Shown: one piece after another, positions 1 to 64,000 of the stretch | Layout of the letters: each line of letters opens with the position of its first letter | How positions within the stretch are numbered: the stretch's first letter is position 1 | Origin: Candidatus Eiseniibacteriota bacterium | GTDB lineage: Bacteria; Eisenbacteria; RBG-16-71-46; JABDJR01 | DNA: 64,000 bases | Assembly (NCBI GenBank): GCA_963762255.1 | Contig: CAVXKA010000001.1 | Coordinates: 64,001 to 128,000 of the forward strand | Reading direction: 5' to 3' | The notes under the pieces: model-generated | The model's database searches: none | Seen by the model: the letters and a program-made list of their open reading frames with translations, nothing else | Told to the model about the DNA's origin: nothing | Translations under genes and position numbers: made by a program

Positions 1-488
1 CCGAATTTCAGTTCCACTTCGAGGTCCATTCCTTTGAGTAGGTGAATTACTTCCTGAAGGTCGTCTCGCTTGGGGCCTGTCACCCGAACCTGGTCTTCCA
101 TGATCGCGGCCTGGACCCGTTTGAGCTTGGCATCCTTGATGGCCTTCACGATCTCGCGGGCAAGCTCGGAGGAGAGTCCCTGCACCAGCTCCAGCTTCTG
201 CCGGACCGTTCCCCCGGCGGCGTCCTCGATCTTCCCCGGTTTGACGTTCTTCAGAGGAACGCTGCGTCGAATCAGTTTCCCCTGCAAGACGTCCCATATC
301 GCGCTGACCTTGTAGCTGTCGGGCCCGTGGATATCGATGGTGGCGGCTTTGCGATCGAATTCGATCGAGAACTTCACCGCCTTGAAATCGTAGCGGGTGG
401 TGAGCTCCTTGAGCGTCTGGTTGACCGCGTTGTCGATCTCCTGCAGGTCGACCCCGGTGGTGACGTCGAACGATTCTTTGGATGCCAT
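1..488 (-). CDS. yajQ: YajQ family cyclic-di-GMP-binding protein (3' end runs off the window)
   Basis: Minus-strand ATG at 488 reads MASKESFDVTTGVDLQEIDNAVNQ...KRVQAAIMEDQVRVTGPKRDDLQEVI, typical YajQ motifs. Absent from the ORF track because it is open at the edge. Confidence 0.9.
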   Translation of the reverse strand, partial: MASKESFDVTTGVDLQEIDNAVNQTLKELTTRYDFKAVKFSIEFDRKAATIDIHGPDSYKVSAIWDVLQGKLIRRSVPLKNVKPGKIEDAAGGTVRQKLELVQGLSSELAREIVKAIKDAKLKRVQAAIMEDQVRVTGPKRDDLQEVIHLLKGMDLEVELKF

Positions 489-552
489 GGCAGGTAGACT
501 ACGCCAAGTGCGGCCTTGTTTCCACCGGGGGCCGCGGGGTAGGCTACGGGCC

Positions 553-2067
553 ATGAAACCCCCGTTTCGCAAGGTCCTTGTCGCCAATCGCGGCGAGATC
601 GCGGTCCGGGTGATCCGTGCCCTTCACGAGCAGGGCGTCGGCGCGGTGGCGGTGTTCAGTGAAGCAGACCGGAACTCAGTCCACGTGCGTTTCGCGGACG
701 AGGCGTACTGCATCGGGCCGCCCCCGTCCAGCGAGTCCTATCTGAACCAGGCGGTCATCCTCGAGACCGCGCTCCGGTGCGGCGCCGAGGCCATCCATCC
801 GGGCTACGGCTTCCTCTCCGAAAACGCAGGGTTCTCGCGGGCGTGCGCCGAGGCGGGGTTGGTTTTCATCGGGCCCTCGGCAGAGTCCATCGCCGCGATG
901 GGCGACAAGCTCGAAGCGCGCGCCGTGGGGCGCGCGGCCGGCATCCCCATCGTCCCGGGAAGCCCGGGGCCGGTGGCGGACCTGAGCCAGGCGTTGCAGA
1001 GCGCGGAGACGATCGGCTACCCGATCATGCTCAAGGCCTCCGCGGGGGGCGGTGGCAAGGGCATGCGGGTGGTGAGGAGCGCCAAGGATCTGGCCACCGC
1101 GTTCGCTCTCACTCGAGGAGAGGCGGAGAGCGCGTTCGGCAACGGGAAGCTCTACATCGAGAAGTTCATCGAGAAGCCTCGCCACATCGAGATCCAGGTC
1201 TTCGGCGACGGCAAAGGGAACGTGGTGCACCTGGGCGAGCGCGAGTGCTCGCTTCAGCGTCGTCATCAGAAGGTCATCGAGGAAGCGCCCTCGGTGGTGA
1301 TCGACGCCGCGAAGCGCCGCGCCATGGGCGAGGCGGCGGTGAAGCTGGCGAAGGCGGTCAACTACCGCAACGCGGGCACGGTCGAGTTCATCTACGGCGC
1401 GGACGGTGGCTTTTACTTCCTGGAGATGAATACGCGGCTCCAGGTCGAGCATCCGGTCACCGAGTTGGTCTACGGCGTCGATCTCGCCCGCGAGCAAATC
1501 CGGGTGGCGGCAGGCCTGCCGCTCTCGTTCAAGCAGGACGAACTCGTGCCCAAGGGATGGGCGATCGAGTGCCGGATCTACGCCGAGGACCCCTACAACA
1601 ACTTCTTCCCTTCGCTGGGGCGCATCACCCGGCTGCGTCTGGCCTCCGGTCCGGGGGTGCGTAACGACTTCGGGATCCTCCAGGGATACGAAGTCTCCCG
1701 CTTCTACGATCCGATGCTGGGCAAGCTCGTCGTGCACGGGGCCGACCGCGAGGAGGCGCGCCGCCGGATGCTGCGCGCGCTGCGAGAGACGGTGGTCGAA
1801 GGGGTGCGCACGAACATCCCCTTTCATCGCTGGATGCTGGCCCGCGAGGAGTTCATCCGCGGCGATTTCGATACCAGCTTCATCGAGAGCATGTTCACTG
1901 GGGTCGAGCGGTCGACGGATCCTGCGGCCGAGCGCGCCGCCGTCATCGCCGCGGTGATCGCCACCCATGTCGAGGAGCAGCGGGTTCGCCCGCCGGCGGC
2001 GGGTGACAGCGGGATGGACCCGTGGCGGCTCATGGGTCGTCCCGGCGCCACGAACCGAGGCCGCTGA
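553..2067 (+). CDS. accC: Acetyl/propionyl-CoA carboxylase, biotin carboxylase subunit
   Basis: KVLVANRGEIAVR, HPGYGFLSEN, GGGGKGM, ERECSLQRRHQK and EMNTRLQVEHPVTE motifs. Confidence 0.95.
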   Translation: MKPPFRKVLVANRGEIAVRVIRALHEQGVGAVAVFSEADRNSVHVRFADEAYCIGPPPSSESYLNQAVILETALRCGAEAIHPGYGFLSENAGFSRACAEAGLVFIGPSAESIAAMGDKLEARAVGRAAGIPIVPGSPGPVADLSQALQSAETIGYPIMLKASAGGGGKGMRVVRSAKDLATAFALTRGEAESAFGNGKLYIEKFIEKPRHIEIQVFGDGKGNVVHLGERECSLQRRHQKVIEEAPSVVIDAAKRRAMGEAAVKLAKAVNYRNAGTVEFIYGADGGFYFLEMNTRLQVEHPVTELVYGVDLAREQIRVAAGLPLSFKQDELVPKGWAIECRIYAEDPYNNFFPSLGRITRLRLASGPGVRNDFGILQGYEVSRFYDPMLGKLVVHGADREEARRRMLRALRETVVEGVRTNIPFHRWMLAREEFIRGDFDTSFIESMFTGVERSTDPAAERAAVIAAVIATHVEEQRVRPPAAGDSGMDPWRLMGRPGATNRGR

Positions 2068-2587
2068 TGTCGACACGCTACATCGTCCACCTGGGTGACC
2101 GGCAGCAGACGGTATCCATCACCAAGGAAGGGAACGGCTACCGCGTGGAGATCGACGGCGAGGCGATCGCGGTCGACAGTCTCTCCGTGCCGGGGAGCCC
2201 CACGCGCTCGCTCCTCATCGAAGGGCGTTCCTTCGAGGCGGCCACCATGCCGTCGCGAGACGGTCTCGACGTATACGTTTCCGGCGACGTGTTTCACGTC
2301 CGGGTCACGGACGAATTGTGGGCGCGCGCCGAGAGCGCCGCGCACGGCGCCATCTCCGGCGAGGAGGTGGCCTCCCCCATGCCCGGCTCCGTGGTGCGCA
2401 TCTCGGTGGAGATGGGCCAGGTGGTGGAGGCGGGCCAGACCGTGGCGGTGGTCGAAGCCATGAAGATGCAGAACGATCTTGCCGCGGTGCGCGGAGGCAA
2501 GGTCGAGCAGATCCGTGTGAAGGCCGGCGATATCGTGGAGCAGGGAACGGTGCTGGTGGTGCTCGGGGCCGCAGCGGCGGAGGCGTG

Positions 2588-2588
<1 letters not shown>
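2067..2588 (+). CDS. Biotin carboxyl carrier protein (acyl-CoA carboxylase)
   Basis: SPMPG...EAMKM biotinylation motif; TGATG overlap with the upstream gene. Confidence 0.92.
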
Positions 2589-4342
<1,754 letters not shown>

Positions 4343-4367
4343 GAAGTTCGGCTCGCGGAGGATTCAG

Positions 4368-4571
4368 ATGCCGATCCAGAGATTCCGCAGTCATGACGAG
4401 GCCCGGCGGGCACTCTGGACGGACTCGTCCGATCCGGCGCTCCCCATGCGGATGAGACGGTTGTGGGCTTTCATGGATAGGCTGTGCCGCCGCCGGCCAC
4501 CACGGGGAGTGCAGAGGTTCAAATCCATCGAGGAGGCCAATCTCGAACGCGCGTCGTGGCCCTACGATTGA
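4368..4571 (+). CDS. Small hypothetical protein with duplicated (I/V)QRF(R/K)SxxEA motif; probable partner of the nucleotidyltransferase remnant
   Basis: MPIQRFRSHDEARRALW...PPRGVQRFKSIEEANLERASW; internal repeat; start abuts the NTase remnant. Confidence 0.55.
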   Translation: MPIQRFRSHDEARRALWTDSSDPALPMRMRRLWAFMDRLCRRRPPRGVQRFKSIEEANLERASWPYD

Positions 4572-4805
4572 GGCCCGAGCCGGTTTCGAGTGGATAGGAA
4601 TTGTGCATTGCCCCCCTGGACTCGCGGGGTTGCGCCTCGCGGTCAGATCGTTGAGATGCGCGCGAGCAGTCAGTCCGTGGTCAAGAACGAGGGGGCGCCA
4701 GCGTACGTCTCCCTCCCCACGTGTTCGGCGCGGTTTCCTCAAACGAACACGGGGGCCGACCCATCTCCGGGCCAGCCCCGTGTGCAATCCGTGACCGCCC
4801 GTCGG

Positions 4806-5789
4806 CTAGTAGAGCGTCTTGATCCGACCCCAAGTGGTCGTCTCCACGGAGACCGGTACTTCGCCGAACTTCTGGATGCGGTTGTTGTCGTGTCCGCGAC
4901 GTAGATGTTGCCCGCCGCGTCCGTCGCCACTCCGCGGGGACGACCGAACTGCCCGTTGCCGCTGCCGAATGACCCCCACTGGGTCAGGTACGCGCCCGTG
5001 CCGTGAACTTCTGGATGCGGTTGTTGCCCAAGTCCGCGACATAGACGTCACCCGCGGCGTCCGTCGCCACTCCGACGGGACTGGTTGAACTGCCCGTTGC
5101 CGCTGCCCGGCGAGCCCCACTGGGTGAGGTAGGCGCCCGTGCTCGTGAACTTCTGGATGCGCGAGTTGCCCGCGTCCGCGACGTAGACGTCGCCGGCTGC
5201 GTCCGTCGCCACTCCGTAAGGGTAGTTGAACTGCCCGTTGCCGCTGCCGAGCGAACCCCACTGGGTAAGGTAGCCGCCCGTACTCGTGAACTTCTGGATG
5301 CGGTTGTTGCCGGGATCCGCGACATAGACGTTGCCCGCGGCGTCCGTCGCCACTCCGCAGGGATAGATGAACTGCCCGCTGCCGGTGCCGTATGACCCCC
5401 ACTGGGTGAGGTAGCCGCCGGTACTCGTGAACTTCTGGATGCGGTTGTTGTCCTTGTCCGCAACGTAGACGTTGCCCGCGGCGTCCGTCGCCACCCCGTA
5501 GGGGTACGTTGAACTGCCCGTTGCCGGTGCCGAACGAGCCCCACTGGGTGAGGTAGGCGCCGGTGCTCGTGAACTTCTGGATGCGGTGGTTGGAGGTGTC
5601 CGCGACGTAGACGTTGCCCGCGGCGTCCGTCGCCACTCCGCAGGGATAGCTAAACTGCCCGTTGCCGCTGCCGGACGCCCCCCACTGGGTGAGGTAGGTC
5701 GGAGGTTGTGCTCCAACTGCCGCCGGCAGGATGGATGCGAAACCGAGAAGCGCGAGCGTGATCCCAAAGCGTTGGAGCCAGGAAGTCAT
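4806..5789 (-). CDS. Secreted NHL-repeat 6-bladed beta-propeller protein with C-terminal TWGRIKTLY tail (frameshifted)
   Basis: Signal peptide MTSWLQRFGITLALLGFASILPAAVGA; six ~47-aa repeats TQWGSxGxGNGQFxYPxGVATDAAGNVYVADxxNxRIQKF spread over three frames. Confidence 0.88.
   Translation of the reverse strand: MTSWLQRFGITLALLGFASILPAAVGAQPPTYLTQWGASGSGNGQFSYPCGVATDAAGNVYVADTSNHRIQKFTSTGAYLTQWGSFGTGNGQFNVPLRGGDGRRGQRLRCGQGQQPHPEVHEYRRLPHPVGVIRHRQRAVHLSLRSGDGRRGQRLCRGSRQQPHPEVHEYGRLPYPVGFARQRQRAVQLPLRSGDGRSRRRLRRGRGQLAHPEVHEHGRLPHPVGLAGQRQRAVQPVPSEWRRTPRVTSMSRTWATTASRSSRHGRVPDPVGVIRQRQRAVRSSPRSGDGRGGQHLRRGHDNNRIQKFGEVPVSVETTTWGRIKTLY
4865..5700. repeat. Six tandem ~141-bp repeats encoding NHL blades
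   Basis: The ccactgggt anchor recurs near 4976, 5117, 5258, 5399, 5541 and 5682; gaacttctggatgcg recurs with the same period. Confidence 0.9.
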
Positions 5790-5858
5790 GGGGGTATCTC
5801 CTTGATGGTTGCTTGTTCCAAGATCCTGGACGGGTCAGGGACGGGCACCCCGTGCCAA

Positions 5859-6601
5859 TTAGTAGAGCGTCTTGATCCGGCCCCAAGTGGAATCTTGCGT
5901 CGGTACCGGCTGCTGGGGAAAAGCGTCCTGGAAGGTCGTTCCGACACCCAGGTCATCGATGTCGAACTTCCACGCCACCCCGGTCCCGGTGTTGCTCTCC
6001 CGCAAGGCGAAGGCCGAGACATCGACGGGCGTGGCGGCGGGCTCATACAACGACATGTAGCTGCTCGACTCGTTGACTGGGTCCACCCACACTGAAACCG
6101 TCTGGGCCGCCGCGTCATACTTCGTGACGATCGTGTACCACGAGTTGTAGCTGCGGAGACCCTGAGTGTTGCTGGGTGTGTCCCGGCCACCGAAACCCCA
6201 AAGTAGAATGTGGTAGTCGAGGAGCCCGCCCCCATGACCCAGATCTTGGCTCGGGCGTTGGACGTGCCGGTGTCCTTCATGTGGGCGAAGTAGTTTCTCC
6301 TCGGCACGCCGCTGACCGGCTGCAAGATTCTGACCCTGAAGCTGGAGTAGGTCACGCCGGTCAGTCCTTGGGCAGGGAACGCAAGTTCGTCGGCGCGGAC
6401 TTGGTTCATGTCACCCTCAGCATAGTTGCCGATGACCTGAATATCCGTGCCGATGCCGCTGGACGTGGCCCACCCCCCATTCGGGACCAAGTTGCCGTTG
6501 AGGTAGCTGAACGGTTCACTCACGAAGTTGGTCGCGAGGGCGGGCGACGCAAGGATCGCCGCACTGCTGAGCGCTAGGAGCGCGTGAACAGTCTTATGCA
6601 T
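5859..6601 (-). CDS. Secreted beta-sandwich-like hypothetical protein with C-terminal STWGRIKTLY tail (frameshift near 6150)
   Basis: RBS gaggag; signal peptide MHKTVHALLALSSAAILASPALA; continues in a second frame as NSWYTIVTKYDAAAQTVSVWVDP...IDDLGVGTTF...QDSTWGRIKTLY. Confidence 0.8.
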
Positions 6602-7098
6602 CGTAGGGTCTCCTCTTGGTGCTTGGATCGGCCAGCGGACTCTGAAGCGGCGGACGACGCCTGACTCAGAAACGAAAGCGTGATCCCCAAGCGTCGTAGC
6701 CGGGAAGTCATGCGGTATCTCCTGGTTTGTCCGGCCTCGGGAAGGAAACATGAAACCGGTCAAGAACGATCAACACAGTAGCTTATATAAAGACTAACCA
6801 TGATATACATTATTCATAAGAGACTAGATCTGTACGCTTTGTCGGTCGCATCCAGACCACAGCGTAACCAGCACTATCACTGCACGTTACCCAAACCGGA
6901 GCGTCCAGCGAGAGGCGTCCGTTCCCCTTGACCCCATCGGGCTTCGGCTCCCCAATGTGGTCTGGAAGCTCTTCGGGGGCATCCGAACCCTGACGTAATA
7001 CGACTAGAATAGTTGCAGTCAACGTCCTCCACGGGGCAGCTCAGCGAGCGGAACCCCGTCTCTCGTGCAATCACCCAATGCGATCGGAGGGTCCGGCG

Positions 7099-7728
7099 AT
7101 GAGTTCTCTGCTACCGGCTTCCACCATCCAGCGCCTCGTTCGGCATCTCGGCGTAATGGCCCTCGTTCTTCTCGGCACGATTGCCCTGCCCGTTGCGTCT
7201 GGAGCCCAGCCATGTCCCCTCCCGCCGCAGTACACCAACAGCGCCAGCGTGATGGTAGGTGACGTTCGATTCATCCTCGCCACGGAGACCTACCTGTACG
7301 CCGTCGGCGATCCGGTCAGCATCATCATGACCGTGGAGAACACCGGCTCCGGTTCAGTGACCATTCCGAATCCCTCGATGATCTCGCCGCTTCAGGCGCT
7401 GTGGGTAGTTGCCGATACGTGCGCTACCTTTTACGTGGACGACTGCCCCTCCGTCTCGCCGTTCGCTTGGCCTCAGAGCCACTACTACTTCGGCGTGTCG
7501 ATCGTTCTCGCTCCCGGCGAATGCCGCACCTACACGCAGACCTGGAACGGTGTGCCATGGCAGGGCGGGACTACACAGCCGGGTCCTTATGCCGTTCTTG
7601 GCGGCATGAGCAGGGGGTCGACACTATTCATGCCCCAAGGCGGTGTCCGGCTTCCGATCCTGGTCGGCATACAGGGTGTTCCTACGGACCAGCGTACCTG
7701 GGGAGCGATCAAAGCGCTGTACCGGTAG
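7099..7728 (+). CDS. Secreted Ig-like/BsuPI-like domain protein with C-terminal TWGAIKALYR tail
   Basis: RBS ggagg; signal peptide; YAVGDPVSIIMTVENTG...LAPGECRTYTQTWNG...PGPY pattern; ends VPTDQRTWGAIKALYR. Confidence 0.8.
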   Translation: MSSLLPASTIQRLVRHLGVMALVLLGTIALPVASGAQPCPLPPQYTNSASVMVGDVRFILATETYLYAVGDPVSIIMTVENTGSGSVTIPNPSMISPLQALWVVADTCATFYVDDCPSVSPFAWPQSHYYFGVSIVLAPGECRTYTQTWNGVPWQGGTTQPGPYAVLGGMSRGSTLFMPQGGVRLPILVGIQGVPTDQRTWGAIKALYR

Positions 7729-7744
7729 CCAGTCTCGGCTGCAG

Positions 7745-7975
7745 TCAGTCCGATCCACCCAGGGTCCAGACCTCGCGTCCGCTCTTGAGATGCTTCTTAT
7801 GGATACTCACGTCGTCGGCCCCCTCCGCCTCGGCAATCGAGCGGAGTTCGGCGATGTCTTCGGGACTGCCGTCGCAGAATCCTATCGGACGCGGATTATT
7901 GGGCAGTTGGAGCTGGACTTTGAACTCGCCACGGTCCCATCGAGTCTGAGTCGCATTGTTGTAGGGGTAGATCAT
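7745..7975 (-). CDS. Small hypothetical protein (76 aa)
   Basis: Compact ORF with natural composition filling the gap between two genes (MIYPYNNATQTRWDRGEFKV...). Confidence 0.6.
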   Translation of the reverse strand: MIYPYNNATQTRWDRGEFKVQLQLPNNPRPIGFCDGSPEDIAELRSIAEAEGADDVSIHKKHLKSGREVWTLGGSD

Positions 7976-8007
7976 GATGTTGCAGAGTCTAAGCGACCCG
8001 CCCCGGC

Positions 8008-9179
8008 CTAGCTGGTGAATTCCACGCGCACTCCGCGCTTCGCGTGCCGGGCCAGCGTGGCGGCGTCCCAGTTCGTTAGGCGGATGCAGCCGTGGGACGC
8101 CGCGTAACCGATCGTCTGCGGGGTGGCCGTGCCGTGGATCCCGTAGTTCTCCTTCGAGAGCTGCATCCAGACCACGCCCACCGGTGAGTTGGGGCCGGCC
8201 GGCAAATTGGCTTCCGGCTCGTCGTCCGACACGTCGGCGAACAGTTTCGGCTGATAGTGGAACGTGGGATTCCGCGCGATGCCGATGATCCGGAGGTTAC
8301 CCTCGGGTGAGGGGTCGTACTTGGACCCCAGCGTCGACGGAAAGTGGAAGAGAATGCTTCCATCGCTATCGATGGCATGGGCATAGAAGCCCCGGCGCGA
8401 CACGATGATCCGGTCGATGACGCGGGTGGAATCGACCGCTCCCTCCGCCGTCCAACCCGGGTCGACATTGGGGACGAGCAGATCCTCCCCGCCGTCAGGC
8501 TCCCGGCGTGGATGCCGGAATTGAGTGAGGTCAGGAACTCCGGTGTCGTGTGGAATTTCTCGCCAATGGCCTCGAGAAGCGACTCGTAACACAGGCAGGA
8601 CTGCCTGGCCTTGTCGTACATGTCCTTGCCGAGCGGCACGAACTTCTGATCCGCGTCGGCGGCCGTCACCCGGTAGGGGACGACCGGCTCCCATTGCGCT
8701 GCCAACCGTTCGAGAAGCCGACTCGTCTCCGGATCGAGATCGCCCGTCGGCTTCAAGCCGTACGCGTCCTGGAACCAGTAGAGCGCCTTGGCCGTGTTCT
8801 TCCCCCCCGGCCGTCTATGACCCCCGGCGAAAAATGAAGCCGATCCAGCCACACCTGGAGCGTCAACGCCGGCAGACTGTCAGACGGCGCGCCGGTCCGC
8901 GGTGACGAGTCGACCGGTATCGCCCGGGCACGTCCCGCAGCCCGCTTCGTCAATTCGTACCGCGCCGCCGCCCGCCACGAGGTATCCCCGCGCGCCGCCT
9001 CGAGGGCAGCCGCATCGTATACATCCACATCGATCATCGGAGCGGACGCATCGATCGGCAATGTGTCGCCGGGAGCCGGCGTCAGAATTCGATGCCGCAT
9101 TCGAGCGGGTGTCCCGCCGTTCGCATCCGACGGCTCCGAGGACCACCAGCCCGAGCAAGAATATTGCATTCCGTCCCAT
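8008..9179 (-). CDS. L,D-transpeptidase (YkuD) lipoprotein with peptidoglycan-binding domain (frameshifted)
   Basis: Lipobox-like LGAVGC; LQVWLDRLHFSPGVIDG..GKNTAKALYWFQDAYGLKPTG PG-binding segment; catalytic YGIHGT...SHGCIRL. Confidence 0.88.
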
Positions 9180-9428
9180 GCTACGCATATAAGCTCCTCC
9201 ATCAAGTCGACAGTTCAAGAGTGTACTCTGGTCCGATCTGCGCGGTTACGATCGGCACAGGTGGCCGGACCGGCGGTTTTCGAGCGGGCGGGAATTGCGC
9301 GCTGTGCCTGATTGTGGCAATAAACTTGATTCCTACCCGGCAAATCTGATAATTTCTCACGCTTGGCGGCCTGCCAGAGCCTCGGCCAGGCCGAAGTGAG
9401 ACTCCATCTAAACCATGAGGAGACCCCC

Positions 9429-10105
9429 ATGCATCGTAGATTACCAATGCTCTTGTCCACGCTCACTGCGCTGGCGCTCTGCCTCGGTTTCGCGCCCTCC
9501 CCCGCCAGCGCAAGCGGTGAAGAGATCGCCAACTTCTTCATTACACCCGGCGGGGAAATCACCCGGCTCGAGCCGATGTCGACCACTGCGGAGACCGACA
9601 TCTTCCTCAACGAGGATACCGACTTCGCGCTCGGTTTCGTCGCGCAGCAGGGCGAGGAATGGGCCGAGGACATCCACGGGACTGCCTCCGGTCCACTCGT
9701 GGGATTCGGAGTGGGATTCGTCGGTAACGCGCCGGACTCGTTCGACGTCACCGTCACTCTGTACGAGTGGTCCGACGACGCCGTGGCGCCGGGCACCGTC
9801 ATCTTGGGTCCCTGGGTCTTCCGGGTCGCCTCGACCACCATCGGCATCGGAGTCAGCTTCGGGGAGGCCCGGTGGTCGGCCCCGATCTCTGGATGGGTGT
9901 CTCCTTCAGCGACCCGAGTGTTGGCATGTGGCTCCACGACACGCCCCAGATCGGCACGAGCGACGACCTCTACTGGAACATCACGACGGGAGCGCAGGAG
10001 AGCTTCGTGGGCGGCCCCGTTGCGAACTTCGTCACGCGGGTGACTGTGGATCTTCCAACCCCGGTCGAGTCGACGACATGGGGCAAGGTCAAGAGCCAAT
10101 ACTGA
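9429..10105 (+). CDS. Secreted hypothetical protein with C-terminal TTWGKVKSQY tail (frameshift near 9850)
   Basis: RBS gaggag; signal peptide MHRRLPMLLSTLTALALCLGFAPSPASA; second frame ends PQIGTSDDLYW...FVGGPVANF...TPVESTTWGKVKSQY. Confidence 0.8.
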
Positions 10106-10148
10106 GGTCCTGGTCGTGTGACCCGGCGAAGTCGAGTCCGGCAAACCG

Positions 10149-10186
10149 AGGGGAGGAACGCGAGGGCGTTCCTCCCCTTTGTCTTG
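10149..10186 (+). terminator. Intrinsic terminator hairpin between convergent genes
   Basis: 13-bp stem aggggaggaacgc / gcgttcctcccct with a gagg loop, followed by a T-rich tail. Confidence 0.75.
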
Positions 10187-10208
10187 TCTGTGTAGGGCGG
10201 GCGGGCCG

Positions 10209-13034
10209 CTACGAATCCAGCACCTCGCGCACCTTGTGCGTCAGGTCTGCGACCGAATACGGCTTGCCGATGAAGTTCACGCCTTCGTCGAGTACTCCAT
10301 AGTGCACGATGGCGTCATCGGTGTAGCCGGACGTGAAAAGGACCTTCATCCCGGGATGACTGTGGTGGAGTCGTTCCGCCAGTTCCCGCCCGCCCATATC
10401 GGGCATTACCACGTCGGTGAGCAGAAGCTGGACAGATCCCTCGTGGCTCTCCAACAACTTCAACGCCCCGTTGCCGTTCGCCGCATCGAGGACGGTATAG
10501 CCGTGCTCTTCGAGTACATCCCGGACCAAAGCGCGAATGTGCTTCCTCGTCCTCGACGACGAGAATCGTCTCAGTACCTCTTTCAGAAGCTACCGCAGGA
10601 GCCGGCTCGGACTCTCGTACGGTTTCCATAGTTCGTGGGAAGTAGATCTTGATCGTGGTGCCCTTGCCGACCTCGCTGTAGACCCAGATACTGCCGTCGC
10701 ACTGTTTCACGATGCCGTATACCGTGGCCAAGCCGAGTCCCGTTCCCTTTCCCGACACTTTCGTCGTGAAGAACGGCTCGAAGACTCTCCGTTGGGTCGC
10801 GTCGTCCATCCCGTACCCGGTGTCGCTGACCGCGAGCATCACGTGAGGGCCCGGCGTGCACCGTGGTGTGACCTCGCATACAACTCGTCCACCATGACGT
10901 TCTCCGTCCTAATGGTCAGCGTGCCGCCGTCCGGCATGGCGTCACGGCTGTTGCTGGCCAGGTTCAGGAGAATCTGCTCGACTTGCGTGGGATCGATGCG
11001 GACGTTCCCCAGGTCCGTGGCCAGTTGCACGCTGACGTGAACATCCTCGCCAATGAGACGCCGAAGCACCGGCTCAACCCCCACTACGGCGCTGTTGAGG
11101 TTCACGACAACGGGCTGGAGAATCTGGCGCCGGCTGAAGGCCAGAAGCTGTCGGGTCAGGTCGGCTGCCCGCTTGCCGGCACTTCGAATGTTGTTCAACT
11201 GCTCGCGCAGGCGATCTGTCCTCACGCAGCCCCTGTGCCGCCAGTTCGGCCGTACCGTTGATGACCGTAAGCAGGTTGTTGAAATCGTGGGCGATTCCGC
11301 CGGCAAGCCTGCCGACGGTTTCCATCTTCTCTGCTTGCCGCAGGCGATCCTGCAGCTGCACGCGGTCGGTGACGTCATAGTAGGTCCCCAGAAGACCGAC
11401 GATCGCCCCGCCCGCCGCCCGGAGCGGCACCTTGCTTGTCAGCAGGTGAATGCACTCGCCCGAAGGCGTCGTCTGCGTCTCTTCGAAGAGAAGCTTCGCT
11501 TCCCCGCTCTCGATCACAGCACGGTCATCGGCCTGGTAGAGGTCGGCTTGCTCCCGCCAACACATGGCATGGTCGTCCTTACCAATGACGTCCTCCGGTT
11601 TCTCGAACCCGGCGTCCCGGGCAAACGCCACGTTGCAGCCCCGGTACATCAGGTCTCTGTCCTTCCAGAAGACTCGCACCGGTATGGAGTCGAGGATTCC
11701 ATGAAGCAGCTCGCGCGATTCCCGCAGCGCCTCCTCCGACCGCTTCCCCTCGGTGATGTCATGAACGATGGAATGCAGAAACGCCCTTCCCCCGATATCA
11801 ATCCTGCTGTTCCATACCTCCACGTCTCTGACGGAGGCCAGTCGGTGGCGGAACTCGAGGAGGCTGCGTTCCTTGCCCCCGACCGTCTTCAGCGCCGCTT
11901 CGACCCCTTCAGGTGGGGTGATGTCGATATCCTGAATTCGTCTTCCCCGCAGTTCTTCCACCGACCATCCATAGAAATTCGCCGCCGCTTCATTGGCTTC
12001 GACAATCTCGCCGGTGTCCGGATCAGTGATGAACTTGACGGCCATGTGGTTCTGGAAGAGGGAGCGGAACTTCTCCTCGCCCGCGCGCAACGTTTCGTTG
12101 GCCTCGACCAGATGTCTCGTCTTGGCTCACCTGCTTGCGAAGCAGCACGATGGCGCCGAACGCCAACACGAGGAACCCACTGATGCCGCCCATGATCCAG
12201 GCGAGGTACCGTGGCAGGACGACCTTTTGGGGCCTTTCCGATCCAGAGCGCCAATTCGGCGTAGAACACGGAGCCGGCCTCGGACTTCATGATTCGCAAT
12301 TCGTGGTCGATGGCCTCGAGCAGATCCTGGTTCGTCCCGCGCGCGGTCGCGAAATGCAGCGATACCGCGTTGAACACGATCCCCGTCCGAGACAGTCCGT
12401 ACTTCTGATAGTGGTAGTCTCCAAACAACTGGTTTGTGACAACCGCATCGACCATGCCATTCGCGGCAAGGGTGAAGACTTCCTCGTAGGAGTATGCCTC
12501 GACCACAGACACGCGATAGCCGAATCCCCGTATCATCTCTTCCAATACTGTTTGCTGAATCGAATCCTTGAGCAAGCCAAGCCGCAAACCGTTCAGATCG
12601 GACAGCTTGGTCATGGGCTTCTTGCGCACCGCGTATACCTGCGACCAGCTATCGACAACCGTCTCTTCATTGAAGTCGAATCTTCTAGTTCGCTCGACCG
12701 AGAAGGCGACATCCGGCATCAAGTCGATGCGGCCCTCTTCGAGAGCGTCCAGGCACTCGGACCATTCACAAGGTACGTACACCAGGTTCCACTGTTCCCG
12801 GCGGGCAATGTCTTCCAAGATGCCGACAAAAATGCCCGAGGGTCGGCCCGCCTCGCTGGTGAAGACCTTGGGCTCGTTCTCGTAGAACCCGACGCGTACC
12901 GTGCGGTCCCGAGCGCGGTCGTGCACTTGAACTTGGGCACTGCATGGAGAGACAAAGACGATTGGGGGACCTATGAGTACTATTGCGACGGCTGCGATCA
13001 TCGAGCGGAGCGAGAGAGTCCCGTTGGCAATCAT
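10209..13034 (-). CDS. Hybrid sensor histidine kinase: periplasmic SBP family 3 domain, two PAS, HisKA, HATPase, REC (several frameshifts)
   Basis: [21 protein letters not shown] domain; PAS domains; [16 protein letters not shown]-box; [18 protein letters not shown]; EPFFTTK..GTGLGL; [15 protein letters not shown] receiver. Confidence 0.9.
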
Positions 13035-13238
13035 GAATACCTCGCGATCGATCGTCTCTTGGGCAACCAACCCGTAGCTTACACCGACCCGGCCGGTTCT
13101 ACGATCCCAGCAGTCCTATCCACTGTCGGTCCATTGTCACCCCCCGATGGCCGGCCCCTCGGCTATCATGTGGGCGCCTGCCGGGCCCTGATTGACCGAT
13201 AGCGAGTGTCCACTTCGGGAGTTTCCACAGGAGGGGTG

Positions 13239-14085
13239 ATGCGAGACCGGAGAGAGGAAATCGGCCGACTCGCGGACCGCATCCTCCGGAACAACCTGAG
13301 TTTCTCGGAACTTGCGACCCGGGTTTCACAGGGTGACACTGACTTCCTGAGACTGGACGCGGAGCAGAACGCGGTGCGCTGTCTCCGCATCCGGGACATC
13401 GTGCTTCAGCGTCAGATCTCTCTTGCAGGATCACCGGGGCGGCCCCTCGCCGTTCTTGAGACGGGCATCGGCTACGGCTACGTCACGACATGTCTTCGAG
13501 AGAGCCTCGGCGATTCGAGTCGCGATTTACGCCCTGGAACATCCCGGCCGTGAGTACATCGAACGTCCGGCCTTCCAGGAGTATCTGACCGAGGAACGGA
13601 TTCAGCTCCAGGCCCGAGATCTGCTTGCCGACGAAATCCCGTGGGGCGAGCTGGCCTTCGACGTCATCATCCTCTCCGAAGTCTTGGAGCACATCCCGCC
13701 GACCGCCGCTCCCGATCTTATTCGCCGCCTCGCCCGGCGCCTTACCCCCGAGGGAAGGCTGGTGATGACTTCCCCAAACCTGCACTCACTACATCGAAGG
13801 ATCGGCTTCGCGCTGGGGCGGGGTAGGCTCTTCGACCTGGCCACGCCCCTGGAATTCGCTCCCGGCACCTATGGCCACATCATGATCTACGGAAGGCCCG
13901 AGCTATCTGCTCTGCTCGATCATGCCGGACTCAGGCTATCCAGTTTTGGTTACCTCAACTGGGAGCACATCTATCTGCGGGGGAGTGGATTCGAAGCGAA
14001 GGCCCTTCATTGGGCACAGAAGCACCTCCCGATTCTCATGCCTCAACTCTCCACGACCTGGATTGCGGTGGCCGCGGCGCACTGA
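13239..14085 (+). CDS. Class I SAM-dependent methyltransferase (frameshift near 13520)
   Basis: RBS aggagg; VLETGIGYG motif I; FDVIILSEVLEHI...LTPEGRLVMTSPN. Confidence 0.82.
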
Positions 14086-14093
14086 CCGGCTCC

Positions 14094-14992
14094 CTACGGC
14101 AGAAGGCCTTTCAGACTCGCCAGGTCGGTCCCGCGCACGAACTCACGCACGAACTCGGGTTTGTCCTTGGGCCCGGTGAAGGTGAGCGCCATGCCGCGCA
14201 CTTCGGTTGGCACGCCCAGGTCAACTTCTGGAAGCTGGTAGAACGTATAGCCGCTGATCTTCTTGACCTTCTCGAAGGGTCCGATGAAGACGGTGATGCA
14301 GTAGCTGTCATAGCTCTGGCACTCGTCGGTTCTGCTCGAATCCCGGGAAGCCCCCATCGATCGCAATCGGGCAACGCCTTGTCGGTGAGGCTCACATCCT
14401 GATTGATCCGGACCCAGATGGACAGTTCCTTGGCCGGGAGCGCGTCCTTGATGTCCTTGGCCCCAGTAGTGGTGCCTCCGGACGTGAGCCAGGCCTGATA
14501 CCCGGCCACGATCTCCTCGAGCAGCTTGTCAATTTCGGCGCTGAGTGCTTTGCGCTCAGCCTTGATCTTGTCCTTCTCCGCGGGATCCTTAGCGTTCTTG
14601 CGGGCCTGCGAGAGTTCGGCATCCTTGGCATTCAGTTCGGCCATTCTGGCCTGTTGCTCGGGAGTCCCCTTGGTCCGGTCCACGAAGTAGGCCGTTTGCT
14701 CCTCCTCACGCACTTTCTCGTCCCGGGTGTACCTTGCCATGTACGCCATTTGGAACATCTCGTTGGGTTTGATCGCCTCCGGGACCATCCCCGCGTCGAA
14801 GTCGCTCTGGTAATTCAGCGTGAACACATAGTCCTGCGGAGCCTTGGGCAGCGCGTCTTGGATTGTGCTTCGCACGCTGCTGAAGACCGATGCCTCCTTG
14901 TCGGTCATCTTCCTCTGGGGTCCGGGGCCGTCGGCCATAGCGGAACTGGAGGGGATAAGAAGACAGAACAGCGCGGCCAGTAGTCGTTTCAT
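14094..14992 (-). CDS. Secreted hypothetical protein with coiled-coil segment (frameshift near 14360)
   Basis: Signal peptide MKRLLAALFCLLIPSSSAMA; charged helical middle; the C-terminal part continues in ORF 14094..14366. Confidence 0.7.
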
Positions 14993-15259
14993 CGGGCGCT
15001 TCCTCGTGGTAAGAATGAGGTCCGCGAAACGGTCGGCGATCTGTCGGCCCGCCCGGACCTGCGCGCGAAGATCACAGCATACAGCTTTGGAGAAAAAGCG
15101 GCTGGATTCCACGCCACCACGAGAAACGCGCTCCGTGTGCCGGCTTCGCATGGCCTCGCGGCGCGGAGATCCACGTCAAGGCCTTGCTTCCGACCGCCCC
15201 TTCTCGTACCGTTGAAGCGAAGTGTTCCCGCTGGGGGTCGAAGGGAAGGGTGGTTCGTG

Positions 15260-16981
15260 ATGAGAAGATTCGAGATGCGGGTCGATCCTCTGACCCACGA
15301 GATCTATTACGCCGTTCCGCTCAAAGGCATTTCGTTGCTGCAGGATCCCCTGCTCAACAAAGGACATGCCTTCACCGCGATGGAGCGGACCGAGCTGGAC
15401 CTGCACGGTCTCCTTCCGGATATGGTGGGAGCGCTCCATTGGCAGGTCGAACGCAATTACGGCATCTACCAGATGAAGACCAGCGACATGGAGCGGTACG
15501 TGACTCTGAACGGTCTTCTGGACCGGAACGAGACCGCGTTCTACTCGTTGGTGACGCAACACATCGAAGAGACCCTCCCCATCATCTACACACCCACAGT
15601 CGGGCAGGCGTGTCTCACCCTGTCCCACATCATCCGCCGCTATCGCGGGGTGTACGTCACGGCGGCCAACGTGGACCGGATCGAGGACATGCTCAGGGCG
15701 GTCGGGCTGCCGGAGATCTCCCTCCTCGTCGCGACCGACGGTGAGCGCATCCTCGGCCTCGGCGATCTCGGCGCCGACGGGATGGGCATCCCCATCGGCA
15801 AGATCTCACTCTACGTCGCCGCGGCCGGCATCCATCCCGCCTCGACGTTGCCGGTCTGCCTCGACGTCGGCACCAACAACCAACGCCTTCTGGAGGACCC
15901 GCTCTACATCGGGGTGCGGCAGCCGCGGTTGACCGGCGAAGCGTACTACGACGTCATCGAGCGATTCGTGCAAGGCGTGCGGCGCGTCTTCCCCCGCGCC
16001 CTCCTGCAGTGGGAGGACATCGGGAAGCACCACGCGTTCACGCTGCTGGAGCGCTACCGGAACCGGATTCCGAGCTTCAACGACGACATCCAGGGAACGG
16101 GCGCCACTGCGGCCGCGGCCCTGCGAGGCGCGCTGCAAGCATGCGGACGACCGTTGCGCGACGAGCGCATCGCCATCTACGGATTCGGCCAAGCGGGAAG
16201 CGGCGTCGCCAACGCGATCGTGACCTTCCTCGAGATGGAGGGAGGAGTCACGACCGAGGAGGCCCGTCGGCAGGTCTACGCCGTCGATATCGACGGGTTG
16301 CTGATGGATGGAATGTCGGTCACGCCCTATCAGGAGCGCTTCCGGCAACCTAGAGAGGCCATCGCCGGCTGGCCGGTTCCCAAGGACAGAGCTCCCAACC
16401 TGGCCGAGGTCATCCGCCACGGCAAGATCACGACGCTGATCGGTGTCTCCGGACAGTGCAACGCATTCCAGCGAGAATTGCTGGCCGACCTGGCCAAGAA
16501 TGTCGATCGCCCCATCGTCTTCGCTCTCTCCAACCCGACATCCTGCTCGGAGACGACGCCCCAAGAGGTGGCGGACGCCACCGCCGGGCGGGCGCTCATG
16601 GCGGCGGGCAGCCCGTTCCCGCCGGTCCACCTGCCCAATGGCCGCGTCTTTCGCACATCCCAGTGCAACAACCTCTACGTCTTCCCGGGCATGGGGCTGG
16701 GCGCCATCGTCTGTCAGGCTTCCAGCATCACCCACCGGATGTTCCATGCCGCGACCTGCGCGATCTCCGATCTGGTGACCGACGACGAACGCGCCGCCGG
16801 ATTGCTCCTGCCGCCTCTTGCCGAGATTCGGCGCGTGTCGTATCACGTCGCGCTGGCTGTCGCCAAACAAGCCCGCGAGGAGGGGTTGGGAATAGCCGAG
16901 TCGGACGAGCGGCTGGGGGAATTGATCGCCGCCGCCATGTGGCAGCCGCGGTACTACCCCTATCGATACGCCGGCTGCTGA
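15260..16981 (+). CDS. maeA: NAD-dependent malic enzyme
   Basis: PLLNKG, PIIYTPTVGQAC, TDGERILGLGDLG, FNDDIQGTG, FALSNPT and QCNNLYVFPG motifs. Confidence 0.95.
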   Translation: MRRFEMRVDPLTHEIYYAVPLKGISLLQDPLLNKGHAFTAMERTELDLHGLLPDMVGALHWQVERNYGIYQMKTSDMERYVTLNGLLDRNETAFYSLVTQHIEETLPIIYTPTVGQACLTLSHIIRRYRGVYVTAANVDRIEDMLRAVGLPEISLLVATDGERILGLGDLGADGMGIPIGKISLYVAAAGIHPASTLPVCLDVGTNNQRLLEDPLYIGVRQPRLTGEAYYDVIERFVQGVRRVFPRALLQWEDIGKHHAFTLLERYRNRIPSFNDDIQGTGATAAAALRGALQACGRPLRDERIAIYGFGQAGSGVANAIVTFLEMEGGVTTEEARRQVYAVDIDGLLMDGMSVTPYQERFRQPREAIAGWPVPKDRAPNLAEVIRHGKITTLIGVSGQCNAFQRELLADLAKNVDRPIVFALSNPTSCSETTPQEVADATAGRALMAAGSPFPPVHLPNGRVFRTSQCNNLYVFPGMGLGAIVCQASSITHRMFHAATCAISDLVTDDERAAGLLLPPLAEIRRVSYHVALAVAKQAREEGLGIAESDERLGELIAAAMWQPRYYPYRYAGC

Positions 16982-17233
16982 GACCCGCAAGGCCAAGCCT
17001 CGCCAGGTGCGGCGCCCCTTGCCTAAACATGACTATTTCAGTCATGTGCTGTTCGGATGATATGTTCACCTTACTTCCAGGCGACTCCTCCTTCCGTTTG
17101 TTTCAGGACCCGCGCTGGGTTAGGCTTTCCCGAAGGAATCGCCCTCGCCCGGCCGTGCTTGGCCGCATGCGTGGCGGCATATGGGGACGGCCGGCCTGGG
17201 CTCGCCCGCGCGCCGGCGGAAAGGACTTCCGGA

Positions 17234-18088
17234 ATGGCGTCGCGCACGGCGTTTCTCGCGGTTTTGTTGGGGCTTCTGATTCAGACGGCCATTCCTTCGG
17301 CCTGGGCCGGGCGACCCGAAGATGCCGCTCAGGCCCTGGCTCGCGGGAACACGATGCTTGCGCAGAACGACTGGCAGCAGGCTGAGGTTGCGTTCGCCGA
17401 GGCCGCTCGGCTCGACCCCGCCAATGCCGCCTACCGCGGCGAGCTCGACGTTCTCCGCCGCGTGATGAAGCTGCGGACGGACCTTGCCGGGACTGCGGAT
17501 GCCGCGCAGTGGGATCGTACCGCCGCCGCCTTGCGCGCCTATTACTACAGCAAGGGGATCTTCGGCGAGGCCCTCGCCCTCGATCGAGAGGCGCATCAGC
17601 GGACCGGTTCTCCCGCGAGCGCGGCACTCCTGGCGGAGAGCCTGCTCGAGCTGAACCGCGATGTCGAAGCGGCATCGCTCCTCGCGCAACAGCCCGTTGC
17701 CAGGCTCACCCCATCCGCCCGCATGCTCCACGGCATCGCGCTCGCGCGAACGGGCGACATCGCGAAGGCGAAGCTGATCGCCACGGAAGTCTCGCTTCCC
17801 TTCGCCGCCACGCCCAACCTCCTCATGATCCGCGCCCGGCTCCTGGCCGGCACCGGCGACCACGCCGGCGCGGTGAAGCTTCTCAAGCAGGCCTTCGAGA
17901 CGACGACGCCGAGTCTTCTCGGGCAGACCCGCGACAGGGTGAAGACGTGCAGCGACTTCGCCGCGCTGGGGACGAACAGCGCGTTCACCCAGGTCATGGA
18001 CACAGCGTCCAAGATGTCCGAGTCCTCATGCAGCAAGGGTCCGAGCTGCGGCGCCTGCCCTTCGCGCACCGCCTGCGGTTCGAAGTAG
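17234..18088 (+). CDS. Secreted TPR-repeat protein with C-terminal four-Cys motif
   Basis: Signal peptide MASRTAFLAVLLGLLIQTAIPSAWA; helical TPR-like repeats; ends SCSKGPSCGACPSRTAC. Confidence 0.75.
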   Translation: MASRTAFLAVLLGLLIQTAIPSAWAGRPEDAAQALARGNTMLAQNDWQQAEVAFAEAARLDPANAAYRGELDVLRRVMKLRTDLAGTADAAQWDRTAAALRAYYYSKGIFGEALALDREAHQRTGSPASAALLAESLLELNRDVEAASLLAQQPVARLTPSARMLHGIALARTGDIAKAKLIATEVSLPFAATPNLLMIRARLLAGTGDHAGAVKLLKQAFETTTPSLLGQTRDRVKTCSDFAALGTNSAFTQVMDTASKMSESSCSKGPSCGACPSRTACGSK

Positions 18089-18103
18089 CCCGCAACGCCG
18101 CAC

Positions 18104-19270
18104 GTGCGCCTGTCGTTGCGTAGCTCCGTCCAGTTGGGATTCCTTGCGCTCACCGTGGCGGCGGTGTTCCTCGTGCGCGGAAACGCCGAGCGGTGGTGCC
18201 CCTTCGGCGGGGTGGAGAGCCTCTACACGTACGTGACCGAAGGGAACATGCCCTGTTCTCTTGGGGTCTCCAACCTGTACATCCTCCTCGGGATACTGGG
18301 CGCGACACTTCTCGCGCGACGCGTCTTCTGCAGCCACGCCTGTCCGATCGGCACCGTTTCCGCGTGGATACGCCGGTTGGGAGCGCGGGTGGGGTTGCCC
18401 GCGCTGAAGGTCTCGCGGGTTGCGGATCGCGTGCTCTCGCTGGGGAAATACGCCGTCCTCGGGGTGATTCTGTGGTTCACGTATCGAACCGCCGAGCTGG
18501 TCTTTCGCGGCTACGATCCCTGTTACGCGCTGATCAGCCGGAACGGCGAGGACATTACGATCTGGGCGTACGTGATCTCGGGCGGCATCGTGGTCGCCTC
18601 GCTGGTGGTGGCGCTTCCCTTCTGCCGCTGGCTCTGCCCCTTCGCCGCGATCTTGCAGCCGTTCTCAGCGGTGGGCTTGTTGCGCATCCGCCGCAGCGAC
18701 GCGGGCTGCGCCGAGTGCGGCCGCTGCTCGGACACATGCCCCATGGGTATCCCCGTCGACACGATGAAGGAAGTGACCTCGGCGAGCTGCACCGCCTGCG
18801 GTGAGTGCATGAAGGTGTGCAAGGTGCGCAAGAACCCTCCGCTTCGCTGGGCGCTTCCGCGAGGCGCCGGCGCGCGCCTGCCGAAGTGGATACCGGTTCC
18901 GATCCTCCTCGCAGGCATCGGGCTCTCGGTGGGTGCGGCGCAATTCTTCCCGGCGCCGTCCTTCACGTATGCGCGCGGAGACGAACCCGCGACGACCGCC
19001 ACCGTCGATCTGGAAATCGCCGGCCTCGATTGCCGGGGGCGCGCGACGCTGCTCGTCTTCTTCCTCGACCGGGACGACGAGTTCGCGCTTCCCGGGTACG
19101 TGAGTCTCGAGGCGTGGCCCGGGCCGAAGCAGGGACGCGCGCGCATCACCTACGATGCGGCGAACCTCACCCCCGACCTCGTGCGCAGAAGCCTGAGCGA
19201 GCCCTACTTCAACCTCGCCGAGAACCTCTGGTATTCGTCCCCGTTCACGGTGCAGGCGGAGAAGCCGTAG
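18104..19270 (+). CDS. Membrane 4Fe-4S ferredoxin-type protein (NapH/MauN-like) with C-terminal HMA-like domain
   Basis: WCPFGG, FCSHACP and FCRWLCP motifs; two ferredoxin motifs CAECGRCSDTCP and CTACGECMKVC; TM helices; VDLEIAGLDC. Confidence 0.88.
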   Translation: MRLSLRSSVQLGFLALTVAAVFLVRGNAERWCPFGGVESLYTYVTEGNMPCSLGVSNLYILLGILGATLLARRVFCSHACPIGTVSAWIRRLGARVGLPALKVSRVADRVLSLGKYAVLGVILWFTYRTAELVFRGYDPCYALISRNGEDITIWAYVISGGIVVASLVVALPFCRWLCPFAAILQPFSAVGLLRIRRSDAGCAECGRCSDTCPMGIPVDTMKEVTSASCTACGECMKVCKVRKNPPLRWALPRGAGARLPKWIPVPILLAGIGLSVGAAQFFPAPSFTYARGDEPATTATVDLEIAGLDCRGRATLLVFFLDRDDEFALPGYVSLEAWPGPKQGRARITYDAANLTPDLVRRSLSEPYFNLAENLWYSSPFTVQAEKP

Positions 19271-19694
19271 CGCGGATCTGCACGCGGGAGTTCTTCCCCG
19301 TGGATACACCGCCCCAGATGGCGCCCAACGCCGCCCCGGCGCCCATCAAGTACCAGGCCTTGCGTTCTTCCCATAGCCCGCACCAGCTCCCGAGTGCGCC
19401 GACGGAGAGGCCCGCGAAACCGGCCGCGTCCGCGCCGTAGGCGATTCGCCCGAGTCGGGTCAGCTCGATGGTGGGAGGGCGGGTCGGAAAGCTTGCCGAG
19501 TTCGGGACCTTCAAGAGTCCCGGAGTGCGTAGCGACGGACGAAGGGACTCGTAGAGCAGGCTGACCTGGGGTCGCGGCATCCACTGGCGCCGGGCTTCGA
19601 CCCGCACCGTGTCGGGAACGTCGAAGACCGGGATGTCGGCTTGAGCGGTTGCCAGGATCAGCCCCAGAGCGATCGCCATCCCGCCCGGATTCAT
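19245..19694 (-). CDS. Hypothetical membrane/secreted protein
   Basis: Starts directly after the deaminase stop; hydrophobic N-terminus and Gly-rich TM-like segments. Confidence 0.55.
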   Translation of the reverse strand: MNPGGMAIALGLILATAQADIPVFDVPDTVRVEARRQWMPRPQVSLLYESLRPSLRTPGLLKVPNSASFPTRPPTIELTRLGRIAYGADAAGFAGLSVGALGSWCGLWEERKAWYLMGAGAALGAIWGGVSTGKNSRVQIRATASPPAP

Positions 19695-19695
19695 G

Positions 19696-20916
19696 TCACT
19701 CTCCCAGCAAGTCCCGCTCGAGCTGCTCGTAGCGGTCGATCACCCGGCGCACGTACGCGCGCTTGGAGCGATAGCTGCCGGGGTAGAAGCTCCCCTTGAA
19801 CCCCGCCACCACGAGATTGCGAAACTGGGATCTCGTGATCTGGAGTTTGTCCGCGACCAATTCCAGCTCCCGGCTGACCGTCGTATTGGAGACGAGCCGG
19901 TTGTCGGTGCAGATCGTCACCGACATGCCGTAGTCGATCATCTTGAGCACGGGATGCTCGGCCATGCTCCGAATCTCCGGCGTGGTCTGAAGATTGCTGG
20001 TCGGGCACACCTCGATGGTTATCCGTTGGCTCGCGATGGTCTCCGCGAGCAGCCGGGTGTAGGCGACGGGATCCTCGATGTCCGAGTCCCGCACCATGTC
20101 GGCGGCGAAGAGAAACGTCCCGTGGCCGATGCGATTCGTGTGGCATTCGGTGATGGCCTGGAAGATGGACTCTGGGCCGTAAGCTTCGCCGGCGTGCACC
20201 GTCTTCTTGAGGAAGTTCTTGTGCGCGTACTGATACGCCTCGCGGTGGTCGATGGCCGGGTATCCCGCCTCCTCGCCGGCCAAATCGAAGGCCACGACCG
20301 GAAGCCCCACGTCCCGCGCGAGGTGGGCCGCCGCACGCGCCAGCTCCAGCGACGCGGTCGCGAAGACGCGCTTGCGCGGCGTGTAGGCGAGGGACCGCAA
20401 CATCTGAGCGAAGTATGGGCCCATGTCCTCGTTGAATGAGCGCATCGCGCACAGGATGAGACCGTACTCGAACGGGATGTCGTGCCCCGACTGCACGACG
20501 GCGGACGCATCGTGCTCCGCCTTCGCCCGGCTCATGCCGTCCGATACCGCGCGCACGACTCGCTCCAGGCTCAGACCGTCACGAACGTGCAACTGGGGCG
20601 CGAAGCGGACTTCGACGTAGCGGACGCCCTCCGCCAGGCAGTCCTCCGCGAGTTCGTACGCCGCCCGCTCCAGGTTCTCCGCGGACTGGAGCACCCCGCA
20701 GGTATATGCGAACCCCTGCAGGTACTCCCCCAGGCTCTTGTACTTCTCCTTGAAGACCAGCTCGCGCATGCCCGCTTCGTCGCTGGACGGCAGCGTGACG
20801 CCGCAGGAGGGGGCGAGTTCGATCAGGGTGGCCAGCCGAAGCGATCCGTCGAGATGGACGTGCAGGTCCGTCTTGGGGATCGCCCGGATAAACTCCCGGG
20901 TGACGTTATGCAGCAT
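19696..20916 (-). CDS. add: Adenosine/adenine deaminase family protein
   Basis: PKTDLHVHLDGSLR, YVEVRFAP, DLAGEE, TVHAGE, RIGHG, EVCPTSN and CTDN motifs. Confidence 0.92.
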   Translation of the reverse strand: MLHNVTREFIRAIPKTDLHVHLDGSLRLATLIELAPSCGVTLPSSDEAGMRELVFKEKYKSLGEYLQGFAYTCGVLQSAENLERAAYELAEDCLAEGVRYVEVRFAPQLHVRDGLSLERVVRAVSDGMSRAKAEHDASAVVQSGHDIPFEYGLILCAMRSFNEDMGPYFAQMLRSLAYTPRKRVFATASLELARAAAHLARDVGLPVVAFDLAGEEAGYPAIDHREAYQYAHKNFLKKTVHAGEAYGPESIFQAITECHTNRIGHGTFLFAADMVRDSDIEDPVAYTRLLAETIASQRITIEVCPTSNLQTTPEIRSMAEHPVLKMIDYGMSVTICTDNRLVSNTTVSRELELVADKLQITRSQFRNLVVAGFKGSFYPGSYRSKRAYVRRVIDRYEQLERDLLGE

Positions 20917-20994
20917 GGAGTACGCTCCTCGTTTTGCGTAACAGTTTACCGAGGCGCGCACCCGAGCGAAAGTGGGGATATTGCCGAGGCGGGG

Positions 20995-21570
<576 letters not shown>

Positions 21571-21602
21571 CGCTCCTTTCGATCGGGCTGATTGATTGTC
21601 GA

Positions 21603-24293
21603 TCAGGTCAATTGCTTGACCGCCAGCACGGTATCCTCATCGTCCTGGACCGTGGTGGCGAACCCAAGCCGCTCAAAGACGCGCCGCATCCGCGCGTTCC
21701 CGGTGGAGGTCTCGGCGATGATCCTCTTCACCCCCCAGTGCGCCGCAAGTTCCACGCAGTACTCGGTGAGGATCGTCCCCATTCCCTGACCCTGCCACGG
21801 ATCGGCCACCAGGACCGCGAAGTCGGCCGACTGGAGGTCGGGGTCGGCAACGAGCCGTCCCACGCCTGCCAGTTTGCGGTCCGCGCCTTCGCCGACCTCC
21901 ACCACGATGGCCAGTTCGCGATCGTAATCGATGTAGCAGTAGCGAACCGCGATCGGATGAACGTCCCACTGAATGAACCCGCGGAAGCGCGCGTAGATGC
22001 TCTCGCGGGAGCACGAGGCTAACATCTCCATCCAGCGCGGCTCGTCTTCGGGACGGATCGGGCGCATCGTGACCGCTTCCCCGTCGGCCAGGACCGCGGG
22101 TCTCACGTATTCCTCGGGATACGGCCGCAAAGCGAGATGGGCGTAAGGACGCGCCGGATCCCACACCACCGTTCGGTCGACCAGCACCCGCGCGTCCAGT
22201 GCGCAAGCGCCGCCCGGCCACACCAGAAGCGGGTTCACGTCCAACTCGCGAATCTCCGGGAAATCGGAGGCCAGATACGAGAAGCGGATGAGGATCTCGA
22301 TCAATCGCTCCAGATCGATCGCGGGCCGGTTGCGATATCCCTGGAGGAGGGGCCAGATGCGCAGCGACTCCAGCATTCGCCTCGCCAACCGCTCGTTGAG
22401 CGGGGGAAAGCCGAGGCTCGTATCGCGCAGCACCTCCGCCGTGATTCCGCCAAGTCCGGCCAGGATCACCGGTCCGAAGACGGGGTCGCGGCGCATGCCG
22501 AGAATGAGTTCGAGCGAGCCCTCCGCACGTACCATGGGCTGCACGGTGACCCCGTCGATGCGACCCGCGCCGGCGCCGCGCGCTCCCGCGATCAGCGCGT
22601 CGAAGGCCTCCCGCGCCGCGCGCTCCCCGCGCACGTCGAGGATCACGCCCCCCGCATCGCTCTTGTGAGTGATGTCGGGCGAGGCGATCTTCATCACCGC
22701 CGACGTGTCGAGTGCGCCGACCAGATCCGCCGCCTGGTCGGCGGTGCACGCGAGCCAGGTCTCGGCGACCGGGATACCGTAGAACTGGAGCAGCGACTTC
22801 GAGGCCGACTCGGAGAAAACGTCGCCTTCGCGGGCGAGCATGGCGGTGAATGCCGACCGCACCTCGTCCCGATCGACGGTGAAGTCGACGGGCACGTCAC
22901 GGGGGACCTCGTAGAGGATCTCGATGTTGCGCGCGTGCGAGGCCAGCGTCATGAACGCTTGCACCGCCTGCTCGGGCGTGGCGTAGGTGGCAACTCCCGC
23001 CCGATTGAGAAGATCGATCCCCTCGCGCATGCTCCGTCCCCCGAGCCACGCGGCCAGGATCGGCTTGTGCGACGATGCGGCGAGTTCGGCCAGCGATTTC
23101 GCCGCCTGGGTGGGCTTGGTCATGGCCTGCGGCGTGAGGATGACGAGAATCGCATCGACGCCGGAGTCGGCCAGCGTCACCTCGACCGCGCGCGCCATGC
23201 GCTTGGGGGGCGAGTCGCCGAGGACGTCCACAGGATTGCCGTGCGACCACGAGGGAGGCAGGAGTTCTTCCAGCGCCGCGAGCGTGGACGCGGAGAGCTG
23301 CGCCGGCGTCCCGCCCGCCGCCATCAGAGCGTCCAGCGCCATCACCCCGGGGCCGCCGGCGTTGGTGACGATGCCCAGTCGGTGCCCGCGCGGAGAGGGA
23401 TGGCGCGCGATCAATTCCGCGCAATCGAAGATGTCGCCGATCTCGTAGACGCGGGTGATCCCCGCCCGCTCGAAGGCGGCCTGGTAGATCGCGTCCTCCC
23501 CCGCCATGGCCCCGGTGTGGGAGCCGGCGGCCTTCGCCGATTCCTCGAAACGCCCCGCCTTGTACGCCACGATGGGCTTGGTCCGCGCGAACGCGCGCGC
23601 CGCGGAGAGGAACCGGCGCGCATCCTTGAGCGATTCCATGTAGAGCAGGATCGACGCGCACTCCTCGTTCTCGCCGAAGTAATCGATGAGATCGCCGAAG
23701 TCGACGTCGAGCATGTTCCCGACCGATACGAAGTGGGAAAAGCCGATGTTCTCGTCGAGCGCCCAGTCCAAGACAGAGGTGCAGAGCGCCCCCGACTGCG
23801 AGATGAACGCCACGTCCCCCTTCTGCGGGGCGGAAGCGGCGGAGGCGAAGCTGGCGTTGAGGCCAATATGCGGGACGAGGACGCCGAGGCAGTTGGGTCC
23901 CATGACGCGCATGCCGTCGAAGCGCGCGATCTCTGCGCGGAGTCTCTCCTCGAGCGCGACGCCGTCGGGACCCGCCTCGCGAAATCCCGCGGAGACGACG
24001 ATCACGCCGCGGATTCCCGCCTCACCGCAGTCGCGCACGACTTCCGGGACGGCGGCGGCGGCGGTGCAGATCACGGCGAGGTCGGGCACGCGGGGGAGTT
24101 CACCCACCTTGCGATAGCAGTGCACGCCCTGAGCCGCCTCGAGCGTGGCATGGACCGGGTAGACGACGCCTCGGTATCCCCCACCGATCAGGTTTCGCAG
24201 AACGGTCGAGCCGACGCTGCGCGGGTTTTCATTGGCGCCCAGCACCACGATGCGCTGGGGCTTGAAAATACGATCGAGGTTGTGAACATCCAC
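21603..24293 (-). CDS. Bifunctional acyl-CoA synthetase (NDP-forming)-like / GNAT protein lysine acetyltransferase (Pat/Pka type)
   Basis: CoA-binding domain GPNCLG, SQSGAL, GSHTGAMAG; ATP-grasp THKSDAGGV; C-terminal GNAT RPIRPEDE..IDYDRE..WQGQGMG. Confidence 0.92.
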   Translation of the reverse strand: MDVHNLDRIFKPQRIVVLGANENPRSVGSTVLRNLIGGGYRGVVYPVHATLEAAQGVHCYRKVGELPRVPDLAVICTAAAAVPEVVRDCGEAGIRGVIVVSAGFREAGPDGVALEERLRAEIARFDGMRVMGPNCLGVLVPHIGLNASFASAASAPQKGDVAFISQSGALCTSVLDWALDENIGFSHFVSVGNMLDVDFGDLIDYFGENEECASILLYMESLKDARRFLSAARAFARTKPIVAYKAGRFEESAKAAGSHTGAMAGEDAIYQAAFERAGITRVYEIGDIFDCAELIARHPSPRGHRLGIVTNAGGPGVMALDALMAAGGTPAQLSASTLAALEELLPPSWSHGNPVDVLGDSPPKRMARAVEVTLADSGVDAILVILTPQAMTKPTQAAKSLAELAASSHKPILAAWLGGRSMREGIDLLNRAGVATYATPEQAVQAFMTLASHARNIEILYEVPRDVPVDFTVDRDEVRSAFTAMLAREGDVFSESASKSLLQFYGIPVAETWLACTADQAADLVGALDTSAVMKIASPDITHKSDAGGVILDVRGERAAREAFDALIAGARGAGAGRIDGVTVQPMVRAEGSLELILGMRRDPVFGPVILAGLGGITAEVLRDTSLGFPPLNERLARRMLESLRIWPLLQGYRNRPAIDLERLIEILIRFSYLASDFPEIRELDVNPLLVWPGGACALDARVLVDRTVVWDPARPYAHLALRPYPEEYVRPAVLADGEAVTMRPIRPEDEPRWMEMLASCSRESIYARFRGFIQWDVHPIAVRYCYIDYDRELAIVVEVGEGADRKLAGVGRLVADPDLQSADFAVLVADPWQGQGMGTILTEYCVELAAHWGVKRIIAETSTGNARMRRVFERLGFATTVQDDEDTVLAVKQLT

Positions 24294-24777
24294 CGCCCGG
24301 TCCTCCTGGGGACCGAGCATAGCGCCGCCGCACCGCGAAGCGGACCGCGCTTTCCTGGATTCTGCGTTTCGCGATGCCCTCTCCGTTCCCGGCCCCCGAG
24401 GAGGAGGCCGCCGGCCTGGGGAGCCGGGAAGCGGAGCGGACACGTGCGCCGCCGATGTGAGGCCCGGGCGGCCCGAGCCCGAGGAGGGCAGTGGGCGCCG
24501 GGGCGGCCGGGCCACACCGCGATCCGGCCGCCGTGTTGCGTCTCGTGCTGCGATGTCGGGGCGACCGGTATCGCGTGGCGATGGGACGATGAGCAAGGAC
24601 GGGGCCAAGCGGTGCGCGCGCGTAACGCGTTGTCTCGTCGAGGCGACGCGACTCGACCGCGACGAGCGAGCGACGGGCGCCCGACTTTCGCCGACGAGGA
24701 CTCGTCGCCGGCCCGCCGCCGGCCGCGTGGTATTCTTGCCGGCGCCGTCACCTTAACCGCCCGCGCAAGGAGCCCGC

Positions 24778-25182
24778 ATGATCCGTCGACTCGACCACAT
24801 CGGCATCGCCGTCCGCGATCTGGAGGCCGCGGTGCGGATCTACACCGAGGGCCTCGGCCTCGCCTGCGACCATCGCGAAACGGTCGAGGATCAGCAGGTG
24901 CGGACCGCGTTCCTTCCCGTCGGCGAGACGCACGTGGAGCTGCTCGAATCGCTTTCCCCCGAAGGTCCCATCGGCCGCTTCATCGACAAGCGCGGCGAGG
25001 GCATCCACCACCTCTGCTTCGACGTTGCCGACATCCGCGAAGCGATGGCGGCTTGCGAGAAGGCGGGCCTCGTCCTCATCGACCGCGAGCCGCGCGTGGG
25101 GACGCACAACAAGTGGGTAGCGTTCGTCCACCCCAGGAGCACGCACGGCGTGCTCATCGAGTTGAGCCAGGACCGCGGATGA
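24778..25182 (+). CDS. mce: Methylmalonyl-CoA epimerase
   Basis: LDHIGIAV, ELLE, GEGIHHLC and FVHPRSTHGVLIEL motifs. Confidence 0.95.
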   Translation: MIRRLDHIGIAVRDLEAAVRIYTEGLGLACDHRETVEDQQVRTAFLPVGETHVELLESLSPEGPIGRFIDKRGEGIHHLCFDVADIREAMAACEKAGLVLIDREPRVGTHNKWVAFVHPRSTHGVLIELSQDRG

Positions 25183-26057
25183 CGGCCGAACGCGGCAAGG
25201 CGGTCCCGGACCGCGAGGTTCCCGATCACAGCAGCGCCGACCTGCACCGCGGCGGCATGTTCTCGCACCGCGGTCGGGTCGTGGCGATCACGGGCGGCGG
25301 CACGGGCATCGGCCTCGCCTCCGCGCGCGCGTTCGTGACGCAGGGCGCCCACGTCCTCATCTGCGGACGCCGCGAAGAGGTGCTGAAGCGCGCCGTGGTG
25401 GAGATCGCCGCCGAGGCCTCGGCGGGGCCCGCCCCCGTCGGTGTCACGCCGGGCACCATCGCCTCGCGCACCGCCGACGTCACCCGCTACGAAGAGCTGC
25501 TCGCCGTCGCCGACGATGCCCGGACGCGCTGGGGCGCGCTCAACGTCTGGATGAACGCCGCGGGAATCCTCGAACGCCGGTCGCTCCCCGAAGCGGACAC
25601 CGATCATCTCCGCCGCCTCTTCGAAACCAACGTCGCCGGCGTCTTCAACGGATGCCGCGTCGCGGTGGAGCGCATGCAGGAGACGGGAGGCGTGATCCTG
25701 AACGTCTCCTCATACCTCACACACCACGCGGGAGCGAGCGCCTCGCTCCCCGCCTACGCGGCCACCAAGGGCGCGGTGAGCGCGCTCACCCGTTCGCTCG
25801 CGGTGCGGCACGGGCCGGAGGGGATCCGCGTCAACGCGATCAGCCCGGCGCTCGTGCTCACGGATCTGAACCGCGAGATCTGGGACGGGCGCGAGGACCC
25901 GCAAGCGCATGTGCGGGCACTCGGCGAGCGCTACCCGCTTCGCCGCGTGGGCCGCCCCGAGGACGTGGCGGCGACCGCGGTGTTCCTGGCCAGCGACGAG
26001 GCGGGCTGGATCACCGGTCAGGAGATCTTCGTGGACGGGGGGATAAGCGCCGTATGA
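25179..26057 (+). CDS. SDR family oxidoreductase
   Basis: TGGGTGIG, NAAG, YAATK, IRVNAISP and ITGQEIFVDGG motifs. Confidence 0.92.
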   Translation: MTAERGKAVPDREVPDHSSADLHRGGMFSHRGRVVAITGGGTGIGLASARAFVTQGAHVLICGRREEVLKRAVVEIAAEASAGPAPVGVTPGTIASRTADVTRYEELLAVADDARTRWGALNVWMNAAGILERRSLPEADTDHLRRLFETNVAGVFNGCRVAVERMQETGGVILNVSSYLTHHAGASASLPAYAATKGAVSALTRSLAVRHGPEGIRVNAISPALVLTDLNREIWDGREDPQAHVRALGERYPLRRVGRPEDVAATAVFLASDEAGWITGQEIFVDGGISAV

Positions 26058-26497
26058 CACCGGTAACGGCATCGTGGCAGAGTGGCATGGAGTTCAGGGT
26101 CGACTTCCCCGAGGGCGAGACGATCACGCTGGCCAGCGTGCCGCTTCGCAAGCGGCCGGGGCCGGGGCCGTCCCCCATGCAGGCGGTGCTGGCCGCGCTG
26201 GCCGGGTGCACCGGCATGGATGTGGTGATGATCCTCACCAAGATGCGGAAAGAGCCGCAAGCGCTGCGCATCGAGGTGGCCGCGGTGCGCCGCGAGGAGG
26301 AGCCCCGCGTCTACACGCACATGACGCTCACCTATCACGTGGAGGGGACGGAGGTGGACGCGGCGTCGGTGCGGCGAGCGGTGGCGCTCTCGCAGGAGAA
26401 GTACTGCTCCGTATCGGCGATGCTGCGTCCCGCCGTCGCGCTCGACTACCGGATCGTGCTGAACGGCGTCGAAGTGGATCTCACCGCGGCGGATTGA
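26054..26497 (+). CDS. OsmC/YhfA family protein
   Basis: GPSPMQAVLAALAGCTGMDV...LSQEKYCSVSAML. Confidence 0.9.
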   Translation: MTPVTASWQSGMEFRVDFPEGETITLASVPLRKRPGPGPSPMQAVLAALAGCTGMDVVMILTKMRKEPQALRIEVAAVRREEEPRVYTHMTLTYHVEGTEVDAASVRRAVALSQEKYCSVSAMLRPAVALDYRIVLNGVEVDLTAAD

Positions 26498-26515
26498 CCG
26501 GGCGGCACGGAAGTC

Positions 26516-27655
26516 TTAGCTCTTCGCGTCCTTCCCCGGCACGTCGCGGCCCACCAACCCCTTCTCGTAGTCGCGGAAGAGGCGCCCCCAGTCGGTATCG
26601 TTCAGCGCGTGCTCGACGCGCCTGCGGCCGTGGACGGGGAACCAGTAGACGTCGTGGTAGAGCTTGGAGGCGGCATAGGACCACGGCACGATCGGGCTCC
26701 TGAGCAACAGTTTCTCCAGCGGCTTGAGCGGTCCGTGATAGATGGCCTTCTGTCCGCGCGAGGCAAAGGTGTCCTCGCCGCCGCGAAACCCGAAGTTGAT
26801 CTTCGAGAGATCCTCGCCGCGCACCTCGATGTCGCGCACATCCCCCGTGCCCAGGCCGGCTTCGTGGGCGAGCCGGATGAACTTGAGAGAGAGAGGATCG
26901 AACCCCATCATCTTCGCGCTGACCGCGTCGATCGCCACCTGGTCCGCGCTCGCCAGCATGTAGCCCTTCACATGCGGTCGGATCGCCCGAGGTCCCGGTC
27001 CGTCGCCGCAGAACGATCCGTCGGTCACCGCGAACACTCCGGGGTGGATGTCCTTCTGGATGCGAAGAAGGTCCACCAGCGTCTCGTGGATCACCGAGTG
27101 CGTCCAATGCCGGTTGAAGTGCAGGAGTCCCCCGAACGCGTTCTTCATGGCCCCGGTCATGGTGGTGAAGACGTGGGTCTTCACCGTGGGGAGGTGAATG
27201 ATGTTCTTCCCCACCAGGAACTTGGGGATGCGGATGCCGTCCTTCTCGAACACCTTATCGAGGACCAGGAGCTTGCCTTTCGGTTCGTACTGAACCCATT
27301 CCTGATCGGGATCGTTGAGAAACACCCGCCGCACGCCGTATTTGTCGCAGACCGGCTTGTGCTTGTTATGGATCTCTCCGACGCGCGAGTCCACCACCAC
27401 GGTATCGTTGTGCACGCCCCAGAGCTTCTCCGAGCGGAAGCCGTCCTCGAGCAGCGTACGCACGACCCCTTCGATCTGCCACGGCGTGGTGGACACTCCC
27501 GGCATATAGACATGCCACGACACGTTGATCTTGAGGCAGGTGTCGTGGACGGGATCCAGCACGTCGCGATAGCCCGCGTCCCGCATGGCCTTGCCGATGT
27601 CGCCCAGCACGGTCTCCGGGTTCGATTTGATGATCGTGACGATGCTCTTGGCCAT
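26516..27655 (-). CDS. DUF362 domain protein (putative Fe-S/metal-binding)
   Basis: LKINVSW, HLPTVKTH..TGAMKNAFGG, GDGPGP and DQVAIDA motifs. Confidence 0.85.
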   Translation of the reverse strand: MAKSIVTIIKSNPETVLGDIGKAMRDAGYRDVLDPVHDTCLKINVSWHVYMPGVSTTPWQIEGVVRTLLEDGFRSEKLWGVHNDTVVVDSRVGEIHNKHKPVCDKYGVRRVFLNDPDQEWVQYEPKGKLLVLDKVFEKDGIRIPKFLVGKNIIHLPTVKTHVFTTMTGAMKNAFGGLLHFNRHWTHSVIHETLVDLLRIQKDIHPGVFAVTDGSFCGDGPGPRAIRPHVKGYMLASADQVAIDAVSAKMMGFDPLSLKFIRLAHEAGLGTGDVRDIEVRGEDLSKINFGFRGGEDTFASRGQKAIYHGPLKPLEKLLLRSPIVPWSYAASKLYHDVYWFPVHGRRRVEHALNDTDWGRLFRDYEKGLVGRDVPGKDAKS

Positions 27656-27663
27656 GGTGTTCC

Positions 27664-28815
27664 TCAGATTCCGTGCTCGCGCAACCATGTGCGGGCAATG
27701 ACAAGCCGCTGGATCTCGCTCGTGCCTTCGTAGATCTCCGTCACGCGCGCGTCGCGGTAGTGCCGCTCGACGACGTAGTCCTCAGTATAGCCGTATCCGC
27801 CGTGAATCTGGATAGCGCGGTGAGCTATGAACGTAGCCGCCTCGGAGGCGTAGAGTTTCGCCATGGACGACTGGCGGGTGAACGGCTCTCCCGCGGCCTT
27901 CAGGGCCGCCGCGCGATAGACCAAGAGCCGCGCCGCGTCGAGTCGCGTCGCCATGTCGGCGATCATCCACTGGATGGCCTCGAACTCTGCGATGGGCTGC
28001 CCGAACGCCACCCGTTCCCGCGCATACTTCACCGAGCGCTCGAGCGCGCCCTGGGCGATGCCTACCGCCTGCGCACCGACCCCGATCCTCCCGCTGTCCA
28101 GCTCCGTCATCGCGATCTTGAAACCCATCCCCTCGCGGGCGAGGAGATTCTCCGCCGGGACCCGGCAATCGACAAGGGATAGGGAGACCGTCTCGCTGGC
28201 CTTGATCCCCATCTTCTTCTCCGGCTTGCCGATGGTGAGACCGGGTGTGCCCTTCTCCACGATGAAGGCGCTGATGCCGCGGTTGCCCGCCGAGGGATCG
28301 GTCTTCACGAAGATGATGAAGAGATCGGCCTGGGCACCGCTGGTGACCCAGTTCTTCTCGCCGTTGAGCACGTAGTGCGCGCCGTCGCGGAAGGCCGTGG
28401 TGTGCATGGCGGCTACATCGCTGCCGGCGCCCGGCTCGGAGAGGCTGAAGGCGGCGATCCAGTCCTGGGTCAACTGCGGCAGATACTTCCGCTTCTGCTC
28501 GTCCGTGCCGTGCTCGGCGATGAGCTGCACGCCGACCGAATTGTGCACCGAGACGATGATGCTCAAGGACGGCCAGATGCGGGCCAGCTCCTCCACCACG
28601 AGCACGTACGAGACGGGATCGAGGTCGATGCCGCCGTACGCCTCGGGACAGAGCATGCCGCCCAGCCCCAGTTCCTTCCACAGCCGCACGATGACTTCGC
28701 GCGGGTAGCGCGCCTCCCGTTCGTACTCGGAAACAAGTGGGGCCAGTTCCGACTCGGCAAACTCACGAATCGTATCGCGCAGGAGCTTCTGCTCCTCGGC
28801 AAGTCTAAAATCCAC
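27664..28815 (-). CDS. Acyl-CoA dehydrogenase (short/branched chain)
   Basis: FSLSEPGAGSD, LNGEKNWVTSG, KMGIKAS, QIHGGYGY and [10 protein letters not shown] motifs. Confidence 0.95.
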   Translation of the reverse strand: MDFRLAEEQKLLRDTIREFAESELAPLVSEYEREARYPREVIVRLWKELGLGGMLCPEAYGGIDLDPVSYVLVVEELARIWPSLSIIVSVHNSVGVQLIAEHGTDEQKRKYLPQLTQDWIAAFSLSEPGAGSDVAAMHTTAFRDGAHYVLNGEKNWVTSGAQADLFIIFVKTDPSAGNRGISAFIVEKGTPGLTIGKPEKKMGIKASETVSLSLVDCRVPAENLLAREGMGFKIAMTELDSGRIGVGAQAVGIAQGALERSVKYARERVAFGQPIAEFEAIQWMIADMATRLDAARLLVYRAAALKAAGEPFTRQSSMAKLYASEAATFIAHRAIQIHGGYGYTEDYVVERHYRDARVTEIYEGTSEIQRLVIARTWLREHGI

Positions 28816-28833
28816 AACCTCCCCCAATCCCCT

Positions 28834-29973
28834 CTAGTGCAACAAGTTTCGAGCCACCACCATTCGCTGGATCTCGCTGGTTCCCTCGTAAAGTTCGGTG
28901 ATCTTGGCGTCGCGGTAGTGCCGCTCCACCGCGTATTCGCGGACGTAGCCGTATCCGCCGTGGATCTGCACCGCGCGGTCGGCCACCACCACCGCGGTTC
29001 GCGACGCGGCGAGCTTTGCCATAGAGGCCTCGACCGAGTACCGGTCGCCGCTGTCCTTCTTCAACGCCGCGCGCCAGGTCAGAAGCCGCGCGGCATCGAT
29101 TTCGGTCACCGAGTCCGCGATCATCCACTGGATCGCCTGCAGATCGGCGATGGGCTTGCCGAAGGTGGTCCGCTCCTGGGCGTACTTGGTCGCTTCGTCC
29201 AGGGCGGCCTGGGCGATGCCGAGCGCCTGCGCCGCGATCCCGATCCGCCCGCCGTCGAGCGTGGCGAGCGCGATCTTGAACCCCTCGCCTTCCTTCCCCA
29301 GCAGGTTGCCAGCCGGCACCTTCACGTTGCTGAAGAAGAGCGTGCAGGTCGAGGAGGCGCGGATGCCCATTGTGTGCTCTTTGTGCCCCCGCGTGAGCCC
29401 GCCGCTCTCCGCCTCCACCAGGATCGCGCTGATCCCCTTGTGACCGGCGGAGGGATCGGTCTTGGCATAGACGATGTAATAGTCGGCTACCTGACCGTTG
29501 GTGATGAAGTTCTTCGTCCCGTTGAGGACGTAGTGATCCCCATCCCGCACGGCGGCCGTGCGCAGGTTCTGGGCATCCGAACCGGCTTCCGGCTCTGTCA
29601 GGCAGTAGGCGCCGAGCTTCTCCCCCCTGGCCAGAGGCTTGAGAAATTTCTCCTTCTGCTCATCCGTTCCGAACTTGGCGATCGGGTCGCACACGAGCGA
29701 GTTGTTCACCGACATGATCACGCCGGTGGAGGCGCAGGCCTTGGAGATCTCCTCCATGGCCAGCACGTAGGCGAGCGTGGAGAGACCGGCCCCCCCCCAT
29801 TGCTCCTCCACGCACATCCCCAGGAAGCCCAGCTCGGCGAGCTTCTTCACGTTGTCGTGCGGAAAGGCCATCGTCTCGTCGAAGTGGGCGGCCCGGGGAG
29901 CGATCTCCTTCACCGCCAGCTCGCGCGCCGCGTCCTGAATGAGTTTCTCGTCTTCGCTCAGCGTGAAGTCCAT
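28834..29973 (-). CDS. Acyl-CoA (butyryl-CoA-type) dehydrogenase
   Basis: [41 protein letters not shown] and [10 protein letters not shown] motifs. Confidence 0.95.
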   Translation of the reverse strand: MDFTLSEDEKLIQDAARELAVKEIAPRAAHFDETMAFPHDNVKKLAELGFLGMCVEEQWGGAGLSTLAYVLAMEEISKACASTGVIMSVNNSLVCDPIAKFGTDEQKEKFLKPLARGEKLGAYCLTEPEAGSDAQNLRTAAVRDGDHYVLNGTKNFITNGQVADYYIVYAKTDPSAGHKGISAILVEAESGGLTRGHKEHTMGIRASSTCTLFFSNVKVPAGNLLGKEGEGFKIALATLDGGRIGIAAQALGIAQAALDEATKYAQERTTFGKPIADLQAIQWMIADSVTEIDAARLLTWRAALKKDSGDRYSVEASMAKLAASRTAVVVADRAVQIHGGYGYVREYAVERHYRDAKITELYEGTSEIQRMVVARNLLH

Positions 29974-29984
29974 GCATCCTCCCC

Positions 29985-30848
29985 CTACGACCCGTACACG
30001 TAGAATCCGCGGCCGGACTTGCGCCCGAGGTGGCCGGCGCGGACCATCTTGCGCAGCAGCGGGCAAGGCCGGTACTTGTCGTCTCCCAATCCCTCGTGAA
30101 GCACGTTCATGATGGCGAGGCAGGTATCGAGACCGATGAGATCGGCCAGAGCGAGCGGCCCCATGGGATGGTTCATCCCGAGCTTCATGACCTCGTCGAC
30201 CGCTTCCGGCTTCGCGACCCCCTCCATCACGCAGAACACCGCCTCGTTGATCATCGGCATCAACACGCGGTTGGAGACGAAGCCGGGATAGTCGTTCACC
30301 TCGACCGGGGTCTTTCCCACCCGCTTGGCGGTGTCGACGGCCAGCGTGCGGGTCTCCTCCGAGGTCGCGAGCCCGCTGATGATCTCCACCAGTTGCATGA
30401 CCGGCACCGGGTTCATGAAGTGGATGCCGACCACGCGCTCCGGGCGCTTCGTCTGCGCCGCGATCTCGGTGATGGAGATCGACGAGGTGTTGCTGCCGAA
30501 CGGCACTTCCGGCGGGCAGATCGCGTCGAGCTTTCGGAAGAGCCCGAACTTGACCACCGGATCCTCGGTGATCGCCTCGATCACCAGATCCGCTTCGGCG
30601 GCCGTCTCCAACTCGGAACCGGTGGCGATGCGGCCGAGGGTGGACTTCATGTCCGCTTCGGTCAGCTTCCCCTTGGCTACGATTCGCCCCAGATTCTTCT
30701 CGATGGTGGTGAGCGCCCGGTGTAGGAGCGCGGGCTCCAGATCCACCAGCGTCACCTCGTATCCGCTCTGGGCGAAGACGTGGGCGATGCCGTTCCCCAT
30801 CGTGCCCGCCCCGATCACCGCCACACGCTTGACGTCGTTCGCTTGCAT
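29985..30848 (-). CDS. hbd: 3-hydroxybutyryl-CoA dehydrogenase
   Basis: [37 protein letters not shown] and HPMGPL motifs. Confidence 0.96.
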
Positions 30849-30860
30849 GACTTCCCCTCC

Positions 30861-32035
30861 CTACATCTCCACGGCCAGCGCCACCGCGTTGCCGCCCCCC
30901 AGACAGAGGGTGGCCATGCCCTTCTTCGCTCCGCGATCCTGCATCGCATAGAGCAGCGTGGTCAACACGCGCGCGCCGCTCGCGCCGATCGGGTGGCCGA
31001 GCGCCACCGCGCCGCCGTTCACGTTCACCCGGTTCCAATCCCAGCCGAGCTCACGGCCGTCCGCCAGCGCCTGAACGCTGAAGGCCTCGTTGGCCTCGAT
31101 CAGATCCCAGTGGTTGATGCCCACACCCATCTTCTTCATGAGCTTCTGCACCGCCACCACCGGCGCGTAGAACAGCCACTGCGGTTCGGTGCCGCCGGTC
31201 GTGTAATCCACGATGCGCGCGATCGGGGTCTTGCCCAACTCCTTCGCCCGCTTCTCGCTCATCACGACGAGCGCGCTCGCGCCGTCGTTGACGCTCGGCG
31301 CGTTGCCTGCGGTCACGGTGCCGTCCTTCTTGAAGGCCGGCTTGAGCCGTGCCAATCCTTCCAGCGTGGTGTCTTCGCGGGGACCCTCGTCGGTGTCCAC
31401 GACGAGGGCGGCCCCCTTGCGCTGCACCACCTCCACCGGGACGATCTCGGACTTGAACCTTCCTGCCTTGATCGCAGCCGACGCCTTTTGCTGGCTCCCG
31501 AGGGCGTACACGTCCTGATCTTCCCGGCTCACCTTGAACTTCTCGCCGATCAGCTCCGCCGCCACGCCCATGTGATAGTCGTTGTATACGTCGGTGAGGC
31601 CGTCGGCCACCATGCAGTCGATGAGCGTGCCGTGACCCAGCCGGTAGCCGTTGCGCGCACCGGGGAGAAGGTACGGCGCGTTCGACATGCTCTCCATGCC
31701 GCCGGCCACGAGCACGTCATGATCGCCGGCCTTGATAGCCTGTGCGGCGAGCATCACCGCCTTGAGCCCCGAGCCGCAGACCTTGTTCACGGTGAACGAC
31801 CCGATCTCGTCGGGAAGCCCGCCCCAGTGCGCGGCCTGCCGGGCGGGGTTCTGCCCCACGCCGGCCTGGAGCACGTTGCCCATGATGCACTCATCGACCT
31901 CCTTGGGATCGATGCCCGCCCGTTTCACCGCCTCGGCCACGACAAGCGCGCCGAGTCGCCCCGCGGGGAACGACGAAAGCCCGCCCATGAACTTGCCGAC
32001 GGGGGTCCGGCATGCGCTGACGATGACTGCCTGGT

Positions 32036-32039
<4 letters not shown>
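30861..32039 (-). CDS. Acetyl-CoA C-acetyltransferase (thiolase)
   Basis: [21 protein letters not shown] and LCLGGG motifs. Confidence 0.96.
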
Positions 32040-33192
<1,153 letters not shown>

Positions 33193-33196
<4 letters not shown>

Positions 33197-33873
33197 GACA
33201 CCTCCTCGTCAGGAAACTCCATCACCGGAACTTCGCCCTTCACGATGAGCTTGGGCTCGGTGGCTTTCTGGATATCCTCCACGCTGAACTCGGCTGCGCG
33301 CTCCACCAGCACGAGTCCTTCCGGCGTCACGTCGATCACCGCCATCTCGGTGATGATGCGGTCCACGACCTTGACCCCGGTCAGGGGCAGCGAGCAGCGG
33401 TTCACGATCTTGGCTTCGCCGTCCTTGGATGCGTGGGTCATGATGACCACCACGCGCCGAGCGCCCGCCACCAGATCCATGGCGCCGCCCATCCCTTTCA
33501 CCATCTTGCCGGGGATCATCCAGTTCGCCAGCGTTCCCTCTTTGTCCACTTGCAGCGCGCCGAGGATGCTCAGATCCACGTGCCCGCCGCGAATCATGGC
33601 GAAGGAATCGGCGGAGCTGAAGAACGAGGAGCCTGTCGCCGCGGTCACCGTCTGCTTGCCGGCGTTGATGAGGTCGGCGTCTTCTTCGCCGGCGCGCGGG
33701 AACGGACCGATGCCCAGGAGTCCGTTCTCGGACTGGAACGTGATCGTCATCCCCGGCGGGACATGGTTCGCGATCAGCGTGGGCATCCCGATTCCCAGGT
33801 TCACGTAGTACCCGTCGCGCAGCTCCTGCGCCGCCCTAAGGACGGGTCGTTCTTTGCTCGATACGCTTTTCAT
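33193..33873 (-). CDS. scoB: 3-oxoacid CoA-transferase subunit B
   Basis: VNLGIGMP, catalytic QSENG, MIRGGH and GMGGAMDL motifs. Confidence 0.95.
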
Positions 33874-34589
33874 AGTTCGTCCCCTGGAAGAGGTAGTCCA
33901 CGTAGATCCCCGGCGTGGCCACGACGTCGGGATCGATCTCGCCGATCGCGACCAGCATCTCGAGCCTCGGCGAGGGTGCAGCGGCCGGCGGTGGCCATCA
34001 TCGGATTGAAGTTGCGGGCGGTCATGCGATAAACGAGGTTCCCCGCCGCGTCCCCGAGGAACGCCTTCACGAACGCAAAGTCGGCGGTGATGCTCTCCTC
34101 GAGCACGTACATCCGGCCGTCGAATTCGCGCGTGTCCTTCTTCTTCGACGCCTTCACCGCGCTCCCGTCCTTGCCGTAGAGCATCGGGAGCCCGCCCTCG
34201 GAGATCTGGGTGCCGAAACCGGTCGGCGTGTAGAACGCCGGGATGCCCGCGCCGCCGGCCCGAATCTTCTCGGCGAAGGTCCCCTGCGGCACCAGCTCCA
34301 CCTCCAATTCCCCTTGCAGGAACTGGCTCTCGAAGGTCTTGTTCTCGCCCACGTAGGTCGAGACCATCTTCCTGACCTGCCGGGTTTGCAGAAGGAGTCC
34401 GATCCCGAAATCGTCCACTCCGGCGTTGTTGCTGATCATGGTGAGATCCTTCACCCCCAGCTCGCGGGTGGCGAGGATCAGGTTCTCGGGGATCCCGCAG
34501 AGACCGAAACCTCCGAGCAGGACCGTGGCTCCGTCCTTGAGCCCCGCCTTCTGGAGCGCCTCGGCGGCGTCCTTCACGATCTTGTTCAT
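33870..34589 (-). CDS. scoA: 3-oxoacid CoA-transferase subunit A (frameshift near the 3' end)
   Basis: [27 protein letters not shown] and TARNFNP; the terminal PGIYVD segment is in another frame. Confidence 0.93.
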
Positions 34590-34603
34590 GCTCGTCTTCC
34601 TCT

Positions 34604-35338
34604 CTAGAACCGCACCCGCACCTCGGTGAACCGCTCCTCGGTGAGCGTCACCGCGCGCTCCACCGAGCCCAGGCCGGGCGCGCTCACGCGCACCAGATAG
34701 GGATTCTCAAACGTAACCGGAACCGCATCCCCGCTCTCGGGATCCACGGTCAGCGCGTCGAAGCCGGTCGGGAACGGCGCGAACTCGGCGCGTTCCCCGT
34801 CACGTGATGGCCTCGCCGTCGCGCTCCACAACAGCCACCGACACGCTCCATCAGCCGACTCGCGCAGGGCGTAGTAGTGCCCGTTGAATACGAAGCCCCC
34901 CGCACTGTCCAGGCACTTCCAGTGGACGGGATAGATACCCTCCGGAACGAGCGCGCCCGAATCGTCGCGCTGATTCCACGCCGGCATCCGCTCCCGCCAC
35001 GGGAGATCCGGCTCGGTGCGCATCACCTCACCGAGAAGATTGCGGATCTCGAGCGACCCGTGCGTGCAAAGCGGCTGAGCGACCGGAGCCCGAAACGGCG
35101 TCGGCTTCGTGGGGCAGGTCGGCGGCGGCACCGCGTTCTCCTGCCACAGCTCCACCTGGATCGAATCGAGATCGGCCGCTGCGCCCTCGAACACGATCCG
35201 CAAGCCCGCCCCTTCCAGCGCGTCGGCTCGCGTCGAATCGTCGCAGGCGACAAGCGCGAGCGCCAAGACGACGACCGACATCGCTGCCGGCACGGCCGCC
35301 AGCGCCGCACCGCCCCATCCCGTTCCTGCTCTCTTCAA
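34604..35338 (-). CDS. Hypothetical lipoprotein with internal FlgD-Ig-like motif
   Basis: Lipobox LALVAC; [13 protein letters not shown]...[16 protein letters not shown] resembles the FlgD-Ig consensus. Start uncertain. Confidence 0.6.
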
Positions 35339-35348
35339 GATCGCCCGC

Positions 35349-35762
35349 TCACGCCCGCGCGCGCGGAGAGGACTGAAACCACTCCTTGATGTAGACCGCG
35401 ATCTCCGGGGTCGGCGTGCCCGGACCGAAGAGCTTGCCAACGCCGATCTCCGCCAAGGCCTGCATGTCCTGCTCGGGGATGATGCCGCCGCCGGTGATGA
35501 GAATGTCGTCGGCGCCTTTCTCCTTGAGCAACTCCACCAGCCGGCGGAACAGCGTCATGTGCGCGCCGGAGAGGATGCTCAGCGCCACCACGTCCACGTC
35601 CTCCTGCACGGCCATGTTCACCAGAGCCTCGGGGGTTTGATGCAGTCCCGAGTAGATGACCTCCATGCCGGCGTCGCGCAACGCCGCCGCCACCACCTTC
35701 GCCCCCCGGTCGTGGCCGTCCAGACCGGGCTTGCCCACCAGGACTCGGATCTTGTGTTCCAT
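35349..35762 (-). CDS. Cobalamin-binding small subunit of acyl-CoA mutase
   Basis: [10 protein letters not shown]...SILSGAH...GGIIP B12-binding motif. Confidence 0.95.
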
Positions 35763-35811
35763 GCTCCGTCCCCTCGTCTTTCCGTCCCGCGCGCCCTGTT
35801 GCGCGATCTCC

Positions 35812-37473
35812 CTAGAACGAGTACGCCGGCTCGTGGTACTCGCCGAAGACCCCTCTCAACGTTTCGATCATCTCGCCGCCGGTGCACCCGGCGTGCGCGC
35901 AGCGGATGAGGTGCGGGACCACGTTCTCGGTTCCCTCGGCGGCCCCGCGCAGTCCGGCCAGCGCCGCTTTCACCTCGTGCGCGTCGCGCTCCCGGCGCAG
36001 TCGCGCGAGGTGCTCGTTCTGCGCCCGCTCCGACGACTCGTCGATGTAGAGGATCGGGATCTCGATCTTCTCGTTCTCTTCGATGTAGTCGTTCACGCCC
36101 ACGATGATCCGCTGCCGGCGTTCGATCTCGTCCTGATAGCGTCGGCTGGCGCGGGCGATCTCGTTCTGGAACCAGCCCTTCTCGATCCCGGGCACCACGC
36201 CTCCGACCTTCTTGATCTTCTCGAAATAGTCGTAGGCTTCCTTCTCCAAACGGTTGGTCAGCGCCTCCACGTAGTAGGAGCCGCCCAGCGGATCGACGGT
36301 GTTGGTGACGCCGAGCTCGTGGGCGATGATCTGCTGCGTGCGAAGAGCGATCTTCGCCGCCTTCTCGCTGGGCAGCGCCAGCGTCTCGTCCATGGCGTTG
36401 GTGTGGAGCGACTGGGTGCCGCCGAAGACCGCGGCCAGCGCCTCGAAGGCGGTGCGCACGATATTGTTCTCGGGCTGCTGCGCGGTGAGAGAAACCCCCG
36501 CGGTCTGGGTATGGAAGCGCACCAGCCAGGAGCGCGGGTCCTTGGCCTTGTAGCGCCCCCGCATCTCGCGGGCCCAGATCCGCCGCGCGGCGCGCATCTT
36601 GGCGATCTCCTCGAAGAAGTCCTGATGGCAGTCCCAGAAGAACGAGAGACGCGGCGCGAACGTGTCGACGTCCATCCCCGCCTTCATTCCCCGCTCCACG
36701 TACTCGAACCCGTTGGCCAGCGTGAAGGCCAGCTCCTGCGCCGCGGTCGAGCCCGCCTCGCGAATGTGGTAGCCGGAGATCGAGATCGAGTTCCACTGGG
36801 GCACGTGCTCGGCGCAGTGGGCCATGAGGTCGGTGATGAGCCGCAGCGCGGGCTCGGGGGGGAAGCACCACGCGTGCTGCGCGATGTACTCCTTCAAGAT
36901 GTCGTTCTGCAGCGTGCCGCGAAGGTCCTTCGGGCTCACGCCCTGTTTCTCGGCGGCGGCCACGTAGAACGCGAACAGCACGACCGCGGGGCCGTTGATG
37001 GTCATCGAGGTCGAGATCTTGTCGAGAGGGATCCCGTCGAAGAGCCGCTGCATGTCGCGCATGCTGTCGATGGCGACCCCGCACTTGCCCACCTCGCCGC
37101 GCGCGCGCGGATGATCGGAGTCGTAGCCCATCAACGTCGGGAAGTCGAACGCCACCGAGAGACCGGTCTGCCCGTGCTTCAGGAGGTAGTGATAGCGCGC
37201 GTTGGTGTCGGCGGCGGAGCCGTAGCCCGAAAACTGACGGTGCGTCCAGAGCCTGCCGCGGTACATGTTGGGGTGGATGCCGCGCGTGTAGGGGTACTCG
37301 CCGGGAAAGCCGAGATCGCGTTGGTAATCGAGATCGGCCACGTCCGCCGGCGTGTAGAGCGGCTGCACCGGCTCGCCCGAGATCGTCTCGAAGAGGACGT
37401 CGCGATCGGCGCTCCGCTCCGCCGCGCGCGCCTTCCACCGCTCGTAGTCCTGGCGGAGCTGTCCGAGATCCAT
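35812..37473 (-). CDS. Acyl-CoA mutase large subunit, probably isobutyryl-CoA mutase
   Basis: MCM-family motifs with RQFSG (Phe) and KEYIAQ (Gln) at the MCM Tyr89/Arg207-equivalent positions. Confidence 0.88.
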
Positions 37474-37489
37474 ACCGCCTCCGTTCCGT

Positions 37490-38464
37490 CTAGTCCATGC
37501 CCGCAGCGGCGCCGGTCCCGCCGAGGCGGCTCAAAACCTCCCGCGCCGCGTCGTGGGGCGTCAGCTCGCGCCGCGTCACGCGATCGAGGATCTCTTCGAG
37601 CCGCGGCCCGCCGTCGGTTTCCATCCGGTTCAAGAGTTCCTGCCGCGCCTCGCTCAGAAGCCGCAGCTTGAGCGTGCGCCGCCGCCGCGCCTCGAACACG
37701 CCGGTCGCGGCGTTGTGAGCGCGATGGCGCCCCACCGCCTCGATCAGTTCGGCCAGCCCCTCGTTGCGCGACGCCGTGGTCTTGAGCACCTCCGGCCGCC
37801 ATCCATCGCGAGTGCGCGCGAGTTCCAGCATCGACACCACTTCGTTCACGAGTTGATCCGCGCCGTCGCGGTCCGCCTTGTTCACCACGATGAGATCCCC
37901 GATCTCCATGAGACCCGCCTTCATCGCCTGAATCGCGTCCCCCGACTCGGGCACCAGCACCACGGCCACCGAATCGGTCGCCGTTGCGATGTCCAGCTCC
38001 ACCTGTCCGACCCCAACGGTCTCCACGAGAATCATGGTGAACCCGGCCGCGTCCAACAGGTCGAGTGCCTCGTCGGTTGCCGCGGCCAGCCCACCGAGGC
38101 TCCCGCGCGTGGCCATGCTCCGCATGTAGATCTGCGGATCCTCGGAAAGCTCGATCATGCGATAGCGATCGCCCAGGAGCGCGCCGCCGGTGAACGGCGA
38201 CGTGGGGTCCACCGCCACCACCGCGACCTTCTCTCCGCGATCGCGCAGGAGAATGGCGAGTCGCGCGATGAGCGTGCTCTTCCCTGCGCCCGGAGGACCG
38301 GTGATCCCCAGTCGATAGGCGTGACCGGTCTTCGGATAGACCCTGCGCAGCACCTCCCCGATGCGCGCGTCCCGGTTCTCAGCCCAACTGATGAGCCGCG
38401 CCAACGCCAGCGTGTCGCGCGTGGCAAGCCCTGCCACCAGGCTATCGATGCTGTTCCTGTTCAC
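37490..38464 (-). CDS. meaB: Acyl-CoA mutase-associated GTPase
   Basis: [38 protein letters not shown] and NKAD motifs. Confidence 0.95.
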
Positions 38465-38656
38465 GAGACCTCACGGCTGGGCGATGACGCGGCGGCAACC
38501 GAGGCGGTCTCCTATGGAAGCACTCGCCCCGGTTATGCGGGCAACAGTCGAGGAACCGCGATAAACCCTAACAGGGCTTAGGCTTGAGGTCAATCGATGG
38601 GGAACATGGAGATGCAGATTAGTGCACGCGTGGATAGCAGGGGGAGGCAGCACGGG

Positions 38657-38699
38657 GAAAAAGAAAGCGGGCCCGAGGTGTGTCCGGTTCGGGCCCGCT
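38657..38699 (-). terminator. Intrinsic terminator (minus strand)
   Basis: 11-bp stem agcgggcccga / tcgggcccgct, followed on the minus strand by ttcttttt. Confidence 0.8.
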
Positions 38700-38828
38700 C
38701 AAGAAGTCCAACGAGCTGGTTCGGTAGTACTCTTCCCTGTTCTTTGGAGGTGCAAGAGAGACTCAGAGAAGTCGGGTTTGGCTCGTCGGCCTTCGCGCGT
38801 GTCTTGCAACGACTGCAAGTCCTCATAC

Positions 38829-38844
38829 TGCAAGAAGAAGGCCG
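38829..38844 (-). promoter_or_regulatory. Putative sigma-54 (-24/-12) promoter
   Basis: Minus strand reads cGGCcttcttcTTGCa, the GG-N10-GC spacing of RpoN promoters. Confidence 0.4.
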
Positions 38845-38987
38845 TATTCCAGCCAGGGTCAGAATCGCCCGGTCCTATTCGTTAAGTTTATGTCAATCAA
38901 TATGTTCCAACTGGAGAGGCTGCCCCGCAGGCAACTTCCAATGAGGGACTCCCGGCTCAAAACGGTCAGCGGGTGCCCACCTTCTGG

Positions 38988-39254
38988 CTATTCGCTATCC
39001 AGCGGAGGCTTGTCGCTCCCCTTACGATCCGGCCACTGGGGATGGAAACCACCGCCTGCCCGACGCTTGTAGCCAGGTTTCTTGCGGTAATCCCCGGCCC
39101 GAGTCCGGCCCCAGTCGGGCCGGAATCTCTTGGGCCCCTTCCTCCGCTTGATCTCCGCTCGCTCTCTGTTCTGGAGGTAGGTCCCGACGAGGATCACGAG
39201 AAGAAGAATGGACCCGACGACGACGGCAGGGTTGGCGAAGAGGCGGTCAAGCAT
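38988..39254 (-). CDS. Small single-TM hypothetical protein with basic tail
   Basis: MLDRLFANPAVVVGSILLLVILVGTYLQ followed by a K/R-rich tail. Confidence 0.5.
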   Translation of the reverse strand: MLDRLFANPAVVVGSILLLVILVGTYLQNRERAEIKRRKGPKRFRPDWGRTRAGDYRKKPGYKRRAGGGFHPQWPDRKGSDKPPLDSE

Positions 39255-39392
39255 TGTGCAGCTTCCGAATGCAAACTGACCGGTGAGAGGGGGAAGCGCC
39301 GCCGATCGGCCAGGCAAACTCCCCCCCCATTGCAGCCGTATTCGATCATGCCACAACGAACTCGGGACGGCCAGCGCGGTTCGGAGTGCACT

Positions 39393-39408
39393 TGGCATCA
39401 CCCCTGCA
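39393..39408 (+). promoter_or_regulatory. Putative sigma-54 (-24/-12) promoter in front of the 6S-like RNA
   Basis: TGGCATCACCCCTGCA matches TGGCA-N7-TGCA; predicted +1 near 39419, coinciding with the start of the RNA stem. Confidence 0.6.
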
Positions 39409-39420
39409 ATAGTGATGGGT

Positions 39421-39601
39421 TGTGGCCGGCGGCAGTCTCCCTGCACGGCCCGTGAGGTTTCGCGTCTCTTGAGTCAACAAGCCGATCTTGGGACCTGGCT
39501 GCCTTACCCCAAGTTGGGAAGTCACTGCCGGACCCGCCTTTGAATCGGATTCAAGTGACCCGGATGCCCACGGCTCAGCGGGGAGGCTGGCGCCGGTCGC
39601 T
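39421..39601 (+). ncRNA. ssrS: 6S RNA-like ncRNA (~180 nt)
   Basis: 5' gtggccggcggcagtctccctgc pairs with 3' gcggggaggctggcgccggtcgc. Internal 6S hallmarks: ctcttgagtcaaca (cf. CCCUGAGCCGAUA) and cgcctttgaatcggattcaag (cf. CACCUUGAACC..GGUUCAAG). Confidence 0.75.
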
Positions 39602-39655
39602 CGTTTATCCCCCGCACTATTGAAGGCGCCGCCGTCGCCGCGTGCCCCCCCCAAC

Positions 39656-40045
39656 TCACATTCTGTACCGGCCGGTGGCATTGAACGCCGCCTGGATGTG
39701 CCGAACCACGAGCGCCGCACTTTCCCCCGGCAACGGCTCCAGGGTCACCACATCGAACCGCACGCGAACGCCGGTCAGACCCGTCACCCTCAGATAGCCG
39801 ACCGTCGCGGTCTCAAGATCGCGCTGCTTCTGCGGGGTCACGGCCAGCGCGGCGCGCTGATGGCCGTACGCCCGGTACTTCACTTCGACGATGGCGAGCA
39901 CCGGGCCGAGGCGCGCGATGAGATCGATTTCGAGACGGCTGAAGCGATAATTCCGCTCGAGGATCTGGTAGCCGCGCAAAGCGAGGAAGGCGGCGGCCAG
40001 GGTTTCGGCGTGGCGGCCGCGATCGACATGGGATGCCGGTTGCAT
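39656..40045 (-). CDS. yraN: YraN family (UPF0102) putative nuclease
   Basis: GRHAETLAAAFL..GYQILERNYR..EIDLIA..IVEVKYR..RFDVV; lies downstream of rplS. Confidence 0.93.
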   Translation of the reverse strand: MQPASHVDRGRHAETLAAAFLALRGYQILERNYRFSRLEIDLIARLGPVLAIVEVKYRAYGHQRAALAVTPQKQRDLETATVGYLRVTGLTGVRVRFDVVTLEPLPGESAALVVRHIQAAFNATGRYRM

Positions 40046-40140
40046 GGTGTGAGCCCCCGGACGGGGGCGTTGAGGAGGCGAGCGGAGCGGCGGGGGCCCT
40101 CATGCTTGATCGCGCGCGCGCGGGCCGTCAAGATCGGGGC

Positions 40141-42124
40141 ATGCGCTCACCCGAAGCCGACGTGCCGCCCCTCGTCTATGTCCCCGAACCCGGCGGGGCC
40201 GAACGCGCCCTCGACCTGGAGTGGATCGAGACCGACGGGCTCGGCGGATTCGCATCCTCCACCGTGGCACTGGCCAATACGCGCTGCTACCACGCCGTCT
40301 TCGCTCCGGCGGTGCATCCCCCGCTCGGCCGCATGGTTCTCTGGGCGGCATCCGAGGAACGGTTGATGCTGGGCGGAGGCGAGATGGTGGCTCTTGGCGC
40401 GCGGCATGGGGCGGACGGCATAGTCTTCCCGCGCGGGTTCGAGCGGCTCGAGCGGTTCGAGGCGCGGCCGTGGCCTCGGTGGACCTACGCCATCGACGGC
40501 GCCCATCTCATTCGCGAGCACTTTCTCGTGCACGGCGCGGGGGATGCGATCCTCGGCTATACGTGGTCGGGCCCGACGGCGGTGGAGCTGCGCGTGCGGC
40601 CGCTCCTGGCGTTTCGCGACTATCACTCGGTGGGACAGCGTGACGGCGCCACCGGGACGATCGAGCGACCGCGCGGCGGCGTGACGGTCTTTCGCTTCCG
40701 CGGTGACTCGCCGACGTTGTTCGTGGAGTCGGATGGAAGCGCGTTCGTCGAGAGCCCGAAGTGGATCGAGGGGATCGCGCTCCCCATCGAGACGGAGCGA
40801 GGTCTCCCCGACCGCGAGGATTGCTGGAGCCCGGGCGAGATCGTGCTGCGCCTCGAGCCAGGCCGCACGGCGTGGCTGCGCGCGGGTCTCGATGCGGATG
40901 CGCCGGGGCACCCCGAGGCTCTGCGCGAGAGCGAGCGAGCGCGCCGCCGCGAGTTGGATGCGCTTGCCGGCCCCGTCCCGCCCGGACTCGAGCCGCTCGT
41001 CATGGCCGCCGACCAATTCCTGGTGAAGCGCGCAGGAAAGAACACGGTGATCGCGGGCTACCCGTGGTTCACCGACTGGGGGCGCGACACCATGATCTCG
41101 CTCCCCGGTCTCACCATCGCCGCCGGGCGCCCGGCGATCGCGCGCGAGCTCATCCTCACCTTTGTCGAGCACATGCGGGACGGGCTCATTCCCAATCGGT
41201 TCCCCGACTCGGGCGAGACCCCCGAGTACAACACGGTGGACGCGACGCTCTGGCTGGCGGTGGCGATGCGCCACACTTGGGAAGCCACCCGGGACACCAG
41301 GTTCGTGCGCGAGATCCTGCCCGCGCTGCGCGAGGCGCGCGACCGTCACATCCACGGTACTCGGCACGGAATTCACGTGGATGCGGACGGCCTTCTGGCC
41401 GCGGGTGAGGCCGGGTGCCAGCTCACATGGATGGACGCCAAGGCGGACGACTGGGTGGTCACCCCGCGGATGGGAAAGCCGGTCGAGATCCAGGCGCTCT
41501 GGTACAACCTGCTTGTGATCGGGGCGGAGCTGGAGATTGTCGTCGGCGGGGATCCCGGTCCCTGGCGCGCGGCGGCGGCACCGGTACCCGATGCGTTCCG
41601 GCGCGCGTTCTGGGATCCCGCGCGCGGCTATCTGGCCGACGTGATCGCCCCCGACGGCGTCGCCGACTGGTCGCTGCGTCCGAACCAACTCTTCGCGCTC
41701 TCGCTGCCGCACGCGCTGGTGGACGCGGAGCAGGCGCGCTCCGTCCTCGCGCTCGTGCGAGCGAAGCTCAACACGCCGCGCGGGCTGCGCTCATTGGATC
41801 CCGCGCATCCCGACTACCATCCGCACTATCTCGGCGATCGACGGACGCGAGACGGCGCGTATCACCAGGGCACGGTGTGGGGTTGGCTGCACGGGCCGTA
41901 CATGGAGGCGCTCTTGCGATACGAGGGCGAGGCGGGGCGCCGCGAAGCGCGCGCGCTTCTCGACGGCTGGGCCGAGCACCTGCACGAGGCCTGCATGGGC
42001 CAGGCGTCCGAGGTCTTCGACGGAGAGTCGCCGCACACGTCGCGAGGGTGTTTCGCGCAGGCGTGGACGGTGGCCGAACTCGTTGAGGATCGCCCGGCTA
42101 CTGGGCGCGCAGTGCGCCGCGTAG
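40141..42124 (+). CDS. Amylo-alpha-1,6-glucosidase / glycogen debranching enzyme (frameshift at the extreme 3' end)
   Basis: EWIETDGLGGFASST, IAGYPWFTDWGRDTMI, YNTVDATLW, TWMDAK, RPNQ, YHQGTVW and QAWTVAE motifs. Confidence 0.93.
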
Positions 42125-42212
42125 CGAATCGCCCGTCGACCGCAGTCCGAAGGGCCGCGAAGCGGGGGCCCCTTCGGCGAGGGCGACCGGCGAGACGCGA
42201 AGCGGCGCGCGA

Positions 42213-42717
42213 TTACTTCTTCTTCTTAGCCGCGGGGGTCGCGGGCTTCACCGTGGCCTTGGCCTTCGGTGCGCCCTTCTTGACGACGGCAGCCTTCGGA
42301 ACGGTCGCTCCCGAGGCCAGGTCGGCGGCCTTCACCGCCTCCAGCACCTCGGCGGCCGACGCGAACTCGGTGCCCAGACGACGTCCGGCGATGCGGGCGG
42401 CCTTGCCCTTGCGATCGCGCATGTAGGTGAGCTGGGCCCGACGCACCTTCCCCACGGTCACGCGCTCGATGAGGATGATGTTGGGCGAGTGGGTCGGAAA
42501 GAGACGCTCGACCGCGATCCCGTTCGAGATCTTGCGGACCTTGAACGTCTCGCGGATTCCGCCGCCCCGCCGGCCGATCACGGTGCCCTGGAACACCTGG
42601 CTACGGACCTTGTCGCCTTCGACGACCTTCACGTGCACGCGGACGGTGTCACCCACCCGAAACTCCGGAATCTCCAGCTTGAGGTTCTGGCGCTCGACTC
42701 GATTGATCGACTTTCAT
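42213..42717 (-). CDS. rplS: 50S ribosomal protein L19 with Lys/Ala-rich C-terminal extension (frameshift after the start)
   Basis: [46 protein letters not shown]. Confidence 0.96.
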
Positions 42718-42732
42718 GATCGTGTCCTCTAC

Positions 42733-43500
42733 TTACCGAGACCCCGATTCGCGGAGATCCGGTGCCTGTCTTTCCCGGCGCAACCGCTCCAGGAACTTCC
42801 GGTCGCTCTCTGTCAGCTCCGCCTTCTCGAGAAGGTCGGGCCGACGCTGCCACGTCGCCTCGAGCCGCCGCTCCCGCCGCCACCGCGCGATGTTCGCGTG
42901 ATGGCCGGACAAGAGAACCTCGGGCACTCGGCGCCCTTCAAACTCCTCCGGACGGGTGTAGTCGGGATAGCCGAGGAGACCGTCCTCGTGGCTGTCCTCT
43001 TCACCCGACTGCGCGTCGCCCAGCACCCCCGGAAGGAGCCGGGCCACCGCCTCGATCATGACCGCCGCCGCGAGCTCGCCGCCCGCAAGCACGAAGTCGC
43101 CGATCGAGACCTCGTCCGCATCGAGAAGATCGACGACGCGCTCGTCGATCCCCTTGTATCGTCCGCACACGAGGGTGAACGCCTCGAGGCGGCTCCATTC
43201 CCGGGCCAGCGCCTGATCGAAGCGCCGCCCCTTCGCGCTCATGACGATCGCCTTGCCCCGCTCCGCGGGATCGAGGCCTCGCCACGCCGCAACCACCGAA
43301 TCCACCTTCATCACCATCCCGGCGCCGCCCCCGTAGGGAGCATCGTCGGTGGTGCGATGGACGTCGGAGGTGAAGTCCCGTATGTCGATCGCCCGCAGGT
43401 CCAGCGCCTCGCGCTCGCGCGCGATGCGAACCATGCCCTCCGAGAGGGCGGCCTCAACGAGGCCGGGAAACACCGTCAGTACGCGGACGCGGAGGCTCAT
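42733..43500 (-). CDS. trmD: tRNA (guanine37-N1)-methyltransferase
   Basis: DDAPYGGGAGMVM, CGRYKGIDER, SIGDFVLAGGE and PDYTRP motifs. Confidence 0.97.
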   Translation of the reverse strand: MSLRVRVLTVFPGLVEAALSEGMVRIAREREALDLRAIDIRDFTSDVHRTTDDAPYGGGAGMVMKVDSVVAAWRGLDPAERGKAIVMSAKGRRFDQALAREWSRLEAFTLVCGRYKGIDERVVDLLDADEVSIGDFVLAGGELAAAVMIEAVARLLPGVLGDAQSGEEDSHEDGLLGYPDYTRPEEFEGRRVPEVLLSGHHANIARWRRERRLEATWQRRPDLLEKAELTESDRKFLERLRRERQAPDLRESGSR

Positions 43501-44148
43501 GCCGGTTCGTCTCCGCCGTCTTCGACCGTTCGGGTCTCGTGGGAGCGTGCTCGCGGGCGGGTCCCCCGATTCGCGGCCCGCCCGACTGCGCTCGCTCCCT
43601 CGATCCCCTCCCGTTCGACGGCGGCGGACGGTACCTTCTGCGCCTCTTCGAGGCCAGCCGGCATCTCCACGAGAATCCGCCGGCCCTTCAGATCCACTTC
43701 GCGGATGAAGGGCTCTATCGCGGGGATGAGGATCTCCCCTCTCTCCCCGCGAACCACCAGGAGGTCATGGGCACCGGGCTCCCAGATCTCCTCCACCGTC
43801 CCCAGGGGGACGCCTTCGGTCGTGATCACCTCGAGGCCGATGAGGTCGAACTGGTAGTAGGTCCCCTCGACCAGCGGCGGCAGCCTGTCCTGATCGACGG
43901 ACAGATCCGCACCGGCGAGAGCCTCGGCCTCGTTGCGATCGTCTCAAGTCCTTGAAGGTCACGATCCACCCCTTGGGAGTGGCCCGCACCTTCTCCACCG
44001 TCATGGTGAAGGTCGCGTTCTGGCGCCGGAGCGTGAGCTCCGAACCGGGATCCAGGATCCCGGGCGCATCGCCGTAGCGATCCACCATGACTTCACCGCG
44101 TATGCCGTGGGCGCGTCGCACGCGGCCCACCAGAACGGTCCGGCCCAT
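43497..44148 (-). CDS. rimM: Ribosome maturation factor RimM (frameshift near 43940)
   Basis: VGRVRRAHGIRGEV; YYQFDLIGLEV..GAHDLLVV..ILIPAIEPFIREVDL; conserved synteny. Confidence 0.93.
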
Positions 44149-44167
44149 AGTCCCCCGGCCGACGCGG

Positions 44168-44394
<227 letters not shown>

Positions 44395-44398
<4 letters not shown>

Positions 44399-44847
44399 GG
44401 CCGGCTAGGCCTCTTCGCCCTCGGCGGGCGCCGCAGGCTCGGGGGCATCGGCCACTTCGGGCTCCGGCGCCTCCGCGACCGCGGTCGCAGTCTCGGCTTC
44501 GACGGCACGGGCGCCGCTTCGGCCTTGGCCGGCTTGCGTCCCGTCTTCTTGGGCCTCAACTCCTCGGGCGCAGCCGCCTCGAACTCGAGGCTGCCTCGGC
44601 GCGAGATGTGCAAGCTGTTCTCACGCTTCAAGAGCGTGCGCACGGAGTCGGAAAGCTGAGCTCCCCGCTCGGTCCAGTAAGCTACCTTGTCGCGGTCGAC
44701 GTTGACGACCACGGGATCTTCGAGCGGGTTGTAGTAGCCGATCTCCTCCACCGAGCGGCCGTCGCGCTGCTTGCGCGAATCGATGACCACCACGCGGTAG
44801 AAGGGGCGGTTCTTCCCCCCAGCCCGACTCAATCGAATCATGAGCAC
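44395..44847 (-). CDS. rpsP: 30S ribosomal protein S16 with low-complexity tail (frameshift in the tail)
   Basis: MIRLSRAGGKNRPFYRVVVIDSRKQRDGRSVEEIGYYNP..GAQLSDSV. Confidence 0.96.
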
Positions 44848-45264
44848 GTTAGTTATCTCCTCCAAGGTCCACGACGGATGGCCTTGCGATGCGCTTCGAG
44901 GCCGGGCCGGAGCGGAGTTGATGATGCGCGGTTCCTATGTTTCGCCGGCAAGGCACGGCATGGCCTGCCTCGCCGGGCGCGGTCATCCCCGCGCGCAGAA
45001 GCGGCGAAGGAGAATAACACAGGGGGATCGGGGGAAGGAAGAGGCTTGAGGCGCGATCCCGGGGACGGGACTGAAACTGAACACTAGCCCGGGAGGCGCC
45101 CCGCGTCCATATCTAAGACTCTGGACACCAAAGAGTTATGAGGGGCCCCGGCCACTCGGCGGGAGCCCCTTCGGGTTTCGTGCGAAAGCGCGCCCCATGG
45201 AGTCTGGTGCTTCCCGAGCGAGCATGCGTTAGAGTCCGCCTCATCTCTTGCTCCGGAGGCGCTC

Positions 45265-48200
45265 GTGCCCGGTTCCCGGCTGCTCCTCCTCACGGCGATC
45301 CTGTCCGCGCTCGCGTCGCCCGGATTCGCTGCGATCGCGCCCGCGCTCGCGCTGGGGCTCGCGGCGACCCCACCTGCGGAGATCCTCCCCCCACCGGTCG
45401 TCTCGATGGGTCAGCCCCATCTCATTCAACTGCACTGGAGCCCGCTTGCCGGCTACAACTGGGATGCGGAGCAGCGAGTCAGCCGGCTCACGCTCTCGGT
45501 CGGGGGGGAGCCGCGCATCCCACAGTTCGGCCTCGTGCAGACGAGCTTCGCGGGGTTCGCGGGAGAGCGGGGAGGCGACTTCGACTGCGGGCTCGCCGCC
45601 TATCTCAAGATCCCGTGGGTGCACGCGGGGCTCGAGTTCAGCATCCCCGACGAGGATCTCATCGCCACCTTCGCCGCCGAGTTCGGACTGCGTCGCAGCG
45701 GACTTCTTCACCGCGGCGACGCCGTACGAATCGACTACCGTCCGTGGAAGCGGGAAGTCCTGGTGGGCCTCACCCTGGTCGAGCCACTGCGGCGCTACCG
45801 CCGCACACGCCCGCTCGCCATGCACGTGGCGCTCCCCGAGGGCGAGATCCCCCGCGCGGTGAAGCCGATCCGCAAGGAAGGTCTTCCCCGCGATCTCGAG
45901 GAGTCGCTCCAGCGGCTCGATCACCACATCGTCTGGATCGACCGCCTCCTCACCCCGCATTTCCAACCGGGCGGCGAATTCGCAGAGAGCGCCGAGTTCT
46001 ACCGCGCGCACGTGCGCGACGCCGGCCACTCCTTCGCCGACGAGGACGCCGGCTACCATGAGGAGTTGGAACGAGCGTTCACCATCGCCGCCGGCGCAGA
46101 CACCGCGGCGGGGCGGGAGCTGGCCCTGCGCGCGGAGACGATCCTCCTCGACCGCGTCCTCGTCCCCTTCAACCACTGCTTCGCCCAGATCAAGAAGCCG
46201 GCGAACATCGAGGGCTACGCGCGGCAAGGACTGCAGGAATTCGAGCGTGTTCTGATCGAGCGCTTCGGGGCTGAGCCGATTGGGAACGAGGGGCTCGACC
46301 CTGCCGAGCCCTCCGGCCGCCGCGAACTCTGCCGTGAAGTCTTCCGCCGCACGCTGGACGCGATCGACCGCGTGGCCCGGGCCACGCGCAAGCGGTGGGA
46401 CCAGAAATTCATCTTCATCTTCCCCGAATTCCGGCTGGTCTGGCTGCCGCTCAACTACGGCGTGCGGCCCGGCCAGGTCGACACCCAGGAGGAGTGGGAC
46501 GAGTTGGTCGAGCGCCTCACCGGCCGCGCCTTCACCGACTGCAACACGATCGAGTACCTGGTGAACGAGCAGTTCCACCTGCGTCTCAAGGCCATGGTGC
46601 GCGCCACCGAGACCTACCACGTCCTCCACATCCATGACGTGCGGGGGCTCTATGAGCGGAAACTCACCGACCGGATAGGCTGGGATCTCGTGATGGACGG
46701 CTATCTGCGGGCCTTCACGGACGCCGTGGGCGCCATCGATCGCGGCGAGCGCCGGCGTCTTCCCCAGTTCCTCCTCTTCCTTGACGAGAACTTCTACTCC
46801 GACAACCGCTCGCGCGGGATCGTCACCTTTCTGGAGAACCTGTACGCGCCCGAGGAACCCGAGTCGATAGACGAGCCTACGATGAAGACGGTGCTGCGCG
46901 CCCAACGTACGTTGCGGGCGGCCATCGAGGCGTCCCCCACCTTCGGCAAACTCTCCGAGCGCGAACTGCGGCGCCTCTTCAAAGTCCACGTCAACATCAC
47001 CCACCCGTTCGATCTCACCTTCGGTGGCGACGCGCCCCTGCGCGATCACCGCAAGGTCGCGTTCCGGGACGTGGTCGAGGACGATCCGAGCTCCGGTGAA
47101 GCGATCGCCACCGGCCAGGGCGTGGGTGAGCACTACAACGGCACCGGGTGGGACGACCGTAGCATCGTCGTTCGCGGGCCGGCGTTGGTGGCGTTCAAGA
47201 CCGGCGTGCGGGAGCTGTTCCTGAGCCAAGGATACGAAGAGAAGGACGTTCCCGAGTGCCTACGCGCACTGCCCGTTTCACCGGATTACGAGGAGCGGTG
47301 CGAGGCGCTGCGTGTGGCCGGATGGACGACCCCGGTCTCGGTGGTCATGAACCGGGTCGGTTACGGCGAGAAGATCGCCACCGTGCTCAAGGCCATGCAG
47401 TACAACCTGGCCCCGCCGGGCAGCACGATCCTCACCTTCGATTCCCTCTGGATCAGCGACTACTGGGCGGGAATGCTGACGGCGGCGGCCATGCGCGGGG
47501 TCGGCGTGTATGTCGTGGCGCCGACCGTGGGAAACGCCCCGAGCAGCGCCATCCCCACCATGGTCCTCTTGCGCGAGAACATGAGCCGTCTCTTCGAAGC
47601 GTCGCAGGTCTTCGCCGAGGAGATCGCCGCCGCGGACGGCTCGTTGAACGTCGGGCTCTACGCCACCAGGATCCCGGTGAGCGATCTGCGCGGACGCCTC
47701 GAGAGCGCGGTCGCTTGCTGGGAAGGCGATCCGCGGATGAAGGCGCGCTTCGGCCTGGACGCGGCCGTGCTGGACACGCTGCGCACACTCGCGGCGGCGT
47801 GGCCGCTCGAGCCGGCCCCCGAAGATACTCCGCGGGTGGTCGTCATTCCCATTCGCCAGGACCACAAACCGTTTCTCCACATGAAGACGCAGCTCCTGGC
47901 CGATGCGAGCGCCATGCGGGCGGTCCGGCGGCCGGAGTGGGCACACGTGATGGAGGAGCACCTTCGCATTCGCGCGCGCCAAGTCGCGGGATGTCTGGAT
48001 CCAGGGATCACGCCACGACTGCTTCCCGACAGCGGGCCGAACGCGGGTGTCGCCATGCTCCTGATCGGTTCTCAGAACCAGGACCGGCGCGGCATGATGA
48101 TGGACGGCGAGGTCACGGTGGCGATCTCGGGGCCGCACGCTCTCGTCGCGCTCCCCGACCTCATGCTCATTCTCGGCAACGCCACCTGGCCGCGGGACCG

Positions 48201-48285
48201 GGACGAGTTCACCCGGACGTTCCCCGAGGTCAAGGCTCCGGGGTTCCTCAAACGCGCCTTCCGCTACATCAAGGATCAGATCTGA
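45265..48285 (+). CDS. Large secreted phospholipase D-superfamily protein (1006 aa)
   Basis: Signal-peptide-like N-terminus; exact HxKxxxxD (HRKVAFRD); second HMK motif; C-terminal LIGSQNQDRRGMMMDGEV resembling the PLD GSxNxD..E segment. Confidence 0.7.
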   Translation: MPGSRLLLLTAILSALASPGFAAIAPALALGLAATPPAEILPPPVVSMGQPHLIQLHWSPLAGYNWDAEQRVSRLTLSVGGEPRIPQFGLVQTSFAGFAGERGGDFDCGLAAYLKIPWVHAGLEFSIPDEDLIATFAAEFGLRRSGLLHRGDAVRIDYRPWKREVLVGLTLVEPLRRYRRTRPLAMHVALPEGEIPRAVKPIRKEGLPRDLEESLQRLDHHIVWIDRLLTPHFQPGGEFAESAEFYRAHVRDAGHSFADEDAGYHEELERAFTIAAGADTAAGRELALRAETILLDRVLVPFNHCFAQIKKPANIEGYARQGLQEFERVLIERFGAEPIGNEGLDPAEPSGRRELCREVFRRTLDAIDRVARATRKRWDQKFIFIFPEFRLVWLPLNYGVRPGQVDTQEEWDELVERLTGRAFTDCNTIEYLVNEQFHLRLKAMVRATETYHVLHIHDVRGLYERKLTDRIGWDLVMDGYLRAFTDAVGAIDRGERRRLPQFLLFLDENFYSDNRSRGIVTFLENLYAPEEPESIDEPTMKTVLRAQRTLRAAIEASPTFGKLSERELRRLFKVHVNITHPFDLTFGGDAPLRDHRKVAFRDVVEDDPSSGEAIATGQGVGEHYNGTGWDDRSIVVRGPALVAFKTGVRELFLSQGYEEKDVPECLRALPVSPDYEERCEALRVAGWTTPVSVVMNRVGYGEKIATVLKAMQYNLAPPGSTILTFDSLWISDYWAGMLTAAAMRGVGVYVVAPTVGNAPSSAIPTMVLLRENMSRLFEASQVFAEEIAAADGSLNVGLYATRIPVSDLRGRLESAVACWEGDPRMKARFGLDAAVLDTLRTLAAAWPLEPAPEDTPRVVVIPIRQDHKPFLHMKTQLLADASAMRAVRRPEWAHVMEEHLRIRARQVAGCLDPGITPRLLPDSGPNAGVAMLLIGSQNQDRRGMMMDGEVTVAISGPHALVALPDLMLILGNATWPRDRDEFTRTFPEVKAPGFLKRAFRYIKDQI

Positions 48286-48320
48286 GGCGACGGCCGCAGC
48301 GCACGTCCCGCACGGCGGCC

Positions 48321-50024
48321 CTACAGGCTCGGGTTCAGGATGATCTTGCGCATCTCCTCGGCGCACACACGGCAGAACAGCCAGCTGAGGCTCCGCATGC
48401 AACAGCGGGCCTGACCGCGGAAGAAGTCCTTGCCGAGACAGTTTGTGTAGCGGTCTTCGTTGGTCCACTCCAGATTGTCGACGTTGGTGTCCTTCGGCAG
48501 GAACTGAGCGCCCCAGAAGAGACCCAGCCACCCGGGATCCTCGCTGGGGGAGAGGGTTTTCTTGTTGTATCGAATATCACAGTTGCTCGGCCCCTGGCAG
48601 TCGATGATGTGCGCGAACCCACCGGCGGACGTGCGTTCCTCCGTCGTGGTCAGGCCCTTCCACCAGACCTGATCCCTGTTTCCCCGGCTGACTTCGTTCG
48701 CGTGTTCGGTATAGCCGTCCCACGCGATCTTCCCCGTGTACTCCTCCACGATATCCCCGATGACGTGGGCCGACTCGTGGGCGGCGAGCTGTGCCAGCCA
48801 TACCTCGTGCAGGGGCACGAACGCGATCCGCTGTTCGTGGAAGGCGCTTCCCCCATATACGGGCGCGTTGACCAGCACGATGAAGAGCTGGATCTGGTCG
48901 GCGGGCGCGAAGTCCTCTGCCGCCCGGTAGACACGTCCGGGATCGGGGATACCGAGATACCCCGGATAAGACGACCCGCCTCCGCAGGGGGGCCAGCATC
49001 CCTCGACCTCGTAGTACGTCTGCTTGAGCGGCCAGGCGTAGGACGGCTCGCAGCTCCCCACGGCGCCGCATCGATAGACACCGGATGAGTGCGAGACGGC
49101 GCGGATGAGGTGGATGTTGATCTGATCCCGAAGTGCCTCGAACGGGGGCATCGACATGAGCTTATCGGCAACGTACCGAGCCCTCTGGTCGAACTTCTGC
49201 ATCTCACAGTGTTCGAACCCGTCCCCGGTGATGACGATGTTGAAGTGCGTGGCGGGATCCCCGCGATTCTGGATCGTCTCCTGGCTGTCGATCCAGCCGT
49301 TCGCGAGCAAAGGAGGATCATCCCAGCCCAGTTCGGGCAGATCCAGGAGGTGCTCGACGAAGAGAAGGAACGCCTTGAGAAGACCGAAGATCGGCAGCGG
49401 GAAGCCGGTCGGAGGAAATGGAGGAAGCGGCGGGAGCGGAGGCTTGCCCAGGCGGTAGAGCCCCAGCGCCTCGACGGCGAGCCGGACCCTTCCGAACTCG
49501 CCGTCCGTCACCAAGGCGTCCGCGGGCAGCGTGTGCTTCCCTGCGGGGCCGACCGCATCGACGCGCGTCCGCGCGAAGAGAAGGTAGGCGGCGTTCCGAG
49601 GAATGGGAAGGTGTAGCAGGCGATCGTCGAACCGAGGCGGCACCATGCCGCCACCCAGCGCTCCTGTCTTTTCGTCCACGATGACGTCTCCGAAGTAGCG
49701 GGGACGCGATGACCAGGCGTAGACCGCCAAAGGCCGCCGCCGGGCGTCATAGAGGGCGGCGATGACCTCTCCCGTCGAGGGCGGCACCTCGCCGAGGTTA
49801 TTGATCCCGAGCCTCATGGGGCGAAGCTCGCGTTGTGGCGGACGGATCGTGCCGCGGGCGAGCTTCAGGATCGGCGGCCGATTGCCGTCGAAACGCACGA
49901 GCATCGCCATGCTCTTGCCGGACCAAGCCGGTGGCTTCCTGCCGCGACGCGGCGGCCGGATTCGGGAGGGGGCCGACTTCGAGCGGGAACCCGTGGCACG
50001 AGTCGAACGCTTCCGGGCGGTCAT
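48321..50024 (-). CDS. M64 family (IgA peptidase-like) zinc metallopeptidase with basic N-terminal extension
   Basis: FNIVITGDGF, PFEALRDQINI, YGGS, zinc motif HESAH..EEY, C-terminal CCMRS..FCRVC; ATGA overlap with the radical SAM stop. Confidence 0.85.
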   Translation of the reverse strand: MTARKRSTRATGSRSKSAPSRIRPPRRGRKPPAWSGKSMAMLVRFDGNRPPILKLARGTIRPPQRELRPMRLGINNLGEVPPSTGEVIAALYDARRRPLAVYAWSSRPRYFGDVIVDEKTGALGGGMVPPRFDDRLLHLPIPRNAAYLLFARTRVDAVGPAGKHTLPADALVTDGEFGRVRLAVEALGLYRLGKPPLPPLPPFPPTGFPLPIFGLLKAFLLFVEHLLDLPELGWDDPPLLANGWIDSQETIQNRGDPATHFNIVITGDGFEHCEMQKFDQRARYVADKLMSMPPFEALRDQINIHLIRAVSHSSGVYRCGAVGSCEPSYAWPLKQTYYEVEGCWPPCGGGSSYPGYLGIPDPGRVYRAAEDFAPADQIQLFIVLVNAPVYGGSAFHEQRIAFVPLHEVWLAQLAAHESAHVIGDIVEEYTGKIAWDGYTEHANEVSRGNRDQVWWKGLTTTEERTSAGGFAHIIDCQGPSNCDIRYNKKTLSPSEDPGWLGLFWGAQFLPKDTNVDNLEWTNEDRYTNCLGKDFFRGQARCCMRSLSWLFCRVCAEEMRKIILNPSL

Positions 50025-51307
50025 GGCTCTACTCCTTCTCGTCGCGGGCGGCCCGCGCCCGCGACCTGTCGCTGAAATTCCTCGCGGGCCGCGAGCGAGA
50101 TGCGATTGTAGGCGCAGTGGAAATCTGGAATCCGATGAGGATCGCGGTTGCCGGAGATGTGGCCGATCGCGATCGGGCAGACCGAGCAGTCGTGCAGGTA
50201 ACGACACTCGGCGCAAAGACCATAGGAAGAGTGTTTCTTCTCGCGCTGGTTGAACATGTCGATGGCCACGACCGCGTCGGGAAGCGAGGCGAGACGAGCC
50301 ATGAACCCTGCGGAGCCGATATTCCCCAGCCGGAGCGGCCCCAGCCGGGGCTGCAGAAGATCCCCTGGAAATTCCTGAAGTGACTCGAGCCACGTGGGGC
50401 AGCCTGCGACTTCACCGTCGGGGGCCACGGTGATTTCCTCGCCGTGGCCCGCGCCGCACATGGCGCGCCCGTTCGAATCCTGAACCCGCCCAGACCCGTT
50501 GCTTGCGTGGTTGCCGTTCCGCAGGGCCCGCGCCTTCGAGGAAGACCGGAACCCAGCGAAGGGGATTTCTCCGCTCACGCCGTGGAGTCCAACGCTCAGG
50601 TCGACAATCCGCTCGAACTGAACCCCGAGCTTCCGGTACCCCACCGCCGACCAGTCCGGGTTCGCTGCGATGACCGGAGAGACCGTGATCCTGCGCACGC
50701 CCCTGCCGGTGAGGTAGTGGATCGCATCGGCCAGGCCGCCGACCGCACTTGGCGTGAGGGTGATGCCGACGGTGAGACTCCGACGCAGGAACGCCGGCTG
50801 ATCCCGCCTCAACTCCTCGAGCCGGCGATCGAGCACGGCGAACGTGCCTCGGCCGCGAAGGGTCTGCGCGGTCGGCGTTCCATCGAAGCTCAGGAGCACC
50901 TCGAATCCAGCGCCGACAAGATACGAGGCCACTTCGGGACGCAGGAGGGTGCCGTTGGTGATGAGTGCCGGTCGGAACGACTTCCCATTCGATCGCACGC
51001 GTCGCGCGTACTCGACCGCGCGTCGGATCAACGGCAGCTCGAGCAACGGTTCACCGCCGGAGAAGAGCAGCCGCACGTCGTCCGCCCGCGAGGCGGCGGC
51101 CAGGTCCACCGCCTCGCGCAACGTCTCCCAGCTCATGCGGCGCGCCGGTTTGCGGTTCTGATAGCAGTACGAGCACCGCAAGTTGCACCGGCCCGTGAGC
51201 ACCAGATGCACCTTTCGCAGGTCCCTAGCCGGCGCGTTTGAGGACGCGAAACGAGGGCGGCGCTGACCGGCGCGAATGCCGGCTTCCGCTCCGCCGCGGC
51301 CTCTCAT
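50021..51307 (-). CDS. Radical SAM / SPASM-domain peptide maturase-like enzyme
   Basis: CNLRCSYC, FSGGEPLL, ITNGTLL and SFDG; SPASM cysteines CGAG..GCP..CAECRYLHDCSVCP..FHC; RBS gaggag overlaps the upstream stop. Confidence 0.92.
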   Translation of the reverse strand: MRGRGGAEAGIRAGQRRPRFASSNAPARDLRKVHLVLTGRCNLRCSYCYQNRKPARRMSWETLREAVDLAAASRADDVRLLFSGGEPLLELPLIRRAVEYARRVRSNGKSFRPALITNGTLLRPEVASYLVGAGFEVLLSFDGTPTAQTLRGRGTFAVLDRRLEELRRDQPAFLRRSLTVGITLTPSAVGGLADAIHYLTGRGVRRITVSPVIAANPDWSAVGYRKLGVQFERIVDLSVGLHGVSGEIPFAGFRSSSKARALRNGNHASNGSGRVQDSNGRAMCGAGHGEEITVAPDGEVAGCPTWLESLQEFPGDLLQPRLGPLRLGNIGSAGFMARLASLPDAVVAIDMFNQREKKHSSYGLCAECRYLHDCSVCPIAIGHISGNRDPHRIPDFHCAYNRISLAAREEFQRQVAGAGRPRREGVEP

Positions 51308-51314
51308 GCGCTCC

Positions 51315-51656
51315 TCAGGCCTCGGGCTCAGGCGGCGGACAGCCGTAGTCCAATCCCGGTCCACCGTCAGCAGGAGGAGGCGGTGGTGGACAGCCGTAGT
51401 CGAGAACCTGGGGCACGCCCCCGGGACTCTGCGCCGTGCTCGCGGGCAGCACGATCCTCATGGTGGGGGGGAGGAGCAGCAGGATCTCGCGCAAGGAGCG
51501 GCACCAGTTCTCGATCCCATAGAGCGCGTCCGTGATCTGCTTGATCGTCACCACGCCGCCCAGGGGCTTCAGTCGCTTGACGGCCTTCTTCTTGGTCGCC
51601 TTCTTCTTTGCGGTCTTCTTCACCACCTTCTTCTTTGTCGTCTTCTTCTTCGCCAT
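51315..51656 (-). CDS. Putative RiPP precursor (113 aa): Lys-rich N-terminus, helical middle, two LDYGCPPP cores
   Basis: RBS gaggag; MAKKKTTKKKVVKKTAKKKATKKKAVKR...VLDYGCPPPPPPADGGPGLDYGCPPPEPEA; 14-bp DNA repeat ggacagccgtagtc at 51337 and 51388. Confidence 0.75.
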   Translation of the reverse strand: MAKKKTTKKKVVKKTAKKKATKKKAVKRLKPLGGVVTIKQITDALYGIENWCRSLREILLLLPPTMRIVLPASTAQSPGGVPQVLDYGCPPPPPPADGGPGLDYGCPPPEPEA

Positions 51657-51708
51657 CGTTCTCTCCTCTCGCCGCGATGCGTCGCGGCACGGTTGCGCCG
51701 AAGGGCGC

Positions 51709-54384
51709 CTATCGGCGCTCGCTCGTCGCGTCGAGCACCCAGATATCTCCGTCCTTGGCCTCCCGGCACCAGACGATGAGCCGTCCGTCCCGGGTGACAT
51801 CGAAGAAACCGGCGGGATCCCTTCGCCCAAAGGCGATCTCGGGCTCGATCGATCGGATGGATCCGTCCTCCAGGGAAATCCGCTTCAGCGTCAGAGCCGG
51901 AGAGCCCCAGGTGCCGCTCACGAGGAGGACGCGACCTCCGGGCTCCCAACGAACGCGACTCGCGTGTGCGCCCTTCGTCACGGCGCGTGGAACCGCGTCG
52001 GGGGCGGCGGCAACGATGTAGACGTCGGCCGCCCCCTCAATGCTCTTCGTGTACGCGATCTGCGTACCGTCCGGCGACCAGGAAGGGGCTTGCGCGGCCG
52101 GCCCTGAGGCGGCTATCTCAAACGGGGCTCCCCGCGGTTCACCGTCGGTTACGCGCTCGATCCAGAGGCGAGCGCTTCCACCCCGTTCGGAGGAATATGC
52201 GATCTGCGTCCCGTCCGGGGACCATGCGGGATGGACGTCGGGTCCGGGCTCGCGGGTGAACTGCCGAGGCAACCCGCCCCCGATGGGGAGCATCCAAATG
52301 TCGCGCTCGTCGTCGAGGATCCGGTAGTAGGCGATCCACTTGCCGTCGGGCGAAACGACCGGATGCGATGCGGAGCCGGGGTGTTCTGTGAGCCGGCGCG
52401 GGTCTCCCTGCGGGCGCCCGTCGAGAAGGGGCTGAAGCCACAGGTCGAGCTGCGGTCCCCAGCGGTCGGAAACGAAGACGAGTCCATCTCCTGCAGGCGT
52501 GAATGCCGGCATCCAGTCGTGACGAAAGCCCGGCAAGACCGTATCGCGCCCGCTCGGCACGTCGCGCACGACCATGCGGTACTCGACTTCCTCGGTGCAG
52601 TACGCGAGCCGCGTGCCGGCGCCGGAGAGGCTGGGATGGGTCTCCGACGCGTTGCCCAGCGTGACTCGCTCGGGCTTCCCTCCCGATGCGGCGACTTGCC
52701 ATATAGCAAGATTGCCGCTGCGATAGGACGAAAAGTAGATCGTGCGACCGTCGGTCGACCACACGGGCTCCTGATCCACGTCGCTGCCGGACAGGATCCT
52801 CCGCGGCCGGCCACCGCTCGACGGCACCTGCCACAGCCCGTCAGAGGATGCGTAGCAAATGTGCTTCCCGTCCGGGGACCACGCCGGCTGTCGCTGACCC
52901 CACAGGCCGAAGCCGGGCCCGGTGAGATCAACCGCCTCGGCCGCATCGTCCATCGGAGCCACGAAGACCCGAGTCGATCCCGAGGAGTCCTCGCGCGCGA
53001 ATGCCAACCGCTTGCCGTCCGGCGAAGCAGCGGGATCGCTCGCGTTTTCTGCAACGAGTACGGCGGGACCACCCATCTGCCCGGTCTTCCAAACCCCGTC
53101 CGAGCCGAGACGGTCGGAGACGAACAGCACGGCACTGCCGTCGGGGAGCCACGTCGGGCTGAAGTCGGAGGCTGGATCGTTGGTCAGAGCAATGGGACTC
53201 CCGCCGTTCACCCCGATCGCGTACACCTCCAGGTTGCCCGATATATCCGAGACGTAGGTCACTCTCCCGCCGTCCGGCGAGAGTGCGGGTTCGCTCTCCC
53301 AAGCCTCGGAGCTGGTGACCTGGATGGGCTGCGCGCGTGCGAATGGTGGCAAAGCGGTCCGGCCGGGAATGATGCGCAAGAGGGTGAACGCCGCGACGAC
53401 AAGCAGAATGGCTCCGGCGGCGGCGAGGCCGATGCGCCGCAGTTGGTGCGGCCTCGGCATCGGGAACTGAGGGTGCGTCTCCGAGTACTCCCTGAATTCA
53501 AGCTGCTTGTGAACCGCTCGCAGGTCGGTGAGCAGATCGCGCGCGCTCTGGTAGCGCTCGTCCGGCCGCTTGGCCAGACACTTGCGGATGATCCGCTCCA
53601 ACTCATCCGGAACCTCGTAGGTGTGCTTCCCGATCGGTTCGGGCTCGCGGTTGAGGATCTCCCCCACCAGCTCGCCCTGGCTCGTGGAGTGGAAGGCGGG
53701 CGCCCCCGTGCACATTTCGTAGAGCACCGCACCCAGGGCGAAGATGTCGGTGCGGGCATCCGTCGGGCGGCCCAGAACCTGCTCCGGCGCCATGTAGCGC
53801 GGCGTTCCCACGACCGCTCCAGTCGAGGTCAGGCCAACGCTCTCGGTGGAAGTACTCGCGTCGGCCTCCCCCGTCATCAACGTACGCGCGAGCCCGAAAT
53901 CGGTGAGAAGCGCGCGACCGCTGGCGTCGATCAGGATGTTCTTGGGATTCACGTCGCGATGGATGACGCCGTGCTCGTGGGCGGCGTGCAACGCCGACGC
54001 CAGCTCGACCGCATGCGCCAGCACGGTCGTGCAGAGGAGCTTCCCGCCTTGTGCGAGACGGTCGCGCAGGCTCACTCCCTCGACGAGTTGGAAGACGATC
54101 CAGGGAACGCCGTTCTCTTCGAAGGCCTCGAGGACCGCGACGATGTTCGGGTGGGAGACGCGAGAGGCCGCCTTTCCTTCGCGCAGGAACCGGCGGCGAA
54201 GCTCCATCGAGCCAAGCAACTCCGGGAGAGGGCGCTTGAGAGCAACGTCCCGGCTGAGGTTCAAATCACGCGCCTGAAACACGATGCCCATACCGCCACG
54301 GCCGATTTCGTTCACGATTTCGTAGTGGCGGACGCGCTCGCCTGGGACAGGGCTATGCGGGAGTGCTTCCCGGTCGTCGGGCAT
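51709..54384 (-). CDS. Membrane Ser/Thr protein kinase with extracytoplasmic TolB-like (PD40) beta-propellers
   Basis: IGRGGMG, VALK, HRDVNPKN, DFGLA and GTPRYMAPEQ; one TM helix; repeated PAWSPDG motifs. Confidence 0.93.
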   Translation of the reverse strand: MPDDREALPHSPVPGERVRHYEIVNEIGRGGMGIVFQARDLNLSRDVALKRPLPELLGSMELRRRFLREGKAASRVSHPNIVAVLEAFEENGVPWIVFQLVEGVSLRDRLAQGGKLLCTTVLAHAVELASALHAAHEHGVIHRDVNPKNILIDASGRALLTDFGLARTLMTGEADASTSTESVGLTSTGAVVGTPRYMAPEQVLGRPTDARTDIFALGAVLYEMCTGAPAFHSTSQGELVGEILNREPEPIGKHTYEVPDELERIIRKCLAKRPDERYQSARDLLTDLRAVHKQLEFREYSETHPQFPMPRPHQLRRIGLAAAGAILLVVAAFTLLRIIPGRTALPPFARAQPIQVTSSEAWESEPALSPDGGRVTYVSDISGNLEVYAIGVNGGSPIALTNDPASDFSPTWLPDGSAVLFVSDRLGSDGVWKTGQMGGPAVLVAENASDPAASPDGKRLAFAREDSSGSTRVFVAPMDDAAEAVDLTGPGFGLWGQRQPAWSPDGKHICYASSDGLWQVPSSGGRPRRILSGSDVDQEPVWSTDGRTIYFSSYRSGNLAIWQVAASGGKPERVTLGNASETHPSLSGAGTRLAYCTEEVEYRMVVRDVPSGRDTVLPGFRHDWMPAFTPAGDGLVFVSDRWGPQLDLWLQPLLDGRPQGDPRRLTEHPGSASHPVVSPDGKWIAYYRILDDERDIWMLPIGGGLPRQFTREPGPDVHPAWSPDGTQIAYSSERGGSARLWIERVTDGEPRGAPFEIAASGPAAQAPSWSPDGTQIAYTKSIEGAADVYIVAAAPDAVPRAVTKGAHASRVRWEPGGRVLLVSGTWGSPALTLKRISLEDGSIRSIEPEIAFGRRDPAGFFDVTRDGRLIVWCREAKDGDIWVLDATSERR

Positions 54385-54617
54385 GGGCGGTAGGCCTCGC
54401 TTGTCCTGGGCCGCTCGTGGGGGACTTGAATCGAATTATATGGCAAGAAATGTGAAAAGACAATTCAAGGGGGGGGCGGGAGGTCGGGCCGGGGGGCGGG
54501 GGCCGAGGGGCGGGTGCACGGGTCCGGGGGCGGAGGCGGGGGTCCGGGGGCGGGGGAGCCTGGGAGTTCGCCGGATCCGCTCCAAAGAGCAACGCGGCCT
54601 GCCGCGACCGGCCCGCC

Positions 54618-55934
54618 CTAGAACGGCAGACGCATCCCGCCGAACTTCCGCTGGCCCTTCATGAGCTTGGCCATACGCTGCATGTCGCGGAACTGCTTCA
54701 GGAGGTTGTTGATGTCCTGGACGCTGGTCCCGCTGCCGCGCGCGATGCGCTTGCGCCGGCTGCCGTTGATGAGGCTCGGTTGGTTCCGCTCCTGCAGGGT
54801 CATGGACTGGATGATCGCCTGGATGCGCACGAGCGCGCGGTCGTCGACCTTGAGCCCCTGCATCTGCTTGCCCACGCCGGGGATCATCTTGAGCATGTCC
54901 TCGAGGGGCCCCATCTTCTTGATCTGCTCGAGCTGGGAAAGGAAGTCCTCGAAGGTGAACTCCTCGCGGCGCAGGCGCTCCGCCATGCGCGCCGCTTCGT
55001 GAACGTCCACCGATTCCTGCGCGCGCTCGACCAGCGTGAGCACGTCCCCCATGCCGAGGATGCGCGAGGCCATGCGGTCGGGGTGAAAGTCCTCGAGCGC
55101 CTCCGCCTTCTCGCCGACGCCCACGAACTTGATCGGGACGCCGGTGACGTGCACCACCGAGAGCGCCGCGCCGCCGCGTGCGTCGCCGTCCATCTTCGTG
55201 AGGACAACGCCGGTGAAGGCGATGCGCTTGGCGAAGGTGTCGGCGAGGTTCACCGCATCCTGGCCGGTGAGCCCGTCAAGAACAAGCAGTGTCTCGATGG
55301 GCCCCACCGAGGCCTTGATCTGCGCGAGTTCCTCCATGAGCGGTTCGTCGACATGGAGGCGACCGGCGGTGTCGAGCACGACGAGGTCGAAGTCGCGCTG
55401 GCGGGCTTCGGCGACGCCTTGCTTGCAGATGCTGACGGGGTCCTGGCCGCGGCGGATGAAGACTTCCGCGCCGACCTGCTTTGCGACGACTTCGAGTTGA
55501 TCCATCGCGGCGGGGCGCTGCGTGTCGGCGGCCACGAGGAGCACGCGCTTCTGGCGCTTCAAGAAACGGTGAGCGAGTTTGCCGCAGAAGGTGGTCTTGC
55601 CTGAGCCCTGCAGGCCGCAGACCATGACGATGGTGGGGCCGTTCTGGGCCTGGGCGAGGGGACGATGGTTGGAGCCGAGGAGGTGGACCATCTCGTCGTA
55701 GACGACCTTGACCACCTGCTGGGCGGGGTGAAGACCCTTGAGGGTCTCGAGGCCGACCGCCTTCTCTTCGATGCGGGCGACGAACTCCTTGGCGACCTTG
55801 AAGTTGACGTCGGCTTCGAGGAGGGCGCGGCGGACTTCGCGCAGGCTCTCCTTGATGTTCTCGGGCGTGAGGGAGCCATGCCCGCGGAGCTTGCGGAAGA
55901 CGTCGTCGAATTTGGAGGAGAGGGATTCGAACAT
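54618..55934 (-). CDS. ffh: Signal recognition particle protein Ffh
   Basis: ALLEADV, GLQGSGKTT, DTAGR, TKMDGDARGG, RILGMGD and SRRKRIARGSG motifs. Confidence 0.98.
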   Translation of the reverse strand: MFESLSSKFDDVFRKLRGHGSLTPENIKESLREVRRALLEADVNFKVAKEFVARIEEKAVGLETLKGLHPAQQVVKVVYDEMVHLLGSNHRPLAQAQNGPTIVMVCGLQGSGKTTFCGKLAHRFLKRQKRVLLVAADTQRPAAMDQLEVVAKQVGAEVFIRRGQDPVSICKQGVAEARQRDFDLVVLDTAGRLHVDEPLMEELAQIKASVGPIETLLVLDGLTGQDAVNLADTFAKRIAFTGVVLTKMDGDARGGAALSVVHVTGVPIKFVGVGEKAEALEDFHPDRMASRILGMGDVLTLVERAQESVDVHEAARMAERLRREEFTFEDFLSQLEQIKKMGPLEDMLKMIPGVGKQMQGLKVDDRALVRIQAIIQSMTLQERNQPSLINGSRRKRIARGSGTSVQDINNLLKQFRDMQRMAKLMKGQRKFGGMRLPF

Positions 55935-55979
55935 GGGGGAGAGGATACATGATCTGCTGGCCGGCGGACCGAGTCGCCG

Positions 55980-57797
55980 TCACCCCATGCGAGTCCACTC
56001 CGCAAAGCCGACCTCTACGACACCACGCCACACCCGGGGGAGAAATTCTCGGGCTTGATCTTCCCCAGCCCACATGAACTCGACGTGCTCCGAGGACAGG
56101 ATGACTTGCCTCGATACACTGGTCCCCCAGAACAAGTGAACGTGATCTTCGACGAGCGGGACCCCCTCGATCGCGACGCCCGTTCGAAAAGAGCCGAGAA
56201 CCCTGATGCCCTCGTGCGGAATCCTGAGAGCGGTCTCTTCCTCAAGCTCCCTCTCTGCGGCCTCGATCGGGGCTTCGCCGGTCTCGAGTCCCCCACCGGG
56301 TAGCACCCACTTCCTGGTCTTGGCGCTTCTCAGGATGAGCACCTCGCGCTGCCCTGGGGCGTACAGAGTCCACTTCGCGCTCTCCCGCCTCCGCGATGGC
56401 GGTGAGGGCGGGCACCCACAGGCATTCAGTAGTTGTTGCAGAGCGGCCGCGGTGGCATGCCCGAGGTTCACATACCCCGTCTTCGAGTCGACGCTTGAAT
56501 CAGATGTGTCAACGATCAGGCTCGCGGTTGCAGATAGCTCCGCTAAGCCGTGCAACTGCTGCCGCCGTTCGGTGTCCCGCCCGTCGTCGAAATCGGCTCG
56601 CTCGCGCACTGCGTCCTCGCGCAGCTCTGCGTCGCGCCTGACCCAGAGCAGTTGGGCCGGGCGACCGAGGAAACGGACCAGAGTGTCGAGACCCCGCTGC
56701 GACTTCACCCCGTCAATCACCACCGGAGCATGTGCCGGCAAGTCCATGAACTCGGGCGACCGCAAGATTTCGCGGACCACGAACTCTGGATCCCTTGCTT
56801 CCGCCTTTTCCAACTGCGTCACCGCTTCCCACGTTACGCCGCCCATATCATCCAGACAGCTGCGCACAGCCCGCGACCAGGAGACGATGGGCCACCCGGT
56901 CAGTGCTTGGAGTCCCTTTCGGACCATGGTCTTTCCCGCCCCAGGCTTGCCGGCTAGAACTATCAGCGGTGCGGGGCGCTCCCTAGGTTGGAATAGGTCT
57001 CGATGAGAGCGGCTGGCCTGAGTGGGCCGGAGCACTAATGGACCCCGGAGTGGCCCCGCTACCAATTCTTCGAGCCCAAGGATCCCCTGCGGGGACCCCT
57101 CGTAGTCTGTTACCAGGGCAGCGACAACCCGATGTCCCAGCGACGCGAGAAGACCCCGGCATGCTCGCAGCGTTTCACCAGAGGCTGAATGCGCGTCGAC
57201 GAGGAGGACCCTCTGGCCACTCCTTCCCGTCCACCACGCATCCTCGATGGGTAGAGCCGAGTCCATGCCCAGTCTGGCCCTCGAGAAGACGAGGAAGCGC
57301 ATCGGCAACCGGAGGATCCGAGAGAGAAGAGCCCCCTCCGTGAGCCCGCGGGCCAGAATCACCCCGAGCACGTCCGCCGCAGGCGCCGCCTCGCGGCCGA
57401 TCCAAGCCGCCCACATGGCTAGGTCCACAGAGGAGAATCCAATGACGCCGCGTTTCTGAACCGTCGCGGGACCGGAGTGTAGATCCGAGGCACATGTCCA
57501 GTCGGATTGGAGTCGGTCAGCCAACCCCTGTACCCGCTTGCCCACTTCATCGGGCCCGCTCCACCGATCTTGTAGCGAAACGGTGAGCCTCATCTCCGCC
57601 TCCTGGCTGTGAGAGCCCGTCAAGAGAGATTGACCCAAGAGGTCGGCATAGATGCGAATCAGATGAAACAGCGCGGCCTCATCCGTACCGCCGTCACGGC
57701 AGCAACGAACCGACGCTCGGGTGAGCTTGATCAACCGCTCGAATCGGAGGCAGGCGTAGCGATGAAGAACGTCCCCCTCGTCCTCTCGTTCGGTCAC
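55980..57797 (-). CDS. Multidomain protein: PRTase-like + P-loop nucleotide kinase + NUDIX hydrolase
   Basis: RVLLVDAHSASGETL (PRPP-loop variant); LAGKPGAGKT..VVIDGVK (NMP-kinase-like); GGGLETGEAPIEAAERELEEET (Nudix box). Confidence 0.82.
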   Translation of the reverse strand: MTEREDEGDVLHRYACLRFERLIKLTRASVRCCRDGGTDEAALFHLIRIYADLLGQSLLTGSHSQEAEMRLTVSLQDRWSGPDEVGKRVQGLADRLQSDWTCASDLHSGPATVQKRGVIGFSSVDLAMWAAWIGREAAPAADVLGVILARGLTEGALLSRILRLPMRFLVFSRARLGMDSALPIEDAWWTGRSGQRVLLVDAHSASGETLRACRGLLASLGHRVVAALVTDYEGSPQGILGLEELVAGPLRGPLVLRPTQASRSHRDLFQPRERPAPLIVLAGKPGAGKTMVRKGLQALTGWPIVSWSRAVRSCLDDMGGVTWEAVTQLEKAEARDPEFVVREILRSPEFMDLPAHAPVVIDGVKSQRGLDTLVRFLGRPAQLLWVRRDAELREDAVRERADFDDGRDTERRQQLHGLAELSATASLIVDTSDSSVDSKTGYVNLGHATAAALQQLLNACGCPPSPPSRRRESAKWTLYAPGQREVLILRSAKTRKWVLPGGGLETGEAPIEAAERELEEETALRIPHEGIRVLGSFRTGVAIEGVPLVEDHVHLFWGTSVSRQVILSSEHVEFMWAGEDQAREFLPRVWRGVVEVGFAEWTRMG

Positions 57798-59008
57798 TTT
57801 CCTGGTCCTCCGTCCCGTTCAAGAACCCGGGAAAAGAGGGAGAGATAGGCGTCGGTCTCCCGCTCGGGAGCGCAGGCGGATCGGAGGTGCCGCTCAGCGC
57901 GCTCGACCAGCCGCTGCGCCCTCTCCCGATCGTCAAGAAGGCTCCCGATAGCCGCGGCCAGCGCCATGGAGTCGTATCGAGGCACGATGAGCGCCGTTTC
58001 GCCGTGAAGGAGGATGTCGGAGAACACATCGGTCGCCACGACCGGCGTCGTGCTGGCCAGGGCCTCGAGGACCGCGTTGGCCATTCCGTCATCCAATGAA
58101 GGATACGCGAACACGTCCATTGCATGGTAGAAGTCGTAGACGTCCGAGTTCATCTCGAGGAGCCCGACCGTTCGTGTTTTCCGCTGGTACTCCGGGTGGT
58201 CTAACACCGGGCATAGGCTGCGATCGCTCAGGCTCCGCGGCCCTCCAACAACCAGCAGGTAGACATCGTCCCGCTCCCGCGCAAGGGACTGGAAAGCGTC
58301 GCTTAGGTACTGAAGTCCCTTCTTCGGGCGAAAGGTTCCTGTCCAACCCACGACCGCAGCGTTTTCAGGGATTCCGAGTTGATCGCGCACCTCCCGTCTG
58401 AGCGCCTTGCGCCGCAGTGCATCGTGGAGCGGAACTTCTCCAACTGCATTGCGGATGACGAGGAATCGCGAATCTGCCCCAAAGACCCACCTGGCGATCT
58501 CCCTTAGGTATTCGTTGACGAATGTGACGGAAGCAGACCGCTCCACCACCCATTGGGCGAGGGAGAAGGTCGGACCGAGGAAGAGCTCCGTCCCAACGTC
58601 TGCCCCACGGCCGCTGACCACATGAGGGACGCCAAGCCCATGGGCGATAGCGAGACCCGGGAATCCAGCGTCGACCAGGCCGAGCGAGAGGACGATGTCC
58701 CAGTCTCCTTGAGAACGGAGATACCCCAGCGATGTATCGACGAATTGCCGCTTTAGGAATGCCCGGGTCTCTGGTCCGGCCGAAGCGACGCCGGAAGCAA
58801 TAGGGCCGATGCGCACGACCTTGACCCCACTGCCATTGCCCCCCTCCTCCATCACCGCGGGAGGTTGGGTGAGTTGTTCCATCCTGTGGTAAGTGACGAC
58901 AATGGTAGGATGCCCGGCCCGAGTCAGATTGCCGGACAGGCGCGCAGCCGAGCGACCCACGCCCCCGATCTTCGGTGCGTACTCAGGCGTTACCAAGACG
59001 ATGCGCAT
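57794..59008 (-). CDS. GT-B / GT4 family glycosyltransferase
   Basis: MRIVLVTPEYAPKIGGVG; GTFRPKKG; DVFAYPSLDDGMANAVLEALAS..VVATDV. Confidence 0.92.
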   Translation of the reverse strand: MRIVLVTPEYAPKIGGVGRSAARLSGNLTRAGHPTIVVTYHRMEQLTQPPAVMEEGGNGSGVKVVRIGPIASGVASAGPETRAFLKRQFVDTSLGYLRSQGDWDIVLSLGLVDAGFPGLAIAHGLGVPHVVSGRGADVGTELFLGPTFSLAQWVVERSASVTFVNEYLREIARWVFGADSRFLVIRNAVGEVPLHDALRRKALRREVRDQLGIPENAAVVGWTGTFRPKKGLQYLSDAFQSLARERDDVYLLVVGGPRSLSDRSLCPVLDHPEYQRKTRTVGLLEMNSDVYDFYHAMDVFAYPSLDDGMANAVLEALASTTPVVATDVFSDILLHGETALIVPRYDSMALAAAIGSLLDDRERAQRLVERAERHLRSACAPERETDAYLSLFSRVLERDGGPGK

Positions 59009-59900
59009 TCGCTTCCCTCTCCAGCAGGTCGGCCGTCATGTTCAAGTCCATCGGCCGTTTCTCCAGGGCAGGTGCTATAAGGCACAAGAGATGATCGACA
59101 AGGGTCTTCGAGACACAAATGCCCGAGAGCCTTCGGTCGAGATCACACCATTGCGACCGGTATGCGCTCCAGGCTTCCGTCGACTTGCTGACCTGGTTGT
59201 CGAAAGCATCGCTGCCGGTCAGCAGCCAAAAGAGGGTGGTCCCCAGTCCAAACGCGTCTGTGCCGACACCAAACCTCGTGCCCAAGGTCATGAGCTGCTC
59301 CGGCGCCTTGAAACGGTACTTGCCGCTGCCCAGCTTTCCTTCGGCTATTGTCCCTGCTTGGATGGGCTTGGCAAGGGGTCGAGAACTCCCAAAATCAATC
59401 AGGACTGGGGCCTCGAGATTGCCACCACGCAGGAGAACGTTGTGAGGCTTCACATCGAGGTGTAAGAAGCCGCTTGCATGAATGTGGGCAACCGCACGGG
59501 CGATCGCCGCCGCGCACCGTAACGTTGCACCAATCGGGAGGTCCCTCGCCGCTCCCTGCACCTTCAATGAAGACTCCGGGAGCAGCTCGAGGAGAAGGAA
59601 CTCCCCCCCAGGGTCAGCGTCAAGAAGCCGCACTACTCCTGGATGCCCCAGGTGCCGAAGCAGTTTCGCCTCCGCACGAAGGAGCTTTCGCAGAACGAAA
59701 CTGGAGAGATCACCACTCGACTGCCGGGGCAGCTTGACGGCCACCGCCGACTCCTGGCGATCCCGTGCTTCCACAACGATAGAACGACCACCCTTGCCGA
59801 GGACTCGCACCGGGCGGTAGCGCTCACTGAGGCTTGCCGGCCAGACGTGAGGAGAGAAGCTCTTGAGTTCGTCCGTAGATCCGACCTGCCAATCTCGCAT
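58983..59900 (-). CDS. Soluble Hanks-type Ser/Thr protein kinase
   Basis: LGKGGRSIV, VAVK, HLDVKPHN, IDFG, KAPEQ and DAFGLG; no TM segment. Confidence 0.9.
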   Translation of the reverse strand: MRDWQVGSTDELKSFSPHVWPASLSERYRPVRVLGKGGRSIVVEARDRQESAVAVKLPRQSSGDLSSFVLRKLLRAEAKLLRHLGHPGVVRLLDADPGGEFLLLELLPESSLKVQGAARDLPIGATLRCAAAIARAVAHIHASGFLHLDVKPHNVLLRGGNLEAPVLIDFGSSRPLAKPIQAGTIAEGKLGSGKYRFKAPEQLMTLGTRFGVGTDAFGLGTTLFWLLTGSDAFDNQVSKSTEAWSAYRSQWCDLDRRLSGICVSKTLVDHLLCLIAPALEKRPMDLNMTADLLEREANAHRLGNA

Positions 59901-59909
59901 GGAGGTATC

Positions 59910-60182
59910 TCACTCTTCCTTGGAATCAAAGTCACGGTCATTATCACATTCGTATTGTGACGCCCTCGAAAGATTTCTGGACAGGTCATGAGCGGCGTAC
60001 GGTCTTCCTCCGAGACCCAAAGGGGGACGCTGTGACGTATGAAGCGGTCGAAGTTCAGTTAGGGGCAGGCGGCCTACGCCTTGCGCCAAGCGGAGGCGGC
60101 CGAATTCCGGATCAGGCCCGTCGGAAGATCGGGGAATGTTCACCGGGGCTAGATTAGTTGACGTCGGTGTTTCCGTATGCAC
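59910..60182 (-). CDS. Possible small leader/precursor-like peptide (90 aa) with acidic C-terminus
   Basis: Stop lies 9 nt before the kinase ATG; ends SQYECDNDRDFDSKEE; GTG start with no clear RBS. Confidence 0.3.
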   Translation of the reverse strand: MHTETPTSTNLAPVNIPRSSDGPDPEFGRLRLAQGVGRLPLTELRPLHTSQRPPLGLGGRPYAAHDLSRNLSRASQYECDNDRDFDSKEE

Positions 60183-60386
60183 GTTAAGCGTGGCACTGGC
60201 CGGATCAAACGTCCATCCCCAAAGGGGGAGATATCTACGAACGGGAGAGAACTTCGACTCAGTCTACGTTTCATAGTTGACATCACGGAGGTTCGGAAGT
60301 ATTGATGTATTGTGCGGTTAGGATGTCTTCCCCAGGCTCGACCGCCCGAGCCTCGATCGCTCCTTCGCCGCTGACCGGAGGCCGCC

Positions 60387-61850
60387 ATGCGGATCTTTGC
60401 GTTCACACGAGCCGCGCTGCCCGCGACTCTCGCCCTCTGGCTTGTCGCCACTCTGATGATTGCCAGCGTGGTGTCCGGCATCGCCCTCGCCCAGACCACC
60501 CAGGGCCCTCTCGACATGGTCCTCATCATCGACACGTCGAAGACCATGAGGGGCGCCGGCGGTGCGGCGAACATCTTTCCCCGGGTTCAGGACGTCTCGC
60601 GGGGCTTTCTCTCCGACCTGCGCCTTGAGGACACTTTCACTCTCATAGCCTTCGACAGCGACAGCCGGGTGGAGCCCACGGTCCTCCTCGCTTCCGAGGA
60701 CGAGCGACAGAAGCTCTCGGACAAGATCACCGCGCTCCGGCCGGAGGGCGACTGGACCTACACGGCGGACGCGCTGCTCAACGGACTCGCGGAGGCTGAC
60801 CGCCTGGCGAAGCAGTACCCGACCCACACCCAGGTCGTGCTCATCCTCACCGATGGCCTCAATGATCCCCCAAAGGGCGCCCGGGCTAGCGCCCCATCTT
60901 TGAAGGCAGTCACCGAGCCGTATGCCGGCAGGCCTTGGTACGTATACCAGGTTCAGCTCGGACCCGAAGTGGATGAGGCGCTGAGCAAAGCGCTCAAGTC
61001 CTTCACCAACGGCATAACAATTCACGATCGTGGCGGCGCAAACTTGGATGCACTCCGGAAACAGATCCAAGAGAGGCGGCCGCCAAGCAATCCGGTGGAG
61101 CTGCGGCTGGAACCCGACAAGCTCAAGATCAAGGTTCGCGAGATCGGCAAGTCCGAGAGCCAGATTGCGAAGCTCATCCTCCCAGAGGGACTCCCTGCAG
61201 GAGCCTTAAGTGTCACGATCGCCGATCCCAGTGCATTTCCGATGGATATCGACATCACTCCCGAGATCGTGGCTCTGCTGGACGGCGCCGTGAGCTTGCG
61301 CGTCAACGCCACCGCCCGTTCCAAGACCGCCAACGGCACTCATTCCGGGGCGCTTCGTCTCGAAGCCGCACCCGTCCAGGGAATCGCGCTCGCTCCAACC
61401 GAGGTGCCGCTCGATATCGAGACGAGCCTCATTCCCCCGCTCTGGCCGAAGATCCTCGCCGCCATCCTTGCCGCTGCCGTCTTGGCTAGCGTGGTCTTCT
61501 TCGCCATCAAGCGCCTCCGCGAGCGCTGCCTCGACGGCCAGCTCGAGTACTGGCCGCAGGGGCGGCCGCAGGAGCGCAAGAGCATCTCCGATCTTCGCCC
61601 CTTCAAGGGACGCGCCGTTCTCGGTTCGACACAGATCCCCCTATCAGCGGAGCTGGTTGGGGCGGCGACGCTCACCCCGCGCAAGGTCGCGGGGCAATAC
61701 CATGTGGTCGTGACCGCAGCCGAGGGGAAGAACCTGACCACGGGCGGCCGCCGCCAGACCGAGATCGTTCTCTACGACCGGGACACCTTCCTTCTAGAGG
61801 GATGGGAGTTCCACTACCGAGGCGCGGTAGGTGTGCGCCCCCGCGCCTGA
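60387..61850 (+). CDS. Membrane-anchored von Willebrand factor A domain protein with a possible degenerate FHA-like C-terminus
   Basis: Signal peptide; MIDAS DTSKTM..TYT..ILTDG; TM ILAAILAAAVLASVVFFAI; tail VLYDRDTFLLEGWEFHYR. Confidence 0.88.
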   Translation: MRIFAFTRAALPATLALWLVATLMIASVVSGIALAQTTQGPLDMVLIIDTSKTMRGAGGAANIFPRVQDVSRGFLSDLRLEDTFTLIAFDSDSRVEPTVLLASEDERQKLSDKITALRPEGDWTYTADALLNGLAEADRLAKQYPTHTQVVLILTDGLNDPPKGARASAPSLKAVTEPYAGRPWYVYQVQLGPEVDEALSKALKSFTNGITIHDRGGANLDALRKQIQERRPPSNPVELRLEPDKLKIKVREIGKSESQIAKLILPEGLPAGALSVTIADPSAFPMDIDITPEIVALLDGAVSLRVNATARSKTANGTHSGALRLEAAPVQGIALAPTEVPLDIETSLIPPLWPKILAAILAAAVLASVVFFAIKRLRERCLDGQLEYWPQGRPQERKSISDLRPFKGRAVLGSTQIPLSAELVGAATLTPRKVAGQYHVVVTAAEGKNLTTGGRRQTEIVLYDRDTFLLEGWEFHYRGAVGVRPRA

Positions 61851-61947
61851 CGACTGCAACCGGGCAACCGAAGCACATCGGATCGATCCGCACATAGCCT
61901 GAGGGCCGCCCAACGAAGCTGCCCCGCAGCACGGGAGAGAAACCACC

Positions 61948-64000
61948 ATGTCCGAATCCCGAATCGACTTGGCCGAAAACATGATGCCGAGCGGCGAAGC
62001 GACCGAACTCCTCCCCGACCTCCAGTTGTTCGCGGGCGATGTGGAGGTAGGCGAGGGGGCGAGCTTCAGCCCCACTCTGCTGATCGGTCTAGGAGGGACC
62101 GGCGCCGAGGTGTTGCTGCGGGTCAAGCGCATGCTCAGGGAGCGAGGCGCCTCGGGGCACCTGAGCCGCTTCGTCTTCATCGACGCCGACCAGCGCACCT
62201 TCAGCAAGATGCCCGGCTTGCCCCCCGTTGAGCGGGACGAGGCCTGCTTGATCGGGATGAACCAAGCGGTCCGGCTGCTCAACAACCCCGAATTGCACCC
62301 TCACGTCTGGTCCCGATTCCCGAAGTCGGAGCTCAAGGAGGGGTACATCCGCCAGCTCGCACTCGGAGAAGGAGCGGGCCAGATCCGGGCCGCCGGGGCG
62401 CTCGCGCTGCTCCTCGACTACGCGAACGTGCGCACCAGGGTCGAGGCCGCCTACAACAGCCTCGTCCAGCTCTCCAGCCGGCTGCAGGCGAAGATGGCGG
62501 AGGCTCACGGAGCGGCGGTGAGCAGCGATGTCGTCATCTACGTGGTCGGCTCCCTCGCCGGCGGCACCGGGTCGGGATGCGCAATGGACGTCAGCCTCAT
62601 GGCCCGCGACATCTGCCGGGCGCACTACCCTCGCCTCGTGGGAGTCTTCGCCCTGCCCGACGCGTTCGATGAGAAGGTGCAGAACGACGCCACCCAGAAG
62701 GACCGAATCCGCGCCAACTGCTACGCCGCGCTCAAGGAACTTCAGTTCGTCCTCGACGCGGACGCGGACGGCCGCAAGGACATGGTCTTCGATTACGGGA
62801 ACGGCACGACGCTGACTTTGCCCGCCGGAGACAAGGTCTTCTCCCTCGCCTACCTCATCGACAACAGCAACGCCGCCGGAGGGCTGAGCAAGATCGAAGA
62901 CCTCTACGAGCTGATGGCCCGGACCGTGTATCAGGACGTGGGCTCGCGCCTCGGCGCGCACCGCCGCTCCTTTGACCGCAATTGCGGCGTCATCACCGGG
63001 GTGGATTTGTGCCCGAAGAGCGGGCTCCCCCGTCCGTTCAGCTCGGCCGCGACGTCGGCGCTGGTCTACCCCAGCCTGCGTGTCGGCCTCTACTGCACCT
63101 ATCGCACCCTGCACTCCGTGATCCAAGACACGTTCCTGGTCGATCGCCTTCCCGCGGAGAAGGTCGGCGATCTTGTGAACGGGTTCCTCGCCCGGGCGAA
63201 TCTGGACGACCGTGGGTCGAACAACCAACTCATCGAGAGCCTGCTCACCGATCCGACCCGCAACGAGGTCACATCCGCCGCCACCCACGGGCTTCCCCTC
63301 ACGTGGGGCGCGAACTTCAATACCGGCGCATTCGCCGCCAAGATCGAAGCGACCCGGCAGTCCTTCGCCAGCGTGGATCTGCCAAAGATCTCCCACGACA
63401 TCGTCAACAATAACCTCCAGGTGCGCCTCGGCTACGCAAGCGATCCGCCCTCCGATCCGCTGCGCAAGGCGGTCGAGGAACTGGCGGTGACCACTGCCAC
63501 CGATCATGGCGTACCCACCACGCTCGCCGTATTGCAGGATCTCGAAGAGGTCTGCAAGGCGATGAAGACCGAGTTGGAGGCGGAAACCACCAACTGGGCG
63601 TCAGTGGCGCGTCAGAACACACTGCAGCGGTTCAATGAGCGACGCAGCCAACTCGCCGGTCTCAAAGTCTGGCAGCGGGCGGCCAAGACCGACCAAAAGC
63701 TCAAGCGCCTACTTATCGAGGAGTTCAATTACTACGTGGACCAGGAGGCGTGGGCGCTGGCCCGCCCTGCCTGCATCCGGATCCTCGACACCGTGATCGG
63801 CCGGGTGCGCGACGTCGCGGGTGCATGGTCCGCGCTGGGTGGCGAATTGCGAGAGGTGGACCGCGAACTGATTGCGGGGGCGCGCCGGTTGGAGGCTCAG
63901 GGGGGGCGGCCGATGCGCGACTTCGTGGTCGAAATCGAAGTCACGCGCCCCAATTACGAGATCCGCTACTACCAGGCCAACGCCATCAAGCAGACCGACG
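61948..64000 (+). CDS. Tubulin/FtsZ-like GTPase (Tubulin_2 / FtsZ-like 1 type) with long helical C-terminus; runs off the window
   Basis: ATG 61948 after gggag; TLLIGLGGTGAEV, FVFIDAD, GAGQIRAAG, tubulin signature GSLAGGTGSG, ANCYAALKEL; open frame to the window end, hence not in the ORF track. Confidence 0.9.
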   Translation, partial: MSESRIDLAENMMPSGEATELLPDLQLFAGDVEVGEGASFSPTLLIGLGGTGAEVLLRVKRMLRERGASGHLSRFVFIDADQRTFSKMPGLPPVERDEACLIGMNQAVRLLNNPELHPHVWSRFPKSELKEGYIRQLALGEGAGQIRAAGALALLLDYANVRTRVEAAYNSLVQLSSRLQAKMAEAHGAAVSSDVVIYVVGSLAGGTGSGCAMDVSLMARDICRAHYPRLVGVFALPDAFDEKVQNDATQKDRIRANCYAALKELQFVLDADADGRKDMVFDYGNGTTLTLPAGDKVFSLAYLIDNSNAAGGLSKIEDLYELMARTVYQDVGSRLGAHRRSFDRNCGVITGVDLCPKSGLPRPFSSAATSALVYPSLRVGLYCTYRTLHSVIQDTFLVDRLPAEKVGDLVNGFLARANLDDRGSNNQLIESLLTDPTRNEVTSAATHGLPLTWGANFNTGAFAAKIEATRQSFASVDLPKISHDIVNNNLQVRLGYASDPPSDPLRKAVEELAVTTATDHGVPTTLAVLQDLEEVCKAMKTELEAETTNWASVARQNTLQRFNERRSQLAGLKVWQRAAKTDQKLKRLLIEEFNYYVDQEAWALARPACIRILDTVIGRVRDVAGAWSALGGELREVDRELIAGARRLEAQGGRPMRDFVVEIEVTRPNYEIRYYQANAIKQTD

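Follow-up and report, generated by a model that had tools for sequence, protein, structure and literature searches.

A Ser/Thr kinase, a 113-aa small protein, a radical SAM/SPASM enzyme and an M64 peptidase are encoded by four genes, all on the minus strand, in a stretch of Candidatus Eiseniibacteriota bacterium DNA (GCA_963762255.1, contig CAVXKA010000001.1, positions 64,001–128,000). In this 64,000-nt stretch, hereafter the window, within which all coordinates are given, the genes form a real, conserved and apparently undescribed cassette, whose small Cys- and Pro-bearing protein is probably cross-linked by the radical SAM enzyme, as judged from sequence. As an explanation of the locus as a whole, an operon for a ribosomally made, post-translationally modified small protein is on balance probable. 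The small protein and the radical SAM clade reach no curated Pfam or NCBIfam model, and no description of the cassette was found in Pfam, NCBIfam or the literature, in agreement with the initial annotation, which recognized no described family with this motif and gene set. The cassette would constitute a directly testable new peptide-modification system.

Organization and conservation of the cassette

The four genes and a promoter-like site are located as follows:

54435..54463, minus strand: sigma-70-like promoter match TTGTCT-17-TATAAT (consensus match only, weak evidence)
51709..54384, minus strand: kinase gene, 891 aa; Hanks-type Ser/Thr kinase with a TM helix and PD40/TolB-like propeller repeats
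51315..51656 (stop codon included), minus strand: small protein, the proposed substrate or precursor, 113 aa
50021..51307, minus strand: radical SAM/SPASM enzyme, 428 aa
48321..50024, minus strand: M64-family zinc metallopeptidase, 567 aa, with an HESAH...EEY motif

The co-orientation and spacing are as initially annotated. The kinase stop is followed after 52 nt by the small ORF, whose ATG is preceded by GGAG; the 7 nt between its TGA and the radical SAM ATG (51307) read GGAGCGC and contain the ribosome-binding site, and the M64 ATG (50024) overlaps the radical SAM stop as ATGA. The promoter-like match is situated ~50 nt upstream of the kinase start, beyond a terminator-like hairpin behind ffh, and is the one such site found against 0.7 expected from shuffles. 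Pfam names three of the four genes (Pkinase, 160.7 bits; Radical_SAM, 65 bits; Peptidase_M64, 66.8 bits with a cut-off of 26).

The conserved core of the cassette consists of the kinase, the small Cys protein and the radical SAM enzyme. Their genes are adjacent in 12/12 genome loci, 15/18 metagenome family loci and 17/19 loci of a second phylum; when the two phyla are pooled, a full-length orthologous kinase lies upstream of the radical SAM gene in 44 of the 47 testable loci, which bears out a recurrent cassette. None of 62 more distant radical SAM loci has a same-strand full-length kinase neighbour; L046 has an opposite-strand kinase domain and L055 weak PD40 matches. The neighbouring ffh and a 1006-aa gene recur only in L027, the sister locus of the window, and the genes downstream of the cassette are mutually unrelated between loci. 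The proposal that a short ORF directly precedes the radical SAM gene also holds beyond the window: a Cys-bearing one is found directly upstream of every homologous radical SAM gene, although many of those without CPPP are manual selections among the stop-to-stop frames of GC-rich DNA.

The kinase, the companion found most regularly with the radical SAM gene, comprises a kinase domain (residues ~20–296), one TM helix (~318–340) and extracytoplasmic PD40/TolB-like propeller repeats (PD40, 207 bits in eight stretches). In the window protein, HRD and DFG are both present, as is a 19-residue hydrophobic run at position 318. It does not have the HPrK/PEPCK fold, and the cassette includes no PqqD or RRE gene. 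The initial annotation rightly placed a kinase in the gene set but gave it too little weight, leaving the TM helix and the large PD40 propeller region unmentioned. Cassette kinases elsewhere align over residues ~14–888 at 35–72% identity, whereas other kinases in the window's own genome match the kinase domain only (at most 223 bits), which indicates that the cassette kinase is an orthologue and not a random paralogue. HRD and DFG are kept in 30/32 cassette kinases and a TM-like segment (~305–343) in 29/32. At L132, a kinase-nSTAND1-WD40 protein replaces the cassette kinase, so that kinase plus propeller are kept without the TM helix.

The small protein and its cysteine

The window protein contains four recognizable elements:

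51564..51656, minus strand: Lys-rich basic tail, residues 1–31, read from the sequence
51474..51545, minus strand: conserved amphipathic helix, residues 38–61, from AlphaFold and as the top-conserved block in alignments A1 and A3
51381..51404, minus strand: LDYGCPPP copy 1, residues 85–92, from the sequence
51330..51353, minus strand: LDYGCPPP copy 2, residues 102–109, from the sequence, followed by EPEA and the stop

The Lys-rich N-terminus, helical middle and two C-terminal LDYGCPPP copies were thus correctly described at the outset. AlphaFold predicts a single confident helix (residues 38–61, pLDDT ~95), the presumed recognition element, and disorder in the remainder. Copy 2 with the EPEA tail gives a Cys-x3-Glu arrangement. 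No signal peptide was detected in the small protein and no exporter gene in the cassette.

Long open frames are plentiful in high-GC DNA, and several candidate ORFs without CPPP were chosen by eye; a spurious frame whose adjacency to the radical SAM gene is non-functional is nevertheless almost certainly not what the locus contains. The two LDYGCPPP copies differ at 5/24 nucleotides, all 5 synonymous, all 4 close homologues keep the motif unchanged, and the GC3 of the small ORF (0.84) resembles that of its neighbours (0.79–0.82), which together argue that the ORF is not a chance one. A profile built from 13 members matches 157 cluster representatives (E ≤ 0.001), taken from gene calls of other groups. 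Of the 6,484 ORFs in six-frame translations of 50 loci it matches solely those at the expected position between the kinase and the radical SAM gene, and six of the loci so matched had no part in building the profile. The synteny, moreover, is kept in two phyla though other flanking genes vary.

Among 150 profile matches listed, 148 are small, and of these 147 contain Cys, 91 CPPP and 42 CPPP[ED]. The conserved feature is one Cys, usually after the single conserved helix; one to three Cys occur per protein, in Pro-rich motifs. Family members share the conserved helix; their cores are hypervariable, occur in repeats and in some cases are circularly permuted, and tandem paralogous small genes also occur. 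A basic tract (≥7 K/R in 12 residues) is present in 42/148 members, at either protein end. An acidic E or D comes next after 46 of 111 CPPP motifs, the other 65 being without E/D at +4; in most motifs this position holds E, D, P or L, not R, 11/111 read CPPPR, and 14 family proteins end in CPPP[ED]. The precursors lack a C-terminal Ser. In 132 CPP motifs, no acceptor position is conserved, an acidic residue occurs at +3 to +6 in only 74, and position -2 from the Cys is occupied by G (37), D (15), K (14) and others. DYGC, on whose conservation as a substrate motif the initial annotation had made its proposal depend, recurs only in close homologues and L004; a motif-bearing neighbour at homologous radical SAM loci is found as Cys or CPPP, not as DYGC.

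Radical SAM/SPASM enzyme and candidate chemistries

The enzyme carries CxxxCxxC at residues 41–48, with no N-terminal RRE-sized extension. Seven C-terminal Cys are invariant in 32 homologues (C-x13-G-x4-C, CxxCx5CxxC and a final C) and the model aligns along its whole length with CteB and anSME, both SPASM enzymes, which sustains the SPASM label, the Pfam SPASM model itself giving no match at E ≤ 0.01. No curated Pfam or NCBIfam family cut-off is reached; among NCBIfam models, PapB (117.9 bits, cut-off 340) comes first for all 32 homologues. The top PDB match by sequence and fold is the thioether-forming, Cys-modifying CteB (PDB 5wgg, 5why; profile E 9.8e-32; fold E 3.7e-17, TM 0.65 over ~400 columns), and anSMEcpe (PDB 4k36–4k39; fold E 9e-15) ranks second by sequence profile. 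Because the anSME fold is nearly as close as that of CteB, the comparison does not distinguish thioether chemistry from Cys oxidation. On the radical SAM tree, CPPP loci cluster (4 label changes; 0/500 shuffles as low) and the precursors of a basal clade with 99% support end in Cys; enzyme type and core type co-vary.

We lean, with modest confidence, towards a pathway in which the radical SAM enzyme would install a PapB-like thioether on the Cys, the M64 peptidase would trim after proline and the kinase would act as a sensor or partner. The conserved amphipathic helix would dock the enzyme, which may then act on the Cys in the disordered, Pro-flanked segment, as their co-occurrence and co-diversification suggest. 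The least certain step is the bond itself, most likely one joining the Cys sulfur to a carbon in a more C-terminal residue. PapB, which matures PapA (freyrasin), bonds Cys to an Asp/Glu on the C-terminal side (at +4 in its substrates), through the carbon alpha to the carboxylate, or to the C-terminal residue (PMC12373016). Cys-Pro-Pro-Pro-Glu in copy 2 of the window, as in the relatives that end in CPPP[ED], would present the same Cys-x3-acid spacing, and both enzymes are radical SAM/SPASM proteins without a long N-terminal extension. In contrast to PapA, three prolines intervene here and most CPPP motifs have no E/D at +4; the precursor is marked by its conserved helix and, in many cases, by a poly-Lys tail, and its gene has an obligatory receptor-type kinase neighbour and M64 as an accessory. 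A PapB-type acceptor cannot hold family-wide, since the basal-clade Cys is the last residue.

CteB differs in that the match begins at its residue 93, so it has an N-terminal domain absent from this enzyme; the SCIFF maturase model gives 64.1 bits (cut-off 425), and the precursor here is not a six-Cys SCIFF peptide. A further SPASM enzyme, CrpC of Methanococcus voltae, is described as installing ranthionine links on the adjacent Cys-bearing protein CrpA (PMC13692751), likewise a larger-than-peptide substrate. According to the same source, CrpA is Cys-rich and CrpC has a predicted RRE, unlike the one to three Cys and the RRE-free enzyme here, and the taxa differ.

The same site in the same substrate could instead undergo Cys oxidation to formylglycine, as by anSME, or another single-residue change such as epimerisation, with no cross-link. 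The anSMEcpe fold, full-length SPASM over ~410 aligned columns, and its second rank by sequence profile fit this, as does the Cys being the sole universal core residue: with no conserved acceptor and some precursors ending in Cys, a one-residue modification suits the family better than a fixed macrocycle. The target Cys of anSME is followed by Pro, and the CPPPR motifs match the sulfatase motif CxPxR. However, +4 is mostly not R, the small protein is no sulfatase, none occurs among the cassette genes or downstream ORFs scanned, and the NCBIfam anSME model (TIGR03942) scores 56.8 bits against 349, well below PapB, CcpM and QhpD. We consider this chemistry unlikely. Splicease-like excision of Tyr at YG, or formation of an aromatic cyclophane at the DYGC Tyr, both offered initially, would draw on an aromatic residue 2–4 positions ahead of the Cys, present in the window (DYGC), L027 (EWGC), L004 (DYGC), L020 and L047 (YYxNC) and the basal-clade ends (YTGC, YAGC, YYLNC). 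At -1, -2 and -3 of the 132 CPP motifs, Tyr is missing from the seven most frequent residues listed, and at -4 it occurs in only 9; its scarcity at -2/-3 weakens both options; the YhhB cyclophane model reaches 42.2 bits against 445, and no splicease model is among the 25 best of 71 families. Chemistry at Tyr is very improbable.

Kinase and M64 peptidase as partners

In the preferred thioether pathway, the membrane Ser/Thr kinase, with its periplasmic PD40 propellers, would be a co-inherited partner, its most probable role being to couple the system to an envelope or extracellular signal or to sense what the system produces. A reading in which the small protein is mainly a component of kinase signalling (cytoplasmic adaptor, substrate or DNA-binding regulator with a basic tail), the radical SAM modification serving only as a switch on it or the enzyme having another target, takes its force from the kinase being so constant (44/47 loci), from the kinase plus propeller retained at L132, from the basic tracts, from the cassette's want of an exporter and from an M64 gene dispensable in 29/38 loci. 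We regard it as quite unlikely: hypervariable, repeated and sometimes permuted cores, a conserved helix and tandem paralogues follow a RiPP-type substrate pattern, the radical SAM tree tracks core type, and the small-protein alignment has no invariant Ser or Thr. Class III/IV lanthipeptide synthetases likewise tie a Ser/Thr-kinase-fold domain to a RiPP-like pathway, and their leaders are helical. They differ in score (LanL 88.7 bits against 650; LanKC 32.2 against 575) and in their lyase/cyclase domain, absent here, where the kinase is a separate TM receptor-type gene.

The M64 gene follows the radical SAM gene in 9/38 testable loci. These are precisely the 9 loci whose cores are CPPP, and none of the other 29 has it; L027 has neither CPPP nor M64. 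The M64 gene belongs to the CPPP subtype as an accessory and lies outside the conserved core, so that its initial placement in the gene set stands for CPPP loci and fails for the other 29 of 38. The co-occurrence clusters phylogenetically and goes back to few independent events. The M64 IgA peptidase of Clostridium/Thomasclavelia ramosum, the type enzyme of the family, is a post-proline endopeptidase that cuts Pro|Val (PMC9147577). This specificity and the strict co-occurrence suggest that, in the CPPP subtype, M64 would cut in or beside the proline run, trimming or releasing the modified core; the initial idea of a peptidase that processes the Pro-rich core fits the perfect co-occurrence. The window protein shares the Pfam M64 domain and HExxH motif with the IgA peptidase, from which it differs in having no marked N-terminal hydrophobic segment and in being encoded within an operon for peptide modification; solved M64 structures resemble it weakly (3p1v, E 3.4e-5). 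HExxH...EEY is kept in 9/9 cassette M64 proteins.

A recurrent cassette with four genes in the window

The cassette in the window consists of four minus-strand genes, which encode a kinase, a small protein, a radical SAM (rSAM)/SPASM enzyme and an M64 peptidase.

Genes of the cassette in the window
51709-54384 (-), kinase gene, 891 aa, Pfam Pkinase at 160.7 bits and eight PD40 repeats
51315-51656 (-), small ORF, 113 aa, no Pfam match, GGAG before the ATG
50021-51307 (-), rSAM gene, 428 aa, Pfam Radical_SAM at 65 bits
48321-50024 (-), M64 gene, 567 aa, Pfam Peptidase_M64 (PF09471) at 66.8 bits, cut-off 26

The initial annotation described four co-oriented and tightly spaced genes, and the window coordinates confirm this arrangement. 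The kinase gene and the small ORF are separated by 52 nt, the small ORF and the rSAM gene by 7 nt (GGAGCGC), and an ATGA overlap joins the rSAM stop to the M64 start. A promoter-like site, weakly indicated, is located about 50 nt upstream of the kinase gene, 3´ of the hairpin behind ffh. A 1006-aa ORF (window 45265-48285, plus strand), which has no Pfam or NCBIfam match at E ≤ 0.01, is convergent with the M64 gene; its homologue (68% identical) adjoins the cassette in the same-genus locus L027 and was found beside it at no other locus. ffh likewise recurs in L027 only, and the other flanking genes vary.

Homologues of the rSAM enzyme fall into 257 clusters at E ≤ 1e-10 and are typically 40–48% identical. 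The enzyme is present in 12 of the 206 genomes searched in the window's phylum (E ≤ 1e-40, the window's own genome counted) and in 17 of the 401 genomes sampled from the phylum of the L004 genome, labelled Acidobacteriota (E ≤ 1e-50). A metagenome scan returned 80 loci, 18 of which are clear family members, and a contig scan with a single rSAM query returned two family loci (L003 and L004) and one unrelated rSAM (L005). The loci were compared with the window proteins by tblastn, and 50 distinct loci were pooled; the genome of one of them, L019, is a relative from the same class and is labelled Candidatus Eisenbacteria in NCBI. In the source records, the cassette proteins are annotated as 'hypothetical protein' or with the generic COG name AslB.

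The computation demonstrates a recurring cassette with a defined membership. In 44 of the 47 loci with at least 1 kb of upstream sequence, a full-length kinase orthologue is encoded directly upstream of the rSAM region in the same orientation, and these kinases align over residues ~14–888 of the window kinase with 35–72% identity (tblastn). Among the three exceptions, L038 has a 370-aa PD40 protein without a kinase domain, and L132, a locus of the Acidobacteriota phylum, has a 1325-aa kinase-nSTAND1-WD40 protein (L132:2-3979, plus strand) in place of the kinase gene. The third, L142, has no kinase upstream of an rSAM gene with in-frame stops (one TGA and one TAG), and L142/L123 (G225:C17) probably represents a cassette in decay. 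As a control, the same metagenome scan supplied 62 more distant rSAM loci, and at none of them is a full-length kinase encoded next to the rSAM gene in the same orientation; the near-matches are a kinase domain on the opposite strand at L046 and weak PD40 matches at L055. Downstream of the rSAM gene, no conserved partner was found among ten ORFs from M64-less loci scanned with Pfam, which comprise FlgD-Ig, histidine kinase, enoyl-CoA hydratase, C25 peptidase, PIG-L, ThrRS and VWA proteins and three ORFs without a Pfam family; the genes that follow the rSAM gene in these loci show no relation to each other. L019 carries two paralogous ORFs of 575 aa and 571 aa downstream of the rSAM gene (6629-8356 and 4046-5761, both on the minus strand), and the one scanned against Pfam has no match.

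A small protein with one helix and a variable cysteine core

The window small protein has a poly-Lys N-terminus and two LDYGCPPP copies, found in the contexts CPPPPPPAD (copy 1) and CPPPE (copy 2). The two copies differ at 5 of 24 nucleotides, all synonymous, and the GC3 of the ORF (0.84) is comparable to that of the neighbouring genes. AlphaFold predicts a single confident helix (residues 38–61, pLDDT about 95), with disorder in the rest of the chain. No NCBIfam or Pfam model matches the protein, the ESM Atlas gave no usable match, and a word-based homologue search returned four close relatives. At every locus, one to three short ORFs lie between the kinase and rSAM genes.

In a set of 1.84 billion proteins, a profile built from 13 aligned members (A3) matches 157 representative clusters at E ≤ 0.001, of which 26 pass E ≤ 1e-10; with these 157 clusters and its presence in two phyla, the cassette is moderately common. 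Small proteins of 59–174 aa make up 148 of the 150 listed matches. The other two, P0144 (1346 aa, 10 matching stretches) and P0264 (762 aa, 6 stretches), are long helical-repeat proteins that were excluded, the match being regarded as a spurious likeness of the helix to the repeat units. Among the 148 listed small matches, 147 contain Cys, 119 a CPP-like motif, 91 CPPP and 42 CPPP[ED], the CPPP share being inflated by construction because CPPP was included when the profile was built. In 14 of the 148, CPPP[ED] forms the exact C-terminus, and a strongly basic tract is present in 42. The consensus around the Cys is roughly P-P-x-R-x-x-G-C-P-P-P-E. The six-frame ORFs (≥ 35 aa) of the 50 loci, 6,484 in all, were also compared with the profile; every match lies between the kinase and rSAM genes, and six of the matched loci lie outside the building set of the profile. 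The CPPP-type small proteins are thus objectively supported, and their architecture is a helix plus a Cys-bearing core.

The order of the two elements varies. The Cys-Pro motif follows the helix in 84 of the listed proteins and precedes it in 9, and two-helix, two-core proteins are present as well. The circularly permuted form, with the motif N-terminal to the helix, is seen at L022:4073-4267 (minus strand) and in the profile matches P0182, P0185, P0218, P0221, P0224, P0244, P0248 and P0252.

The core also varies between loci. The small ORFs of the non-CPPP loci were selected by visual inspection of open frames, a weak procedure for GC-rich DNA; they include GGAxC repeats (L036 and L041), G-x-x-C followed by W (L023 and L026), and long helical proteins that end in Y-T/A-G-C or Y-L-N/D-C (L134, L136–L138, L140 and L141). 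Across the core subtypes, Cys is thus the one universal feature. DYGC, which had been put forward as the motif to look for in related loci, is confined to the close homologues of the window protein and L004. At L023:9763-10844 (minus strand), L026:2256-2906 (plus strand) and L032:1986-2551 (plus strand), the single rSAM gene is preceded by a tandem array of two or three diverged small Cys ORFs, and two small ORFs are likewise in tandem between the kinase and rSAM genes of L135; this arrangement looks like that of multi-precursor RiPP clusters.

The rSAM enzyme and its candidate chemistry

Pairs of an rSAM/SPASM enzyme and a small precursor are an established way of making modified peptides. 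The window enzyme has the SPASM fold: its model aligns over the full length with CteB, anSME, ChlB and TigE, and 32 sequences show no or almost no variation at the cysteines of the CxxxCxxC motif (C41, C45 and C48) and of the C-terminal seven-Cys motif for two auxiliary clusters (C284, C303, C365, C368, C374, C377 and C398). The last SPASM spacing is usually CxxxC, and the window enzyme has CxxC; the Pfam SPASM model was not reported for it at E ≤ 0.01. Since CxxxCxxC starts at residue 41, the sequence ahead of it is too short to hold an N-terminal RRE. A PDB profile search placed the SCIFF thioether maturase CteB first (E 9.8e-32) and the anaerobic sulfatase-maturating enzyme (anSME) second (E 5.2e-22). 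The AlphaFold model (pLDDT 84.9) aligns over ~400 columns with CteB (E 3.7e-17) and anSMEcpe (E 9e-15), and with ChlB and TigE.

The enzyme falls below the cut-off of each characterized family that was compared. Among NCBIfam models, that of the ranthipeptide maturase PapB ranks first for each of the 32 aligned homologues, with a best E-value of only 9.7e-46, followed by CcpM, QhpD, nif11-type, HxsB and SCIFF models; the window enzyme scores 117.9 bits against the PapB-family cut-off of 340 bits (NF047865). The corresponding scores are 64.1 bits versus 425 for the SCIFF maturase (TIGR03974), with no NCBIfam match for the small protein, and 42.2 bits versus 445 for the cyclophane (triceptide-type) enzyme YhhB (NF041707), with no conserved aromatic residue near the Cys among the CPP motif positions surveyed.

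A quick ML tree was built from 48 of the 49 rSAM sequences supplied, from which L044 was dropped as too short; L047 was left out. The CPPP loci cluster on this tree (4 label changes, as few in none of 500 shuffles), and the loci with a C-terminal Cys form a basal clade with 99% support. Therefore, the enzyme and the neighbouring core diversify together.

These results point to a mechanism in which the small protein would be the rSAM substrate, its helix would act as the docking element and its Cys would be the site of modification. The chemistry is the least certain step. PapB is described as linking Cys, through the carbon adjacent to the carboxylate, to an Asp or Glu positioned C-terminal to it, and as able to use the C-terminal residue itself as the acceptor (PMC12373016). 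A PapB-like thioether is favoured; this geometry is available in CPPPE or CPPPD, in many cases at the extreme C-terminus. E or D follows 46 of 111 CPPP motifs. If a thioether spans the triproline, a compact, rigid macrocycle type would be added to the enzymatic toolbox.

A serious rival is an anSME-like oxidation of the Cys as a single residue. An acid is found at +3 to +6 in only 74 of 132 CPP motifs, and the small proteins of the basal clade, from ORFs picked by eye, end in Cys. The acceptor rule cannot be uniform. The substrates of anSMEs are sulfatases with a C/S-x-P-x-R motif; neither the cassette genes nor the downstream ORFs that were scanned include a sulfatase, and the window enzyme scores 56.8 bits versus the 349 of the anSME model (TIGR03942). 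The PapB-like thioether remains the favoured of the two readings.

The M64 peptidase, the kinase and a possible signalling role

The M64 protein of the window scores above the gathering cut-off and contains HESAH...EEY, and HExxH...EEY is intact in all nine cassette M64 genes. An M64 gene follows the rSAM gene in 9 of the 38 loci with at least 1.5 kb of downstream sequence (the window, L004, L018, L020, L022, L045, L129, L130 and L131). These are exactly the nine testable loci with a CPPP small ORF, and M64 is present in none of the 29 others; L018 comes from an unpublished genome (G072), without which the count is 8 of 8. The CPPP-M64 link is phylogenetically clustered and therefore reflects few independent events. 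L027, the sister of the window locus, provides a clean contrast: its rSAM enzyme is 63% identical, but its small protein has LEWGCFHSEPP instead of CPPP, and its rSAM gene abuts the homologue of the 1006-aa gene with no M64 gene. In a published table, the M64 type enzyme appears as a post-proline endopeptidase with Pro|Val as the cut site (PMC9147577).

The window kinase is of the Hanks Ser/Thr type and contains HRD and DFG, both of which are intact in 30 of the 32 cassette kinases with a complete N-terminus. A strongly hydrophobic 19-mer is present at residues ~305–343 in 29 of these 32, and its position between the kinase domain and the propellers predicts a topology with the kinase inside and the propellers outside. 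Elsewhere in the genome of the window, kinase paralogues match the kinase domain alone (at most 223 bits), which indicates that the cassette kinases form an orthologous group. The L132 replacement protein, with its nSTAND1 NTPase, keeps a 'kinase plus beta-propeller' composition in a cytoplasmic STAND architecture. The window kinase falls far short of the lanthionine synthetase models, scoring 88.7 bits versus 650 for class IV and 32.2 versus 575 for class III, with the kinase domain alone matching. HPr-kinase-like and PqqD-type RRE domains, which mark the SynChlorMet-type rSAM cassettes, are absent from all four cassette genes in Pfam and NCBIfam. Phosphorylation of the small protein by the kinase is not claimed, as the A3 alignment has no invariant Ser or Thr column. 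A kinase that sensed the product would represent a new type of bacterial peptide signalling.

Judged from sequence, we rate the cassette product as a putative ribosomal peptide modified by an rSAM/SPASM enzyme, its obligatory receptor-kinase partner as unprecedented and the M64 peptidase as accessory. The candidate substrate, enzyme and protease are all defined at this locus; no exporter gene is present in the cassette. The nearest systems are PapB/PapA, CteB/SCIFF, anSME and CrpC/CrpA, the last recently reported as a protein thioether system (PMC13692751). Searches of full-text papers on rSAM/SPASM RiPPs, kinases, CPPP and M64 gave no description of the cassette, and the main text of an rSAM compendium contains 'kinase', 'Acidobacteri', 'M64' and 'proline-rich' zero times each (PMC10288494). 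For three features, no description was found: the constant partnership (44/47 loci) with a transmembrane Hanks-type kinase bearing TolB-like propellers; a precursor that combines a conserved helix with a hypervariable Cys core (in many cases a terminal Gly-Cys-Pro-Pro-Pro-Glu) and, frequently, a poly-Lys tail; and a post-proline-type M64 metallopeptidase restricted to CPPP cores.

An improbable reading is that the cassette might be a self-contained peptide-ligand/receptor-kinase module, in which an rSAM-cross-linked, Pro-rich Cys peptide, which M64 would trim at loci of the CPPP subtype, would be the ligand of the PD40 ectodomain of the co-encoded kinase. Ligand and receptor would then co-diversify, in analogy to the modified-peptide/receptor-kinase pairs of plants. 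If this ligand reading is true, the Cys-Pro-Pro-Pro core would define a new RiPP class, and bacteria would have a further mode of peptide signalling, a new one.

Two irregular arrangements were noted among the pooled loci. At L130 (G470:C4), the kinase match (~1223-3821) runs across two frames, and in the small-ORF region (3873-4522) the CPPP ORF is divided between two overlapping frames; a frameshift or faulty assembly may account for this. In the second phylum, three genomes (G357, G371 and G545) contain two rSAM copies each (the pairs L141 and L146, L143 and L147, and L139 and L145), and every copy has its own kinase.
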